Below, one piece after another: positions 1 through 64,000 of a DNA stretch of 64,000 nt; positions within the stretch are counted from its first letter, which is position 1; the number at the start of each line of letters is the position of its first letter. This DNA comes from Penicillus capitatus (lineage: Eukaryota; Plantae; Chlorophyta), in assembly GCA_965649825.1 (NCBI GenBank), contig OZ287701.1, positions 423,101 to 487,100 on the forward strand, given 5' to 3'. The notes under the pieces were generated by a model. The model searched no databases and was not told the origin of the DNA. It saw nothing but the letters and a program-made list of their open reading frames with translations. A program made the position numbers and the translations under genes.

Positions 1-3000
1 GGATGACGTCCTTCCGGGGACGTCAACGGTCTTTGAGTATCTCCTGTTCAATGCAGCGCTCAGAATGCCACGCGATGTGACGCGACATCAGAAAGAGAAA
101 CGCGTGTTCGATGTCCTCCAGCAGCTGGGGTTGGCCAAAGTGGCACACAACTTTGTGGGAGACCAGTTTACTCGAGGCCTCTCAGGCACACACAGCTCTC
201 ACTCTTTTGCCGTCCTGAATCTCACTCTTTGCTAGGTGGCGAGAAGAGACGCGTGAGTATAGCATGCGAGTTGCTTGTCGGACCACGATTGGTTTTCTTG
301 GACGAGCCAACGACAGGTAGAGACGCGTCGATATGGGTAGGATCTGAAAGCGATCCTCTGGCTGAGCAGGACTGGACAGTACGAATGCTTCGAAAGTGAT
401 GGAGATACTGTCAGACATGGCAACTGGCGGCGTGGCTCTGGTCATGAGCATTCATCAACCACGGCCAGATCTCTTCCGAATGCTCGATCGGACCATGCTG
501 TTGTCTGGAAACGGACAGGTGGATGGCAGCATAGGTGTCACCCTTGCTGAGCGATACGTGTAGATTGTCTATACCGGACCCGCTTCGGGAGCAGAGGAGT
601 ACTTTCGGGCACTTGGTCACATATCTCCGCTCAGAACGGTACATATCATGGACTACATGCTCGATATCGTCATCAAGACATCCGACTCGACAGTTGAAGA
701 CATGGTCGATCGTTTTTCCAACTCGCACATCAAAGTACGCACACATCACACTTCTCACACATTGGAATGATGTGACATCTCGCGCAGGCGAGTGAGGATG
801 CTTACATGGCATCGCTTGAATGGACAGAGAACGATATCCCGCCACTCAAATTCCGCTCATCTTTCTTCCAGCAAGTCAGGTACCGTCCATCATCCACTTG
901 GTCGCCGTCTTATGTGTCATCCCAGGTGTCTATCGACACGGCTGATGCGCAACACCAGTCGTCATCCTTTTCTCATCGCACTGAACTTCGTTGCCACATT
1001 GAGCGTTGCGATCGCCCTCGGTCTCTTTTTCTACCAAACCAGTGAGCAGCATCTTCTGGCCGTCGACGCTCAGACCAACCCCCTCCTGTGATCAGATAAC
1101 AAAACAGACGGCATCCAGTGTCGCCTCGGCGTCCTGTTCTTCATCCTGATGTTTCTCTCCACGATGAGTCTCAGCTCCCTTCCCGTCTGGCGGTTCCTCC
1201 TTTTCCTCCCTCTGCGTCTTGTCCTGCATCTGTGGTGCTTAGGGAAGAGAGTCTGCTGTTTAAGAGGGAAAGGGGCAATGGTGTCTACGGTGCCTCGGCG
1301 TACTTTCTGTCGGTCCTGCTCTTCGATCTCATCCCCTTGCGTGTCTTACCACCGATGTTCTTCTCCATCATCTCCTACTGGCTTATGGATCTCCATCAGG
1401 GCTGTGCTCTCTGTATTCTCTGGTTCACACTGGTCACACTTTTCACTTTATGTACTGGTCACACAAATGCCATCTGTAGATTATCATCTTGACGAATGTG
1501 GTGGCGGCGCTGACAAGCATGATGATCGGCGCAGCGACACCTACAAACGCCGTTGCCAATGCTCTGGGCAGTCTTTTCGTCCTCATCTCTCTTCTCTTTG
1601 CTGGATACTTTCTTAACAATGACGAGATGCCTCGCTGGTGCAGGATTTTCTCCCTGGTCTCCTATCTTAACTATGGATACTCTGGATTGGTCGTCAACGA
1701 GTTTCACAATGCGCCAGGGGAATTCGAATTTACTGCCCTCATCGACAGCCAAGAATTCGTACCGCTAAGGATTCGAGGTCAGACGCACTCTTGTATCTCA
1801 TACCGTATTGCACAGAGCTGTCGTTTTAGGAAAGATGGTGTTATGTGAGTTCGGATTCGAGGACAAGCTCTTTGCCTTCTATGTCTTTATGCTGTTTATG
1901 ATCGGCGGTATCTGCTGCCTCATCACCTATGCCATACTGCTTGTCTCTGGATGGGATCTGTCACCATCGCTCGATATCACAAAGATCCGCTCGAAAGAAG
2001 CCGCACAAGCCGATGCAGAAACAAATGGGCTATCGATGCCGCACAGCCGACAGCTGTCGTTTCTCAAACAGTCTCTATCTGGCGGCGCAGAATCGCGATT
2101 CTACTCTCCGGATGTCCGTCAAGAAGACCAGAACAACAGATTCGATGGTGGATGGGATCAGCGTTACATGTATCGATTCCTGAACGACGAGGAAGGGACA
2201 CCGGTAGGCAGCATCGCCCACATCCATCTCGGCGAGATCTATGTGTGATTAGAGTGACATCAATCGCCTGACCCTCAGCTGGCAGAACATTACCTGCATC
2301 GTCTCTTCGACGCTTCTCTACAACGAACGCATTATTCTGCGAAACATCAGTGGTATTGCAGGCCCCCTGCCCATTGCCCCAACCAAAGTCTCCTCCCTTA
2401 CTTACTATGCTGCGTTGTGAATGGATGTGTTTGTTAGGTGTCGCCTTCCTTGGATGTATCGATGCGATCGATTCTGTTTGCCATCATGGGTCCTTCCGGA
2501 GCGGGAAAGACGACGTTGATCGACATCTTGGCCGGGAGAAAGAGAGACGTGGGAGTATCGGGTGACATACGCATCAATGGTCGCCCAGCAACGGCCAGTG
2601 TGACACGAAAGATCTCTGGTATGTTCCCCTCTAGCGCCGCCGCCGCCGCCTCAATCACGACGACGGTGTTGCAGGATACGTCCATCAGGACAACGTCTTA
2701 CCTGGAACGCCCACCGTCTTCGAGCACGTCATGTTTCACGCACAGCTCAGAATGAAACTGCACAACCGAGATCCAAAGTGAAGCGATCGCCCCATCGAGA
2801 TCTAGAGTACAGCGATGCGTCCAGAATGGCAGAACGGATCGTCAAAGAGCGCGTGCTGAGTGTTTGCCACAAGCTTGGACTGGACAAAGTGTTAGACAGT
2901 CGGATCGGAGACGCCCACATCCGAGGATTATCAGGTTGGGCTGCATCGCTCTGCAAAACTCATCGCGTCGCATTCAGGTGGCGAGAGACGTCGCGTCAGT

Positions 3001-4820
3001 ATCGCCTGTGAGTTGTTGGTTGGCCCTGGAATCATGTTTCTGGATGAACCCACAACAGGTGTCGTCTCTTCATCGCAGTGGCGGCGTTAAGGTTTGGATG
3101 GACAGGATTGGACAGCACCAACGCGACGCAAGTGGTGGATATTCTCTCGGAAATGGCGTCCGCTGGGGTCACGGTCATCATGAGCATCCACCAACCGCGT
3201 CCCTCTTTCTTCAATCTCATGGACAAGATCATGATGCTCTCGGGTGACGGCCAGGTCTGTCACATCATCCGCATCGATTGTGCTGCATATGTCCTTGCTG
3301 CTTCAGGTCGTCTTTACAGGATGCAGTTCTACAGCGGAACGGCATTTTGCCTCGCTTGGTCACGTCCCGCGAAATGAGACCATCGATATCTCCGACTTCG
3401 TACTGGATCTCGTCATCAAATCCAACCAAGAAACGGTCCAAGGCATAGTGGATGCCTACCAGTACATAACAAACCTCATCACGCATTACACTACTACCTA
3501 TGCCATTTCCTATTGCAGTGAGAGCGAAGCGTGTCACGAAGATGACCTCTGGACGGAACGCATCTGCAGTGCCGGTATGAATTCGGCAGAGGACACATCA
3601 TGGAGTCGATTCCTGCATTCGCATCTCAAATACCAATCCTCTCACTGGACGCAAATCAAGGCAGGACGACGTCCATTCTCACCTCCTCCTCCTCTATCCC
3701 TTCAACGCCTTCTCTAGGTCCTCTCTGCTCGAATGGGACGGAATCTCTATCGACATCCTCTGCTGCTGTTCGTCAATCTCTTCTCTGCCATCTTCATGTC
3801 TCTCATGCTGGGCACTGTCTACTGGGATATCAGTAAGAGAGAAATCTCACACATTCTCACTCATTAAGTGCTTGCTTGGCTTAGGTGTCAACACGGCTGG
3901 CATCCAGAACCGTGTGGGTGCGCTGTTCTTCATCATTACCTATCTCTCTCTTATGAGTCTGAGTTCTCTGCCTCTCTGGCACGATGAGCGATTGCTCTTT
4001 GTTCGGGAACGGGCGTCTGGGGCATACGGCACGACCTCATACTTCATTGCGAGTGTTCTCTTCGATGTGCTCCCAATGCGCGTCGTGCCTCCCTGTTTTT
4101 TCGCCCTCTTCTCTTACTGGATGATCGGCTTCAATGGCTCCACAGGTAACGTCCTCCCTTCCTCATACCCAGAACCAACGCTCGTCTGTTCCAGTGGCCG
4201 TCCTGCGTTTCCTCTTGGTCGTCATTCTCTGCAACGTGGCAGCCTCGACGTTCAGTTTAGCCATCGGAGCGATGCTGGATTCGACAAGCATGGCCAATCT
4301 GGTTGCCAGTCTCTTCATTCTGATGGCCAACTTGCTCGGCGGGTTCTTCCTCAGTCGTAAACGTCTTCTCAAAGGACTGGTCAAAGTGGTCGACGTCCTT
4401 TCCAAGCTCTCCTATGTCCGTTACGCCTTCGAGGCCCTTCTGATCAACGAATTCCACGAAGAATACGGTTTTCGGTTAACCGCCAGTTACCGTTGCATTC
4501 CGCCCGATCAGCAAACGGGTGTTGGATTTGGCGTGACAGGAGACGAAGTCCTGAAGACGTTTGGTTTTCCGATCGCCTGGGAAAACTTCGTTCTCGATAT
4601 CATCGGCCTGCTGCTCTTCATCTTCGTCCACTCTCTCGTTATCTTTCTCCTCTTCAAATTCCGTGATCGACCAGGGCAGGCCCCTCTCTGGAACAAAATT
4701 ACCCACGGGATCAAACGCCTCCTGCCGCATCGCCATACCGACACTGTCATGCGTCGCCGCTCTATGAGCAGAGATCCGCTGTTACCTGTTAACGACACGC
4801 ACAGTTCTGTTCTTGAATGA
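1..4820 (+). CDS. Full-size ABCG transporter (NBD-TMD-NBD-TMD), multi-exon, 5' end outside the window
   Basis: First half gives LSG|[22 protein letters not shown] plus a TMD. After an intron near 2203-2251 the frame continues [15 protein letters not shown], then a second Walker [10 protein letters not shown], signature LSG|[22 protein letters not shown] and a second TMD ending at the 4820 stop. Confidence 0.9.
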
Positions 4821-4891
4821 CGAACCGTCAAAAACTAGGATCTGTTAAAGTACTGTTCGCAGAAGAGAGCCTTCGGCGATGCGTTCAATCA

Positions 4892-4963
4892 AGGTCGTAC
4901 CGAGATTCGAACTCGGGTTATTGGATTCAGAGTCCAATGTCATAACCACTAGACCATACGACC
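4892..4963 (-). tRNA. trnQ-CUG: tRNA-Gln(CTG)
   Basis: Reverse complement is GGTCGTATGGTCTAGTGGTTATGACATTGGACTCTGAATCCAATAACCCGAGTTCGAATCTCGGTACGACCT: 7-bp acceptor stem, TTGGA/TCCAA anticodon stem with CTG, GTTCGAATC T-loop, 72 nt. Confidence 0.97.
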
Positions 4964-5190
4964 GCCTCGTTCTTTACGGTTGTTTTGCCCACATGGCATG
5001 AGGAGGCGTGTCGTGCCTGCGTGGCATGAAGGTCCTTTGCATCGGCGTGACCCATCACGCGATATATCCGCCCATCACTTGGTGCGACTCCTCGTTATTG
5101 GACTGCCCCCTTCGACTGCCGAGCATCGTTCTGTGCAGATTTCGTCATCGTCCGCGTTCTCTCCTTCGTTTTTCGTTGTTCGTTTGGTAA

Positions 5191-7055
5191 ATGGCCGCTC
5201 CAGCTGTCGATGCTTCGCGTGTGGCTGAGGAGATAGGGGGAGCGCCGCCCGAGACGCCGCTTCTCAAGGAGTCGGCGGATTGGAAGCTCCATGCGCCGGC
5301 TTACAAGATCGACCCACGTGACGTCGATACCCCCGACAGTTGGGTGCCGCGTAACAAGAGCATGTCGCGCAACACGGGTCGCCATCCCTTTAACTCGGAG
5401 GCGCCGATTGACGAGCTCATGGATGCCGGATTTATCACACCGGTCTCGCTTCACATTGTCCGAAACCACGGCGCCGTGCCAAAACTCGACTGGAAGACGC
5501 ATCGTATAGAGATTGGTGGCATGGTGGAGAAGCCCATGTCGATCAGCATGGACGAATTGGTGAAGTTCAAGACCATCACCGTCGCAGCAACGGTGACCTG
5601 TGCGGGAAATCGCCGCAAAGAGGAGAACATGATTAAGCGCACCATCGGATTTGATTGGGGGGCATCTGCCACATCGTGCAGTTACTGGACAGGTGCGATG
5701 GATGCAGAGGAACATGTGTGCCAATGTATATACCAGGTGTGAGATTGTGTGACATTTTGAGACACGTCGGGGCAAAGGGACCGAATCAAGGCGCAAAGTA
5801 TGTCTGTTTTCGTGGGCCGCTCGGTGAGCTGCCCCAAGGAGAAGACGGCTCATACGGCACGTCCATGACATTGAGTCATGCAATGGATCCGGCAAACGAC
5901 GTCATCCTTGCTTTCAAGCAGAATGGAAGGTCACTCTTCTCACTCTTCTTGCATCAGGCGCATGAGCATTGTCTACGGTAGATGGTTGGCTCCGGATCAT
6001 GGATTTCCCGTTCGATTGTTGATTCCGGGATTCATCGGAGGCCGAATGGTTAAGTGGCTCTGCGAGATCACCGTGACAACGGCAGAGTCGAACAATCACT
6101 ATCACTTCTTCGACAATCGCGTCTTGCCTCCTCATGTCGACAAAGACATTGCCAAGGCCGAAGGTGATCCCCCTTCATAACCGTCATCCTTTGAGAGTGC
6201 CGTTTCAGGATGGTGGTTCAAACCGGACTACATTATCAATGAACTCAACATCAACTCGGCCGTGGCCAGACCGTGGCACGATGAAGTCGTTCTAATGAAT
6301 GAGAATAAACCGTACACCATCACAGGCTACGCCTACACAGGTGTGACTTGTCTGAGATATCGGGTCCTGAAGGATGTGTGTGGGTTGAAGGCGGCGGGCG
6401 TTTCGTTATTCGTTGCGAAGTGTCGCTGGACGACGGCAAGACGTGGCGTCAAGCCAACATCCGTCGTTTTGAGAAACCGAATCCCTACGGCAAGTACTGG
6501 TCCTGGGTGTTCTGGGATCTGACCGTTTCGACCTTTGAGTTTACACAATGCAAGGAACTGCTGTGCCGTTCTTGGGATTCTTCTCAGAACGGACAGCCAG
6601 AGCACATCACATGGAATGTCATGGGTATGATGAACAACTGCTATTTCCGTATCCAGATCCATCCCTACAACCATGGCAGCAGCATCGGACTGCGTTTTCA
6701 ACATCCGGCGCCGCTGTATGAAGGCAAGATCGGAACAAAAGGGTGGAGAGAGGCAACGGCACCCGTCGAGGTCGATGCGAAAGCCGAAGTAAAGGCGTCG
6801 ACGATCAAGAAAGAGACAAAGGTGGTTAAGTACACGATGGAAGAGATCGAGAAGCACGACAACGAGAAGTCCTGTTGGTTCGTGCGTGGCGGCCGCGTTT
6901 ACGATGCGACATCGTATCTGGATGATCATCCTGGCGGCGCAGAGTCCATTCTGCTAGTGGCTGGGCAAGACGCCACCGTCGAGTTTGATTCGGTGCACTC
7001 CGAAGAGGCCAAGAAGCAGTTGGAAGATTACTACATTGGAGACGTCGCTCCATAA
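5191..7055 (+). CDS. NIA: Nitrate reductase-type protein with Moco, dimerisation and cytochrome b5 domains, lacking the C-terminal FAD/NAD(P)H domain
   Basis: Motifs [18 protein letters not shown] (Moco Cys), [33 protein letters not shown] and b5 heme motifs HPGG / HSEEA. TAA at 7053-7055 follows directly after the b5 domain. About five exons. Confidence 0.92.
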
Positions 7056-7130
7056 GCCAAACAATTTGAAGAATGTGACTGTTGTGAATGCTTTGTTGAC
7101 GGCGTTTGATTTTTGACTCGATTCCGTCGT

Positions 7131-9007
7131 TTAACACGGACGCTGTGTTCGGTAGAGAGCATCGGCAAGGGAGAGCACCCCGCAGGCCATCTCAGGGTTA
7201 TGCATACGGATGATATCCGCTCCGTTGCGCACGCAGTCCAGTGCAGCAGCACAAGAGATGACATCTCGCTCCTGTGGCGCATTCTGCCCTGAGTGAACAT
7301 CGATCGTTCGGCCAGGGGATGTGACGTGCGATGAGGTGCGTCCACCTGTGAAGGCTGTTAGGAAGCGTTTGCGTGAGAGGCCAATAAGCAACGGCATCTT
7401 GGCACAGGTGCCTCTGAAAATCTCCCGTTTCATGCGTCCCAACTCCTGTAGCACCTTGAACGACGTTTCAGTCGTTTTGGAGAAACCGATGCCTGTCCAT
7501 TCCACGCAGCGTGATTAAGGATCGAGTGCGAGCACGTGGTGGATGGACACCTGGATCTAGGATCTGTTTCCATGCAGGGATGCCGCATTCCATCGACTCC
7601 TCGGACACGATCTGCAATTCCATGCCGATGTCTCGCAACGGATCGGTAGAGTAGCTGAGATTCTCGACGTGGGTCATCGTCTGTGGTGTTCCTCTCATGT
7701 GCATCAGAAGCATGGGCACATCCAACTCTGCCACCTAAGGTCTCACGGCTCACGATCGAACGGACAGGAGGGGCTCGGAACACTGTTTGTCGCATCTGCG
7801 GATCTCTCTCCCCGGCAGAGATATCGTTCACCAGATCTGCTCCCAATTCGATGGCCTCTCGGGCGACGGAAGCATAGAAGCTGTCGATTGAGAGATAGGG
7901 ACACGTTTCGCCCAACGCCTCTTTCAGTAGCCTGAATCGCAGATGTGTTTTTAGTACATAAGAGAAAAACGCATCTTCTGCCTGATGACGGCGAAAACGC
8001 GTTCGCCTTCGATCTCTTCGGCCACGGCCGATGCGCCAGGACGCGTGGACTGACCTCCGATGTCAATAATACGTGCGCCGCACGAGACTGCCTCTACAGG
8101 ACACACACTTGAATCATATTGTGATGTGACAGCACAGTACTTTGGGCACTCTCGACCACAGCCGCTTTGTTCAGCTCCTGTCGATTTCCCATAAGAAAGC
8201 TCCCGCCATCGCTGAAGCTATCAGGGGTAATGTTCAGAATATGCATCATCCATGTTTTGGTGCCAAATGCCTCTAAGCGATCTCTGCCCAGAACGGTCAC
8301 CTGACGCACCTTCTTGTCGTCGTCTCCGATCGGCACCTTCTCTACCTCAGACAGCCGATCTCTCACCTAAGCCGCCGCCTCAGCTGAGCATATAGATATC
8401 GTAATCGAACCGGATGCGGCGAAGCTGTGTGGACGGAAAAGTAAGACTGTGCCAGATCTCGCAACGGAACCTTCACAAAGTCTCGCGCCATCCATCTATC
8501 CACACAAAAGTGTGACCTCTCTTCATTGTGTGATATCGTTACCTAGGATGTGGAATCGTGAGGTCGTCTTCGCGCATCTCTTGGTTTCCATAGAAGATAA
8601 TGTCCAGGTCAATGGATCGTGGGCCATAACGCATGGCGGTAAAATCCCTTCCCATCTCCGCTTCGATCTGTTTGAGCTTTTGCAGCAGCGTCCTCGGAGG
8701 ATCAGATGTCGTAGCCAGTACAGCAGCGTTCAGAAAATCAGGTTGATTCGTGATCTCTTCGGGGGATGTCTCGTACAGGCATGAATATCTCAAGATCTAA
8801 ATGTGATGTGACAGCTGGCCATATCGAAACGCCTCGACCCTACTCAAACCTGCACTCCGATCTGGCGCATTCCTCTCAGAGCAGCCGACAGATTTCGACA
8901 CCGATTCCCCTAGTCTCATATCCGTCCTCTTGCGCTACGTAGTGCGGAATGTTGGAGCCTACAATATTCGTGCCCAGTGCGATGACGACCTCCGCTGCAC
9001 CGGCCAT
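7131..9007 (-). CDS. folK/folP: Bifunctional HPPK-DHPS (folate synthesis)
   Basis: Spliced start MAGAAEVVIALGTNI|GNR, HPPK motif YGPRSIDLDII and IPHPR. DHPS motifs MHILNITPDSFSDGG, NDISAG, LMHMRGTP, ILDPG, IGLSRKRFL and DIIRMHN. Confidence 0.92.
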
Positions 9008-9140
9008 CGCAGTGTCCCTTCGTTCTGTTCACCACACGTCACATCACAGATCAAAATATTTGAGGCAACGATCTCTTGTCGTGTGGCTAACACGGTGACC
9101 CCTGTACCCTCTGCACCTCCATCCGCCCGTCGTCGTCTCT
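9008..9140. promoter_or_regulatory. Putative bidirectional promoter between HPPK-DHPS and FNR
   Basis: Only 133 bp separate the divergent start codons (9007 minus, 9141 plus). Contains GTCACATCA at 9038-9046. Confidence 0.55.
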
Positions 9141-10477
9141 ATGGCTACCAAGGTAACGCCAAAGCCACGACGGTGCTATTCTCGAGGGGCATCCCATTCC
9201 GCAACGTCGCGTCAAAATCCCGTCCACCACTGAACGACGCTGTGTGTTCTCTAGTTCGTCACCGTTGGAGCGTCCTCGACCCATAGCCGTTCGGTACGTC
9301 GTCCTGCCCCTTGGCGCTGTCTTGACATACGCTTGCTGTGATCTTCAGTTCTATGGACCGCCGCGTGTTACCTCCAGTCCTCTCAGGCGGCCAGGCCTGT
9401 CGCGTAAAGGCTGTTCGATCTTCGCCTCGGCTGAAGTGAGCAGCGGCACGCGCAAGGACGTACCGCTCGAGCTGGAAGAAATTGGATTGCCCATGAATAC
9501 GTACTCGCCCAAGAAGCCTTTCACTGGCAAAGTCCGATCCGTCGAGCGCATCGTCGGGCCCAAGGCAACAGGAGAGACCTGTCACATCATCATTGAGACG
9601 GACGGGAAGATCCCGTTCGTCGAGGGACAGAGCTATGGTGTGATCCCACCGGGTACCAAAATCAACAGCCGTGGCAAAGAAGTCCCGCTCGGTACACGGC
9701 TCTACTCTATCGCCTCCACGCGCTATGGAGATTCTTTTGACGGCAATACGACATCCCTCTGCGTCCGACGGGCGACATACTGGGATGCGGATCTCGGCAA
9801 AGAAGATCCAGCCAAGAAAGGCATCTGCTCGAACTACCTCTGCGATGCGAAGCCAGGACAGCCCGTGACGATGACAGGGCCAACTGGGAAGATTCTGCTG
9901 ATGCCTGAAGATCAGAACACCCCCGTCATCATGGTGGCCACCGGAACGGGCATCGCACCGTACAGAGCGTTCTGGAGACGTATGTTTATGGAGAAGATCC
10001 CGAGCTATAACTTCACTGGACTGGCCTGGCTGTTCATGGGTGTGGCGAATTCGGATGCCAAACTCTACGACGATGAGATCCAGGAATTGGTCAGGTCGTT
10101 TCCCGATCAATTCCGAGTGGACTATGCCCTGTCGAGAGAGCAGAAGAACAAAGAGGGCGGCAAGATGTACATCCAGGCATGTCCTCGTAGGCTCTCACTC
10201 TTTTTCTCACTCTTCTTTAATGTTCAGGACAAGATGAAGGAGTACGCCACGGAGCTTTTTGATCTCCTGGCCAACGGAGCCCACATCTACTTCTGTGGAC
10301 TGAAAGGAATGATGCCAGGTGTGAGACGTCACGATCATCTCGCCCCAAAAGAGTGAGAACTGTTGCGAAGGTATCGACAGTATGTTGAGAGATGTGGCGA
10401 CGAATCAAGGACTGGACTACGATGAATGGCTCAAAGGACTGAAAGAGCGTGGCACGTGGCACGTCGAAGTCTACTGA
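9141..10477 (+). CDS. petH: Plastid ferredoxin-NADP+ reductase with transit peptide
   Basis: Spliced N-terminus MATK|[13 protein letters not shown]|FYGPP.., motifs [36 protein letters not shown] and C-terminal WHVEVY*. Confidence 0.96.
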
Positions 10478-10616
10478 ACAGCCTGACGCAGCTTCCTCTT
10501 TGAAGCTCCTTTCCTGAATATTGTTTCTTTTTTCACGATTTCTGAAAAGAGCGAGTGCAGTTAGGCCATTTTTAATGGACCAAAACGTTTGTCATTAAGA
10601 CTAGACGGGATCTGAC

Positions 10617-11424
10617 ATGCTGCGTGTTCTGTCCAGACGCGTCGCGCTGTGGGCCGTAAGCATCGCCAGACGATCAGGGGTGTGTGCAAATGCGATGTGG
10701 GGAAGGGTAGACCGGCCACGAGACGTGGACCTCGGCGACGTTGCTTCAGTGTCGTTGGCGCAACGACGTCGTCGCGCCACCAAAGCCACCGGAACACCTT
10801 CCGGCTGAGATCTTCGAGTGGGACTTCCTTATCAACAACTCGGAGACAGAGGAAGAGAAGCAAGAGGTCTTGCGCCTTAAGGGCCTCTACCACGAGGCAG
10901 AGCTGCTGAACAAGAAGACCTTCAAAGTCACGTCCCATCACTGTCAATGTCACACTTTTGACGCGATATGTAGACGACGGTGGACTGGGAAGAGTTTGAA
11001 GGAAGGGTCCCAGAGCCGATTATCCAAAAGTACAAGGCGATCTACGCTGGTGCGGCGAAATGATGTGACGTTTGTGTGAGATCGTGGTCGTGCCCTGCAG
11101 AGGCGGTGAAGGATTACGAGGCGGGAAAATTCGATCTGTCGTTCGATCAGGCAGTCTGGGATCAGAAGACGGGCGCCATCATGAACCACGTACAGGCCAT
11201 TGTCGCCGACGCCAAAAAGCGTATGGAGCACCTGGAGATCGAAATCCAGAATACCGAAGCACGCCTGGTCATCCATCACGTCACATCGCGATCGTCTGCA
11301 TGATGTGACTGACGTCTAGACGCGTTTGGAGACGGCGACGCTCGAAGAGGAGCTCGCGGCAGATCCAGAGCTGGCGAAGAAAGTCGACGATGCCGTTTCA
11401 AAAGAACTCGGTTACAATCCCTAA
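10617..11424 (+). CDS. ATP7: Mitochondrial ATP synthase subunit d, plant type
   Basis: Spliced product FEWDFLINNSETEEEKQEVLRLK..VDWEEFEGRVPEPIIQKYKAIY..RLETATLEEELAADPELAKKVDDAVSKELGYNP matches the pattern of plant subunit d as recalled; N-terminal presequence MLRVLSRR. Confidence 0.78.
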
Positions 11425-11468
11425 CAACGCTCGATGGCTCGATGGATAGACATGGCGAGGGACATCTA

Positions 11469-11888
11469 CTAATCATTGAGTCGTCGCAGGAGCCGTTCTC
11501 GAACAACGGCATCCGGCAATGAACATGTGTCTTTCTTGCCGAACAGATTGTAACGGTTCTCTGCAACACGTGTGTACATCCAGTCACGCAGGAAGGTGGG
11601 TACGGCGAGACAGCACCATGCCCAGGACCAAGGAAAACTCAGATGCGTCAGAATGCGCAAAACGGCGGTGGATTTGACGTAACAGGCTTCGCTTTTGCCA
11701 GAGGTTTCGACGAGGATGATGGTTTTGAGGTCGAGGGGGAGGTCATAGAGTTTGAGAATCTGCTGACCCGCGTTGCTCTGCTGCGTCTCGAAAAGAAAGA
11801 GGCCTCCAGTGTCGCGTTGGGCGACAAAACGAGCGAAGCCGTCGCACAGTAGACACTCTCCGTCCACGAGAACAACACGCGATTCCAT
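11469..11888 (-). CDS. DCC-family thiol-disulfide oxidoreductase (DUF393)
   Basis: Single exon; N-terminal DGECLLC (DxxCxxC) motif and RDWMYTRVAENRYNLFGK. Confidence 0.9.
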   Translation of the reverse strand: MESRVVLVDGECLLCDGFARFVAQRDTGGLFLFETQQSNAGQQILKLYDLPLDLKTIILVETSGKSEACYVKSTAVLRILTHLSFPWSWAWCCLAVPTFLRDWMYTRVAENRYNLFGKKDTCSLPDAVVRERLLRRLND

Positions 11889-12506
11889 ACAAAAAATGTC
11901 GCAAATGTCGATTCAGTCCGCTTACGGTCAAGGTGGCGTACGTCACTGTCTACGTTCGCCTACGAGCTCAACCGGTGGCTAACCCGTAAGCTGATGTGAC
12001 AGGTCGTCTCGAAGATATGGGACATGAATGGCGTGGCGTTCCGTCTGTGAAGACGGGTGTCATAAGGACTTGGTGTCTCACTCAGGTATTATTTAGAGGT
12101 GAGACATGGTGTGCGTGAGAGGATCTCTTTTTCGTACGAACAGAATGGTTTAATGACATGATGTTCCACTTATCGAGACCTGCAAGAAGATCCGACAATC
12201 GGTCATGTGTCTTATGTAACAATGAAATGAAGCTCGTTGAAATGGTCAAACGACTCAGGATCGTCATCTTACGAGCTGTACAAAATGCATTGGGGAAGCA
12301 TGCCACTCTCAGAAATGTGACGCGTGAAAGATCAACCTTCCCGGGTCTCCCTTATTTGACGTGGTGGATAATGTGCGAATGCTTGTACTGTGTTGAGTCT
12401 CATAGCCAGTTCTAAAGTTAATCAATGTGGGGCAGAAAGAAAAGAAAAAACAGTGTATACAACCAGTTCTAAAGTTAATCGATGTCGGGAAAAAAACAGT
12501 CTGGGT

Positions 12507-15500
12507 TTATGGATTAAACCAGGTTGTGCTGGTACACCTGCGCAGTCCGTACTTGCAACTGTCATCCGAATTTGATTCCACAGTCAATCCTCCCAAAGAA
12601 CTCTTGCACCTGCGCAGTTCCATGGTGTGGACTTTTACTGATGAATCTAGGACAAAGATTCTTCCCGAGGCACTTTTGCATCGACGCAATCGGCAAGGTC
12701 CCTCATCCTTTAACACCTCTTTGATGACAATCTGCTCGGAAGCTTTGTCAAACACCAAACGCTTCTCCGTCTTCCTGGCTGTCGTTTTTGTTGGAGGCAG
12801 TTCTCTGGCAAGAATAGCACTCTTGCATCTGCGCATTCCAAGAGCCTTCTTCTCTCCTGCGGTGTCCTCCATGATGATCCTGTGCACAACTTCTTGACAC
12901 ACTGGGCATCTAATCGCCGTCCTTTCGCAGAGGGTTTCCTTGAGCGCACTCAAAGCGCAGTCCTTGCAGTAGCACTTGTGTCTCCTGGTTTGGCAGTCTG
13001 TAAGATTCGACAGATACCGAATGCTGATCTTACGTGTCTCCGTGGACGGCAGAGCATGTGGGATTCTTCGGTTTTGGGGGAGAGCCTGTCGCCTTCGAAG
13101 TTGAACCTTTACCCTTCTGCTTGCGTTCCACTGGCTTGCCGGCTACTTTCTTCCCGGAATCCTTGTTTTTGTTCTTCTTGTCTTCTGCCTTACGTGCTTC
13201 TTCCTTTGCATTACAGATCGCGCACTCCTTGATCTCTTTCTCCACTACTCTCGGCGGCCAAGGAGCGGCGTTCATGATCACGCGGTCGATGCGCTTTCGA
13301 CAGAATGGAAAAGGACATTCGCGTGTTTCCCTTTTCTTCAGCTTCTTGACAATCTTGTTGATGCTTTCGATGCAATAGCAGAGATGAATCCTGCAGCATT
13401 GATGGAGTGCTGTGCAAGTCGATGCAAAGAGTGTCGCACTTATTCTCCTGATTGATGGCGGATTCCGGATCGATTTTGCAAATCGGACATCGCTTGTCCC
13501 AAGAGAACGTCGCGCTCTCACATCTGCGCAGCTGCGGGACAGGCTCTCTGCTGGATGTGTCTTCGATGGAGGGCTGATTGGATGGCCCAGGTTGAACTGG
13601 GAACTTGACTAAGCTCTCATTAGGAACAGTAGCCTGCGGAAGCTTCTCCAGATCAGGCATTGCGCTGTTGACTCTGCGCAGTCTGGAAAGTGCTTCTTCG
13701 ATAACTGCATCCTTGACGATGATGCGTTCTGCGTCTTTCTGACACACTGGACACTTGATCTTGCACTTCTTTGCCAGTGCCTTGGCGGCTTCTCTGCGTG
13801 CACAGCTATGGCAGTAGCATAGATGTTCCCTGAAAAGCGGCGCATGTGACACAAATGGAGTGTCTGCGATCTTACGTAACTCCGTGCAACACCGTGCATG
13901 TGGGACTCTCGGCGCCGCACGCAAGGCACTTTGAGTTCTTCTCTTTGGCAGGTGATCTCATGTTCGTGGCAGCCTTTCTGATGACGCAATCATGAACCCA
14001 CCTTCCTCTCAGTCTCCTGGCAAGCTCTCTTCCACAATCCGTACAGTAGCAAAGATGCTTCCTGAAACAGCCATGCATGTAACTGAACTTGCGAAAGAAG
14101 CAGCGTTACGTGTTTCCGTGTCTGACGGCGCAGGTCGGATCGATGAGGCAGGTGGGGCATCGCTCGAAGTAGGGACCGTCGTTCATGATGACTCTCTCCG
14201 CCAACTGTCCGCATTTTGGGCACCTGATCTCCTGCTCGTCGAGAAGTGCCTCCTTCAGCTTCTTGGCACACTCGGTGCAGTAACACAGGTGCTTTCTAGC
14301 AGAAAGGCGTTGTTTCGTCTCCAGGGAAGATAGAGTTCTTACGTGTTGCCATGCCGAACGGAGCATGTCGGATCCTCTCTGCACTTCTCGCACTGTGGCA
14401 CATGATCAACGTCGAGGACTGTGACTCTCACAGTCAGTGTGACCCATCCTTTGTTCACGAAACCAAGAGATTCATCTGTTAACTGATCAATCGTTAAAAA
14501 CTCGCGAAAGCCCTGGCTCTTGTGTTTTCCGACAACGGATGTAAACTCTGTAGAATGTTGTCAGCAATCGAAAGCTTTGTAGAAACGAAATGCTGACTTT
14601 CGACTCTATCTCCGGAAGGCTTTGGTGACTTGTAATTCACAGCGCGAAACTCAGTTCTTGTAGAGATAGGACGATCGTGAAGATTGACAAGGTACAGGCC
14701 GACGTTGTTTGAATTCGAACTGTTTCCCTTTGGTTTAAGGAACAGCTCCCTGCAAATGAAACACAAAGAAAGTAGATCATTGGCGATTTTACTGTTGGTC
14801 GTGAAACGCACCATTTGGTTTTTTCGACTTTAAACCCCTCTGATCTCAGTATTGACGGGCACATTCCTTGCAGCCCCTTTAGTTTCCACTATGGAAATCA
14901 AATCAATGTACTTCGAAGGAGAAGTCGATCGTACAGTGCATGTGGCTGTCTTCCGGGTGACGGAGACTCTCCAGCGTTCATTGTCCTGGAGCTTGAGTCT
15001 GATCTCTGCGCGGACGAGAAGGCAGTCGTCGTGTATGAATCCCTCGTCCGAATGCATCACTCTTGCGGCAGAGATGGGATGGTATGCCAGGAAATCGTCA
15101 CATCGACCAGGAAACAATTCACGAGATCCACCTATGAACAGAGAGTTTGAGCTGGATTTCTTCATCAGACGAAACTGTAACCTTCCACGACATTCTCTCT
15201 GCTTTTCCGATTCACAAGGGTGACGGCGAAATGAGCTGTCACCCGGGTCACACCCTCATTGTACAAAATAGCACCTAACTGTCCATTGAACAGGTGCTGC
15301 ACTTCGATACGCCTGAAAACACCGAATATCGTCAAGAGCAACGTCAGTTTGCTGTCTGACCAAATTCTCCTGTCTAGCTCAAACGGCTTATTGGACACCC
15401 TTCTGTTTCTCACACTGAGAAGACGTTCAGACACCCAATACTACAAAGAACGGATCATGTCGTCACAAAAGCGATGGCTTTGTGTAGCTGACCTCATAGG

Positions 15501-18500
15501 TCGCGTAGTATTTGTACTTGTTGAGAATGAAACTATTGGGAATACCATTGTCTTCGCCATATCCACCTGCACACATTCACATCAAAAGGAAAAGGCATCA
15601 GTCAGCATTCTATATACTTTCGCGGATCCTTTTGTCACCATCGGGCTCCCCCCATGTCGAAGGAACTTGATTCAGAGGTTTTGGAACGTATGCGATCTTC
15701 TTGTCGAACTCTCGCTCTTCGAATAGCGTAATTTTGATCTCGATCGTTGCCCAGCCTTCTTTGACAAATCCCAATGCAATGTTATCCAGCTCAGCTCGAG
15801 AAAACTTAACTGCTACCCATCTTCTGTCATATCCTCGGATCACTCGATAGCAGCCTGTTCTGTACATTTCGATGCCAGGGAGGAAAGTGATCGATTTACT
15901 TTTTGTTCTGTCTCTTGCAGAGTCATTGCAATGTTCAGCGCGAATAGTAAAGAGTCCTCGTATGAGCTCCTTTTTCGTGTTTTTTATTAAAATAACAGAA
16001 GAACTTGAACCTGTTAAGCCATTGGGATAACAGAACGCCTGCCTGTTCCCAAACAAAACCTTGCATTGAGAAATTAGTATACAGAAGACACTCACAGCTC
16101 AGAGTCTTCAATTCTGATGATTCCAGTGGCAACACACCATGGGCTCATATTTGTCACAAACCTCAGCTTCCACTGGGCACCACTCGACGATGGGCCAATA
16201 CAATGAGAACAGGTGATCACCTTGCAAGTCGCTGTCTTTCTGTCCACTGAGATCTGGCAGGATTCGCTGTCATCCCGTTTCAGTCTCATATCCAGACGAA
16301 CGAGGAAGCAACCCTCTCTTACGAATCCGGAATCCTGTGTTGTTATCTGGCTGCGCGAAAGGAGTTCATGTTCGCAGCAATCGTTCATGAACGAGAACTG
16401 GCACAGGTCTCCTGGCGAACATCTGTTTTAGCATTCGGTTTATTGCGAGTCTTGATTCGCCGCTACCTGTACGATAGCTGTTCTCATCATTGTCATGATT
16501 CATCAGAGTGAATCCAAACTGAACATCCACTCGGCTCTCGTTCTTCGACTTAAGGCAAGCCAAAAGGGATCCACGTTCATTGCATCTGAGTCCGATGCAC
16601 CTTAGACACAACAAGCACGGTCGACAGAGTGAAACGATCTCTTTTAACAACCATAGTCGGCCTTCCACTGCGAATGTGTTTGTGAAAATCTGTTGCGTCA
16701 ATCCTAGAAATGATATGATCACGCACCACTGTCCAAATGTAAACAAACATCATTACAGCCAATAAGATCTGGAATGGCTCACCTCATAGGAAACAAACCA
16801 ACTGTTCAGCGTGATCCTGTTACTGTGGGAAATGTAATCAAGTCCAAAAAATGGAAGAGTTTGTGCACGGCCACCTAAATGGGCAAATAGTGTGCAAATC
16901 TTAGAAGCATCTGAGTACCCTCATTGTGCACGGCAATATGACTTTCGATCTGGGGTAGACGTCGCGGTGGAATCTGGCTAAAAATCGGACCCAGTGAGAG
17001 TTGAAAATCCCAGTCTCTGACCGGCTTGATCTCGATACGCATGTTCAACCAGCCGTTTTCCACGAATGGAGAATATCTGTCCAACAGATCCGCCGTGCTT
17101 TTGAGCAGTTGAACCCATCCTTTAGAAGAGCCACCGTCGATGCGCTCCTCGAACTCTGGAACAGAAATGTCTGATAAAAAACAACAGCAGAGCAGGAGAA
17201 CCTGCAACTGGATCAGTATTCACGTCTTCCTTAAATACTGGAACACACAGGTATGGTGAGGATATCAACGGTAAGGGAAGACATGTAAGTTGGCATTTGT
17301 CGCATGCTTGATTAAGTTTGTCGATTTTCGCTAAAATCCCAATAGGACTGTTGCTCATGTTGATGAGAAGAACACTCATACAATCTCCACCAGAATCCCC
17401 TTTTTCCTTGCAAAGTTTTAACTTCCTATACGGACAGGAAACGTTCTGTAGCAAGAATGGAATATTCTATTGTGCACAGCTGACATCTCGCAGTCTCCAA
17501 TTTTGAAAACGTCACTGCTGACGATTGATGGACTCAGTTTCCAAGGAGAATAGACTCTCCACTGTTACAATCCAATCTTGGACTTTAAGAAAACGCTCAC
17601 TCTGCGCTTACTTCACACACCGTCTTTTCTCTCCAGACTCTGTGAGCGAAGGACTCGTTTTTTCGATGTTTTATCCTCAACTCCAGCCGCAGAGTGAAGA
17701 GATCGTTTTTTAAATATCCGGATGACGGATCCTTAATTTCTGACGCATCGATGAATGGACCCACCTTCACCCTTGCTCGAAACAACCCAAAATGACCAAG
17801 AGCATCTGTAACCATACGTGCCACTCGCCAAACCGTCCACCTTGTAAACGCAGAGGAGGTAGGTACCTCTTGTTAGGCTTTTCCTTTTATCTTCATAGTT
17901 AACAAGAGTGATAGTGAAGTGCGCATGCACTGGTCGGTTATGCGTCTCCAGTCCAGCCACAAGCTTCCCGTCTTCTCGATATTCCGCAAAGATGCGCCTG
18001 GAGAAACGGATATCCCGTTTTGTGTGTGACAGCCTTCGACGTCCTTTACCATTTCCTGCCACCGGCTTTGAAGTCTAACGATTTCATCCTCCCCTCTCGT
18101 TGAAAAACGGAGTGGCGTCCGCGCCACTGTCACAGACGTTGTTGCACAAGCCAAACGACACGTTTAGTTTTCGTTACCTTGTTGTTCGCATACACTGGTT
18201 CATGAGACGAGTCGTCTTCTTCCGCACTGCCGTCATGACAAACCAAACTTAAAGACGGCCAAACTCCAATTTGCATGAATGGCGTTCCAAATCGTTAAAA
18301 CGTTTTCGAATTCTCGGTGCGCCAACTGTCAGAGACCAAAAAGGACACACTTTGGCAGGCAAGCCAAAAGAGTTTCCGTATTTCCAATTATAAATAACGG
18401 CGCCGTGATAGATGTACGATTGTGCCATCGCGACCTGATGACAGCGCGGACAGGAAGGAATCTGCGAAGAAAGTGCTGACACAGCACAAATGGAGCAAAC

Positions 18501-18554
18501 GAAAGAACCGTCTGTGCGCCTAATCGGCTTCTCATGAGAAGGCTCGCCAGACAT
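12507..18554 (-). CDS. Multi-MATH (about 6) plus five MDM2-type C2H2C4 RING protein, putative E3 ligase; 5' end uncertain
   Basis: Six MATH-like blocks (e.g. SLDFKAGGRKWRIF..HFTITLVN..GYLKNDLFTLRLE; WKLKG..FKVEKTKW|ELFLKPKG..VGLYL..GFREFL..GFVNKGWVTLTV). The last runs in frame into CEKC-x9-H-x4-H-x3-C-x2-C..CPKC RING repeats. Continuity of every MATH exon was not fully verified. Confidence 0.72.
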
Positions 18555-19022
18555 GTAAATTTAGAGAGCGTATGCAGTCCACAGCCACCTTGGCGGAAAG
18601 TGGACAATTATCAAATGTCTATCTCACTGAAATCATACACTTATCATAGATGTCGATTTCCGCGAAGAAGTTGAAAGGCGTTTGTGTATGTCTACGTCAT
18701 GCCAGGCTGCGCCTCTTGGTCACCCAGAATCCACCACTGCCTGGCCTGACTCAAGAACCCTCCGGCCTTATCTCTAAAGACGATTTCTGTGCATACTCCA
18801 AAGACATGCTGTTTTGATAGATGCAATGACCTCAGGGGCGTTACATCCGATATAGCGACGCCGCTTTATGAAGTTGTTCGATCTGACGCAACTTTCGGCC
18901 ACCTTTTTTCTTTAAACTGATCGTCTTCCATCTTCCGAAAGCCGCGTGATCTAATAACTGATGTGGCATCCATGACTGTACGGTGCGATACAGCCAAAGA
19001 CCGGTGCTTCTCTCTTTGGAGC

Positions 19023-19374
19023 TCAGTAATAGCTGTTCAGTGCAGGAAGGATAAGGAGATATCATAGCAGATCCTGCAGCACAGTTGGGTTACCCAGGTC
19101 TGTTTGGATGCATTTGTTGCAGTCGGTTTCCGCATCCGGAACACATTAGCGGCTCTTGTGTGACTCCCTCGATTTCCGCCGACGGCGGAGGCGTACATCG
19201 GATCTGCGTCGCTTCCACATAGCTTCTCTTCCTTCGCACTCCATCACTCCGATGCCGTCGTTGCTGGAGAGAGGGGGATGACGATGACAATAGGAATGGC
19301 AACAGATGCGTGTACGGATCGCTAACACGGCGATGAACGATGGTGCCTGTCTGACACGATCTCAATGTCATCAT
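19023..19374 (-). pseudogene. Probable 5' fragment of a YqeH/NOA1/BPG2-like GTPase gene
   Basis: Transit-peptide-like leader then CSGCGNRLQQMHPNRPG|YY followed by TGA. This resembles the CxGCG..Q....PGYY zinc-finger start of the family; no GTPase domain follows. Confidence 0.45.
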
Positions 19375-19635
19375 GCTGTGTCGTCACCCTTGATGTACGA
19401 CAGCATGATTAGCGACAAACAACGAGATGGGACACATCTGAGCAGTCATGAATCGATAGAAGATTCAAACTCTGTTCATCATCGATGTTCACTGCTAAGC
19501 GTACTTAAAGGCGAAACCAATCGATATAGTCTATTCTCACATGCGTCTTCCACACGTCTACATGACCGACTTTCTGTCCCGTCACTGCCGAAACGGAATT
19601 CACCAAGATCGATCGCTCTCCCCATAGGTTCTGTG

Positions 19636-21564
19636 TCATGAGTATTGGCGACAGCGACTATTTTTAAAGTGTTTCTCGGGATTCTTCTTTGGCAAGACAG
19701 CCAGACAGAGAAAACAGAATCGATAGGGACAGACAGAGCAGTGAATGATATTGTCCCGACTTGTCTTTGGCTGATACGTGCTGCAAACTGGGCATCTCTT
19801 GTACTCCCAAAATCGTTCATCTAGGTCATATGGATTAGGATTCCTACACACACCATCAGGAACAACATTTTCAATTCAGAATAACGTACGCTTTGAGTCG
19901 TCTTTTATCCTCTGCCTGCATTCACGCACATCGTCAAACACCAAGGCACCAATGTTTAGTAGCACCTCTCGTTTTTGTTGATCCTTTTGAAGCCATTCCC
20001 ATTCGGAAATGTCACTTTTGTTGAAAAACCGGCTTCCTTTTGCGTTGAAGTGATCGTAAGTGATATCCATGCTTCTGTCGACAACGTAGTTGTAATGTGT
20101 GTTGCAAGAGGTACAGAACATGTGATCGCATCCTCCATCTTTTTCGACTCCCATGCCACAGTTGGGGCATTCATGGGCGTTCGTCTTCACATACTGCATG
20201 GAAAGAACCTGATTCCTGAGATCTTGCAGATAACGTTGGCGCTTCTGTCCAGCTCTCTCTACTGCACCCAACAGCTTCTTTCCCCATCGAACGCATTTCC
20301 TATACCACAGAACTTGCGATTGGAGTTTATTGAGTAGTGGAGCGCACCTGCCGGGGTGCCACGCACCCAGACATTCCGCGCAGAAGGCGTAGTAACACTT
20401 AGGACACTGAGCAAACTGATCGCTCTCCACGATACATGCCGTGCTGCAACGGGGACAGTACTTAATGTCGGACATCGCTTCGAGCGTTCTCTGAAACAAC
20501 AGCTGCTCCCAACGATCGAAGTCCTCCTGATGCCACTCATCGTCATTCTGACTGCCTCGCCTTGCGTCTGTGTGGGAGCGTACCTTCTCTAAGTGCTCCT
20601 TCAGAACCTCCGGAGGCACAGGCGTGGTGCATTTGACCTCTGGGCAGTGCAGTTCGACATGTCCTTGCTCGATGTTGACGGAGCAATACTTCCGGAAGCA
20701 TTCGACGCAGCAGAAATGCTGGCACTTGTTGAAACGGACAAAGTTCTTTCCGGGCTGCTCTTCCATGCAGACGGGACAGGACCACGCACTCTTCTGGAAT
20801 TCCTCGTTCGATCGGATCGTGTCGTGTTGGAGCATGTCTTGCATGATCTCCAGCGGAGAGATCTCATCCGAACACACTGCTATCCGGGGATCGTCGTTTT
20901 CTTGCCACGAACGTGGTGGCACGTCGATGGGAAGATGCGTGTCGATCTGCAGCGCCGACAGCAGAGATCGCTGCAGCCAGTCGATCCACGTAAAGCAAAC
21001 AGGAAAACCGGACGCCTCCTGCCACATCCGATCCAACTGTGCGGCCAACTGCGTGAGCTGTTGCCGGGAAAGCCAAAATGCAGAGAGACGGAATCCGGGA
21101 GGTGCATCCGACGGATAACCAGGAACAAGATCCAGCATCAGACACAGAGGCGGCACGTGGAGGACCTAAGCTCTATCCGTCTTTGTACAGAGGAGGTGTC
21201 GCGTGCAGACATCGGACCTTAGAGCTCCGCTCTTCTGTTTCTGCGGTACTGGATTGACTGCCGTTGGTCGAGGCGAGGGAAAGCGTCACGCCGTCTGAGG
21301 GCACTTCAATTCGCACCGTGACTCGACAATGCAAGTCGACGGGTTTCTCGGGGACACTGCTTTCGAGGAGTTCTGTGAAATCGCTGTCTTCCTGCAGTTT
21401 TGGCCCTCCTTCCCATTCCGACAATCTGGTATCTAATGTCACTCACGCGAAAAAGCGAGACGTTACCTGAAATCTGATCCAAGGATCGAACGCAGGGCGA
21501 TGACCTCGTCCATCTGTTCCTGCCAGTTTCCAGCATAGGAGGCAGCGTCGACCATGGTGTTCAT
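19636..21564 (-). CDS. RNF14-like: RWD-RING1-IBR-RING2 (RBR) E3 ubiquitin ligase, RNF14-like
   Basis: RWD start EQMDEVIALRSI and YPSDAPP; RING1 CPVC..CQHFCCVEC..CPEVKC; IBR CPRC..CPKCYYAFCAEC..WHPG; RING2 CPNC..KDGGCDHMFC; extra C-terminal Cys-rich module. Confidence 0.93.
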
Positions 21565-22750
21565 CCTTCTATTCTTAAAAGCGTCGTCGTTTGCGTTGAA
21601 GAGTGAGATGATATAATGGGCACTTGGATGGTGTATCGTCTCCTTGAATACAGCACCGATAGAGACGAGTCCAATGCCTCCGGCTGCAAAGCTCGGAAAT
21701 ACGGCGGCCGCGAACACCGATTCGCGAAAAGCGTAGAGTCGATCGAGGAGTAAAGACAGGAGATTATGACCGTCCTCTACAGAGGGCTGCGCGCTTCTGC
21801 TTTGGTAACGAGAGAGAATCCGCAATGCTGTTCGCCGTAAGCAGCGATCGAACGATATATAGTATGCAAAGAGACCTGCCGATGAAGCGAGCAGGAAGCG
21901 GCCGAGAAGGCAAACTCGCACGAGTCGTACAGGATGGCGTCGTCGGATCACTACCCGTAGGGAACCGTCCACCCTGCTATCCTGGCCTCCAACAGGCTAT
22001 CCCTAGAATAGCTGAGAGCTCGTCGAGAACGTCGACGCCCCTCTCCAAACAACCAGCGCAGCATGGATTCCTCCGTGCTGGTTGCTTCCGTCGAATCCGG
22101 CCAGAGCGATTGAGCAGGTGTCCAAGGATAGTCCGAAATACCGCTGACAGCGTCGAACTATAGTCATAGGATTTCAACCCGTTCAGACAATTCCTCTCTA
22201 GAACTGCAGCTCTTCATCTGCCGTCATCACAAATCCATCGCCAGACAGGAACCCAAAAAACGCCCTGAGATTGTTGGGTCGATACGTTCTGACGCACAGG
22301 TGAAATCTTCCACCAAGCTGCGGCAACTCGGCAACGACATGCGTGGCAGTATCTGGGTGGAATCCGCCTTGGAGGATTTGATACTGGACGCAAATCATCT
22401 CGATGACCATCTAGACGTGTCGCGTCAATATGGTGACAGAGAGCATTAATCGAGACATAGAGGTAACAGCGATGGAGTTAAAGAGATCATCAGGAAACAA
22501 AGGAATCGTCTAGGTTGCCATGGTCTTCAGGACCCCGTCCATTCTTCAGCCGAGACTTGATTCGTTACGACAGAACAAGGTCGACAGAAGATGGATGTAA
22601 TCAATGAAGTAGAAATAAAGTGTGACTGCACATCAAACTCACAAACGTCACTTCACTAGATTGATCGCTCAACAAATTTGGCAACACAGTCGTGGATGTA
22701 AAAACATAAAAGACAAACAGCCCCGTCCATAATTTCAAAGTGTGATGTCT

Positions 22751-24414
22751 TCACATGTCGAGCAACGCGTGCAGCTCGTCTTCAGAAAAATCGCTGAAAA
22801 GCAGCTTCATTCCTGGGGCGCATTCACGCACGACGCTCGAGGTCTTGATTCTGCGTCGCTGTTTCTCGGTTACTTGCAGATGAAGCATGATCCCTTCGCC
22901 TTTACCCGGTCCAGGTGCTGCTGTACCAAGCCCACCAAGAAAGGGAGCGGGTCCGACAATATATGCCATCTTCGACGACCCGCCGCCGAAGTCGATTTCT
23001 GTCGTAGGCATCTTCACCATGCTCGTTATGCCTCCTCTAAATACGGTAATATCCATTGGAAGCTGACCAGTCGAGGTAATTATGTAATAAGCCAAAGCTG
23101 TCTGCACCGGAAGCTGCGGCTGCGTTCTGAAATCTGTCACACTTTTGCGGATGATCAGAGACAGTTCCGCAAAAGTCTCTCGGAGAGACTTTCCTTCGAG
23201 ATCACGGCCTTCCAAAGACGGTATTTGATACCCGTAACCATTTCCGCAGTAGTTCTCCGGAAGAAATTCGGCACCGTTCTGCAGATACTCAATTGCTATG
23301 GGCGTCGTGGTATTCGAGATTTCGAGATCCGAGGCGCTGACAACAGGCTGAGTTCGCTCTTTGAGAATTTCGATCGAAAGCATCCAATTGAAGGCGACGA
23401 GGATATCGTTGGTCGAGACGAACTGGCCTTCCTCCAAGAACGGCTTCACCATTGCTTTCATATCTGCCAACGTTTCCTGCAAGACACTCTTCGAATGATA
23501 TGATGTGACAGATGATAGAAAACCTTGGAGAAGTACAGAGGTTCTAGGGAAAACGAGTCGTCCGGAAACTGAACGAGGGTTGGAAATACCGCATCTGGCT
23601 TCACTTTACGTGGAAGCTGCGCGATGTCTTCGCCCAAAAAAGTGAAACGCTTGGCCAACTGATCTGGCCACATGTAGGAACGGTCGTGGCATCTGTCGGG
23701 AATCTCCACTCCACGGTATGCCCTTCCGAGGTCACGGTAGAGCTCGATGAGTCGCTGCCCGTCCATTAGTATGTGAGAAATGAAGAGGGTCACCGCACAG
23801 CCGTCTTTGAAATGCGTCAATCGTGCTGCGGCCAGAGCCTTTTCTCCGCTAGAGCACAAATACAGCTAAGCTTCTAATCATGGGTGACAGAATATAGTGG
23901 ACCTAAGCATGGCTTTGCTGTCTACAGCTTCCATGAAGAAAGGCATCTCCGGGCACACAGGGAAATTGGCATGAGGGGCTGTTATCTTGCCATAGGTCAG
24001 AATGGCGGATGCGATGGTCATGTCCGCTTGCATCTCGAAGAAAGGGAAGCCGAAGGCCTGAGCGTTCTCGGGATTGACCTATTTGGAATATCACTGTTAC
24101 TGGATGTCTTCAAAAGGGAGTCACTGTTACTGGATGTCTTCAAAAGGGAGATATTGTTTTCGCACTTCAATGCGGTAACGCGTATCGACGTCTGGCGCTA
24201 CTCTGCCGCAGAGGATTGGATACTTGACGGACAGCTTTTCTAGAGCCTCCTTTAAGTGTTCAGCGTCCACATCGTAGTCGAAGAAAAAGGGCCACGAAAT
24301 GAAGACGAAACTGTTGAGAGAGTAAACGTCGATTGGCGCCAGAAGAAACGTTCCGTCTTGGACGCCTTGCGGATGAATCCATTCTTCTTTCAAAAGCTTG
24401 AAAGGCTCCGGCAT
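22751..24414 (-). CDS. BAHD-family acyltransferase, copy A
   Basis: HXXXD motif (SHILMDG), DFGGG variant of DFGWG, N-terminal LKEALEKLSVKYPILCGR; four exons. Confidence 0.88.
24091..24150. repeat. 30-bp perfect tandem duplication in BAHD-A intron 1
   Basis: tcactgttactggatgtcttcaaaagggag occurs twice; single in copies B and C. Confidence 0.95.
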
Positions 24415-24519
24415 TACGAAAGACACGAAAACGGAACGGTTCAGTGGTTTTTTAGACGCGGAATTTCCTGAGCGTACCTCTAAAAAGCCAGTACGTAAAT
24501 GTGTGCCATTTGTTGTCAT

Positions 24520-27500
24520 CTTGATGGAGCATTCATTGCGCAGCTGTCACGTCGTTCGTGGCACTTCGAGAACTTCATTCTGTCTGCATTTCTGGAAGTC
24601 TGCGCGTCAATGATCTCATGTGCTGTCTGTTACTGCACAGTTTCTGATGTAGGCGTTGACAGACGAATGGCGTTGCAGTTTCGTCGACGCGCTGAACTGG
24701 ATGAAACGGCGCTGGGATAACGCAATAAAACCTCCGGTACCTCAACAAACCTTTTGATACCATAACAACAACCGTTTCTTTTGTTGCCTGAGATAGAAAC
24801 TCGGCAGAAGATCAGAGCACCACTGAACATGAATACGAAGATTCTTGTTGAATTTGAAAAACAAGGAGCAACATGCAAACACAACCATAAACAGCAACAC
24901 ACTGGATGCGCATACACTGCGCATGATGAAGAAAGAAAAAAACCCGTTAAGTAGACTCTTCCAGGTCCCTGACATTAAGTTCAAGACTTTGGCGCAACTG
25001 TTAAAAAACGTACAAGAGACGACCAGAATTCCTCTGTTGTTGTTGCTGATGGAAAGCAGGAATCTTAAGAAGACTTATGCGTTTGACGCGTCATTGAGGG
25101 AAACGAGTTCAGAACGCAGCTTCCAGAATCCACTGGTGTCCCTATCCGCCCGGCCCGATTGCCAGATGACCCAGAGCTTGTGAACCAGCCAGGTGTCTTC
25201 ATTTTCCTCCAGATCGTGGATTCCCTGAAACCGTATCTTCAAGACTTTTGCATACACGTCCAGTATTCTGTGGACGCCTAACCACAGGCGACAAAACAAG
25301 AATCCCATGAAAACAAAGTTCAGGATGGCACAGATGATGGAGAGCATGGATGCTTCTTCGTCGGTGATGAATGTCGCAATGGCATAGACGAAGAGAGCCA
25401 TCAGCAGCGATGTTGCCTCCATCGAGTTGTAACCGATCTTCTTGTTGAGCCATATCCATATCGGAGCCAGTTGTCCAGCGCCAAGCCATCTGAGAGTACT
25501 GCCCATGCAGGAAGGTAGTGTCTTGTGTATGTCTTCGGCGTCAAATGGTTTGATGAAGACATGAATTAAGCAAGACACAAAAATCACAATAAACACCAAA
25601 CCCAGTCTTATGTTCGTCGTCACATTGATCGGCGAGAAAACAATGATGACGAACGACAGAGTTATCGTTCTCATGGCTACGAAAATGTTCCAGTACAGAG
25701 CCAGTCCTGTGGAACGGAGTCCGGAGCACAGGAATCCGTACTTGTGCACAAAATCGACATCCTCCAACAGCTCTTGCTGTTTACCACGGTATATGATGGA
25801 TGCCGAGTAGGCGAGAACGATGAGACAGCATAACAGCAAAGCCAGAGAAAGAATGGACACCCACAAATGAGGCCCCTCCATGTATTTGATGGATGAGTCT
25901 TCCGACCAGATGAAACTGTCGTTCAGGAGATCGTACTGATTGAACTCGTGATCGGTAAGCTTCTCTGGCAGCTTGGCAAAACTGACAACGCGTAACAGTT
26001 CACCAGCGATGTCGATAACGTAAGTGAAAAATCCGAAGAAGAAAATGAACTGGACATGCGGAATCACACCGTCTTCAGTTGATCGATCTCCTCGTCGTTT
26101 GAGTCCGAGCCTCCACAATGCAAACATGAGGACATAGAAAAGAAGTATAAGCACAGGGAAGAGAGTTCGAATCAACAGAATCATCAGTGTCAAGCCTCTC
26201 TCGTGTTCGTGACGGTGTTCATTTGAGAAATTGCATTCGAATGGGTGCAAGCGGATGATGTTGGTCATCCTTCCCACTGCGCCTACGTTCATCGTCGAAG
26301 TGATGAGACTTGGTTAGAAAGGAATAATTTCAGTACTTTGAATACCGAGCATCGCTTTCATGCCTGTTTTCCACCTGAGGCCAAAAGAAAGGGCCAAGCT
26401 GCACAGTTGCATGTAGTTGAACATTATCTAGGAGAACAAAATGACATCAGCAATGCCCCTTTGACGGTAGATTTTCTTACTCCGTAGATCGTCGAGACGG
26501 AGCCCACTGCACTGCTGAAGTCAGGACAATTAGAACCATCCGAGCACTCGCGACATCCGTGCTGATCTGTCTCTGGGTTGGAGCGCGACAACAGTCTGAG
26601 ATCTTGAGCTCTCTGTTCAGAGGTGGAAGGCCCGGCCGCCTTCTCGTCAATCGATTGGATGTCACCGACAAGTTCTGGATGGTCTGCAGGATATTGGGCG
26701 AGTCCCTCGGGTAAAGCGTCTTCAGCTTCCGATGAGCTCATCGAAGACAAGGATGACTTATCCAATCCGAGCGCAATCCTCAGCCTCTGCGAAGCTTGGA
26801 TGGCAAGATCTGTGTGCATGCTTCTCCAGGCCAACCATAACTTGAAAGAAAAAGCAAAAAAGAACACAACTGCAGAAGCTAGGGTCATAAGAACAGATAC
26901 CAAACGGCTGCCGCGGCAGGGCTCGCAATGGCCGCTTACTGATCGTCCGTGTTCTTCGGCGCACGAGGAGCACAGTGTCCCGTTGTATGCATCTGAACAC
27001 TGGGGATAATCTTCTGTAAAGTCTTCCGGCTTTCTGTGGCTTTGGTTCCACGTTCTCAGTTCTTCTGAGACGCGCGTCGTATCTTCATAGTAATCGACCA
27101 GATCCCTTGTTCTGTTCTCTCTTTTGCATGCTTCATCGATGGGACACTTGATCATTCGAGGCGAAAAGGGCGTCGAGTGCCAGTACTCTTCCTCTGGCAC
27201 CAATGCCATGGTTCCAACGCATATTCCATGCTCCTCACACTCTCGGCAGTCGTCTATCGTCGAGAAACTGTAGTACGAGTAGTCGCATCGCGAACAGGTG
27301 GCTTTGTCTTCATCCATGAGCTCTCCGTGTCGACAGGGTTTCGTTTTGAAGACCACAGTCGTCGACAGATTCCTCCCGTCCTTCGAACGAATCCATACCG
27401 AATCATTAATGTTTGCTCCGACCACGTTTGTGTTGCTGATACACACAATCCCGTTCTTAGCAGTGTATTCAGTTGTTCCACTAATGTGTTGAGATTCAAG

Positions 27501-30500
27501 CAATACAGCAAGATCTACGGGTCACGCATGAACCTCGAAGAAGCTGCAGCATGATCTCACCGCTATCTTTGTTTGGCCATTCGATGGTTTCGCCAAAGAT
27601 GTCCCTCACGGAGACACTGATCTCTTTGGCTGAACATTCTGCGTTCTCGTTAACCTTGGAAGAGATGCCCAGAAGATCTCCAGGAGATAATGACAAAGGT
27701 CCATCGACGTTCTCTATCTTCAAAGACGCAGCATCTGTCCCGATGTCATCCTGTCTGCTATTGTTGTTAGTCTAAATGACAATAGAAAAAGTGTGGTCAT
27801 CGAGGTAGGAAATAAACTCACGAGCATGCGATTGTCTGTCACAGTAAGGCATGTTTGATTTCCGAAAACACGTCCTTGGATGACGTCGTCAGCCCGTACA
27901 TCATCATGACAAACATATGCGAAGTTCGATATTGAACCCACATACAAGCCTCCTCCACTGTTTTCGGCGGTGTTTTGGGTCACATTCACCTTAGTGAACA
28001 TCACATGGCGGCAGCGATCATTCGGGGGCACGGCAGGAGGACAAGGAAAATCGCTGAAGTGTGACGGGTCTCCGTGGCTGCCTTCGAGATACATGCCACC
28101 TAGTGCACTTTCTAAGTATGCCCTTCGCGCACGGAGAAAGTACCTCCAGTAATGGCTTTGTTCTTTGACATCGTGATCTCTTCCAGTACCACATTCACAC
28201 GCGATCCACCTCTGGTATTATTAAGTGCAAGGTAGATGCCACCTCCTTTGCCTTGACGACGATCCTCAATATGTAGAAGGTACTGGCCACTCTGTTTCCT
28301 CATGTCGAGCCATGTTTGAACGAGGGAATCGCCATCATCTTCCAGCCATTTCAGTCCGAGTGCTCGGTTGCCTGTCAAATCCCATTCTCGGATCTGAAGG
28401 CAAGAAGAAGTCAGGAGGGACACGGCTGAGTGCTATTTACCTTAATGGATTGAGTCAGTTCGTGTTCGGAACTGATGTAGACGGCTCCGCCGAGCAGAGC
28501 TGCGTTGTTCTCATAGGTAAAACAACTTTGCGTTAGACATTCGTTCTTGATTCCTCCGGCGTTTCTGAGGCATATCGCTCCTCCAATCGAAGCGATGTTT
28601 CGCGTGAAGAGGACATGCGACTGCTGGTTCGAGAACAGACTCCCTCCCTCGAAAGATATGGCACCACCAGCGTTTGTTGCTATGTTCTCGGTGAAGGTAG
28701 TATCACAGAACTCTTGGATTTCGATGCTGCCTGTCATGCAACAGACACACGTTGCACGATGCAAACGTAAAGATGCAACGCACCGCATTGGAGGCAAGCA
28801 ATTGCACCGCCGGTCATGAGAGCGGCGTTAGATATGAAATGCACAGCGTTGGGATTAACCTCGGACACCCCTGGCGGAATCTGAAAGAAGCTTCCTTCTT
28901 GCAGTCCCAGTGCACCCCCCGAAAGAGCATGATTTGATTTGAAAGTGGTCAACTTGACCGTCATACTCGTTCGTCGAAATGCTCCTGCGCCACCGATACT
29001 GCCCGCTCTGTTCTCTTCAAACCAGCAGTGTGCGAACTCGGCAACGCCGCCAATCTTTAAAACGGCGCCGCCTTCTTCCGCTCTGTTGTGGCGCAAGACG
29101 GTCTCACTGCACGTCAAAATGTCGGCAGTCGACATAATGGCTCCTCCTCTGACAGTAGCTGTGTTGTTTGTAAACGTACAGTTATTCACTGTCATCCGAA
29201 CCTCGGCATCGACAGCCCCTCCCTGCTGTCCAGCGCTGTTGTTTTCGAAGGTGCACTTTTCAAACGAGACTCTGTTTACCCAGACGGCGCCCGCTCTCTC
29301 CTCGGCTCTGTTGTTTACCATACTGCAATTGACAAATAACGCGTCGTAGAGACTGAGTGCACCTCCGCGCCTTCCAGCGCTGTTACTCTCCAGATGACAA
29401 TCCACAAAGCTTGCGTTTTTCTTCACATAAACTGCCCCTACATCACGATCGGCCGAATTCCCAAAGAAACGGCAGGCTTTAAAGATCGCGTCGCCACGCA
29501 CTTCCACGGGTTTGTCATTTCCAGCCTTGTTCTTCGTGAACTTGCAATCTTCGAATGTCGCATCTCCCATTACAACAACAGCTGGAGAGTTTCGCCCGGC
29601 AGTGTTGCCATCGAAATCGCAGCCATGGAATGTCGCGTCTTCTTCGACGGTGACGCCAGCACGGTCCGTTTCGGCGCTGTTGTTTGCAATATGGCAATCT
29701 CGCAGTTCTGCATTCCCTGTGATGTAAACGGCACCGAACATTTGTCCAGCTCTATTGTTCTTCATTCTGCAGTTCCGAAAAGTGGCGTTTCGCGCCACGA
29801 GAACTGCGCCTACGTTGATGGCGGTGTTATTCACAATGTCGCAGTCAAAGAAGCTAGCATTGCCCGCGGCAAAGACGCTTCCTACACTTCCGCTGGCGCT
29901 GTTACTTGCAATGCTGCAATGACTGAAAGTCACGGTTCCTTCATCCACAACAACTGCCCCTCCTTCAGCGCCACTGTTTCCCTCAAACTGGCAGTATTGA
30001 AAACTGGCATCGATGTTCGAAGTGTAAACGGCCCCTCCTCTCACAATCGCATTGTTGTTGTGAAATTCGCATCGCTCGGCCTTCACAGGAGCGTTCCGCA
30101 CATCCACAGCACCGCCAGTATCGGCACTGTTGTTTGTGAACTGCGTCTCGCTCAAGATCAACGCGCAGCCCATCCCTGATAGCGCACTCCCTCCTAGTTC
30201 TGGTGGAAGTTGGTTCTCGGCTGGAAGGATTGCAGACGGGACAGTCAATCCCTTCTTGGAGTTGTCTCTGAAAACGCAGCGCTCCATGGCTATCGAGCAC
30301 CCTAGTCAAAATCGCCATAAGGACTGATGATGCATTCAGTCGCTATTCGTACCTGCCGATTGCCAGCCCTCGTCGAAATCGTTCGAAAACGCTGTCCTAT
30401 ATCTGCGTTCGCGTGGTCCGACGGCGAAAGGCCATCGGGATCCCAAGACTTCGATGGCGGTAGCATTCTTGCACCCTCTGAATACCAGAGATTCGATCCG

Positions 30501-32700
30501 AACGTTTCGACAGTTTCTGCGTACAAAGAAACCGACTGTCTCTATAGCGGTAGGCAGCGTCTGCGATGGAGTACCTGATGAAGAAGATGCTCCCTTTGGC
30601 AGGACAGAGGAGCGTCGTCGATGGGCGGACTCCGCGGATGGTGACGTCAGATACGTCTTTGATGACAAGCACCTCCGTCAGTTGCATGGTGTCCAAGTCG
30701 AAGACGATCGTCTGGTTGCTCTGAAGCTGCGCGACTGCCGTCTTTGCCTCTTTAGTCGTTTTGACGTGAACATCTGTCGACGTGGCATGCACGCCCCGGA
30801 TGCCACCTGAGCATCAAAAAGCCATTGAAAGGCGAAACCAAACGGCAAATGCAGCTAGCGCTGCTACAGACTCCGTACAATGGAGTTGCCGTGGAACACC
30901 TCACCTGGGCGGAATAGAAACAGCAAGACCAGAATGTGTACCAACGGCGTCTTCAGCGACAGACGGCATCTTAGCTCAAACATTTCTTCCTTTTAGCGAA
31001 CACTACCGTTCCCTTTGCTGTCGCGAACGAAAAGAGCTTGTGCGGGTAGAACGTGGTGAAATGCGGGGAACAATGCGAACGAACAAACTGTTCAGGCGCG
31101 TCGGGGCGAGATAAAATCATAATCGCTTCACGGATGATGGATTCATGCACGTAGTGGTTGAATGTACTTTGACTGGACGCGTCAATCAACAACGCTGAAG
31201 TCGCGTAAGTGGCACATCGACTGTTGACTGCCACTGAGAAGACAGGTGAGACAAGACCTCTAGAAGATAACAGACGCAACGCCCAAGACAGGCCTCGTGA
31301 ATCTTCGCGTTCTGCTTTTATCGTGTCACGCCTCTCGACGTGCGTCGACACGATCAGATTTCCAGCGGGGCGACCTAACACCAACATCCATGAATTAAGC
31401 TACGCACGCGAATTATCGACGCTGCAACTGCTGACGTCGTCTTCTGCAACTCTTGATCGCTCGACCATGTCGCCTACGACGTCGGCGTAGCACACCGTGT
31501 TGAAAGTGCGTATTGGATGTGAAAATTCCAGAAGAGCTGCTTTCTTTCGCTAGGGAATCCTCATACATCTGAATCTTAGATCACTCTGCGTAAAGAGAGT
31601 TACCCTGCGAAGGTCCTGTCGTGTCGCAAGGTCACACAAACGCAGTTATCGTCATTTCTAAACGTCAAGTCCTTCGCCGCGCTGTAAAGATGGCGTCGAT
31701 GCAGATGATGTTCTGAGCGACAATCGAAACTCCGCCTCTAAGATCCCCACGTCGCTTTCGGCAGACAGTCAGATGACGCAAAGTGCCGCGTACCACAATT
31801 CCAGCTGCTATGCGTTCAGCCTCGCTCTCTTTTGTTTAATCTCAGGTTGGTGATTAACAACCGTCTCCAAAAAGTCAGCTTGCATTCGTGATTTTTCTTG
31901 GCTTGCAAGAAAGAACAGGCGTTTTGGAAACACACACAATCCAGAGATCCACTATTCTTGACATCTGAAGTATATACTCACATCATTGCCACGTACTTAC
32001 GTAATAAATCAAATGAGATAAAAAAGACAGACTCCAATGTGCAACAGGTGAGGTTGGAAAGATCGGAATTCTGCCTCTGACAGCCAGACGATGGATGGAT
32101 TCTTTATTAGATTGAACGAATTCTCGTATTCCAATGCGAGTGAACCGTATCGAATGCCAAACATCTCAGAATCTGCAGACGTCGACTGCAACATTGAGAA
32201 TTGATCCGTCAGTTGGAAAAGAACACGAAACAGTCACATTGCAAGACGTCTGTCACGATGACGACCATCAAAGCTACTGCGCCGAAGATAAGGGAGAGAA
32301 AAGCAGAGGCACAAAAGAACAGCATGAGTGCGACATCCGAACCGTCATTCTCTCTCTCTCCAACTCGTCGCCATTGCACACATAACCGATAGCACACTCC
32401 AAGTTCTCCTCGGACAGAGAAGTGTAACCTCGACAGACGACATCCGAGGAATCGTTCAGTTGAAATTGCAGCAGGACGCCGCCGACGACACTTCCGACGG
32501 CGACAACGAAAACGTAGACCAGAAAGGCGATCAGGGGCTGTTTCCATTTCGGATTTCTTGCATAAAACGAATGATTCCCACGACCCAGACGACAAGCGCT
32601 ATGACGCCAAACGCAATGGAAAGCTTATTGAACGTGGCTCCAACGGGTTCGTCTACTTGTAGACTTCCTCCGATGATGTTGTAGTCCGACGGGTAGGTCT
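24520..32700. repeat. Segmental duplication, unit A (paralogous to about 47875-56130)
   Basis: Colinear high-identity sequence across intergenic DNA, introns and exons of the surface-protein gene and the multipass gene. Confidence 0.93.
25075..30983 (-). CDS. Pmp-like parallel beta-helix, Cys-rich, multi-TM surface protein, copy A
   Basis: Signal peptide MFELRCRLSLKTPLVHILVLLFLF; many GGA(I/V)/FxxN repeats; Cys-rich region (CRHGE..CSRC..CREC..YWH..CPIDEAC..GTLCSSC); C-terminal domain with about 7 or more hydrophobic segments. Confidence 0.85.
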
Positions 32701-32884
32701 CATATAGGCATGGGAAGAGCGTGACCTCGACTCTGTCACCTTCAGACCCAGGACAAGATTCCCGTCCGTCCCCGCGCAACGCACACTGCCAAACTCTCAT
32801 CCTCGACTGCAATCCAGATGTCAGATGCGATAGAAGAAGGGGTTGCAGTTTGCCGGGCGACGGATGACATGCGCGATGTCGCAA
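32107..32884 (-). pseudogene. Multipass membrane protein of unknown function, copy A, frameshifted
   Basis: Paralog of 55573-56620. 1-nt deletion near 32538 (agcccctg versus aggcccctg) gives NGNSP* instead of NGNRPLIAFLVY. Confidence 0.6.
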
Positions 32885-33867
32885 TCGTTCATTTTTCTAG
32901 ACGTCGTTTCATGCGGCAGGCGGACCGCAGTTCGGCGTCAGGTCCGACGAAACTGAACTTATTGAATCTGACGTGGCTCTTTGTACTCAACCGTCTCATG
33001 TGGAAGTAACCTGTGCATATTCTGCTGTCATTGCACTCTCCCAGCTGAGAGCAGTGGCGTGAATCAGAATGACTCTCACTTCAGTGTTCTTGAACTGTCT
33101 TTGTGAGTTGCCAAACGTGCAGAGTGAGTCGCGAAGTGCTGCTTGTGCTCGATGCCTTAAATCCGTGTGTTGTTGTTCTATGCGATCTTCTCTGAAGTAA
33201 CAAAAACACACTCTCCCCGGCCTTGGGCCTCTCTGGACGCATTCTCCTTTCTCCGAGCTCATCTTGCAATCGAAGGTTGACAACTGTGATCGGGCGCGAC
33301 AGTCACGGCCGGCAGATGAACGATCCGCTCGTCGAAGACGTGCAAAGATGTGTAGTGTCCGAGAATCTCTGCACGTGTTTCTTCTATTTCCTCTGCTTGG
33401 CGAGATTCCATGCAATTCGTACAACAGATGAATCGAACGATCGTATCCGTGGAACCGAACTTCTGGACTAGACCTCGATTCTTGATCTCCGTTTTTCGCC
33501 ACAGTCCATGTGCACGTTGCTCAAAACAAAGAGAAGGTCACATCATGCCGGTTACTTTGTTCCTGTACTAGATGAGCGTGCTAGATACATTGAAGGACGT
33601 TAGAGGAGGCGACACAGGAAGAGTAATCGGCTTTGCGGCGTCACTCTCTCCGAGAATCTCGCTTTGTCTAGACAGGATGCAATGCGTCACCCGTTGCATC
33701 GCGATTCCGTTTAGTGAACCGTTTTAGTCAAAACAGAAGATCATTACGTATATTGTCCGTTTACATCTATCATTGCAAACGCCATGGCTATGTGTATACA
33801 CACAGGCCATGTGCGTCTTCTCTCTATGTATGCCCTCCCATACACACATCTCCTGATCGTCGTTTTG

Positions 33868-34386
33868 TCAGAAGCAGTTCATCTGCGTCGCCATATCGAC
33901 TTCGACGACTTCGTCCGTGGCGACCTCGACACGCTCTCGAGACTTGCTCCGACTCGCCCCCCTGCATGACACGTCGCAGATGATGTGACGTCTTTCGACA
34001 TCGCTGTCTTACACTTCTTCGCGTCGCGTCTTCTTTCGGCGCTCCTCTCGGCCGTTCATCGTCTCGAGCGCATCTCCGATTCGCTGCAGGTCACTCTACA
34101 GCGCATAGCATCGTTCGGCGATCCGCGACAAAACCAAGACGCCACGGTCAACGCCATCAACCCCCAGAGAGACGCAAGGGAACGCCGATGCCGTCGACGA
34201 GCGTCGGCGGCGCGATGTTGGAGCATCCGACGACGCTCTCTCCATCCGGATGCGACGCGAACGAACGAACATACGGGGCGACGATACCTGGACGTCCTCC
34301 GGTGTCGCCTGCATTCGAAAGAGGTGTTTGAAGTCGAACGGCAATCCATTGGTCCCCTTCCGCGCGCGCGTTCGACTCTTCGTCAT
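33868..34386 (-). CDS. Small three-exon protein (about 92 aa) with a CRIB-like motif
   Basis: GT-AG introns at 34287-34096 and near 34010-33962 join one frame: MTKSRTRARKGTNGLPFDFKHLFRMQ..SDLQRIGDALE..MATQMNCF*. Confidence 0.5.
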
Positions 34387-34534
34387 GATCGCGAAACGCC
34401 GCTGTCGTTGATGACGTCACAGCGAAATACAATCGATCGTGTCCGAGACAGAGAATCTAACAGCAGCGTCGTTGCAGTACGAAATGACAGTCTTCGGCGT
34501 CGACATGGTCGATCCCGTAAATGACGTACATCTA

Positions 34535-35311
34535 TCAGCTCCATCTCACACCCACAAAGAACCCAGTGCAGAATGACCCCACGCTCGGAACGCCCTGCGC
34601 GTACAACGCTCGTGCACGTGTGATCGTGGCATGAGTTCCTTGCTTGGGCCAGCAGACGCAGGATGCTGCGCGAAGCGACTTGCAGATCGTCCTCGTCGAA
34701 CTTTCCGTCCCCTGTCAGATCCAGCTTTTTCTCGATGACGTCCCAGTGAATGTCCACAACGCCAGCGTACACCAGACCCTGCAGATATCGAGATCTCTCG
34801 ATTTCGACGAGGAAGTTGACACCTGCAGAAGTATGAAACTGAAGCCCACGGCGATGGCCGCCTTCCTTCCAAGGTTCTTAAGCGCAGCGCCGCATGCGAA
34901 ACCGATCATGCCACTCAGACCGACAGACGACAGAAGAGGACCGATCCAGTCCCAAGCTTCGTCCACCGCCTCGTCGACTTGATCCGCTTCGTCGACTGGA
35001 TCCGTCTCGGCAGCTTCTACCGGACGACTCTGAAGCGACGCATGGGCCACGACTGCAACAGACAACCAGTGAAGATGCGAGGGACGACGACCATTCGAAT
35101 CTCCATCTCCTCCGCCGCCTTCGGATTACACGACAGTGAGTGAAGGGCCAAGTTTAAGACTACCTGTCTTTCGTCCCCGTCCCCGACCGCCTCCTCCTGA
35201 TCCCAACGCTCGAAGGCGAAAGGGATTCCTTCGCGGTCGAAGTCGTCGTCGATTTTGAACCGTCGGACAACATAGACGTTCTGACGAGAGGAAGGACGCG
35301 TTCGAGAACAT
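34535..35311 (-). CDS. FUN14-family membrane protein with transit peptide and Gly-rich linker
   Basis: GLSGMIGFACGAALKNLGRKAAIAVGFSFILLQ..YAGVVDIHWDVIEKKL..GVPSVGSFCTGFFVG. Confidence 0.85.
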
Positions 35312-35479
35312 GGTGCTGCTACAAGATCGCGCAAATTTTTTGGACGTGGATGTGCATTCTTGCCTATCATGGTCATTCCTGACGCCGTATGGCCTGTCTG
35401 TATTCGTGATCTCGATTCGATGTCCTTCCGCGGACTTGACAGACGACTAGCGGCCACACCCTGACTCTCACCTCGATCG

Positions 35480-37740
35480 TCATCGTTCGCGCGTCACTCC
35501 GTTGAAGCGCCTGTACCAGCCTCTTCGTCTTCGGTGCATTGACTGCGTGTCTCCAATCCCTTCCTTACCTGCTGTATGTGATTCCACTCGATGTTGCTCG
35601 GTCTGTGTGTGACGAAGAGTGAGAGTGATTCGACATTTGAATGTATCAGCATTCGTGTCCTGTACCCACAGTCTGCTCATGTCTGAGAGATCATTGCATA
35701 AATTGCATGCACGCTTCATCAGCTGGCGATTCCATAACATCTGTTGTTTTGTCTCTCCCGGAGGTTTCTCTGGTTGACTATAAGGCAAAGGCGATACGGT
35801 TTCCGCATCGGACGTAAACCCGAGGACTGTTTTCATGTGTTGATACGAAAGCTGGATGACCCATCTCTAACTGGAGATTCAAGAGTAAGCGATGTCCCCG
35901 GTACAGACGACACAACACGGAGAGCAGGAAAAGAATATTGGTGCCCACGACGACAACGACTGCCAAATGGACAGCGACCGCAGAAACATCCATGTCTGTC
36001 AAGACAATGACAGCATAGAAGACAAACAATAAACAGAGGAGAGGTGAGAGTTCTCGCTCCTCCAGCGGTTGACCTGTTTGTTGCCTTCCACAGTATTCCC
36101 ACGGAAGCAAACCATAGTCGAAATGACAAATACACGGAAGCCGCCACCGTAGCGGAGCGCTCATTCTTTCTCACTGTCAAAGGTCTGAGATCCGTGTGCC
36201 TGATGCAGGATACAGAAATGCGGAAGGATCTGGAGCACTGTATTCGGAAGAGGCTTTCCTACCTATCACAAAAAAGCTGATGCCTCCGCCTTCGTAAGCA
36301 GAATTCCTCTGAGGATGAAAATCGATGCGTCGCTAAGAGAATGAGCCTGAGTGATGTGACCATCACCATCCGAGACGACGATGTCTCCCCCACCAACCCA
36401 GTATTTCGACTCAGTGTCGATTCCATCTATTCTGAACTGCACAGCAGTGAAGGACACAGCATTGCCTTGTTGCAGCGCTATATTTTCTTCAAACAAGGTA
36501 TCGGTCAGATCAAGCAGGGTTTTCGTGTTGGTTTGACTCGTGCAAGACTTCTCCTATGCTGCATGATTCTGAAGCAGATCTTGTATCTGGGACGATTCAG
36601 TTCATATGGAGGTGGACAGTGGAGCGAGAGAAGAAGGCACCTCCAGCAAAGAGTCCTGATCACGAGGATTTCTTGGTTCAGTTTCTGGCGTTGCCGTTCA
36701 ATGAGCTTCGCTTCCTTCCGAAGCAGGTTCTTCGATATCAGAAGGCTGCTGCGTTCCAGAGTTCTGCCATCTTTATCCTGCGGACATGCAACACACAGCC
36801 GTCGATGTAGCTGGTGTTGCTCACAAATCTGACACCTAGCAACGAGTCATGACAACGGCGTTCGCCGCAAGGGTGTAACGTTACCTGCTTAGCTTCAGCG
36901 TCTTCCAGTCCCATTCGCATGTTGCATGCAACTCGCTCGCCGGTTTGAAGAATAGGTCGAGCGTTTCCCTGTCCTTTAACCATCCAACTGCTTGTGCCGC
37001 ACTTACCAGTGACAGGGATCAACCAATGTTGGCCTCATCTGAGCCTCTTTGCCCGTGTTCGCCGACAGACGATGGAAATCAGCTGACTGATTCTTCGAGG
37101 ACTCAAAAGCGCAGGATCCTTCGGTTCCTTCGACATTCTCGTCCCTTGTCCTCTCTTCACGAACAGACAGTATGCCGCAGCGAAGCCTCCATGCTCGGTT
37201 TCGTCGTTCTGCGCTTGAGAATGCTCATTTGCTGACGGCTGGAGAAAGACCTTTTCCACTGTACAGACTTCGACGAAATCTGCGACCATGCACAATTCGG
37301 CGATGCGTTCCTCGGCGATGAAAGGATCTACATCTGCGACGACTGACACTCCGAACCGATACCAAGTGTGTGGTGCATGACTCCGCAACTCACAGGCTCG
37401 TCGCGAAAGTCTGTGGATGTCGCTCCAGGCCCAAGACAGCGAAACCTTCGATTCGGATCATTAGGCGGATCGTTCCGATTTCGCCATCGATCTGTTATCA
37501 GAAGTCTCGTATCTTCCATCTGCGTTTGTTTGTTCACGTATACCGACTGCAAGAAAAACGCGACGCGTTCGTCGTTGCCAGAAAACCAAAGCCTCTCCTC
37601 ATGAAGAATCGTGACACGCGTCGTCTGCAGGACATCGACGAGAGGAACGGCGTGTCGCCGCTCTTTGGGAACATGCGCGAGGGTTGTTTCTTCAGTGCGA
37701 AGCACTTCGAAGGGTCAGGCAGAAACGGCGACCCATGCGA
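35480..37740 (-). CDS. Probable multi-exon gene of unknown function
   Basis: Several exon-like blocks bounded by GT/AG, including a coiled-coil-like stretch (LLRKEAKLIERQRQKLNQEI) and hydrophobic segments. No family recognised and no complete model built. Confidence 0.35.
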
Positions 37741-38108
37741 TTCTGTGAAGACGGTAAGGCCACTCGCTGACGCATCCGTTGCGCCGTCGCGCTGAGCGTT
37801 TAAACTTTCCAGTGTGTGCGTTCGTCGGCTTCCAGCGGAGACGCGTCGACCGGAATCCGTACGACGAAGCCTGTGGCAGACGCGGACCAGATGTTTTTCC
37901 ACAAGGGAAGCTTCAAGAGGACGGGAGCTGTCGACAGCGAGAGAAGCAGACCTCCTCTTCGTGTCAAGGCGAGTGCCGACTGCGCTAAACTCTTTATCCG
38001 AGTCGCGTGTTCTCCATAAGGGCCTACGATCCGGAGAGCGCACATCGAGTCCGAGCCGAGTCAGTGTTTACCCAGTTACGAAAGTAACGAATTCTCTAGA
38101 GAGGACTC

Positions 38109-41100
38109 ATGTTCCAACTCCACGTTCCGCAGTTGTGGGATCCTGTCAGCGTCGCGAGGACATTTCCCTCGCTCACATCTCGTCATCGCCGCCACGGGGA
38201 GACCTCGTCAGGCATCTTCTTCAGAGGACACTGCCGTGAGCGGGCTCCCCGAGCCAAAACGCACGTGCAGAGGGGCATGACAAGCAGGGACTATCCTTCG
38301 TTTCACTCGCGTGGATCCTCTTTCAGTCAGGCAGAACGGTCTCGCTCCCAGGCTCTCGGAAGCGACTGTGCAGAGGTGCTCACGTCTTCTCCCTGCTACA
38401 GCTTTCAGCCCTCTTCTCAGGGAGTCTCCGAGGAAATCTGCGAGGTTGAGGTCGAGGCACATGGCCTCGTGCAGATCTTTCGGACGGGAAAGAAGTTCGC
38501 AGGGAGGATTCTGGAGCGAGTGGGACCGTTCTCCCGGAATCTGACGGTCCCGCTCTACTGCAAGGGCTTCTGCGATCCGGGAGAGGCGACGAGAGACCTG
38601 GCCCGCCTGCCGCCGGGGGCCGCACGTCATCGCGTTCACGTTCTGTCCGATCCGGCTCGCGGCGCGGAGAGACTCGTCTTCGTGGGCGATCTTGGTCTCA
38701 GAGGCGGCGGAGACAGAGACCCTCCGTCCGACAGCGATTCGCCGGGACGCCGGGCTGCCTCCCGGTTTCGGCGGAGGAGGGACCATCGTCTGGTCGAGCC
38801 TTACATCGTTCGCTACTTTGTCGGGAGAAAGGACGAACTCAGCGAGATGATTGAAGCGTTCGAGTCGAGCGACGAGTCGCTTGTCGTCAAAGCAATCGTA
38901 GGCCCGGGCGGCATCGGGAAGACTCAGCTCGCGACACGGCTGTTCGACCTCTTCAGAGGAAAGCGCCACTACGACGACGAGTTCTGGATACCTTCAAGCT
39001 CAAGAGAGACCCTCACTGCCACGTTCCTGCAAATCGCAGAATACCTGCGAGTTCGCACCGACACCGAAACCCCGGAGATTATCAAACGTGTTCGAGAAGA
39101 GCTCGGACGATCTCACTGTTTCTACGTCTTCGACGACGCTCCAAATTTCGAACTGATTCGCGAGTATGTTCCGGCGACAAGCGGACATGTCATCGTCACA
39201 ACGAGGGATGCTGGAGGCGGAGACTGGGAGAGCAACATGCTTCGACTGGGACCGTTCGACGAAGACGAAGCTCGGATTCTGGCAGAGAGACTCGAATGTG
39301 GCAGGTCGATGCGACCGAACGATCTGGACGACCTACTGGACCTGTTGCCTCGGATCCCGCTGGTCCTCGCTCAATTCTTCTCCGTGATGCGGGACGAAGA
39401 AAGGTTGAGCCCCGCCGAATGGGTGCAGCGTCTGCTGCGGTACGAAGTCACGGGACGAGAGGCCAAAGCGATAGAAGAGCTCTCAACGACGCGAATCGGC
39501 GAAGAAGCGAGCGGAATGGTCTTCGTGTTCAACTGGAGCGTGCAAAGGATTTCGGAGGAACCCAACGACCTCGGCCTTTTTTCGCTCGACATTCTCGCCA
39601 AGCTAGCGCTACTTGATCCGAATGGTGTGCCCGTCGAGTGGATGTACAAGTGGCACGAAGCTGATGGTGGAGAGTTCGCGGAAAGAACGCAGAATTCCAT
39701 AAGGATCCTTGAGCGCTTCTCTCACGTCGAGTGGGACAGACGGAAGAATCAAATCTACATCCACGCCGAGACGCAACTTTTAGTGAGACACCTCCTCCTA
39801 AAAAGCGATGACAGTGCTTCCAGCCACATTCCAGAGTCCGAAGAACAACACAAGAACGAGATCGGAGACCACGTGAAGACCATAGTGGATTCAATCGGCC
39901 GATACATTGACGAGTGGAGAACGGACCGTTCGAACCGAGAACTGTGGTCCTCGCTCGCAAGAAACGGGTCGACACTCCTCAAACACTGCGAAAGCTCGGA
40001 GGACGCTAGCGTGGAAATAAAGTTACTCCAACACACAACACGATCGTACACAGAGATATGCATGTTTCAAGAATCGCTTACCTATGCTCAAAAAGCACTC
40101 GACATGTGCGAGCGCCTTCACGGCGACGCGGACCATCCGAACACCGTCCAGTGCATCAAGAGCTACGCCGTCGGACTCGGACGAACGGGGAGAGACAACG
40201 AGGCCGTGCCGCTCTTTAAGAGGGCCCTCGACATGTGCGAGCGTCTTCACGGCGACGCGGACCATCCGGACACCGTCGAGTGCATCAAGAGCTACGCCGT
40301 CGGACTCGACCGAACGGGGAGAATCGACGAGGCCGTGCTGCTCGACAAGAGGGCCCTCGACATGTGCGAGCGCCTTCACGGCGACGCGGACCATCCGGAC
40401 ACCGTCCAGTGCATTAAGAGCTACGCCGTCGGACTCGGACGAACGGGGAGAGACAACGAGGCCGTGCCGCTCTTTAAGAGGGCCCTCGACATGTGCGAGC
40501 GTCTTCACGGCGACGCGGACCATCCGGACACCGTCCAGTGCATCAAGAGCTATTCCGCCGGACTCGGACGAACGGGGAGAATCAACGAAGCCGTGCCGCT
40601 CTACAAGAGGGCCCTCGACATGTGCGAGCGTCTTCACGGCGACGCGGACCATCCGGACACCGTCCAGTGCATTAAGAGCTACGCCGTCGGACTCGGACGA
40701 ACGGGGAGAGACAACGAGGCCGTGCCGCTCTTTAAGAGGGCCCTCGACATGTGCGAGCGTCTTCACGGCGACGCGGACCATCCGGACACCGTCCAGTGCA
40801 TCAAGAGCTATTCCGCCGGACTCGGACGAACGGGGAGAATCAACGAAGCCGTGCCGCTCTACAAGAGGGCCCTCGACATGTGCGAGCGTCTTCACGGCGA
40901 CGCGGACCATCCGGACACCGTCCAGTGCATTAAGAGCTACGCCGTCGGACTCGGACGAACGGGGAGAGACAACGAGGCCGTGCCGCTCTTTAAGAGGGCC
41001 CTCGACATGTGCGAGCGTCTTCACGGCGACGCGGACCATCCGGACACCGTCCAGTGCATCAAGAGCTATTCCGCCGGACTCGGACGAACGGGGAGAATCA

Positions 41101-42194
41101 ACGAAGCCGTGCCGCTCTACAAGAGGGCCCTCGACATGTGCGAGCGTCTTCACGGCGACGCGGACCATCCGGACACCGTCCAGTGCATCAAGAGCTACGC
41201 CGTCGGACTCGGACGAACGGGGAGAGACAACGAGGCCGTGCCGCTCTTTAAGAGGGCCCTCGACATGTGCGAGCGTCTTCACGGCGACGCGGACCATCCG
41301 GACACCGTCCAGTGCATCAAGAGCTATTCCGCCGGACTCGGACGAACGGGGAGAATCAACGAAGCCGTGCCGCTCTTTAAGAGGGCCCTCGACATGTGCG
41401 AGCGTCTTCACGGCGACGCGGACCATCCGGACACCGTCCAGTGCATCAAGAGCTATTCCGCCGGACTCGGACGAACGGGGAGAATCAACGAAGCCGTGCC
41501 GCTCTACAAGAGGGCCCTCGACATGTGCGAGCGTCTTCACGGCGACGCGGACCATCCGGACACCGTCCAGTGCATTAAGAGCTACGCCGTCGGACTCGGA
41601 CGAACGGGGAGAGACAACGAGGCCGTGCCGCTCTTTAAGAGGGCCCTCGACATGTGCGAGCGTCTTCACGGCGACGCGGACCATCCGGACACCGTCGAGT
41701 GCATCAAGAGCTACGCCGTCGGACTCGGACGAACGGGGAGAGACAACGAGGCCGTGCCGCTCTTTAAGAGGGCCCTCGACATGTGCGAGCGTCTTCACGG
41801 CGACGCGGACCATCCGGACACCGTCGAGTGCATCAAGAGCTACGCCGTCGGACTCGGACGAACGGGGAGAGACAACGAGGCCGTGCCGCTCTTTAAGAGG
41901 GCCCTCGACATGTGCGAGCGTCTTCACGGCGACGCGGACCATCCGGACACCGTCGAGTGCATCAAGAGCTACGCCGTCGGACTCGGACGAACGGGGAGAA
42001 TCAACGAGGCCGTGCCGCTCTGCAAGAGGGCCCTCGACATGTGCGAGCGCCTTCACGGCGACGCGGACCATCCGGACACCGTCGAGTGCATGAGCACTTA
42101 TGCTGCTTGTTTGTCAAGAATCGGAAGGGACAATGAAGCTTTGTTGTGCACGGAGAGATTGAACAAAATGCGTAAACGTTTCGGTGACATATAA
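38109..42194 (+). CDS. NB-ARC (STAND) NTPase with 16 TPR repeats, NLR-like
   Basis: FVGRKDEL, P-loop GPGGIGKTQLA, Walker B FYVFDDA, HVIVTTRD, GLPL-like RIPLVL, then kinesin-light-chain-type TPRs; 1361-aa uninterrupted ORF. Confidence 0.92.
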   Translation: MFQLHVPQLWDPVSVARTFPSLTSRHRRHGETSSGIFFRGHCRERAPRAKTHVQRGMTSRDYPSFHSRGSSFSQAERSRSQALGSDCAEVLTSSPCYSFQPSSQGVSEEICEVEVEAHGLVQIFRTGKKFAGRILERVGPFSRNLTVPLYCKGFCDPGEATRDLARLPPGAARHRVHVLSDPARGAERLVFVGDLGLRGGGDRDPPSDSDSPGRRAASRFRRRRDHRLVEPYIVRYFVGRKDELSEMIEAFESSDESLVVKAIVGPGGIGKTQLATRLFDLFRGKRHYDDEFWIPSSSRETLTATFLQIAEYLRVRTDTETPEIIKRVREELGRSHCFYVFDDAPNFELIREYVPATSGHVIVTTRDAGGGDWESNMLRLGPFDEDEARILAERLECGRSMRPNDLDDLLDLLPRIPLVLAQFFSVMRDEERLSPAEWVQRLLRYEVTGREAKAIEELSTTRIGEEASGMVFVFNWSVQRISEEPNDLGLFSLDILAKLALLDPNGVPVEWMYKWHEADGGEFAERTQNSIRILERFSHVEWDRRKNQIYIHAETQLLVRHLLLKSDDSASSHIPESEEQHKNEIGDHVKTIVDSIGRYIDEWRTDRSNRELWSSLARNGSTLLKHCESSEDASVEIKLLQHTTRSYTEICMFQESLTYAQKALDMCERLHGDADHPNTVQCIKSYAVGLGRTGRDNEAVPLFKRALDMCERLHGDADHPDTVECIKSYAVGLDRTGRIDEAVLLDKRALDMCERLHGDADHPDTVQCIKSYAVGLGRTGRDNEAVPLFKRALDMCERLHGDADHPDTVQCIKSYSAGLGRTGRINEAVPLYKRALDMCERLHGDADHPDTVQCIKSYAVGLGRTGRDNEAVPLFKRALDMCERLHGDADHPDTVQCIKSYSAGLGRTGRINEAVPLYKRALDMCERLHGDADHPDTVQCIKSYAVGLGRTGRDNEAVPLFKRALDMCERLHGDADHPDTVQCIKSYSAGLGRTGRINEAVPLYKRALDMCERLHGDADHPDTVQCIKSYAVGLGRTGRDNEAVPLFKRALDMCERLHGDADHPDTVQCIKSYSAGLGRTGRINEAVPLFKRALDMCERLHGDADHPDTVQCIKSYSAGLGRTGRINEAVPLYKRALDMCERLHGDADHPDTVQCIKSYAVGLGRTGRDNEAVPLFKRALDMCERLHGDADHPDTVECIKSYAVGLGRTGRDNEAVPLFKRALDMCERLHGDADHPDTVECIKSYAVGLGRTGRDNEAVPLFKRALDMCERLHGDADHPDTVECIKSYAVGLGRTGRINEAVPLCKRALDMCERLHGDADHPDTVECMSTYAACLSRIGRDNEALLCTERLNKMRKRFGDI
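40089..42152 (+). repeat. Coding tandem array, 16 x 129 bp (43-aa TPR units)
   Basis: gacatgtgcgag recurs at 40101, 40230, 40359 ... 42036 with exact 129-bp spacing. Confidence 0.98.
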
Positions 42195-44405
42195 AGTGTT
42201 GGATGTTGCCTAGCCTACTTTACCCTGTTCTTTTTGAATTGCATTCTAAGGCGTTTAAAACCTTTCGTACGCACTGTGAGATCCTGATATGTCTGACTAT
42301 TTGAGTTAACAATCTGTTCTGTTGTTGCGAACATTTGCTGTTCGTATTAACTTAGTTGTCTATTCTCGGCATTGCCAGTTTGGTCCTTGCTATCATCTTT
42401 GGTTTATTTCCATCTTATCCGAGACTTCCTCTCTGTGTGCCAGATGTGTTGTTCCAAAGACGAGCAAGACTCTTTCGCTCCTCATTCGATTGGAGCCCTT
42501 GCCATCGCACAACTCATGGAAAAGTTCTCGCTACGTCTGAGGACATCTGGGATACAGTAGAGAGCGAAGAGACTGACAAGGTATCTTCACAGCTGTCACA
42601 ACGATCTGGATCAATCTTGAAAGTGTTCGGTCATACAACCTGATGTCGGCTTATATATCTTCCCGCGGCGAACGAACTAACGCAGGACACACAGGCTTGC
42701 AGGTAAGCGTTCGTCAAAGAAAATGTGACGAACATAAGCTGCGTTTAGCGTCAAACAATCTAAACCTTCACTTCGACCGTATAACTCGATGCTTCGTGTT
42801 GCTAGGACTTGAATACTTTAACAAAAAGTATCTCTTACCCCAGGAAAGTCTTATTATCTCAGTGACGGTTATTACGGCGAGCTCGGCCTGTCGTTGAAGC
42901 CCCACCGTAGGATCAGAGGCGCGTTAGATCATCAGCTCTGTTGATCTCCAACGGCTTAACTGCGGTTCTCTCTTAAGAAGCAATTCTTTTTTTTTTCTTT
43001 TGCGAAAGCGGCAGGTATATTGGAGTGTCGTTTCGTTCCAAGAGATAGAGGCAACATTCGTAAATGAAAAATTTCACTGCTCTCATTGAGGAAAGCGGAA
43101 TCGATGTGTACAAACAGACCTGTTTAAATGTCTCACATAGTAGAAAATGTTCTGTCGGCGCTCTAAACACGAATACCTTGCCCTCGATTATTCTTCTCGC
43201 CGATTGCGAAGCTCGGATGCGTCTAGAACAAAGCAGGTACTAACGAGCTAAAGATCGATCGAATAGGTATAAGTTAGCAGCGATCGATAAGATCGTTTCG
43301 GAAAAGCGTTTGATAGATCTGTTTTTAAGACCAATGACGATCGATTCGAAATTTCAAAGCAAACCAAAGCAGTATCGACCTGTTGGTGTGGAAGAACACG
43401 CTAGTTACCTACTTATCAAGTACGCTGTTCGCTTATCGAAATCGCCATTTGTCGACAAAGAGTAGTCGATGAAACTAAAGAGCGTCGTGGATCGTGCATC
43501 CTGTCCATGTCAAAATACATTCTCGTGCTGTTCCTCTACTTCGTTCGGAAGAAGTCAGGCGGTATCCGTGGTAAGTGATGGAGGAGAGAGCTCACTCTTT
43601 TCTTTTATCTTGAACGATATGCAATCGAAAACTGTAGCTCTGACTCTCAAGTGCACGTAACGCATTTCGTCGAACATCATAATAACGACATCCTAAAAAT
43701 TAATTGATAACTGTACGATTTCATCGCATCCATCACTCTGTTAAGAGGTATGACCAACGATCTGCAATTGGTGAACCGATCTTCGGTGTTCTCTCTAATC
43801 GATCGATCACAGGCTGCCGTGGCAGTATTCGCGAAACGGGAAAATACGACAGGTAGGAATAGATCGTTCGATTCCTGACAAGTTGACTGGCGAATACGTC
43901 GTGTCGATGGTTTCTGTATCGTATCGAGTTTTGTCGACGATTTGCGTTAAATACATGCAGCATCCGAACGCCGATCGATGTCGTCTTTTGTTCGACGCGA
44001 AAAGCAACCAGTATTCGATGTTCTCACACGATAGTGATCTAAGACAAAGAAGAAGAGAAAGGTAGTGAGAACACTATCCGATCAGCATTTCTTTGATAAT
44101 CGACCGCGTCACTTTCGCATCCATTCCATCGTTTCTCTGACGAAACTGCTAAGATCTTCAGGACCCCATCCATTCTTCACCCGAGACTTAATTCGGTTAT
44201 GACAAGACAAGGCCAACGCAATGTGAGTGTGATACGAATGAAACAGGAGCTCAGTGTCACACATACTGCACATGCATATCTAACTCAGACGTGTCACTTA
44301 ACTAGACTGATCACTTAACACATTTGCCACAAAGTCATAGATATGGGAAACACAAGGGAAACACCGCCCCGTTCGTTCGTTCCAAGTTTTCAGAGTGTGA
44401 TGTCG

Positions 44406-46038
44406 TCACATGTCGAGCAACGCGTGAAACTCGTCTTCGGAAAAATCGCTGAAAAGCAGCTTCATTCCTGGGGCGCATTCGCGCACGACGCTCGAGGTCT
44501 TGATCCTGCGTCGCTGTTTTTTGGTTATTTGCATAAGAAACACGATCCCATCTCCTTTACCAGGCCCAAGTGCTGCTGCACCATACCCACATCCAAGAAA
44601 GGGCGCGGGTCCAACAATGTACACCATCTTTGGCGAGCCGCCGCCGAAGTCAACTTCTGCTGTGGGCATCTTCACCATGTTCGTCACGCCTCCTCTCAAC
44701 GCGGTAAAGTCCATCACAGACTCTCCAGTCGAAGCAATTAGATAATGAGCCAAAGCTGACTTTGCCTGAATTTGTGGTTGCGTCCTGAAATCTGTCACAC
44801 CTTTGCGGATTATTAGAGACAGTTCCGCAAGGGTCTCTCCGATAGATTTTCCTTCGAGATCGCGGCCTTCCAAAGACGGTATTTGATACCCGTAGCCATT
44901 TCCGCAGTAGTTTTCCGGAAAGAACTCAGCGCCGTTCTTCAGATACTCAACCATCGTGAACGTCACGGTGCTCGAGATTCCGAGATCTGAGCCTTCGACA
45001 ACAGACTGAGTCCGCTCTTTGTAGATTTCGGTTGAAAGCATCCAATTGAAGGCGACGAGGACATCGTTGGATGAGACGAACTGGCCTTCCTCCAAGAACG
45101 GCCTCACCATTGCTTTCATGTCTGCCAACGTTTCCTGCAAGACATGCACTTATTAGACGATATGATGCTACAGACGATAGACAACCTTAGTGAAGTACAG
45201 AGCTTCTAGAAAAAACGAATCATCCGGAAACTGAACGAAGGATGGAAGTACCGCTTCTGGCAGCACCTTTTGTGGAAGTTGTGCGATGTCATCTCCTAAG
45301 AAGGTGAAGTGCTTGGCCAACTGATCTGGCCACATGTAAGAACGGTCATGGCATCTGTCAGTAATCTCCTCGCCGCGGTACGCCCTTCCAAGGTCACGGT
45401 ACAATTCAATGAGTCGTCGGCCGTCCATCAGCATATGAGAAACGAAGAGGGTCACCGCACAGCCGTCTTTGAAATGCGTCAATCGTGCTGTGGCCGGAGC
45501 CTTTTCTCCACTAGAGGACACAGTTAGCTTTTCATCAACGTGGCAGAAGACAATGTACCTCAGTATGGCGCTGCTGTCTACAGCTTCCATGAAGAAAGGC
45601 ATCTCTGGGCACACAGGGAAATTGGCATGAGGGGCTGTTATCTTGCCATAGGTCAGAATGGCGGATGCGATGGTCATGTCCGCTTGCATCTCGAAGAAAG
45701 GGAAGCCGAACGCCTGAGCGTTTTCGGAATTGACCTGCATGGAATATCACTGTTATTGGGTGTCTTCGAAAGGCGACCGCGTTTCCGCACTTCAATGCGG
45801 TAACGTGTATTGGCGTCTGGCACCACTCTGCCACAGAGGATTGGATATTTGACGGACAGCTTTTCTAGAGCCTCCTTTAAGTGTTCAGATCCACATCGTA
45901 ATCGAAGAAAAATGGCCACGAAATAAAGACGAAACTGTTGAGAGAGTAGACGTCAATTGGCGCCAGACGAAACGTTCCGTCTTGGACGCCTTGCGGATGA
46001 ATCCATTCTTCTTTTAAAAGTTCGAAAGGCTCCGGCAT
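44406..46038 (-). pseudogene. BAHD acyltransferase copy B, frameshifted in exon 1
   Basis: gtg gac gct gaa (copy A) is gtg gat ctg aac act taa here: 1-nt loss near 45889 and early stop. Downstream HMLMDG and DFGGG still readable. An assembly error cannot be excluded. Confidence 0.8.
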
Positions 46039-47874
46039 TACGAAAGACACGAAAACCGAACGGTTCGGTTGCTTTTTTAGACGAGACGTGGAGATTTGAT
46101 GTCGTACGTCTGAGAGTCGTTAAGAAAACGTACGCTATTGATTATGATGCCAACCAAATTCCAGACAGGACGTACTCTACTCTGGCATGGAAGTGGATGG
46201 CGTCCAAGACAGAATTACGAGTTCTGTGCACTGAGGCGTAATAAACTAAAGAAGTTCACCTCTGTTGCCATGCCATCGAACGTATCTTCTTTTTTTGTCT
46301 GTCCGATGTTTCTTCTGATCCCTCATACTAGGTGTCGTGCGCGCGGCGCGGTGCGCTGGACGCCGTCGGCGCGCATGCGGATGCGAGGCGGCGGGAAACG
46401 ACGAACAAACGCGGATTAATGTTAATGTTCTTTCTGATGTCCATTTCGTAGTGTCTTCACTACCATGCCGACATTTTCAATCCATCACTGGGAATCCACA
46501 CCTTGGAGTCCATCGGTCAGCCTATGGATACCTAAACTCAGAATCCTGGTCCGTTCATCGCTTAAGGTCTTAAACCGGTAGAAGAGACGATCTTGGACGA
46601 AAACTGAAAACAGGAATTACGAAATATTAGCGAGGCAGCTAGGTCCTGCGAGCGCGTGGAAGACCAAGGAATCCGCCAATACAAAAGCTTCAAAGTTCTC
46701 ACCTCAGTGCAGCAGACAATGCTATCCCTTAGATTTCCAATTCCCACGATAGAAACACTACTGGACGCAACGGTATCCTTGATTTTTAAACCTAAATGAT
46801 GAGAAAAGTGGTATCATAGACATTAAACTCGACTCTCTCCACCTTCGTGATGTGACACTTAGTTATGCCTCTGGAAATCGTTGCAGGCGAATGGACGAAG
46901 CGTTTCGGTTTACGGGATCGCGAGTACAGAAAGCCGATTGACCGAGCACTTCTTCAGTCATTCTTCCATTTAACGTGTTTGTCTATAGGGAATGCTAATG
47001 GCACTGTCACATCGGCCGAATAAAAAAGATCGATCGGACGGATTATTCTTCGTAAGACGAAATTACACGTCTCATCGTATACGGGTTTCGGAGCGAGCTT
47101 CCACGATGTGCACGTCTGTTTTATGGATCGTTAAAGAAAAGGGTGGTTTTTTGAACGCCTGTGTGTTTCTATCTTCGGAAAGCAGCCTTCCTATGCCAAG
47201 ACAGTTTGGATGTACTTCACGGGCATTTTCTAAACCGTCTCGTCATATGCATACGCGCTGCTTTGTGATGAACGCGACGTTACGCAGACTACAGAATCTC
47301 CCGAAGTCGCGGGAAGTCCTCTTGCGTCTGTGTTATATTGTAGGCGCTACAGCCGCCGCTTACCGCTCAGTTCGCCGTTTTTTTGATGGAGAATCTTACA
47401 AACAACTTGGGTGATAAAGAAAAATAAAACTTCGAGGCCAACAAGTCCGTCGATGAAGACGCGGCGCCAATAAAGCGCCACGACGGCACCCTCCTTAAAA
47501 AATTACTATACGAATGCATCTGTGGCTGATCTTCTTCGAGCTTCAATGGAAGCTTATTATGATTCTACCGAGACAAATACGCTGAAAGTGAACTTGGTGC
47601 TCGAGAACCCTGCCGAAAAAACCAGATACTGATCAATATCCAAAGATGTGAAGAATGTACAACTGACCCACGTCGTGAAACAGCTCCGACGAAGAGCGTT
47701 CGTCACGTCTGTACATAACGTCGAGCTTCGTCTGACGTTCATGTCATGAATGCGTCCGTTTGGAGTGTGGCACGATACGAATCAGACACTTCGCGTCATT
47801 CCGAAGGCATGCTGGTTCTATTCTCTTTCGACGCGCTTGTATTGGAAACGCGCAAGCGGCGCAGGTGTTGAGGG

Positions 47875-50800
47875 ATCTTGATGGATGGAGCATTGCGCAG
47901 CTGTCATGTCGTTCGTGGCACTTTGGGAACTTCATTCTGTCTGCATGTCTGGAAGTCTATTCGTCGATGATCTCATGTGCTGTCTGTCACTGCACAGTTT
48001 CTGATGCTGGCGTTGACAAACGAATGGCGTTGCAGTCCCGTTGACACGCTGAACTGGGTGAAACGGCGCTGGGATAACGCAATAAAACCTCCGGTACCTC
48101 AACAAACCTTCTGATACGATAACAACAACCGTTTCTTTTGTTGCATGACATAGAGAACTCGGCAGAAGATCAGAGCACCACTGAACATGAATACGAAGAT
48201 TTTTGTTGAATTTGAAAGACAAGGAGCAACATGCAAACACAACGATAAACAGCAACACACTGGATGCGCATACACTGCGCATGATGCAAGAAAGGGAAAA
48301 AACCGTTGAGCAGATTCTTCCAGGTCGCTGACATTAAGTTCAAGATTTTGGCACAACTGTTAAGAAACATACAAGAGACGATCAGAATTCCTCTGTCGGT
48401 GTTGCTGATGCAGAGCAGACGTCTTGAGAAGACTTATGCGTTTGACGCGTCATTGAGAGAAACGAGTTCAGAGCGCAGCTTCCAGAATCCAGTGGTGTCC
48501 CTATCCGCCCGGCCCGATTGCCAGATGACCCAGAGCTTGTGAACCAGCCAGGTGTCTTCATCTTCCTCCAGATCGTGGATTCCCTGAAACCATATTCTCA
48601 AATGCTTTGCATGCACGTCCAGTATTCTGTGGACGCCTAACCACAGGCGACAAAGCAAGAATCCCATGAAAATGAAATTCAGGGCGGCGCAGATGGTGGA
48701 AAGCGCGTTGATGGAGAGCATGGATGCTTCTTCGTCGGTGATGGATGTCGCAATGGCATAGACGAAGAGAGCCATCAGCAGCGATGTTGCCTCCATCGAG
48801 TTGTAACCGATTCTGTTGTTGAACCATATCCACGACGACGCCAGTTGATCAGCACCCAGCCATCTGAGAGTGCTGCCCATGCAGGAAGGCAGCGTCTTGT
48901 GAATGTCTTCGCTATCAATCGGCTGAACGAAGACATGCATTAAGTAAGATATAAAAATCACAATGAACACCAAACCCAGTCTAATGTTCGTCGTCACATT
49001 GATCGGCGAGAAAACAATGATGACGAACGACAGCGTTATCGTTCTCATTGCCACGAAAATGTTCCAATACAGAGCCAGTCCTGTGGAACGGAGTCCGGAG
49101 TACAGGAATCCGTACTTGTGCACGAAATCGACATCCTCCAACAGGTCTTGCTGTTTACCACGGTATATGATGGATGCCGAGTAGCCGAGAACAACGAGGC
49201 AACAAAACAACAAAGTCAGGGAAAGCACAGATACCCACAAATGAGGCCCCTCCATGTATTTGATGGACGAGTCTTCTGACCAGATGAAACTGTCGTTCAG
49301 GAGATCGTAGCGATTGAACTCGTGATCGGAGGGCTTCTCTGGCAGCTTGGCAAAGCTGACAACGCGGAACAGTTCACCAGCGATGTCGATAACGTAAGTG
49401 AAAAACCCAAAAAAGAAAATGAACTGGACGTGCGGAGTCACCCCGTCTTCAGTTGATCGATCTCCTCGTCGTCTGAGACTGAGCCTCCACAATGCAAACA
49501 CGAGGACATAGAAAAGAAGTATGACGGAAGGGAAGAGAGTTCGAATCAACAGAATCATCAGTGTCAAGTCTCTCTCGTGTTCGTGACGGTATTCATTAGA
49601 GAAGTTGCACTCGAATGGGTGCAAGCGGATGATGTTGCTCATCCTCGCCGCTGCGCCTACGATTCATCGTCGAAGTGGTGAACCTGGGCCAAAGAAAGGG
49701 AAATCCGATTACCTTGAACGCCGAGCATCGCTTTCATGCCTGTCTTCCACTTGACGCCAAGAGAAAAGGCCAAACTGCACAGTTGCATGTAGTCGAACAG
49801 TATCTACGAGAACAAAATGACATCAGCAATGCCCATCGACGGTAGATTTTCTTACTCCATAGATCGTCAAGACAGAGCCCACTGCTCCGCTGAAGTCGGG
49901 ACAGTTAGAACCATCCGTGCACTCGCGGCATCTGTGCTGATCTGTCGCTGGGTCGGATCGCGACAAGCGTCTGATTCCTATAGCTTGCTGTTTGGAGGTA
50001 GAAGGCCCGGTTGCCTTCTCGTCAATCGATCTGATGTCGTTGACTGAATCTGGATGCTCTGCACGGTACTGGATGAGTGCCTCCGACGAACTGTCTTCAG
50101 CTTCCGATGAGCTTCTCGAAGACAAGGATGACTTATCCAATCCGAGGGCAATCCTCAGTCTCTGCGAAGCTTGGATGGCAAGATCTGTGTGCATGCTTCT
50201 CCAGGCCAACCACAACTTGAAAGAAAAAGCAAAAAAGAACAAAACTGCGGAAGCTAGGGTCATAAGAACAGATACCAAACGGTTGTCGCGGCAGGGCTCG
50301 CAATGGCCGCTTACTGATCGTCCGTGTTCTTCGGCGCACGAGGCGCACAGTGTCCCGTTGTATGCACCTGAACACTGGGGATAGTCTTCTGTAAAGTCTT
50401 CCGGCTTTCTGTGGCTTTGGTTCCACGTTCTCAGTTCTTCTGACACATACGACGTGTCTTCATAGTAATCGACCAGATCCCTTGTTCTGTTCTCTCTTTT
50501 GCATGCTCCGTTGATGGGACACTTGATCATTCGAGGCGAGAAGGGCGTCGAGTGCCAGTACTCTTCCTCTGGCACCAATGCCATGGTTCCAACGCATATC
50601 CCATGTTCCTCACACTCTCGGCAGTCGTCTATCGTCGAGAAACTGTAGTACGAGTAGTTGCATCTGGAGCAGGTGGCTTTGTCTTCATCCATGAGCTCTC
50701 CGTGTCGACAGGGTTTCGTTTTGAAGACCACAGTCGTCGACAGATTCCTTCCGTCCTTCGAACGAATCCATACCGAATCATTAATGTTTGCTCCGACCAC

Positions 50801-53800
50801 GTTTGTGTTGCTGATGCACACAATCCCGTTCTTAGCAGTGTATTCAGTTGTTCCACTAATGTGTTGAGATTCAAGCAATACAGCAAGATCTACGGGTCAC
50901 GCATGAACCTCGAAGAAGCTGCAGCATGATCTCACCGCTATCTTTGTTTGGCCATTCGATGGTTTCGCCAAAGATGTCCCTCACGGAGATACTGATCTCT
51001 TTGGCTGAACATTCTGCGTTCTCGTTAACCTTGGAAGAGATGCCCAGAGGATCTCCAGGAGATAATGACAAAGGTCCATCGACGTTCTCTATCTTCAAAG
51101 ACACAGCATCCGTCCCGATGTCATTAAATCTGCTATTCCTGTCGGTCTAAATGAACAACAGAGAAAGTGTGATTATGGAGATGGGGAACAAACTCACGAG
51201 CATGCGGTTGTCCGTCACAGTAAGGCATGTTCGATTTCCAAAAACATGTCCTTCTAAGACGTCATCTATCCCAGTATCATTATCATGACAAACATATGTG
51301 AAGTTCGATATTGAACCCACATACAAACCGCTTCCACTGTTTTCGGCAGTGTTTTGGGTTACATTTACACCACTAAACATTACACGACGGTAGCGCTGAT
51401 TTGGGAAGACGGTACGAGGACAAGGAGCTTTGCGGAAGCGTACCCCGTTTTCGTAGCTGCCTTCGAGATACATACCACCTAGTGAAGTCAGTCTCTCAGT
51501 CTGTATTTCGCACACGGAAAAACTCACCTCCAGTGAAGGCCTTATTCCTTAAGATCAAGATTTCTTCCAGCACCACATTCACACTCGATCCGCCCCTGGT
51601 GTTATTGAGAGAAAGGTAGAAGCCACCTCCTTCGCCTTGGTGGCGATCCTCGATATGTGATAGGTACTGATCATTCCGCTTCCTCACGTGAAGCCACCTT
51701 CGAACGAGAGTGTCGTCATCGGTTTTCAGTCTTTCCGGACTGAGTGCTCGGTTGTCGATCAGCTGCCAGCATTTGACCTAAAGGCCAGAGGAAGTCAAAA
51801 GGGACACGTTGGTGTAATTCTTGCCTCAATGGATTGAGACAGTTCGTGTTCGGAACTGATGTAGACAGCACCGCCGAGCACAGCTGTGTTGTTCGCATAG
51901 GTGAAACAGGGCGATGCTTGGCATTCGTTCTTGATCCCTCCGGCGTTTCTGAGGCATATCGCTCCTCCAATCGAAGCGATGTTTCGCGTGAAGAGGAGAT
52001 CTGAATACTGGTCCGAAAACAGAGTCCCTCCCTCGAAGAGCATTGCACCGCCAGCATTTGTTGCCAGATTCTCACTGAAGTGTGCCTGGCAGTAATTTTG
52101 GAAATCGATACTGCCTATCGTGCAACAAACACATGCTGAGCGATGTAAGCGTGGAAATACAACGTACCGCATTGGATGCAAGCAATTGCGCCGCCGGCCA
52201 TGAAAGCCGTGTTGGATATGAACCTTGCAATGCTCTGGGAGTGTCTGGATCCTCCTGCAATCTTAAAGTAGCTTCCTTCTTGCAGTCCCAATGCACCACC
52301 AATACGAGCACGGTTCGACTTAAAAACAGTAGTGACTTTTACCGTCACATTCGTTCGTCGAAATGCTCCTGCGCCGCCTATTCTGGCTCGATTTGCTTCG
52401 AATCTGCAGTCAGTGAAGTTGACAACGCCGTCAAGTGTCGAAATGGCACCGCCTTGTTTCGCTCTGTTATTATGCAAGACGAGATTGTTGCACGTCAAAC
52501 TGTCGGCAACCGACATGATGGCTCCTCCACTGCCACCAGATGTGTTGTTTGTGAACGTACAGTTATTCAATGTCGCCATTTTTCTTACGTAAAGAGCACC
52601 TCCTTGCAATCCAGCGCTGTTGTTTTCGAAAATGCAATCTTCAAATGAGCCTCTGAGTACGAAGATAGCACCCGCTATCCCTTCGGCCGTGTTGTTTATC
52701 ATACTGCAATTGAAAAAATACGCTTCCTCGACAAAGAATACTCCTACGTGTCCAGCAGTGTTGTTCAGAAAGCTGCAATTGGTGAAATTCCCTTTCCCAT
52801 TCACGACGCCAATTGCATAGCCGCTGGCCACGTTGTTCTCCAGCTGACAATCTATGAAATTCACGTTTCCCTTTACAGAGACTACCCCCGTGTTAGCACC
52901 GGCGGAGTTACCAACGAAACGACAGCTTTCGAAAAGCGCGTCGCCGAATACTGAAACTGTTCGATTGCTTCCAGCACTGTTGTTCACGAAGCTGCATCTT
53001 TTGCAGCTCGCGCTTCCCTTCACATAGACAATCAAATTTACCACGGCAGTGTTATCTTCAACGATGCAATTGACAAACATCGCATCACCTTCGATGAAGA
53101 TCGCAGCAAAGTCACGTCCCGACCAGTTTTTCGTCATGTTACAGTCTTCGAGTCTGGCACTGCCTGAAACTCTTACTGCAGATTGGCCTCTCTGAGCTCT
53201 GTTGTGATTAAAACTGCAGCGACTGAACTTGGCGACGCCTTTCACGAAGAGTCCGCCGCGGCGGAGGGCGGTGTTATTTGAGATGTCGCAATCATAAAAG
53301 GTAGCATCGCCGAAAGCAATAACGCCGCCGCCTTCGTTGGTGGCGTTGTTTTTTGTGATGCTGCATCGACTAAAGGTCACATTTCCTGAAAACACAAGAA
53401 CTGCCCCTCCGTCTTCGCCACTGTTTCCCTCGAACCGGCAGTGCTGAAAGCTTGCATCAATTTTGTCACAGAAAACGGCCCCCGCAATCAGCATCGCCTT
53501 GTTGTTGCGAAACTCGCATCGCTTGGCCCTCACAGGAGCGTTCCGCACATCCACAGCACCTCCAATGTCGGCACTGTTGTTTGTGAACTGCGTCTCGCTC
53601 AGGTTCAGCGCACAGCGATAAACTGATAACGCACTCCCGCCCAGATCTTGCGGTGAAGGGTTCTCGTGTGGAAGGTTAGCAGATGGAACAGTCGATCCCT
53701 TTTTGGAGTTGTCTCTAAATTCGCAGCGTTCCAGAGTCACCGAGCACCCTATTCATGATCGCCATGAGGATTGATGATGCATTCAGTCGCTATTCGTACC

Positions 53801-56130
53801 TGCCGACTGCCAGTCCTCGTCAAAATCGTTCGAAAACGCCGTCGCATATCTGCGCTCTCTTGGTCCGACGGCGAAAGGCCATCGGGATCCCAAGACTTCG
53901 ATGGCGCTAGCATTCTTGCACCCTCTGAATACCAGAGATTCGATTCGAAGGTTTCGACAGTTTCTGCGTGCAAAGAAACCGACTCCGTATAGCGGCAGGC
54001 AGCGTCTGCGATGGAGTGCCTGATGAAGAAGATGCTCTCTTTGGCAGGACAAAGGAGCGTCGTCGATGGGCGGACTCCGCGGATGGTGACGTCAGATACG
54101 CCTTTGATGACAAGCTTCTCTGTCAGTTGCATGGTGTCCAAGTCGAAGACGATCGTCTGTTTGCTTCGAAGCTGCGCGATTGCCGTCTTTGCCTCTTTAG
54201 TCGTTTTGACGTGAACCTCTGTAGGCGTAGCGCGTACTCTCCAGCGGCCACCTGAGCATCAAACAGTCATTGAACCTCGCAACCAGACAGCACAGGCAGC
54301 TGGCGTTACTACAGACTGCATAGAAGAAAGCTGCCGTGAAACGCCTCACCTGGGAAGAGCGAAAACGCCTCTCCTCGGCGCAGCAGAAACAGCAAGACCA
54401 GAATGTGCACCAACGGCGTCTTCGACGACAGACGGCACCTTCGCTCAGACATGTCTTCCTTTCGGCAAACACCGCCGTTCCCTTTGCTGTCGCGCGAACG
54501 AAAAGAGCTTGTGCGGTAGAATATGGAGAACTGCGTAGAACAATGCGAACGAACAAACTGTTCATGCGCGTCGGGGCGAACTAAAATCAAAATCGCTTCA
54601 CGGATGATGGATTCATGCTGTAGTAGTTGAATGTACTTTGACTGGACGCGTCAATCAACAACGCTGAAATCGCGTAAGTAGCACATCGACTGTTGATTGC
54701 CACTGAGAAGACAGGTGAGACAAGACCTCTAGAAGATAACAGACGCAACGCCTCAGACAGGCGCCGTGAATGTTTGCGTTCTGCTTCTATCGTGCCACGC
54801 CTCTCGACGTGCGTCGACACGATCAGATCTCCAGCGGGGCGACCTAACGCCAACATCCATGAATTGAGCTACGCATGTGAATCATCGTCGCTGCAGCTGC
54901 TGACGTCGTCTTCTGCAACTTCTAATCGCTCGACCATGTCGTCCGCGACGTCAGCGTAACACACCGTGTCAGAGGTGCACACAGAAGGCGAGAATTCCGG
55001 AACAAGCTGCTTTCTTTCGCTAGGGAATCCTCGAACATCTGAGCCGCAGGACGCTTCGCGTCCAGGGACAGTTACCCGGCGATGGTCCTGCCGTGAAGTC
55101 ACTCAGACGCAGTTTTCGTAATTACTAGATCTCAAGTCCTGTGTCGCGCCATAGAGTTGTCGTGTCGATTCACATAAAGTTCTTATGGTCAATCGAAACT
55201 CTGCCTTTAAGATCCCTACGTCGCTTACGGTAGACAGTCAGATGACGCACAATGCCGCGCACCACGATTCTGGCTGTTATGCGTTCAGTCTCGATTCCTT
55301 TTGTCCGATCTCAGGTTGGTGATTGATTTCCTTTTCCGAAACGACAGCGCACATTCACGGTTTGTTGGCTTACAAGGAAGAACAGGCGTTTGGAAACACA
55401 AACAATCCAGAGATCCACTATTCTTGACATCTGAAGTATATACTCACATCATTGCCACGTACGTGCTTAATAAAACGTGTAGATGACAACAGACAGACTC
55501 CAATGTGCAACAGGTGAGGTTGGAAGGATACGAATTGTGACTACGACAACCAGACGACGGACGTATTTTTTATTAGATTGAACGTATTCTCGTTTTCCAG
55601 TGTGAATGAACCGTATCGATTGCCAAACATCTCAGAATCTGTAGACGTCGACTGCGACATTCAGAATTGGTCCGTCAGTTGGGAAAGAACACGAAACAGT
55701 CATATTGCAAGACATCTGTCACGATGACGACCATCAAAGCCACTGCGCCGAAGACAAGGGAGAGAAAAGCAGAGGCACAAAAGAATAGCATGAGTGCAAC
55801 ATCCGAACCGTCATTCTCCCTCTCCAACTCGTCGCCATTGCACACATAACCGATAGCACACTCCATGTTCTCCTCGGACAGAGAAGTGTAACCTCGACAG
55901 ACGACATCCGAGGAATCGTTCAGTTGCAATTGCAGCAGGACGCCGCCGACGACACTTCTGACGGCGACAACGAAAACGTAGACCAGAAAGGCGATCAGGG
56001 GCCTGTTTCCATTTCGGATTTTTCGTCTCAAACGAATGATTCCCGCGACCCAAACGCCAAGGGTTATGCCGCCAAACGCAATGGAAAGCTTATTGAACGT
56101 GGCTCCAATGGGTTCGTCTACCTGGAGAGC
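47875..56130. repeat. Segmental duplication, unit B (paralogous to about 24520-32700)
   Basis: Homology starts at atcttgatgg..agcattgcgcagctgtca and continues through the surface-protein and multipass genes. Confidence 0.93.
48434..54452 (-). CDS. Pmp-like parallel beta-helix, Cys-rich, multi-TM surface protein, copy B
   Basis: Same exon structure as copy A; signal peptide MSERRCRLSSKTPLVHILVLLFLL; large repeat exon in ORF 52115-53740. Confidence 0.85.
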
Positions 56131-56620
56131 GCAGATTGGAATAGAAGCCCGAAGGCAGACTCGAAAGAAATCGCACGGCAGAGCTGTCAGATGTCGCCCC
56201 TGCCGCAGTCCAACGGCCAGCTAAACGCTTCTTGCGGTTTGTATTAACACGTAAGCTGATAGGCAAAGAAATCGTTTGCCAGTGGCCATAAGAAATGCCA
56301 TTTTTCTGTCGTAATCGGCGCAATCGGCACGTTCTAGGAGGCTCCTATGCGTTTTACAGACAGGAATAGTCTTGCACTCGTTGTGTGAGTCCACGCAGCA
56401 AAAGTGTAACTCGCATAGCTGACGCTGCTCCACTTCGAATCTGGCGACGCAGGACAGTTGGCCAACAGCATGACCGTGTCTGGCTGAAGGAAGATGACAG
56501 TGTGTACCGGAGGTTCTCTTGTTTCGTCTATCGCACATGCAGCAATAGAACTTTCAACCAAGAGGAAACTGCGCGGAAGTTTCAACGGACTCGATATGCT
56601 TAGCCAGCACAATTCTTCGT
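55573..56620 (-). CDS. Multipass membrane protein of unknown function, copy B; ends uncertain
   Basis: Hydrophobic segments FNKLSIAFGGITLGVWVAGII, PLIAFLVYVFVVAVRSVVGGVLL and VALMLFFCASAFLSLVFGAVALMVVIV. The last exon ILRCLAIDTVHSHWK differs from copy A mainly by synonymous changes. Confidence 0.55.
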
Positions 56621-57112
56621 TTCTCAACTTGTGAGTGTCTAGGGTCTTGTTCTTCTCGTTTTCTTCTGGTATTTCTAAAGTGTATGTACCGCAGAGAAAC
56701 GAAGATTTGTTGTGTCAGTTTCCTACGACTTCGCCATCTGCCATCAACGCCACTCTATCGGCAGACGGAAACCCAAATGCCTTTAAAATCACTACTGGGT
56801 CGACGCCATCTGACGCTCGGAGGAGAATCTTCTACCAAGTTGCGGCAACTCGGCAACGACTTGCGCGGCAGTATCCGCGTATAATCTACCACAGGGAGTT
56901 TGCTACTGGGCGCCAAGCATCTCGATGGCCATCTGGATGTCTCGCGTCAGTCGTGACTCTAGAGCCTTGGGATAAGACAAAGAGGTAACGGCGATGGAGT
57001 TAAAGAAGTCAGCATGCAACAAAAGAGTCGTCTAAGTTACTGTGGTCTTCAGGACCCCATTCTTCACCGGAAACATGATTTTTTTATGACAAGACAAGGC
57101 CAACGCAATGTG

Positions 57113-57318
57113 TGACGGGGATTCGACAGACTCTGGCGCGACGCGAACGCGCCGACGCGTATGCGGATGAGGAGGAACTGTAAAGAGCCAAAGCTAAGAC
57201 TGATTACATGGTGAGCCCAGTCAGCTTTATAGCCCTGGCGCCCGCGGACCGCTGTCATGTTAAGCAGCGGACAGCCTGTCCGGTCCGCGGGGCCGCAACC
57301 GTTATCGCGTACCCGTCA
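57113..57318. mobile_element. 206-bp insertion with TG..CA ends and 5-bp TSD (solo LTR or MITE)
   Basis: ATGTG[TGACGGG ... CCCGTCA]ATGTG; the paralogous site at 44221 has a single ATGTG and no insert. Confidence 0.9.
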
Positions 57319-57503
57319 ATGTGAGTGTGATACGAATGAAGCAGAAGCTCAGTATCACACATACTGCACATGCATATCTAACTTAGACACGTCACTTAAG
57401 TAAATTGATCGCTTAACACATTTGTACCAAAGACATAGATATAGGAAACACAAGGGAAACACCGCCCCGTTTACTCGTTCCAAGTTTTCAGAGTGTGATG
57501 TCG

Positions 57504-59133
57504 TCACATGTCGAGCAACGCGTGCAACTCATCTTCGGAAAAATCGCTGAAAAGTTGCTTCATTCCTGGGGCGCATTCGCGCACGACGCTCGAGGTCTCT
57601 ATCCTGCGGCTCTGTTTCTCAGTTGTTTGCAGATGAAACACGATCCCATCTCCTTTACCCGGTCCAGGTGCTGCTGCACCATACCCACCTCCAAGAAAGG
57701 GAGCAGGTCCGACAATGTACGCCATCTTTGGCGACCCGCCGCCAAAGTCAACTTCTGCCGTGGGCATCTTCACCGTGTTCGTCACGCCTCCTCTCAAAGC
57801 GAAAACGTCCATCGAACGCTCTCCAGTCGAGGCAGTTAAATAATGAGCCAACGCTGACTTTGCCTGAATTTGTGGCTGCGTCCTGAAATCTGTCACACTT
57901 TTGCGGATTATCAGAGACAGTTGCGCAAGGGTCTCTCCGAGAGATTTTCCTTCGAGATCGCGGCCTTCCAAAGACGGATTTTGATATCCGAAGCCATTTC
58001 CGCAGTAGTTCTCCGGAAGAAATTCGGCACCGTTCTTCCGATACTCAATTATCGTGAACGTCATGGTATTCGAGATTTCGAGATCTGAGGCGCTGACAAC
58101 GGGCTGAGTTCGCTCTTTGAGAATTTCGACCGAGAGCATCCAATTGAAGGCGACGAGGACATCGTTGGTTGAGACGAACTGACCATCCTCCAAGAACGGC
58201 TTAACCATTGCTTTCATATCTGCCAACGTTTGCTGCAAGACACTATTCGAACGATATAATGTGAAAGATGTTATTTACCTTAGTGAAATACAGAGCTTCT
58301 AGACAAAAAGAATCATCTTGAAAATGAATGAAGGATGGCATTTCCTCTTCTGGCAGCACTTTACGCGGAAGCTGCGCAATGTCGTCGCCCAGGAAAGTGA
58401 AGTGCTTGGCCAACTGATCTGGCCACATGTAGGAACGGTCATGGCATCTGTCGGGAATCTCCACTCCACGGTACGCCCTTCCGAGATCACGGTACAGCTC
58501 GATGAGTCGCTGCCCGTCCATCAACATGTGAGAAACGAAGAGGGTCACTGCACAGCCGTCTTTGAAATGCGTCAATCGTGCTGTAGCCGGGGCCTTTTCT
58601 CCACTAGAGGACACAGTCAGCTTTTCATCAGGGTGACAGAAGACAATCTACCTCAGTATGGCGCTGCTGTCCACAGCTTCCATGAAGAAAGGCATCTCAG
58701 GGCACACAGGGAAATTGGCATGAGGGGCTGTTATCTTGCCATAGGTCAGAATGGCGGATGCGATGGTCATGTCCGCTTGCATCTCGAAGAAAGGGAAGCC
58801 GAACGCCTGAGCGTTCTCAGGATCGACCTGCATGGAATATCACTGTTACTGGGTGTCTTCAAAAGGGAGACATTGTTTTCGCACTTCAATGCGGTAACGT
58901 GTATTGGCGTCTGGCACCACTCTGCCACAGAGGATTGGATACTTGACGGACACCTTCTCTAGAGCTTCTTTTAAGAGTTCAGCATCCACATCGTAGTCGA
59001 AGAAAAATGGCCACGAAATAAAGACGAAAGTGTTGAGAGAGTAGACGTCGATTGGCGCCAGACGAAACGTTCCGTCTTGGACGCCTTGCGGATGAATACA
59101 TTCTTCTTTTAAAAGCTTGAAAGGCTCCGGCAT
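57504..59133 (-). CDS. BAHD-family acyltransferase, copy C
   Basis: SHMLMDG (HXXXD), DFGGG, intact exon 1 MPEPFKLLKEE..YPILCGR. Confidence 0.88.
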
Positions 59134-60343
59134 TACGAAAGACACGAAAACCGAACGGTTCGGTTGCTTTTTTAGACGAGACGTGGAGATTTGATGTCGT
59201 ACCTCTAAGAGCCGTTAAGAAAATGTACGCTATTGATTATGATGCCAACCAAATTCCAGACAGGACGTCCTCACCTCAGTGCAGCGGACCTGGGATCTCG
59301 CAGATTTCAAAATCCCATAATGGCAACACCCCTAGACACAATGGTATCCTTTGTCCTCAGTCAGTCCTGAATGATGAGAAGAGTGGTATCACGGCCACAC
59401 TTATTTCACCTCTATGATGTGACAGTTGATTGCATCCGCGGAGATCGTTGAAAGCAAAGGGACGCAATATTAGGTTTACGAGATCTTGAGTACCAGAAGC
59501 CGATTGACCGAACATCTTTGAGCGGTTCTTTTATATAACGAAGTTGCGAACCTAGAAATTGGATTCTCGGACAAAACTGTTAGATGACAGAACGTCAAAA
59601 TTAGTTGACGCGATTATCATCTATAATCTCGCGTACCTCTCGCTGTCGCTGTAAGAATGGTTCGTTCGTTTTCTCTCAAATCAGTCATCGACGCGCTCAG
59701 ACCTGAAAACGACACCTATAGCTCTAACAAGGCTCATCGTCTTTCTTCTGATTGCGTGCTATCCTTTTAATGAAACGCACTTCATTATCGCATTTGCTTG
59801 TCGCCAACAATTCCTCCAATGGGTAAGTGCCATCTTTGTAAACCCTTCTAAGACATCCTTCCAGGATCAGCAGTCTAACGCAGAAATGCACCATGTGATA
59901 TAATAGTTTTGACTCGTGTCGCTGCTTCATCCTTTCAGCGCATGAAACCGGTGCACAAATGCACTGTAACGCACGCCTATTGACCTTTGCAGGATAGAAG
60001 AAGTGTATGTAGACTGTAGGTATAGATAGTCATTGAAATCGTTAAGCTCACTACTCGCTTTTTACATTCAGAAGAAGAGCAGAACCTCAAGTGGCCTGTC
60101 CTCGGACCTCACCGACCAGTACTGCGGTACAGAACGACGGAACCACGTATTGACAGCCAAGGGGCGAAGTTCTCGATTTTCTTACACTCTAATATCGATC
60201 GCCTGCCGTGCCAGGTCAGCGGTAAGCTGAACGGAAGCGAATGCTATCACGACATGGGTTTTTTACGGATTGCGCAAATTACAACTTCGAGAAAAAGCGT
60301 AACCTGAATTTTGCACGCGTCGCTTAGCGACGACTGTGTCCTT

Positions 60344-60955
60344 ATGCGTGTTTCTGTCTTGTTTGTTGTATTCTGCCTGAGTTTTGTCGCCCTCCCAAAT
60401 CTCGCCGTTTCTTTGTGCATTGAACCGTACACAGTATTGCGTTCGCGACGCTCTCTCGCTCAGAATGAAATTGACGATACCCCTCGGCCTTGTAACCCCG
60501 AAGATGGCTGGTGGCGTCCAGGAAATACCTACAACGACCCTTCGACCCTCGTCACTGACTCAGCAGAGAACTGCTGTCAGCTCTGTCGCCTAACAGAGGA
60601 ATGCATCACATGGAGCCGTGACCGAACAACAGGTGCTTGTGCCTTGAAAGACAAGAATTCCACAGCTGTCCTCGATGACCGCTACGATTCTGGATTCCTC
60701 CGAGGCACCGATGCGAGCGACGTTGTCGAGAGAAAAGAGTGCTACCAAGAAGAGGGCGTCATCTACCCGAAGGGGATAGTGCTGAGGAAGAGGAAGACCC
60801 AATCCCACGAGCAATGCTGCGAGCTCTGCTCGGACAACATCGATTGCTTCTCGTGGCACAGGAATAACAATACGCGCACGTGTGTCCTCAACGGAAACGT
60901 GCCAGATCGTAAACATCGATCAAAAAAGAAGTTCTGTGGCGCATCCATCATCTAG
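60344..60955 (+). CDS. Secreted protein with two PAN/apple domains
   Basis: Signal peptide MRVSVLFVVFCLSFVAL; two CCxxC-x4-C-x-[ST]W..C-x-L units; single exon. Confidence 0.85.
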   Translation: MRVSVLFVVFCLSFVALPNLAVSLCIEPYTVLRSRRSLAQNEIDDTPRPCNPEDGWWRPGNTYNDPSTLVTDSAENCCQLCRLTEECITWSRDRTTGACALKDKNSTAVLDDRYDSGFLRGTDASDVVERKECYQEEGVIYPKGIVLRKRKTQSHEQCCELCSDNIDCFSWHRNNNTRTCVLNGNVPDRKHRSKKKFCGASII

Positions 60956-61923
60956 CCTCGCATTTTATAGCCAAATTCGGCTCACTTTTTCAACTTCTAG
61001 GCCCATCTCATTAATAATCGTCACTGTTGCTGCCTCTGATAAGAATGCTGTGCATTCCCCAAGAATTCGTTATTTGAACATTATAATAAATTGTCATTAA
61101 TGTACTCTGAAGGCGAGAATCTGACTGAACGGATATATGCGATCAGTGACCGTTCGGATCGATTTTCTTAAGCCGATTCGCATATTCCTAATTGTGCTTA
61201 CCTTGTCGCCTTCGGTTGAGCGACTCGACACGTCTAAAGAGGTCTGGAGAAGACACTGGGAGTGGATGGATGTGACTTTGCGTCGCTTAATTCGTTTAAC
61301 GGCGGTTATGGCGTTTAAAGCTGCGCTCGTCCTCCATTGTTTAATTCGAACTTCACGCCGTTGTTCTTCTGAAAACTCCGTGGATCATCGAACCTCGCGT
61401 CCGGGCAAAGCCTCTGCTCGTTGCGGACGGCGTGCTCTGAAGTGGGTTATTTCGCATCTTCCATACGCGTCCCACTTTTCCGAGGCGCAAACGTACAGGT
61501 CGTTGTCATTGCTCCCTCGTTGAGCACGATTGAGCAAACGCTGCGCTCTAGATAGCGTCTTCTTCGAAGTCTCCGACCTCTTCTGCCTCGTAAGTCACAT
61601 GCCGCGGCCGTATCGCAGTTGTGGATTCTTTGTGGGGTGTTTGCATAGTTGACCATTACAAGAGCGACGGTGAATTTGAAGTGTGCCCGTGTTCGACCGC
61701 TTCTTCGGTAAGTTCTTTTGATAAACCTCGGAATTCGACATGAAGTTTCATGACCCTTTTCTATGACTGCACCCTTCGTCTGCCATAGTGCTGCGCGATT
61801 TGTGCTGTCGTTCTCCGGCAGCCAGTTTTGCCAAACGCAGCTTCGCGCATCGCGTCGTTCGTTGTATGATGTGGCGTGCACAAGCATGTCTGTCTGTTTC
61901 TGCGCAGGTGGTGAATTGCAAAA

Positions 61924-64000
61924 ATGGACACGAATATCTCAAGCGAATCGTTTGCCGGCGGACAATCCGCTCTCCAAGCGCCTGCGCTGCCATCGACTGC
62001 TCCGTTCGAATCTTACATCCACGAGGTAGGTAACGAACACACACCTGTCACCGACTGAACGCACGAACAAACGCACGCACGCACGAACAAACATCTCTGC
62101 TTGTAGATTGTGTATGCGCTGGGTCGGGGTTTCGGTTTCCAAGCCTTTAACGTGAATCCGGACACCTTTAACGTTAACCCTGACACAAACGTAAGCCGCC
62201 GTTTCCACAGCACAGACACACGTAGACATGTCATGATGCCTCTAGCCGCATCACTCCGGAGAAGAATGGGTGGCAGGTGCTGTTTTCGTTGCCAGTGATC
62301 ATCTCGTGCACATTCTGGCCAAAAACATGTACACACGCAACATGGCAGAAGGTCCACCCCACACGCACACAGCTCGATATCTCTAAGCCATTCCTTAGGC
62401 GATGCACGTCACCGATTTATTCTGTCTTCTTGGGATCTGCACGGCAAAATCATGCAAAACTATTTCAAATGGTGTGACCATGTGAACCTTCCTTATCGTC
62501 CTTCCTCTCAGAGCGAATGGTTTAACAAAACTGAGCCGTTCAGTGACGAGGCTTGCCATATGATTCTCTCGGAAGTGGGTTTGTTCTACTTGGTTTGGAC
62601 AGAGGCACACAATCTCAGATACTTGCCGGAGCTATTGAACTTTCTCTACTGGACCATGCGCTTCAGTCCAATATTCGAAGAAGCAGCAAATGTTTCGCAG
62701 GCGACGAAAGGAAACATCCAACCAGTCCCCACGGATCCTGAAGCGGTAAGATGCGTGCCGTATGGAATGGCAGTCCACTGTGTCCTGTCAGATTGTTGCG
62801 AATCTACGACAGTACCGTGAAGATTTCCGTCGAACGTTCTGGGTTCAGATCATGAAATTGCGAGACCGTTGGAATAATGAAGGCGTCGAGCCAACGCCGA
62901 AGCTCATCAGTCAGTACACCGGCGTGGGAGACAATGAAGCGCCGATTCTTGGGGAAGTCATCCGTAACGGAGATGGTGGAGAGTTTCTCGATCTCATTGT
63001 TCAACCAATCTTCAATTTCCTGGCTATCGAAGTGACCACTCCCATCTCTTGCCCTTACCCAAAACCATCGATCTGCCTTGCTGTACGCAGTTAGACGAGA
63101 AAGGAGGAAAACAGAGTATCGAGATCATTAATCGTGTTAACTATGACGACGTGAATGAGTCCATGTGCAATAGAGGACTCGTCCATCGCACATTGAAGAA
63201 GCTCAAAATCGATGGCAGCAAAACCAAGAACGTCAACGATGCATTCGACGCCATAAAGCGATTGCCGTTTGACGCCGAGGTGAGGCCCAGGCGAAAATGC
63301 CTTCTCCTCATTCTTGTTTGCAGTCGGGCGAGAAAGACCTCGATGTCGCCACGGCATTCTGGAGAAGATACTCATTTGCCAAGACGTTCCGCGAACGCAG
63401 AAGCTACCTTCAGATTTTCAGAATGTTCTGGAGAATGTTCACGTTCCACGCTCTCATGTTTCACGAGCTCCTGATTATTGTAAGGCCAATCAATGGACAT
63501 GTCTATCCCTCTTGATGACGCCTGTCGTGCATCTCAGGCGCTCTACGGTGTGGAAGACTTCGATATCGAGTCCTGTCAGGAAGAAGTGAAGAGGGTGCTC
63601 GAAAAAAACGAAACGACGACGACGGATTCGGAATGCGAAAACGTGTCAGGATTCATTGCCGCACACTCTTCGCTGCTGCTAACGCATTGCTTCCTCGTCG
63701 TTATTGAGCGCTTATCTGCTGGATATCTCTCACTTGGTGTCAAAGTACGCTCCGCTGTTTTGCATGTCTCCATCCGAGTGACGCATCCATCTGCATTCAG
63801 GATCCGAGTAAGAAAGTGAAGAAGCGTCGCAGCAAGATGCGCAAAGGCTATGATGATCTGGAAGCTGCCGATGAAGCTGAAGGTCTGACGAAGAAGAAAG
63901 AGAAGAAAAAGAAAGAGAAATTTCCGTCCATCCGAATTGAAGGGACCCCTGTGGGTGTCTTCGGTGAAGGCCTCATCTGGCTGGCGCTCTTCATCGTCAT
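61924..64000 (+). CDS. GSL/CalS: Callose synthase / 1,3-beta-glucan synthase, 5' part, truncated by the window end
   Basis: LGRGFGFQAFNV, QNYFKWCDHV, LFYLVWTEAHNLRYLPELLNFLYW (FKS1 domain), NYDDVNE and KTFRERRSYLQIFRMFWRM. Confidence 0.9.

Follow-up and report, generated by a model that had tools for sequence, protein, structure and literature searches.

Eukaryotic nitrate reductase (NR) is the usual textbook case of a single polypeptide that carries a complete electron chain of three cofactors. In the 64-kb stretch of DNA analyzed here (the window), an NR gene ends directly after its cytochrome b5 domain. This locus raises the question of whether the missing FAD/NADH module is a genuine absence and, if so, how such a protein would obtain electrons. 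In the literature on Bryopsidales, Caulerpa, and Ostreobium NR, truncated NR, and FAD-lacking NR, we found no description of a reductase-less form.

Structure and position of the truncated gene

The truncated NR gene (NR-T) occupies positions 5191-7055 on the forward strand, as a sequence-only reading of this DNA had indicated. That reading took it for a single open reading frame; we instead identified five exons encoding a 557-aa product, with four introns of 44-52 nt and GT..AG ends that had gone unnoticed. The claim that the gene contains no frameshifts is thus correct after splicing, whereas it does not hold for the unspliced sequence. Exon 1 (5191-5692) contains the start codon, the N-terminal region, and the beginning of the Moco domain, with the codon for Cys137 at 5599-5601. 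Exon 2 (5737-5929) continues the Moco domain and aligns without gaps to intron-free homologs, and exon 3 (5982-6163) ends the domain, including the motif FFDNRVLP with its NR-type Asn. The dimerization domain begins in exon 4 (6209-6340); exon 5 (6391-7055) encodes its remainder (to ~6662), followed by hinge 1, the cytochrome b5 domain (6834-7046), and the stop codon. When the spliced 557-aa product was aligned to intron-free relatives, all four junctions were gap-free. Two intron positions are common to the NR-T gene and the Bryopsis and Ostreobium genes.

The C-terminus reads ...YYIGDVAP and is followed by a TAA stop codon at 7053-7055; readthrough of this codon would meet a TGA 18 codons on. 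A spacer of exactly 75 bp (7056-7130) separates the stop codon from that of a convergent HPPK-DHPS gene on the reverse strand (at least 7131-8793), in which the DHPS C-terminus lies at 7131-7505 (Pterin_bind, 8e-12) and HPPK at 8539-8793 (1.5e-21). These features match the earlier description of the two stops. The spacer is too short for a reductase module, and TBLASTN searches with NR FAD/NADH modules (E values up to 10) identified no NR-type FAD/NADH coding across the whole window, bearing out the argument that a diaphorase domain could not fit after NR-T. Upstream, a tRNA-Gln(CTG) gene on the reverse strand (4892-4963) lies 228 bp from the NR-T start codon. Pfam analysis of 20 long open reading frames identified no nitrate-assimilation cluster in the window. 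Matches among the window's open reading frames were to ABC2 membrane, RWD/IBR, NB-ARC/TPR, Chlam_PMP-repeat, PAN, and acyltransferase-like families.

Domain content and active-site residues

Pfam identified three domains in the NR-T protein: Oxidored_molyb (PF00174; residues 93-272, E 3e-56), Mo-co_dimer (PF03404; residues 300-427, E 3e-47, covering profile positions 2-136 of 138), and Cyt-b5 (PF00173; residues 485-555, E 3e-25). There was no Pfam match to FAD_binding_6 or NAD_binding_1, and no domain follows b5. Based on alignment to the Pichia NR structure 2BIH, the protein keeps equivalents of Arg89, Cys139, Arg144, Trp158, Asn272, and Met427, with the Moco ligand Cys137 aligning to Cys139 of 2BIH. 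Both heme histidines, His516 (HPGG; 6927-6929) and His539 (VHS; 6996-6998), are conserved. These results agree with the earlier statement that the Moco cysteine, the dimerization domain, and both heme ligands are intact, and the active site shows no divergence from those of assimilatory NRs. AlphaFold2 modeling from a 17-sequence alignment gave a mean pLDDT of 59.5 and a pTM of 0.42, too poor for docking of the heme and Moco domains.

Relative to canonical eukaryotic NRs (for example, Chlamydomonas NIT1/CHLRE_09g410950 and an 845-aa Ostreobium NR), NR-T has 59-66% identity over the shared region, which includes the Moco cysteine, the Arg/Arg/Trp/Asn/Met pocket, the dimerization domain, hinge 1, and the b5 domain with both histidines; however, it lacks hinge 2, FAD_binding_6, and NAD_binding_1 (~290 aa). 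Because the FAD/NADH module is absent, NR-T cannot itself oxidize NAD(P)H, and its electrons must come from another protein. From this architecture, the isolated chain would be expected to have only terminal (viologen) activity.

Conservation of the truncation and selection

Truncated homologs of 553-565 aa were identified as P0001, P0002, C. lentillifera g4749.t1, Bryopsis BSKO_12046, an Ostreobium protein, and P0006, and their C-termini fall within one codon of each other. The truncated proteins, which come from Caulerpa lentillifera, another Caulerpa, Bryopsis, Ostreobium, and two further assemblies, stop 2-3 residues past YYIGD[V/L]; in all six members (6/6), the stop codon lies 2-3 residues past the b5 domain. 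The same truncation is thus found in at least six taxa or assemblies. The end point recurs in six independent assemblies, which span several genera and include three with TGA stops or transcript-like contigs. One transcript-like contig of 1,935 nt comprises a 5′ leader, the truncated open reading frame closed by TGA, and a further 143 nt on the 3′ side. TBLASTN found no FAD/NADH coding within 10 kb downstream of the truncated gene in Bryopsis or Ostreobium, nor in the shorter downstream stretches of other relatives' contigs.

Between the window gene and P0001, dN is 0.092 and dS is 1.66, giving an omega of 0.056, which indicates strong purifying selection; synonymous sites are saturated in comparisons with more distant truncated members. 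By domain, omega is 0.03 for Moco, 0.04 for the dimerization domain, and 0.085 for b5. Judged from these sequence comparisons, the truncation is genuine, old, and selected, and it represents neither an artifact nor a pseudogene. A natural reductase-less NR that is conserved and under selection would indicate that the three-cofactor chain can be broken and still kept. Existing annotations label NR-T genes as "Nitrate reductase [NADH]" or "hypothetical protein"; therefore, tallies of NR genes in seaweed genomes that ignore domain content mislead.

Phylogenetic placement

In a neighbor-joining tree, NR-T falls inside the green-algal NRs, where it clusters with full-length Bryopsidales NRs. In both whole-length and Moco-domain trees, the truncated Ostreobium protein groups with the full-length Ostreobium NR. 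Synonymous divergence (pS) between the two Ostreobium genes is mosaic, at 0.25 over residues 181-290 and 0.64-0.81 over residues 291-560, a pattern indicating that the Moco domain has undergone gene conversion. Because of this conversion, orthology was judged on the dimerization and b5 domains, for which the six truncated proteins form a clade in 64% of 500 bootstraps; an alternative grouping of the Ostreobium proteins only was recovered in 13%. With this moderate support for monophyly, the truncated form looks like an old Bryopsidales paralog of the canonical Moco-b5-FAD NR.

FAD-bearing paralogs

FAD-bearing NR paralogs occur alongside the truncated form in Ostreobium (the canonical 845-aa NR), C. 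lentillifera (g4793.t1), and Bryopsis (BSKO_12082). In BSKO_12082 and a relative with 85% identity, the Moco cysteine is replaced by Ser/Leu, Arg89 by Cys/Ser, and Arg144 by Gly, and the b5 domain is a relic. The remaining domains of this pair are under purifying selection, with omega values of 0.063 for the dimerization domain, 0.023 for FAD, and 0.037 for NAD. Since the paralog has lost the Moco cysteine, two catalytic arginines, and b5 while keeping the dimerization and FAD/NAD domains, the predicted Bryopsis NR-T and BSKO_12082 proteins are complementary in the domains that they retain. Such a paralog would be a clear natural case of domain-level subfunctionalization in an oligomeric enzyme. 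We observed this dead-Moco, FAD-only form in Bryopsis and one close relative only, so an obligate split may be lineage-specific. No canonical NR was found among the named Bryopsis matches, although the genome may contain one that lacks annotation. In Ostreobium, and probably in Caulerpa, NR-T occurs together with a canonical full-length NR and would not be required for nitrate reduction. In a comparison of co-occurrence across samples, truncated and full-length transcript contigs each came from a different run.

It is doubtful that C. lentillifera g4793.t1 is a genuine b5-less NR, as its model has the start of b5 ("KTY") and then skips ~85 residues; the absence of b5 is probably a gene-model error. 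NR open reading frames of Neomeris and Acetabularia with only Moco and dimerization domains were set aside as probable artifacts of the Dasycladales code, in which TAA and TAG encode Gln.

Proposed split nitrate reductase

The shared truncation, an omega of ~0.06, and the intact catalytic and heme residues together make a split NR that draws its electrons from a separate reductase the natural reading. We consider it somewhat probable that NR-T is a functional Mo-heme "terminal" NR subunit that has lost its FAD/NADH module and whose heme is reduced in trans by another polypeptide. Under this model, nitrate would be reduced at the Moco, held by Cys137 in an NR-type pocket, and the Moco would receive electrons from NR-T's own b5 heme, itself reduced by a reductase module on a second polypeptide. 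The likeliest donor would be the FAD/NADH module of a FAD-bearing NR paralog, which could be positioned beside the heme if the conserved dimerization domain joined the two proteins as a heterodimer or heterotetramer; the second choice would be a cytosolic NADH-cytochrome b5 reductase in free form. That NR-T reduces nitrate, that it forms heteromers, and that a given protein is its donor are inferred from sequence. The split itself, as proposed in the sequence-only reading, is supported by the truncation and by the complementary Bryopsis paralog; as the candidate donor, the paralog's FAD module is at least as likely as a free cytochrome b5 reductase.

A more specific version of this model, possible and on balance doubtful, is that duplication and the complementary loss of domains divided the Bryopsidales NR into a two-gene heteromer composed of a Moco-b5 subunit and an FAD/NADH paralog. 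The split would be obligate in Bryopsis, because the partner there lacks both a working Moco site and b5; in Caulerpa-like algae, including the source of the window, NR-T would draw on the module of a full-length paralog.

Several known systems provide comparisons. Recombinant Mo-heme fragments of plant NR reduce nitrate with artificial donors. NR-T has the same cofactor set as these fragments and as "terminal NR" activity, a known partial activity in which reduced viologens, flavins, or bromophenol blue serve as donors for nitrate reduction (PMC6473468); however, the plant fragments are proteolytic or engineered pieces, whereas NR-T occurs naturally and is conserved in an order of algae. A second natural NR, CS-pNR of the ichthyosporeans Creolimax and Sphaeroforma, keeps Moco, dimerization, and b5 domains and has likewise lost the canonical FAD/NADH module, whose place in cis is taken by the N-terminal domains of NAD(P)H-nitrite reductase (PMC6400420); in contrast, Pfam identified no replacement domain after b5 in NR-T. 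The diaphorase of NR can supply electrons in trans to other proteins, and in the Chlamydomonas NR:NOFNiR(ARC) and NR:THB1 systems the redox modules of NR serve partner proteins (PMC6473468). In those systems full-length NR donates outward, whereas the reductase-less NR-T would be the recipient. Complementation between Nicotiana NR mutations that lie in separate domains is described in work cited in 10.1101/2020.01.02.893016. The reductase-less form makes electron passage between NR subunits in vivo testable and is relevant to the nitrogen physiology of ecologically and commercially important siphonous seaweeds, including Caulerpa, Bryopsis, and Ostreobium (which occurs in coral skeletons).

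Alternative explanations

NR-T may instead be a repurposed catalyst, its Moco-heme pair reducing nitrite to NO or reducing another oxyanion, with electrons from a cytosolic b5 reductase system and outside nitrate assimilation. The coexistence of FAD-bearing canonical NRs in Ostreobium and probably Caulerpa, which makes NR-T look redundant for assimilation, is consistent with this role, as is the documented rewiring of NR-related electron chains toward NO metabolism (PMC6473468). We consider it unlikely, however, as the NR-type substrate-pocket residues are all unchanged and the active site resembles that of assimilatory NRs, and the Bryopsis NR-T is the only intact Moco-b5 unit found in that alga, which argues for an assimilatory job. 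Pfam analysis of the window's open reading frames identified no NO-related genes near NR-T, and we found no specific support for the earlier suggestion of an NO-forming nitrite reductase.

Less probable again is a non-catalytic modulator that heterodimerizes with full-length NR in a regulatory or dominant-negative manner and tunes NADH:NR activity. Such a role fits the dimerization domain being the most conserved part of NR-T (omega 0.04) and the coexistence of FAD-bearing paralogs; however, a modulator would not need its catalytic residues and both heme ligands to be so constrained (omega 0.03 for Moco and 0.085 for b5), and the loss of the Bryopsis partner's own catalytic site is the opposite of what it predicts.

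The Moco, dimerization, and b5 content of NR-T equals that of animal sulfite oxidase (1SOX), with a homologous Moco/dimer fold (E 2e-81), and sulfite oxidases are its next-best structural relatives; the best matches among them, 3R19 and 3R18, both score above wild-type 1SOX. An oxidase of this type would oxidize its substrate at the Moco and pass electrons out via the heme, the reverse of the flow in NR. We regard this as very improbable, since NR-T has NR-type Asn and Met at the positions of Tyr322 and Arg450 in the sulfite oxidase pocket (chicken enzyme numbering), carries b5 at the C-terminus rather than the N-terminus, and nests in the NRs, not the sulfite oxidases. Finally, a misassembly at ~7055, an overlooked FAD exon farther away, or recent pseudogenization is close to negligible as an explanation, given the common end in six assemblies, the omega of 0.056, and searches of both the window and the flanks of relatives that found no FAD/NADH coding.

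Neighboring ferredoxin-NADP reductase gene

A plant-type ferredoxin-NADP reductase (FNR) gene lies 2 kb downstream of NR-T on the same strand (9141-10477) and is a syntenic partner of the NR locus. The predicted protein has a transit-peptide-like N-terminus and a canonical ...VEVY end (...HVEVY); one intron (10177-10227) is GC-AG, and the first exon, of 12 nt, is tentative. We rejected this FNR as the missing reductase because of its transit-peptide-like N-terminus and its relatives, which are annotated as chloroplastic, whereas NR-T has no presequence. The same adjacency occurs at the full-length NR of Ostreobium, NR-T occupying the position of the canonical NR upstream of FNR; therefore, the adjacency either is older than the truncation or has no connection with it.

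Gene structure and C-terminus

The gene encoding the truncated nitrate reductase (NR-T), located at 5191-7055 (+), comprises five exons, and its spliced coding sequence of 1,674 nt corresponds to 557 codons plus a TAA stop codon. The sequence-only reading had described a continuous, frameshift-free open reading frame (ORF) here; its coordinates hold, but four short introns (44–52 nt; 5693-5736, 5930-5981, 6164-6208, and 6341-6390, all +), each with GT..AG ends, split the gene. The exon junctions are supported because the spliced product aligns gap-free at every junction to homologues that lack introns. In homologous contigs from three sequencing runs (L003, L004, and L005), the truncated NR has none of the four introns present in the window; these contigs are either RNA-derived assemblies or intron-poor genomes.

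Pfam identified Oxidored_molyb at residues 93-272 (E 3e-56), Mo-co_dimer at residues 300-427 (E 3e-47), and Cyt-b5 at residues 485-555 (E 3e-25); FAD_binding_6 and NAD_binding_1 were both absent from the protein, which ends in ...DYYIGDVAP, two residues past the cytochrome b5 (b5) domain. On the opposite strand, an ORF with its stop at 7131 encodes the C-terminus of dihydropteroate synthase (DHPS; Pterin_bind), and HPPK lies at 8539-8793. The stops of NR-T and of the convergent HPPK-DHPS are therefore 75 bp apart, as originally claimed. We used tblastn with whole NRs and isolated FAD/NADH modules, up to E=10; this analysis identified no NR FAD/NADH coding in the 64-kb window, the five exons being the sole matches, and a distant FAD exon up to 57 kb downstream is therefore excluded. 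Read-through of the TAA reaches a TGA 18 codons on. Introns and spacers in the window are very short. A tRNA-Gln(CTG) at 4892-4963 (-) lies 228 bp 5' of the NR-T start codon, between NR-T and an ABC-2-type transporter gene.

Active site and heme ligands

The reference for the active site was 2BIH, the Mo-domain structure of Pichia NR, to which NR-T aligns with E 3.5e-100. The ligand of the molybdenum cofactor (Moco), Cys139 in 2BIH, is kept as NR-T Cys137 (codon 5599-5601), as are Arg89 (motif VRNHG), Arg144 (GNRRKE), Trp158 (GFDWG), Asn272 (FDNRVLP), and Met427 (WNVMGMMNN). Both heme histidines are present (His516 in HPGG, His539 in VHS), and the earlier statement that the Moco Cys, dimer domain, and both b5 heme ligands are intact agrees with the alignment, the Pfam domains, and these motifs. 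At the sulfite-oxidase-defining positions Tyr322 and Arg450, NR-T carries the NR residues. The top-scoring sulfite-oxidase entries against NR-T were 3R19 and 3R18, both above wild-type 1SOX, and in the alignment to NR-T, Asn occupies the Tyr322 position of the 3R19 chain. Both entries are engineered variants of chicken sulfite oxidase, shifted towards reducing nitrate. The alignment revealed no N-terminal extension of NR-T relative to cytosolic NRs. Judged from these residues, NR-T retains a complete catalytic apparatus of the NR type.

Truncated homologues and selection

The closest database proteins to NR-T share its architecture and have nearly the same end: P0001 (553 aa, 86% aa identity to the window protein; Logan run SRR6256325), P0002 (556 aa, 79%; Logan run SRR2835676), g4749.t1 of Caulerpa lentillifera (EukProt; 556 aa, 82%, and 89% to P0002), BSKO_12046 of Bryopsis sp. 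KO-2023 (561 aa, 68%), P0004 of Ostreobium quekettii (560 aa, 68%), and P0006 (565 aa, 65%; Logan run SRR23287135). In all truncated homologues the stop falls 2 or 3 residues past a conserved YYIGD[V/L] motif, and the same truncation, sought in relatives, is thus found in six proteins. The stop codon is TGA in P0001 and P0002; on the transcript-like P0001 contig (1,935 nt), the ORF is preceded by 130 nt and followed by 143 nt. Within the Bryopsis and Ostreobium genomes, no FAD/NADH coding was found in the 10 kb downstream of the truncated NR. Just 3' of the truncated NR in Bryopsis lies a 1,171-aa Chlam_PMP-repeat protein (L001:15622-20276), and such proteins occur twice in the window, at 28734-30287 (-) and 52115-53740 (-).

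Between the window NR-T and P0001, dN is 0.092, dS is 1.66, and omega is 0.056 (Nei-Gojobori), with omega values of 0.03 for the Moco domain, 0.04 for the dimer domain, 0.085 for b5, and 0.22 for the hinge; synonymous sites are saturated against more distant members. Every NR-T domain, heme domain included, is under strong purifying selection, not neutral evolution. The truncation is neither an assembly accident nor a sign of a dying gene.

FAD-bearing paralogues

Ostreobium has a canonical NR of 845 aa (P0007) alongside its truncated NR, and related transcriptomes contain canonical NRs of 825-850 aa in the same clade. The second NR of C. lentillifera, g4793.t1 (P0034), is 44 gene numbers from NR-T and combines Moco and dimer domains with FAD and NAD domains. 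The gene model jumps ~85 residues of b5 but keeps the first residues of that domain ("KTY"), so this gap is probably a gene-model error (a mis-predicted intron) and not a true b5-less NR.

The second NR gene of Bryopsis sp. KO-2023, BSKO_12082, shares a contig with NR-T at a distance of ~355 kb, and a transcript from another sample (P0088) is 85% identical to it. This type of paralogue was found only in Bryopsis and one close relative (L010:6001-10086; L006:264-2600). In both BSKO_12082 and P0088, the Moco ligand Cys is replaced by Ser/Leu, Arg89 by Cys/Ser, and Arg144 by Gly, and only a decayed, Ser-rich remnant of b5 is left, with all FAD/NADH motifs retained. Strong purifying selection acts on the gene, with omega values of 0.076 overall, 0.023 for FAD, 0.037 for NAD, 0.063 for the dimer domain, and 0.107 for the Moco-like domain. 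Protein searches recovered no canonical NR among named Bryopsis proteins. NR-T provides Moco and heme, BSKO_12082 a dimerization scaffold and FAD/NADH; in Bryopsis the pair is thus precisely complementary.

Origin and genomic context

The best matches of NR-T and of the neighboring ferredoxin-NADP reductase (FNR) are all from siphonous ulvophytes (Caulerpa, Bryopsis, and Ostreobium). Together with the very short introns and spacers, they place the window in Bryopsidales or a close relative of that order; among named taxa Caulerpa is nearest, although the species is distinct from C. lentillifera. A neighbor-joining tree placed NR-T within green-algal NRs, clustered with full-length NRs of the same algae with weak bootstrap values, and in a Moco-domain tree the Ostreobium truncated protein pairs with the Ostreobium full-length NR. 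Synonymous divergence between these two (L002 vs L009) is mosaic: pS is 0.43-0.50 over residues 1-180, 0.25 over residues 181-290, and 0.64-0.81, a between-species level, over residues 291-560. Such a mosaic points to an old duplication, followed by gene conversion across the Moco domain. Based on the dimer and b5 domains (231 columns, 46 sequences, 500 bootstraps), all six truncated proteins form one clade in 64% of bootstraps, compared with 13% for a separate origin of the Ostreobium truncated copy, which favors, but does not prove, a single ancient origin of the NR-T paralogue.

The plant-type FNR gene (9141-10477, +) lies 3' of NR-T on the same strand, an order common to the window (at 5191-10477), two Caulerpa species, and Ostreobium. 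Truncated NR and FNR are directly adjacent in Caulerpa (L003:2018-5160) and are g4749 and g4748 in C. lentillifera; in the window, HPPK-DHPS sits between them on the opposite strand. In Ostreobium (L009:6001-15660) the gene 5' of FNR is the full-length NR, and the window NR-T is thus in a position equivalent to the Ostreobium canonical NR. This placement fits either an ancestral tandem duplication near FNR or module loss in place. The FNR itself was rejected as electron donor for NR-T because its N-terminus is transit-peptide-like and its relatives are annotated as chloroplastic. An intron in the window FNR (10177-10227; 51 nt, in frame, GC-AG ends) adds residues to the unspliced ORF; the Caulerpa contig L003 lacks it.

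Proposed electron supply and alternatives

On the best-supported interpretation, NR-T would be a functional terminal subunit that reduces nitrate, and its heme would receive electrons in trans from a reductase module on a separate polypeptide. The first candidate donor would be the FAD/NADH module of the paralogue, within a heteromer with NR-T; the second, suggested by the sequence-only reading, would be a free NADH-cytochrome b5 reductase. Two points favor the former: in both paralogues the dimerization domain is the most conserved part, and the Bryopsis proteins have complementary domain sets. No FAD-bearing partner is visible within the 64-kb window. Of the original proposal of a split NR fed by a separate reductase, the split is thus retained and the donor stays a candidate. 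Reduction in trans is plausible because the partial activity called "terminal NR," driven by artificial donors, is a classical observation and the NR diaphorase module supplies NOFNiR and THB1 in trans (PMC6473468), and because Nicotiana NR mutations in different domains complement one another (as cited in 10.1101/2020.01.02.893016).

We rate three alternatives lower. Repurposing, such as conversion of nitrite to NO, had also been proposed at the outset; however, the active site of NR-T is unchanged throughout. A role as a non-catalytic modulator contrasts with the strong conservation of catalytic and heme residues, and a sulfite-oxidase-like oxidase with a pocket of the NR type.

Relation to described enzymes

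NR-T matches eukaryotic assimilatory NRs in every respect tested except the C-terminal reductase module, which is the defining one; by descent and predicted active site it is an NR, yet an incomplete NAD(P)H:NR. Among described natural variants, the closest is CS-pNR of ichthyosporeans, where nitrite-reductase domains replace the reductase module in cis (PMC6400420); NR-T has no replacement domains. Full-text literature searches yielded no account of an NR lacking its reductase module, in Bryopsidales or any other group, and public records of NR-T-type sequences are labeled "hypothetical protein" or "Nitrate reductase [NADH]." NR-T is of interest to the fields of molybdoenzymes and protein-domain evolution.

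A scan of 1.84 billion representative proteins identified a few isolated Moco-dimer-b5 predictions without the FAD module in other lineages, among them a Logan protein of 548 aa and gene models of the fungi Cladochytrium and Amylocystis. Each of these (P0334, P0343, P0385 from Cladochytrium tenue, and P0387 from Amylocystis lapponica) is a singleton, known from a short contig or a gene model, and may be a partial model. Transcriptomes of Neomeris dumetosa and Acetabularia acetabulum contain "complete" NR-like ORFs (P0091 and P0093; 465-470 aa) ending right past the dimerization domain; because TAA and TAG encode Gln in Dasycladales, these are probably artefacts of standard-code translation.

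Elsewhere in the window, an uninterrupted 1,361-aa ORF at 38109-42194 (+) encodes a protein with NB-ARC and many TPRs. GC content in the window peaks here (0.58-0.63), and the region is also crossed by long ORFs in a second frame and on the other strand.

Follow-up and report, generated by a model that had tools for sequence, protein, structure and literature searches.

Does a locus on the minus strand of the chlorophyte Penicillus capitatus encode one protein in which paired MATH domains precede a series of MDM2-type RINGs, and what might such a protein do? We addressed this within a window of 64,000 nucleotides, the whole stretch of DNA that was analyzed, in which a sequence-only reading had described three MATH pairs followed by five RINGs and had noted that no described protein has this layout. 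That statement held, as sequence and literature searches returned no annotated protein that resembles the gene or shares its arrangement; the layout of a MATH array and a RING array is without a described counterpart, and its component domains are familiar. On balance, we consider that a single gene here probably encodes a lineage-specific, single-chain RING-type E3 ligase whose MATH domains would serve as a multivalent receptor array and whose RINGs may include RING/pseudo-RING pairs.

Structure of the gene

The coding region extends over 12507..18276 on the minus strand and ends in a stop codon at 12509-12507. Our manual spliced model of 25 exons specifies 1486 amino acids in an open frame of 4.46 kb, and its 24 introns, all GT..AG, measure 44-112 nt, most of them 46-62 nt. 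Fixed stops in the exons had been raised as a possible objection; a script check found none in any of the 25, and the gene shows purifying selection with a dN/dS of 0.32. Splicing, start codon and expression are what we infer from the genomic sequence, exon 1 and the junction of exons 6 and 7 (17283/17170) being the least certain points of the model. A 5' end at 18554, as first read, is doubtful: the orthologue, L005, does not conserve the ORF at 18554-18252 and opens with a short ATG-initiated exon whose homologue here is the one that begins at ATG 18276. The gene probably starts at this ATG rather than at 18554.

In the predicted protein, six MATH domains make up the N-terminal two thirds and five RING units the C-terminal third. 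The two parts meet within exon 20 (14547-14343), which reads without an intron from the second half of MATH 6 through a linker of eight residues into the opening half of RING A. Because this one exon bridges MATH 6 and RING A, a division into separate MATH and RING genes is ruled out. The earlier proposal of a single gene is thereby borne out, and the same six MATH and five RING units are colinear in the orthologue and in a second, paralogous lineage (L004 and L006).

The MATH array

All six MATH units lie on the minus strand. Exons 1-4 (18276-18178, 18126-18050, 17997-17867 and 17805-17612) encode MATH 1 (17612..18276), exons 5-7 (17561-17485, 17425-17283 and 17170-16919) MATH 2 (16919..17561), exons 8-11 (16874-16783, 16728-16652, 16600-16467 and 16411-16221) MATH 3 (16221..16874), exons 12-13 (16172-16096 and 16042-15639) MATH 4 (15639..16172), and exons 14-17 (15566-15493, 15440-15361, 15312-15182 and 15131-14935) MATH 5 (14935..15566). 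MATH 6 (14393..14888) is encoded by exons 18 and 19 (14888-14812 and 14749-14598) and by exon 20, inside which it adjoins RING A.

Against the curated cut-off of 32 bits for Pfam MATH_2 (PF22486), MATH 1 (35.3 bits) and MATH 6 (36.8 bits) pass; MATH 2 (18.3 bits, E=0.003), MATH 3 (26.7 bits, E=7e-6) and MATH 5 (13.7 bits) fall below it and MATH 4 has no Pfam match. These four are putative MATH domains, assigned through internal homology. Each of the six units matches a profile built from the other five, with leave-one-out scores of 54 bits for MATH 1, 26.6 for MATH 2, 67.9 for MATH 3 and 49.3 for MATH 5, and the weakest for MATH 4 (16 bits, E=4.5e-7 for one sequence). Furthermore, BLAST relates MATH 5 to MATH 3 (E=2.5e-13) and MATH 4 to both MATH 2 (E=2.7e-4) and MATH 6 (E=8e-5). 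Exon 13 alone, representing MATH 4, reached a pLDDT of only 35 in a single-sequence AlphaFold prediction, too low to say anything about its fold. When the six-unit profile was compared with the PDB, it matched the MATH domains of SPOP (E=3e-8) and USP7 (E=1e-4), and those of TRAF5 and TRAF6 marginally (E 0.07-0.9). The MATH assignment of the array is better than chance.

The sequence-only reading had seen in the array a tandem pair copied three times, citing the domain ends GYLKND, GFVREG and GFIHDD in MATH 1, 3 and 5 and FVENGW, FVKEGW and FVNKGW in MATH 2, 4 and 6, all of which we found. Identity is 23-29% among the former (a-type), 21-23% among the latter (b-type) and 10-19% between the two types. 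The series of intron phases 0,2,1,0,2,1,1 is repeated in every pair and intron positions recur too, MATH 4 being without the third intron present in MATH 2 and MATH 6. The identity matrix and the recurring phases show the array to be the product of triplication of an a/b MATH pair. On our reading, MATH 6 retains a GF..F motif that aligns with what we take to be G132, F133 and F136 in SPOP numbering.

The RING array

The RING part, likewise on the minus strand, continues from exon 20 through exons 21-25 (14295-14110, 14061-13876, 13829-13440, 13390-13034 and 12984-12507). RING A (14160..14392; phase-2 intron 14342-14296 after HGNT) has all eight ligands in C2H2C4 order, with the spacing exactly C-x2-C-x9-H-x4-H-x3-C-x2-C-x16-CPxC. 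RING C (13709..13928; intron 13875-13830) and RING E (12864..13224; intron 13033-12985) also have eight of eight ligands, RING E with a 55-residue Lys-rich insert behind its first C-x2-C that is 22 residues longer, in frame, in L005. RING B (13929..14159; intron 14109-14062) keeps ligands 1-6 and lacks the final CPxC pair; RING D (13258..13489; intron 13439-13391) is substituted at ligands 3 and 6, with Gln for the first His and Ser for the sixth-ligand Cys, and its last pair, in CPFPFC, is C-x4-C. Of the five C2H2C4-spaced RINGs originally described, A, C and E are therefore complete, whereas B and D are degenerate. RINGs B and D have identical degenerate features in all three homologues examined, the defects being seen in L005 and L004.

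The description of the RINGs as MDM2-type proved apt, both in the C2H2C4 order with H-x4-H and in the PDB, where significant matches (E 3e-6 to 3e-4) are confined to MDM2 and MDM4; MEX3C, MIB1 RING3 (E=0.13) and MUL1 match at E>0.1 only. Against zf-C3HC4_3 (PF13920; cut-off 27 bits), the A-C segment scores 35.1 bits over three matched stretches and the D-E segment 18.8 bits, below the cut-off.

RING E carries Ile at the E2-contact position of MDM2 (CAIC), and it is the only unit that combines Ile and Pro at E2-contact positions with a complete ligand set. Behind the first Cys, where MDM2 has a hydrophobic residue that contacts the E2, RINGs A, B and C have no such residue (CEKC, CPTC and CLAC, respectively). 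Many active RINGs, MDM2 included (CPVCR), bear a linchpin Arg directly after the last CPxC; this residue is Gly in RING A and Gln in RINGs C and E. The window protein has no linchpin Arg, which was found only in RING E of the paralogue L004 (CPVCR).

Relation to MDM2 and MDM4

The MDM family has been described as metazoan, with the C2H2C4 RING motif both unique to it and its inclusion criterion (PMC5543598). This ligand order, with H-x4-H-x3-C-x2-C spacing, is present in RINGs A, C and E, and the likeness to MDM2 and MDM4 extends to the pattern C..C...P..C.V.HG.T.HL..C..CAKKLK....CP.C and a following hydrophobic beta-strand (RVIM here, QMIV in MDM2). Unlike MDM2 and MDM4, which have one RING, the present protein has five in tandem; its host is not an animal, no Arg follows CPxC, and there is an extra invariant Cys (HLCYC). 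A Pfam scan of the whole protein found no p53-binding (SWIB/MDM2) domain, acidic domain or RanBP2-type zinc finger. Lacking the other MDM domains, the protein is MDM-like in its RINGs only and stands outside the MDM family.

Relatives and selection

The sole relatives found are unannotated ORFs on metagenome contigs, namely the orthologue and the second paralogue lineage, and two samples together yielded four independent contigs with the MATH-RING layout. L005 has 77.6% nucleotide identity over the whole gene and keeps 22 of the 24 splice donors and all acceptors of exons 2-25, while intron lengths vary freely between the two genes. Its exon indels are multiples of three, except for 2 nt at the 3' terminus of exon 25 and +1 nt in exon 13, the latter being either an assembly error or a true frameshift of that copy. 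Mismatches with L005 reach 0.288 at third codon positions and 0.187 and 0.176 at the others. Within the whole-gene dN/dS given above, the RINGs stand at 0.17 and the MATH domains at 0.39, with MATH 2 (0.73) the fastest-evolving unit; the individual values are 0.04 for RING A, 0.12 for B, 0.16 for C, 0.14 for D and 0.23 for E. The whole gene, including degenerate RINGs B and D, is under purifying selection, and the constraint on these two is shown to be as strong as that on the intact RINGs. Linker length differs between homologues by anything from tens to hundreds of residues.

Comparison with other MATH and RING proteins

TRAF proteins and TRIM37 also combine a RING as ligase module with MATH as receptor- or partner-binding module in one polypeptide, and the sequence-only reading had seen the TRAF combination reversed. 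The order is indeed opposite, the RING being N-terminal and MATH C-terminal in those proteins, but the MATH domains here are nearer to SPOP and USP7 than to TRAF, so that 'TRAF in reverse' is an analogy only. Unlike TRAF and TRIM37, the protein has no TRAF-type zinc fingers (no zf-TRAF match in a Pfam scan of the protein), B-box or coiled coil, and its RING subtype differs.

With SPOP, plant BPM and USP7, to which its MATH sequences are closest in the case of SPOP and USP7, the protein may share a role in recognizing short linear motifs and so directing ubiquitin-system enzymes. SPOP and BPM are MATH-BTB adaptors of CUL3, whereas here there is neither a BTB domain (no Pfam match at E<=1 along the whole protein) nor the USP domain of USP7; with the ligase module fused directly, no cullin would be needed. 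SPOP becomes multivalent through oligomerizing, whereas the present protein has six MATH domains in one chain.

Mind bomb proteins contain several tandem RINGs of the zf-C3HC4_3 family, some of them non-catalytic. MIB1 and MIB2 resemble the window protein in that an N-terminal substrate-binding region is followed by tandem C-terminal RINGs of this family, but they have MZM/REP and ankyrin repeats (no matches in a Pfam scan of our protein) rather than MATH, and their RINGs are C3HC4.

Proposed function and alternatives

As a single-chain E3 ligase, the protein would use its MATH array to bind short peptide motifs multivalently, on a single substrate or on several, and one or more intact RINGs would recruit a ubiquitin-charged E2. 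RING E is the best candidate for this recruitment, given its Ile and Pro at the positions of the E2 contacts of MDM2. The degenerate RINGs may be structural partners in intramolecular RING-RING pairs, A-B and D-E, the joins being 9-14 residues each; such pairs would resemble the support that the inactive MDMX RING gives to that of MDM2. Weighing against an E3 are the missing linchpin Arg, the missing hydrophobic E2-contact residue in RINGs A-C and the four of six MATH domains that stay below the Pfam cut-off, together with the +1 nt indel in exon 13 of L005.

MDM2 and MDMX RINGs are established to heterodimerize, and MDM4 by itself has no ligase activity (PMC5543598). The mixture of intact and impaired RINGs here echoes this active/inactive heterodimer, and by analogy we tentatively entertain the possibility that the RING array consists of covalently fused MDM2/MDMX-style heterodimers, pseudo-RINGs B and D packing on A and E, with a receptor of six MATH domains linked to it directly. 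Packing within the chain would furnish the ligase with its own obligatory inactive partner. If this were true, the 'MDM-unique' C2H2C4 RING subtype would exist, or would have arisen independently, outside animals.

A non-catalytic scaffold or adaptor, or pseudo-E3, is the likeliest of the alternatives to the ligase, though still unlikely: MATH domains would bind partners, the RINGs would be zinc-stabilized interaction or oligomerization modules, and the protein may dock on another ligase rather than recruit an E2. It would accommodate the absence of the linchpin Arg from every RING of the window, the E2-contact positions of RINGs A-C and the degeneracy of two of the five RINGs, and MDM4 shows that an MDM-type RING can be conserved while having no independent ligase activity (PMC5543598). 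It sits less easily with the eight ligands, CPxC Pro and conserved helix Leu/Ala retained in RINGs A, C and E, with the Ile of RING E and the CPVCR of RING E in L004, and with the constraint on the protein being strongest in its RINGs (dN/dS 0.04-0.23).

That RINGs A, C and E are each active in parallel, with B and D tolerated as spacer relics and no pairing, strikes us as improbable. Tandem RINGs from the zf-C3HC4_3 family do occur in Mind bomb proteins (MIB1 RING3 is a weak match), yet spacer relics should drift, and dN/dS in B (0.12) and D (0.14) is as low as in intact RINGs; moreover, the exact degenerate motifs are shared between paralogues, whereas true linkers vary greatly in length. 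Finally, a decaying tandem-repeat pseudogene, a mistaken read-through of two neighboring genes or an assembly chimera would draw on the uncertain exon 1 and exon 6/7 junction and on the +1 indel of the orthologue, but such a non-functional reading is very hard to credit and already largely refuted by a 4.46-kb frame open through 25 exons, by the coding constraint evident in the bias of substitutions to third positions and in the dN/dS of 0.32, by exon 20 crossing the MATH/RING junction and by the recurrence of the layout in two samples on four contigs independent of one another.

If the protein is a ligase, its activity might be regulated through the segments outside the domains, where six LRR[VC]xS motifs offer putative targets to a basophilic kinase. 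Two of them lie in the linker of about 73 residues between RING C and RING D (13490..13708, minus strand), which is much enlarged by repeats in the paralogue L006. The C-terminal tail of about 117 residues (12507..12863, minus strand) has four, of the form [LM]RRC[KT]S, ahead of the stop codon, and these are retained in L005.

Results

Gene structure and 5' end

The window sequence is eukaryotic, and between 12.3 and 18.7 kb its minus strand offers only short ORFs, interrupted by stops and carrying recurring motifs. Two splice-graph gene models, one scored on exon length and the other on codon usage, were dropped for breaking the internal repeat homology. Because these automatic models were inconsistent, the final model was built by hand on the three-fold internal repeat and checked by script. 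It comprises 25 exons between 18276 and 12507, with a CDS of 4461 nt that encodes 1486 aa and has one stop, at its end. The 24 introns, all GT..AG, measure 44-112 nt (21 of them 44-62 nt); the model is uncertain at exon 1 and where exon 6 meets exon 7. In exon 20 (14547-14343), the C-terminal half of the sixth MATH unit is followed by eight residues and then by the first half of the first RING. The MATH and RING parts therefore physically share one exon, which bears out their earlier assignment to one gene.

The sequence-only reading had placed the start at ATG 18554. This position was rejected, as the ORF that it opens (18554-18252) has no counterpart near any of the three homologous loci on metagenome contigs (L004, L005 and L006), and L005, the orthologue, possesses an ATG exon of its own. 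Nucleotide similarity between the window gene and L005 ends at 18129. The short L005 ATG exon (METSKDEPSSFALTKQQWYAVCE) ends in phase 0 at a GTAAC donor ~50 nt before exon 2 of that locus, and is homologous to the window exon 18276-18178, whose end reads ...PVYANNK followed by GTAACG. We therefore place the predicted start at ATG 18276 with moderate confidence. The minus-strand ORF directly upstream of the gene (18252-18554; 101 aa, MSGEPSH...) carries a zinc-ribbon-like CSIC...CPRC motif; it may represent an ORF of the 5'UTR, a first exon peculiar to the lineage, or noise.

The MATH array

Six consecutive MATH units (M1 to M6), each of about 125-165 aa, form the N-terminal part of the protein. 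Against a Pfam MATH_2 cut-off of 32 bits, M6 (36.8 bits) and M1 (35.3 bits) score above, M3 (26.7 bits), M2 (18.3 bits) and M5 (13.7 bits) score below, and M4 gives no match. Each unit is nevertheless matched by a profile made from the other five in a leave-one-out comparison, M4 being the weakest at 16 bits; folding of exon 13, from M4, by itself gave no usable model (pLDDT 35). Searched against the PDB, the six-unit profile retrieved the MATH domains of SPOP (E=3e-8) and USP7 (1e-4), with TRAF5 and TRAF6 as marginal matches.

Identity is 23-29% within M1/M3/M5 (a-type) and 21-23% within M2/M4/M6 (b-type), as against 10-19% across types. A 77-80-nt exon opens every unit, beginning at a conserved Trp codon or one codon earlier, and the intron phases 0,2,1,0,2,1,1 are repeated in each pair, M4 having lost one intron. 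The identity matrix and the recurring intron phases thus confirm the proposal that an a/b pair was copied three times, and the MATH motifs quoted in its favor were all found in the sequence. Judging from the sequence, this triplication is old. A G-(F/W) motif corresponding in the alignment to SPOP G132-F133, which we take to be peptide-groove residues, is retained by the b-type units and missing from the a-type units.

The RING array

Each of the five RINGs (A to E) is split by a phase-2 intron of 46-49 nt after HG.T, or after its degenerate equivalent in RING D. RING A has all eight ligands, spaced C-x2-C-x9-H-x4-H-x3-C-x2-C-x16-C-P-x-C. The ligand set is likewise complete in RING C and in RING E; in the latter, a Lys-rich insert of 55 aa follows the first C-x2-C. 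RING B is without the final CPxC pair, and in RING D the first His is replaced by Gln, ligand 6 by Ser, and the last pair reads CPFPFC. Hence the C2H2C4 spacing that had been ascribed to all five holds for A, C and E and fails for B and D, where ligands are lost. A 24-nt intron or a frame switch restoring CPxC in RING B was rejected, the CPxC-less sequence being in frame in both L005 and L004.

Pfam zf-C3HC4_3 matches the A-C segment at 35.1 bits against a cut-off of 27 bits. In PDB searches, both RING A alone and a five-RING profile gave significant matches to the RINGs of MDM2/MDM4 only (E down to 3e-6); MEX3C, MIB1 RING3 and MUL1, of the same Pfam family, had E>0.1. The C2H2C4 motif is treated as unique to, or diagnostic of, the MDM family (PMC5543598). 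Given this motif and the restriction of the PDB matches, the label 'MDM2-type' is justified as far as the RING goes; no other part of the MDM architecture was found with Pfam across the window protein.

Three further features of the array were observed. An extra invariant Cys stands two residues before ligand 5 in all five RINGs (H-L-C-Y-C, e.g. window 14291-14277; the MDM2 counterpart is H-L-M-A-C) and is kept in all three homologues examined; it could substitute as a zinc ligand, for instance in RING D, which has Ser as ligand 6. The Lys-rich insert of RING E (window 13034-13224) varies in length among homologues, being 22 aa longer in L005 and longer yet in P0005, the ORF protein from L006; because it is always in frame, it is probably a tolerated loop and no missed intron. 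Lastly, six copies of [LM]RR[VC]xS (LRRVNS, LRRCES, MRRCKS, LRRCKS twice, and LRRCTS) lie on the minus strand at 12510-12870 and 13530-13700, within the C-terminal tail and the RING C-D linker. Both L005 and the paralogue P0005 retain them, and they resemble phosphorylation sites of basophilic kinases (RRxS).

Relatives and selective constraint

Whole-protein searches of a 5.8-billion-protein collection returned no match even at E<=10, and scanning JGI metagenome contigs with the MATH6-RING region yielded no relative. Relatives were sought by RING profile, which found two ORF fragments, and exhaustively with exon 21 as the sole query, which found a few further ORFs. All are unannotated, and the four looked up all sit on ENA metagenome contigs. 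L005, on a 599-kb contig of ERZ26696514, is orthologous to the window gene, with 77.6% nucleotide identity over the gene's full length, and L004, on a 1.23-Mb contig from the same sample, represents a second lineage. Part of the window itself is placed in ERZ25074695, which also holds L006, a member of the second lineage with 76% identity to L004. Both lineages occur in both samples, so that each of two related organisms carries a pair of paralogue lineages. The six-MATH, five-RING layout is colinear in L004 and L006. Two more divergent fragments, the ORF proteins P0003 and P0006, have RINGs of the same kind. In P0005 (L006 10001-12694) the RING C-D linker is much enlarged by ~seven near-identical repeats of ~30 aa (...SLSQTSAGGSR.R.IDLATRTSNERRPARRNRE...).

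Comparison with L005 reveals conservation of 22 of the 24 splice donors and of every acceptor of exons 2-25. Exon indels are multiples of 3 (42, 6, 18, 3, 3, 3, 3+3 and 66 nt), except for a +1-nt change within exon 13, a 2-nt change at the 3' terminus of the final exon, and exon 1, which aligns poorly; intron-length differences are mostly not multiples of 3. Mismatch at codon positions 1/2/3 is 0.187/0.176/0.288. Nei-Gojobori dN/dS is 0.32 for the whole gene, 0.39 for the MATH array (highest in M2, 0.73) and 0.17 for the RING array, with values of 0.04, 0.12, 0.16, 0.14 and 0.23 for RINGs A to E, respectively. RINGs B and D show the very same degenerate features in the window gene, in L005 and in L004, and together with the low dN/dS this indicates that both are maintained and not decaying. 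The additional nucleotide in L005 falls in a T run within the equivalent of exon 13 (MATH 4; L005 ~7450-7560) and shifts the frame. Everything downstream is conserved in the original frame, and we attribute the insertion to an error in the assembly or to a frameshift that arose very recently in that copy.

Discussion

From its sequence, the window gene is best seen as encoding a lineage-specific E3 architecture of an uncultured eukaryote, with known parts newly arranged. RING and MATH domains are both well understood, and in protists lineage-specific E3 architectures are common and novel ones not rare. TRAF and TRIM37 are likewise RING and MATH ligases, whereas here six N-terminal MATH units precede five C-terminal MDM-type RINGs, and neither the TRAF zinc fingers nor the TRAF domain order is encountered. 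The receptor logic is like that of SPOP, but BTB is absent; the RINGs are like those of MDM2/MDM4, but SWIB is absent; the multi-RING tail recalls Mind bomb, but MZM/ankyrin is absent. Protein searches found no annotated protein with six N-terminal MATH and five C-terminal RINGs, and no relevant description of a MATH-then-RING architecture was found in the literature, in keeping with the initial remark that no described protein of this layout was known.

The predicted protein would act as a single-chain RING E3 that unites a receptor part and a RING part. By analogy with SPOP, USP7 and TRAF, short peptide motifs are the most likely ligands of the MATH units, and a tandem of six would provide avidity or combinatorial recognition; SPOP reaches multivalency through oligomerising. 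In RING E, the complete set of ligands is accompanied by Ile (CAIC) and Pro (CPVC) where MDM2 contacts the E2, and the RING E of L004 additionally has the Arg that follows CPxC in MDM2. MDM2-type RINGs act as dimers. Among them, MDM4 is an inactive partner (PMC5543598). Linkers of 9 aa (A-B) and 14 aa (D-E) each couple one intact and one degenerate RING. Their shortness, and the strong constraint on the degenerate RINGs, suggest that A with B, and D with E, may constitute built-in RING/pseudo-RING pairs. The candidate kinase sites may regulate the ligase.

A non-catalytic scaffold is the alternative that survives best, although we consider it unlikely. It is favored by the lack, in all five window RINGs, of the linchpin Arg that follows CPxC in MDM2, and by the weak E2-contact residues: RINGs A and C, with full ligands, have a polar or small residue at the first contact position. 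Less probable still is that the intact RINGs are independently active and B and D are relic spacers, a reading at odds with the constraint on those two RINGs. A pseudogene, two separate genes or an assembly chimera is highly improbable in view of the frame open throughout, the dN/dS values, the exon joining MATH to RING and the four independent contigs.

Conserved pseudo-RINGs and an MDM-type RING outside animals are both noteworthy, and the C2H2C4 motif is thus not confined to animals. Were the proposed pairing of intact and degenerate RINGs true, the protein would represent a natural single-chain form of the MDM2-MDMX principle and a compact model in which to study the support that active RINGs receive from inactive partners.

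Genomic neighborhood

Three features of the window together point to a eukaryote with plastids: a tRNA gene at 4892-4963 (70.8 bits; the sole Rfam match in the window), a nitrate-reductase-like ORF identified by eye at 6348-7055, and a plant-type ferredoxin-NADP reductase (FNR) at 9244-10356, which among solved structures is closest to the root-type FNR of maize (323 bits over 222 aa). A second ubiquitin-ligase gene, of the RBR type and RNF14-like (Pfam RWD 3.8e-14, IBR 1.7e-12), lies directly upstream of the MATH-RING gene on the minus strand (19876-21156). It is missing at the matching L005 site, which is ~2.5 kb shorter than the window. On the plus strand, a single-exon ORF of 1361 aa (38109-42194) encodes NB-ARC followed by ~17 nearly identical 42-aa TPR repeats and is thus NLR-like, its repeat array being highly homogenised; it sits in a local GC peak of 58-63%, and the exact protein also occurs on ENA contig ERZ25074695:ctg332023.

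Inspection of the ORF list by eye indicated that a cassette of genes is present in two to three copies, which have diverged (22751-30287, 44406-53740 and 57504-58238). An acyltransferase-like ORF is present in all three (22751-23482, 44406-45149 and 57504-58238). The first two also contain a multi-pass membrane protein (25075-26292 and 48434-49642), a Cys-rich protein (26424-27503 and 49823-50878) and a beta-helix protein like the chlamydial polymorphic membrane proteins (PMP; 28734-30287 and 52115-53740). Similar beta-helix/PMP-like genes flank L004.
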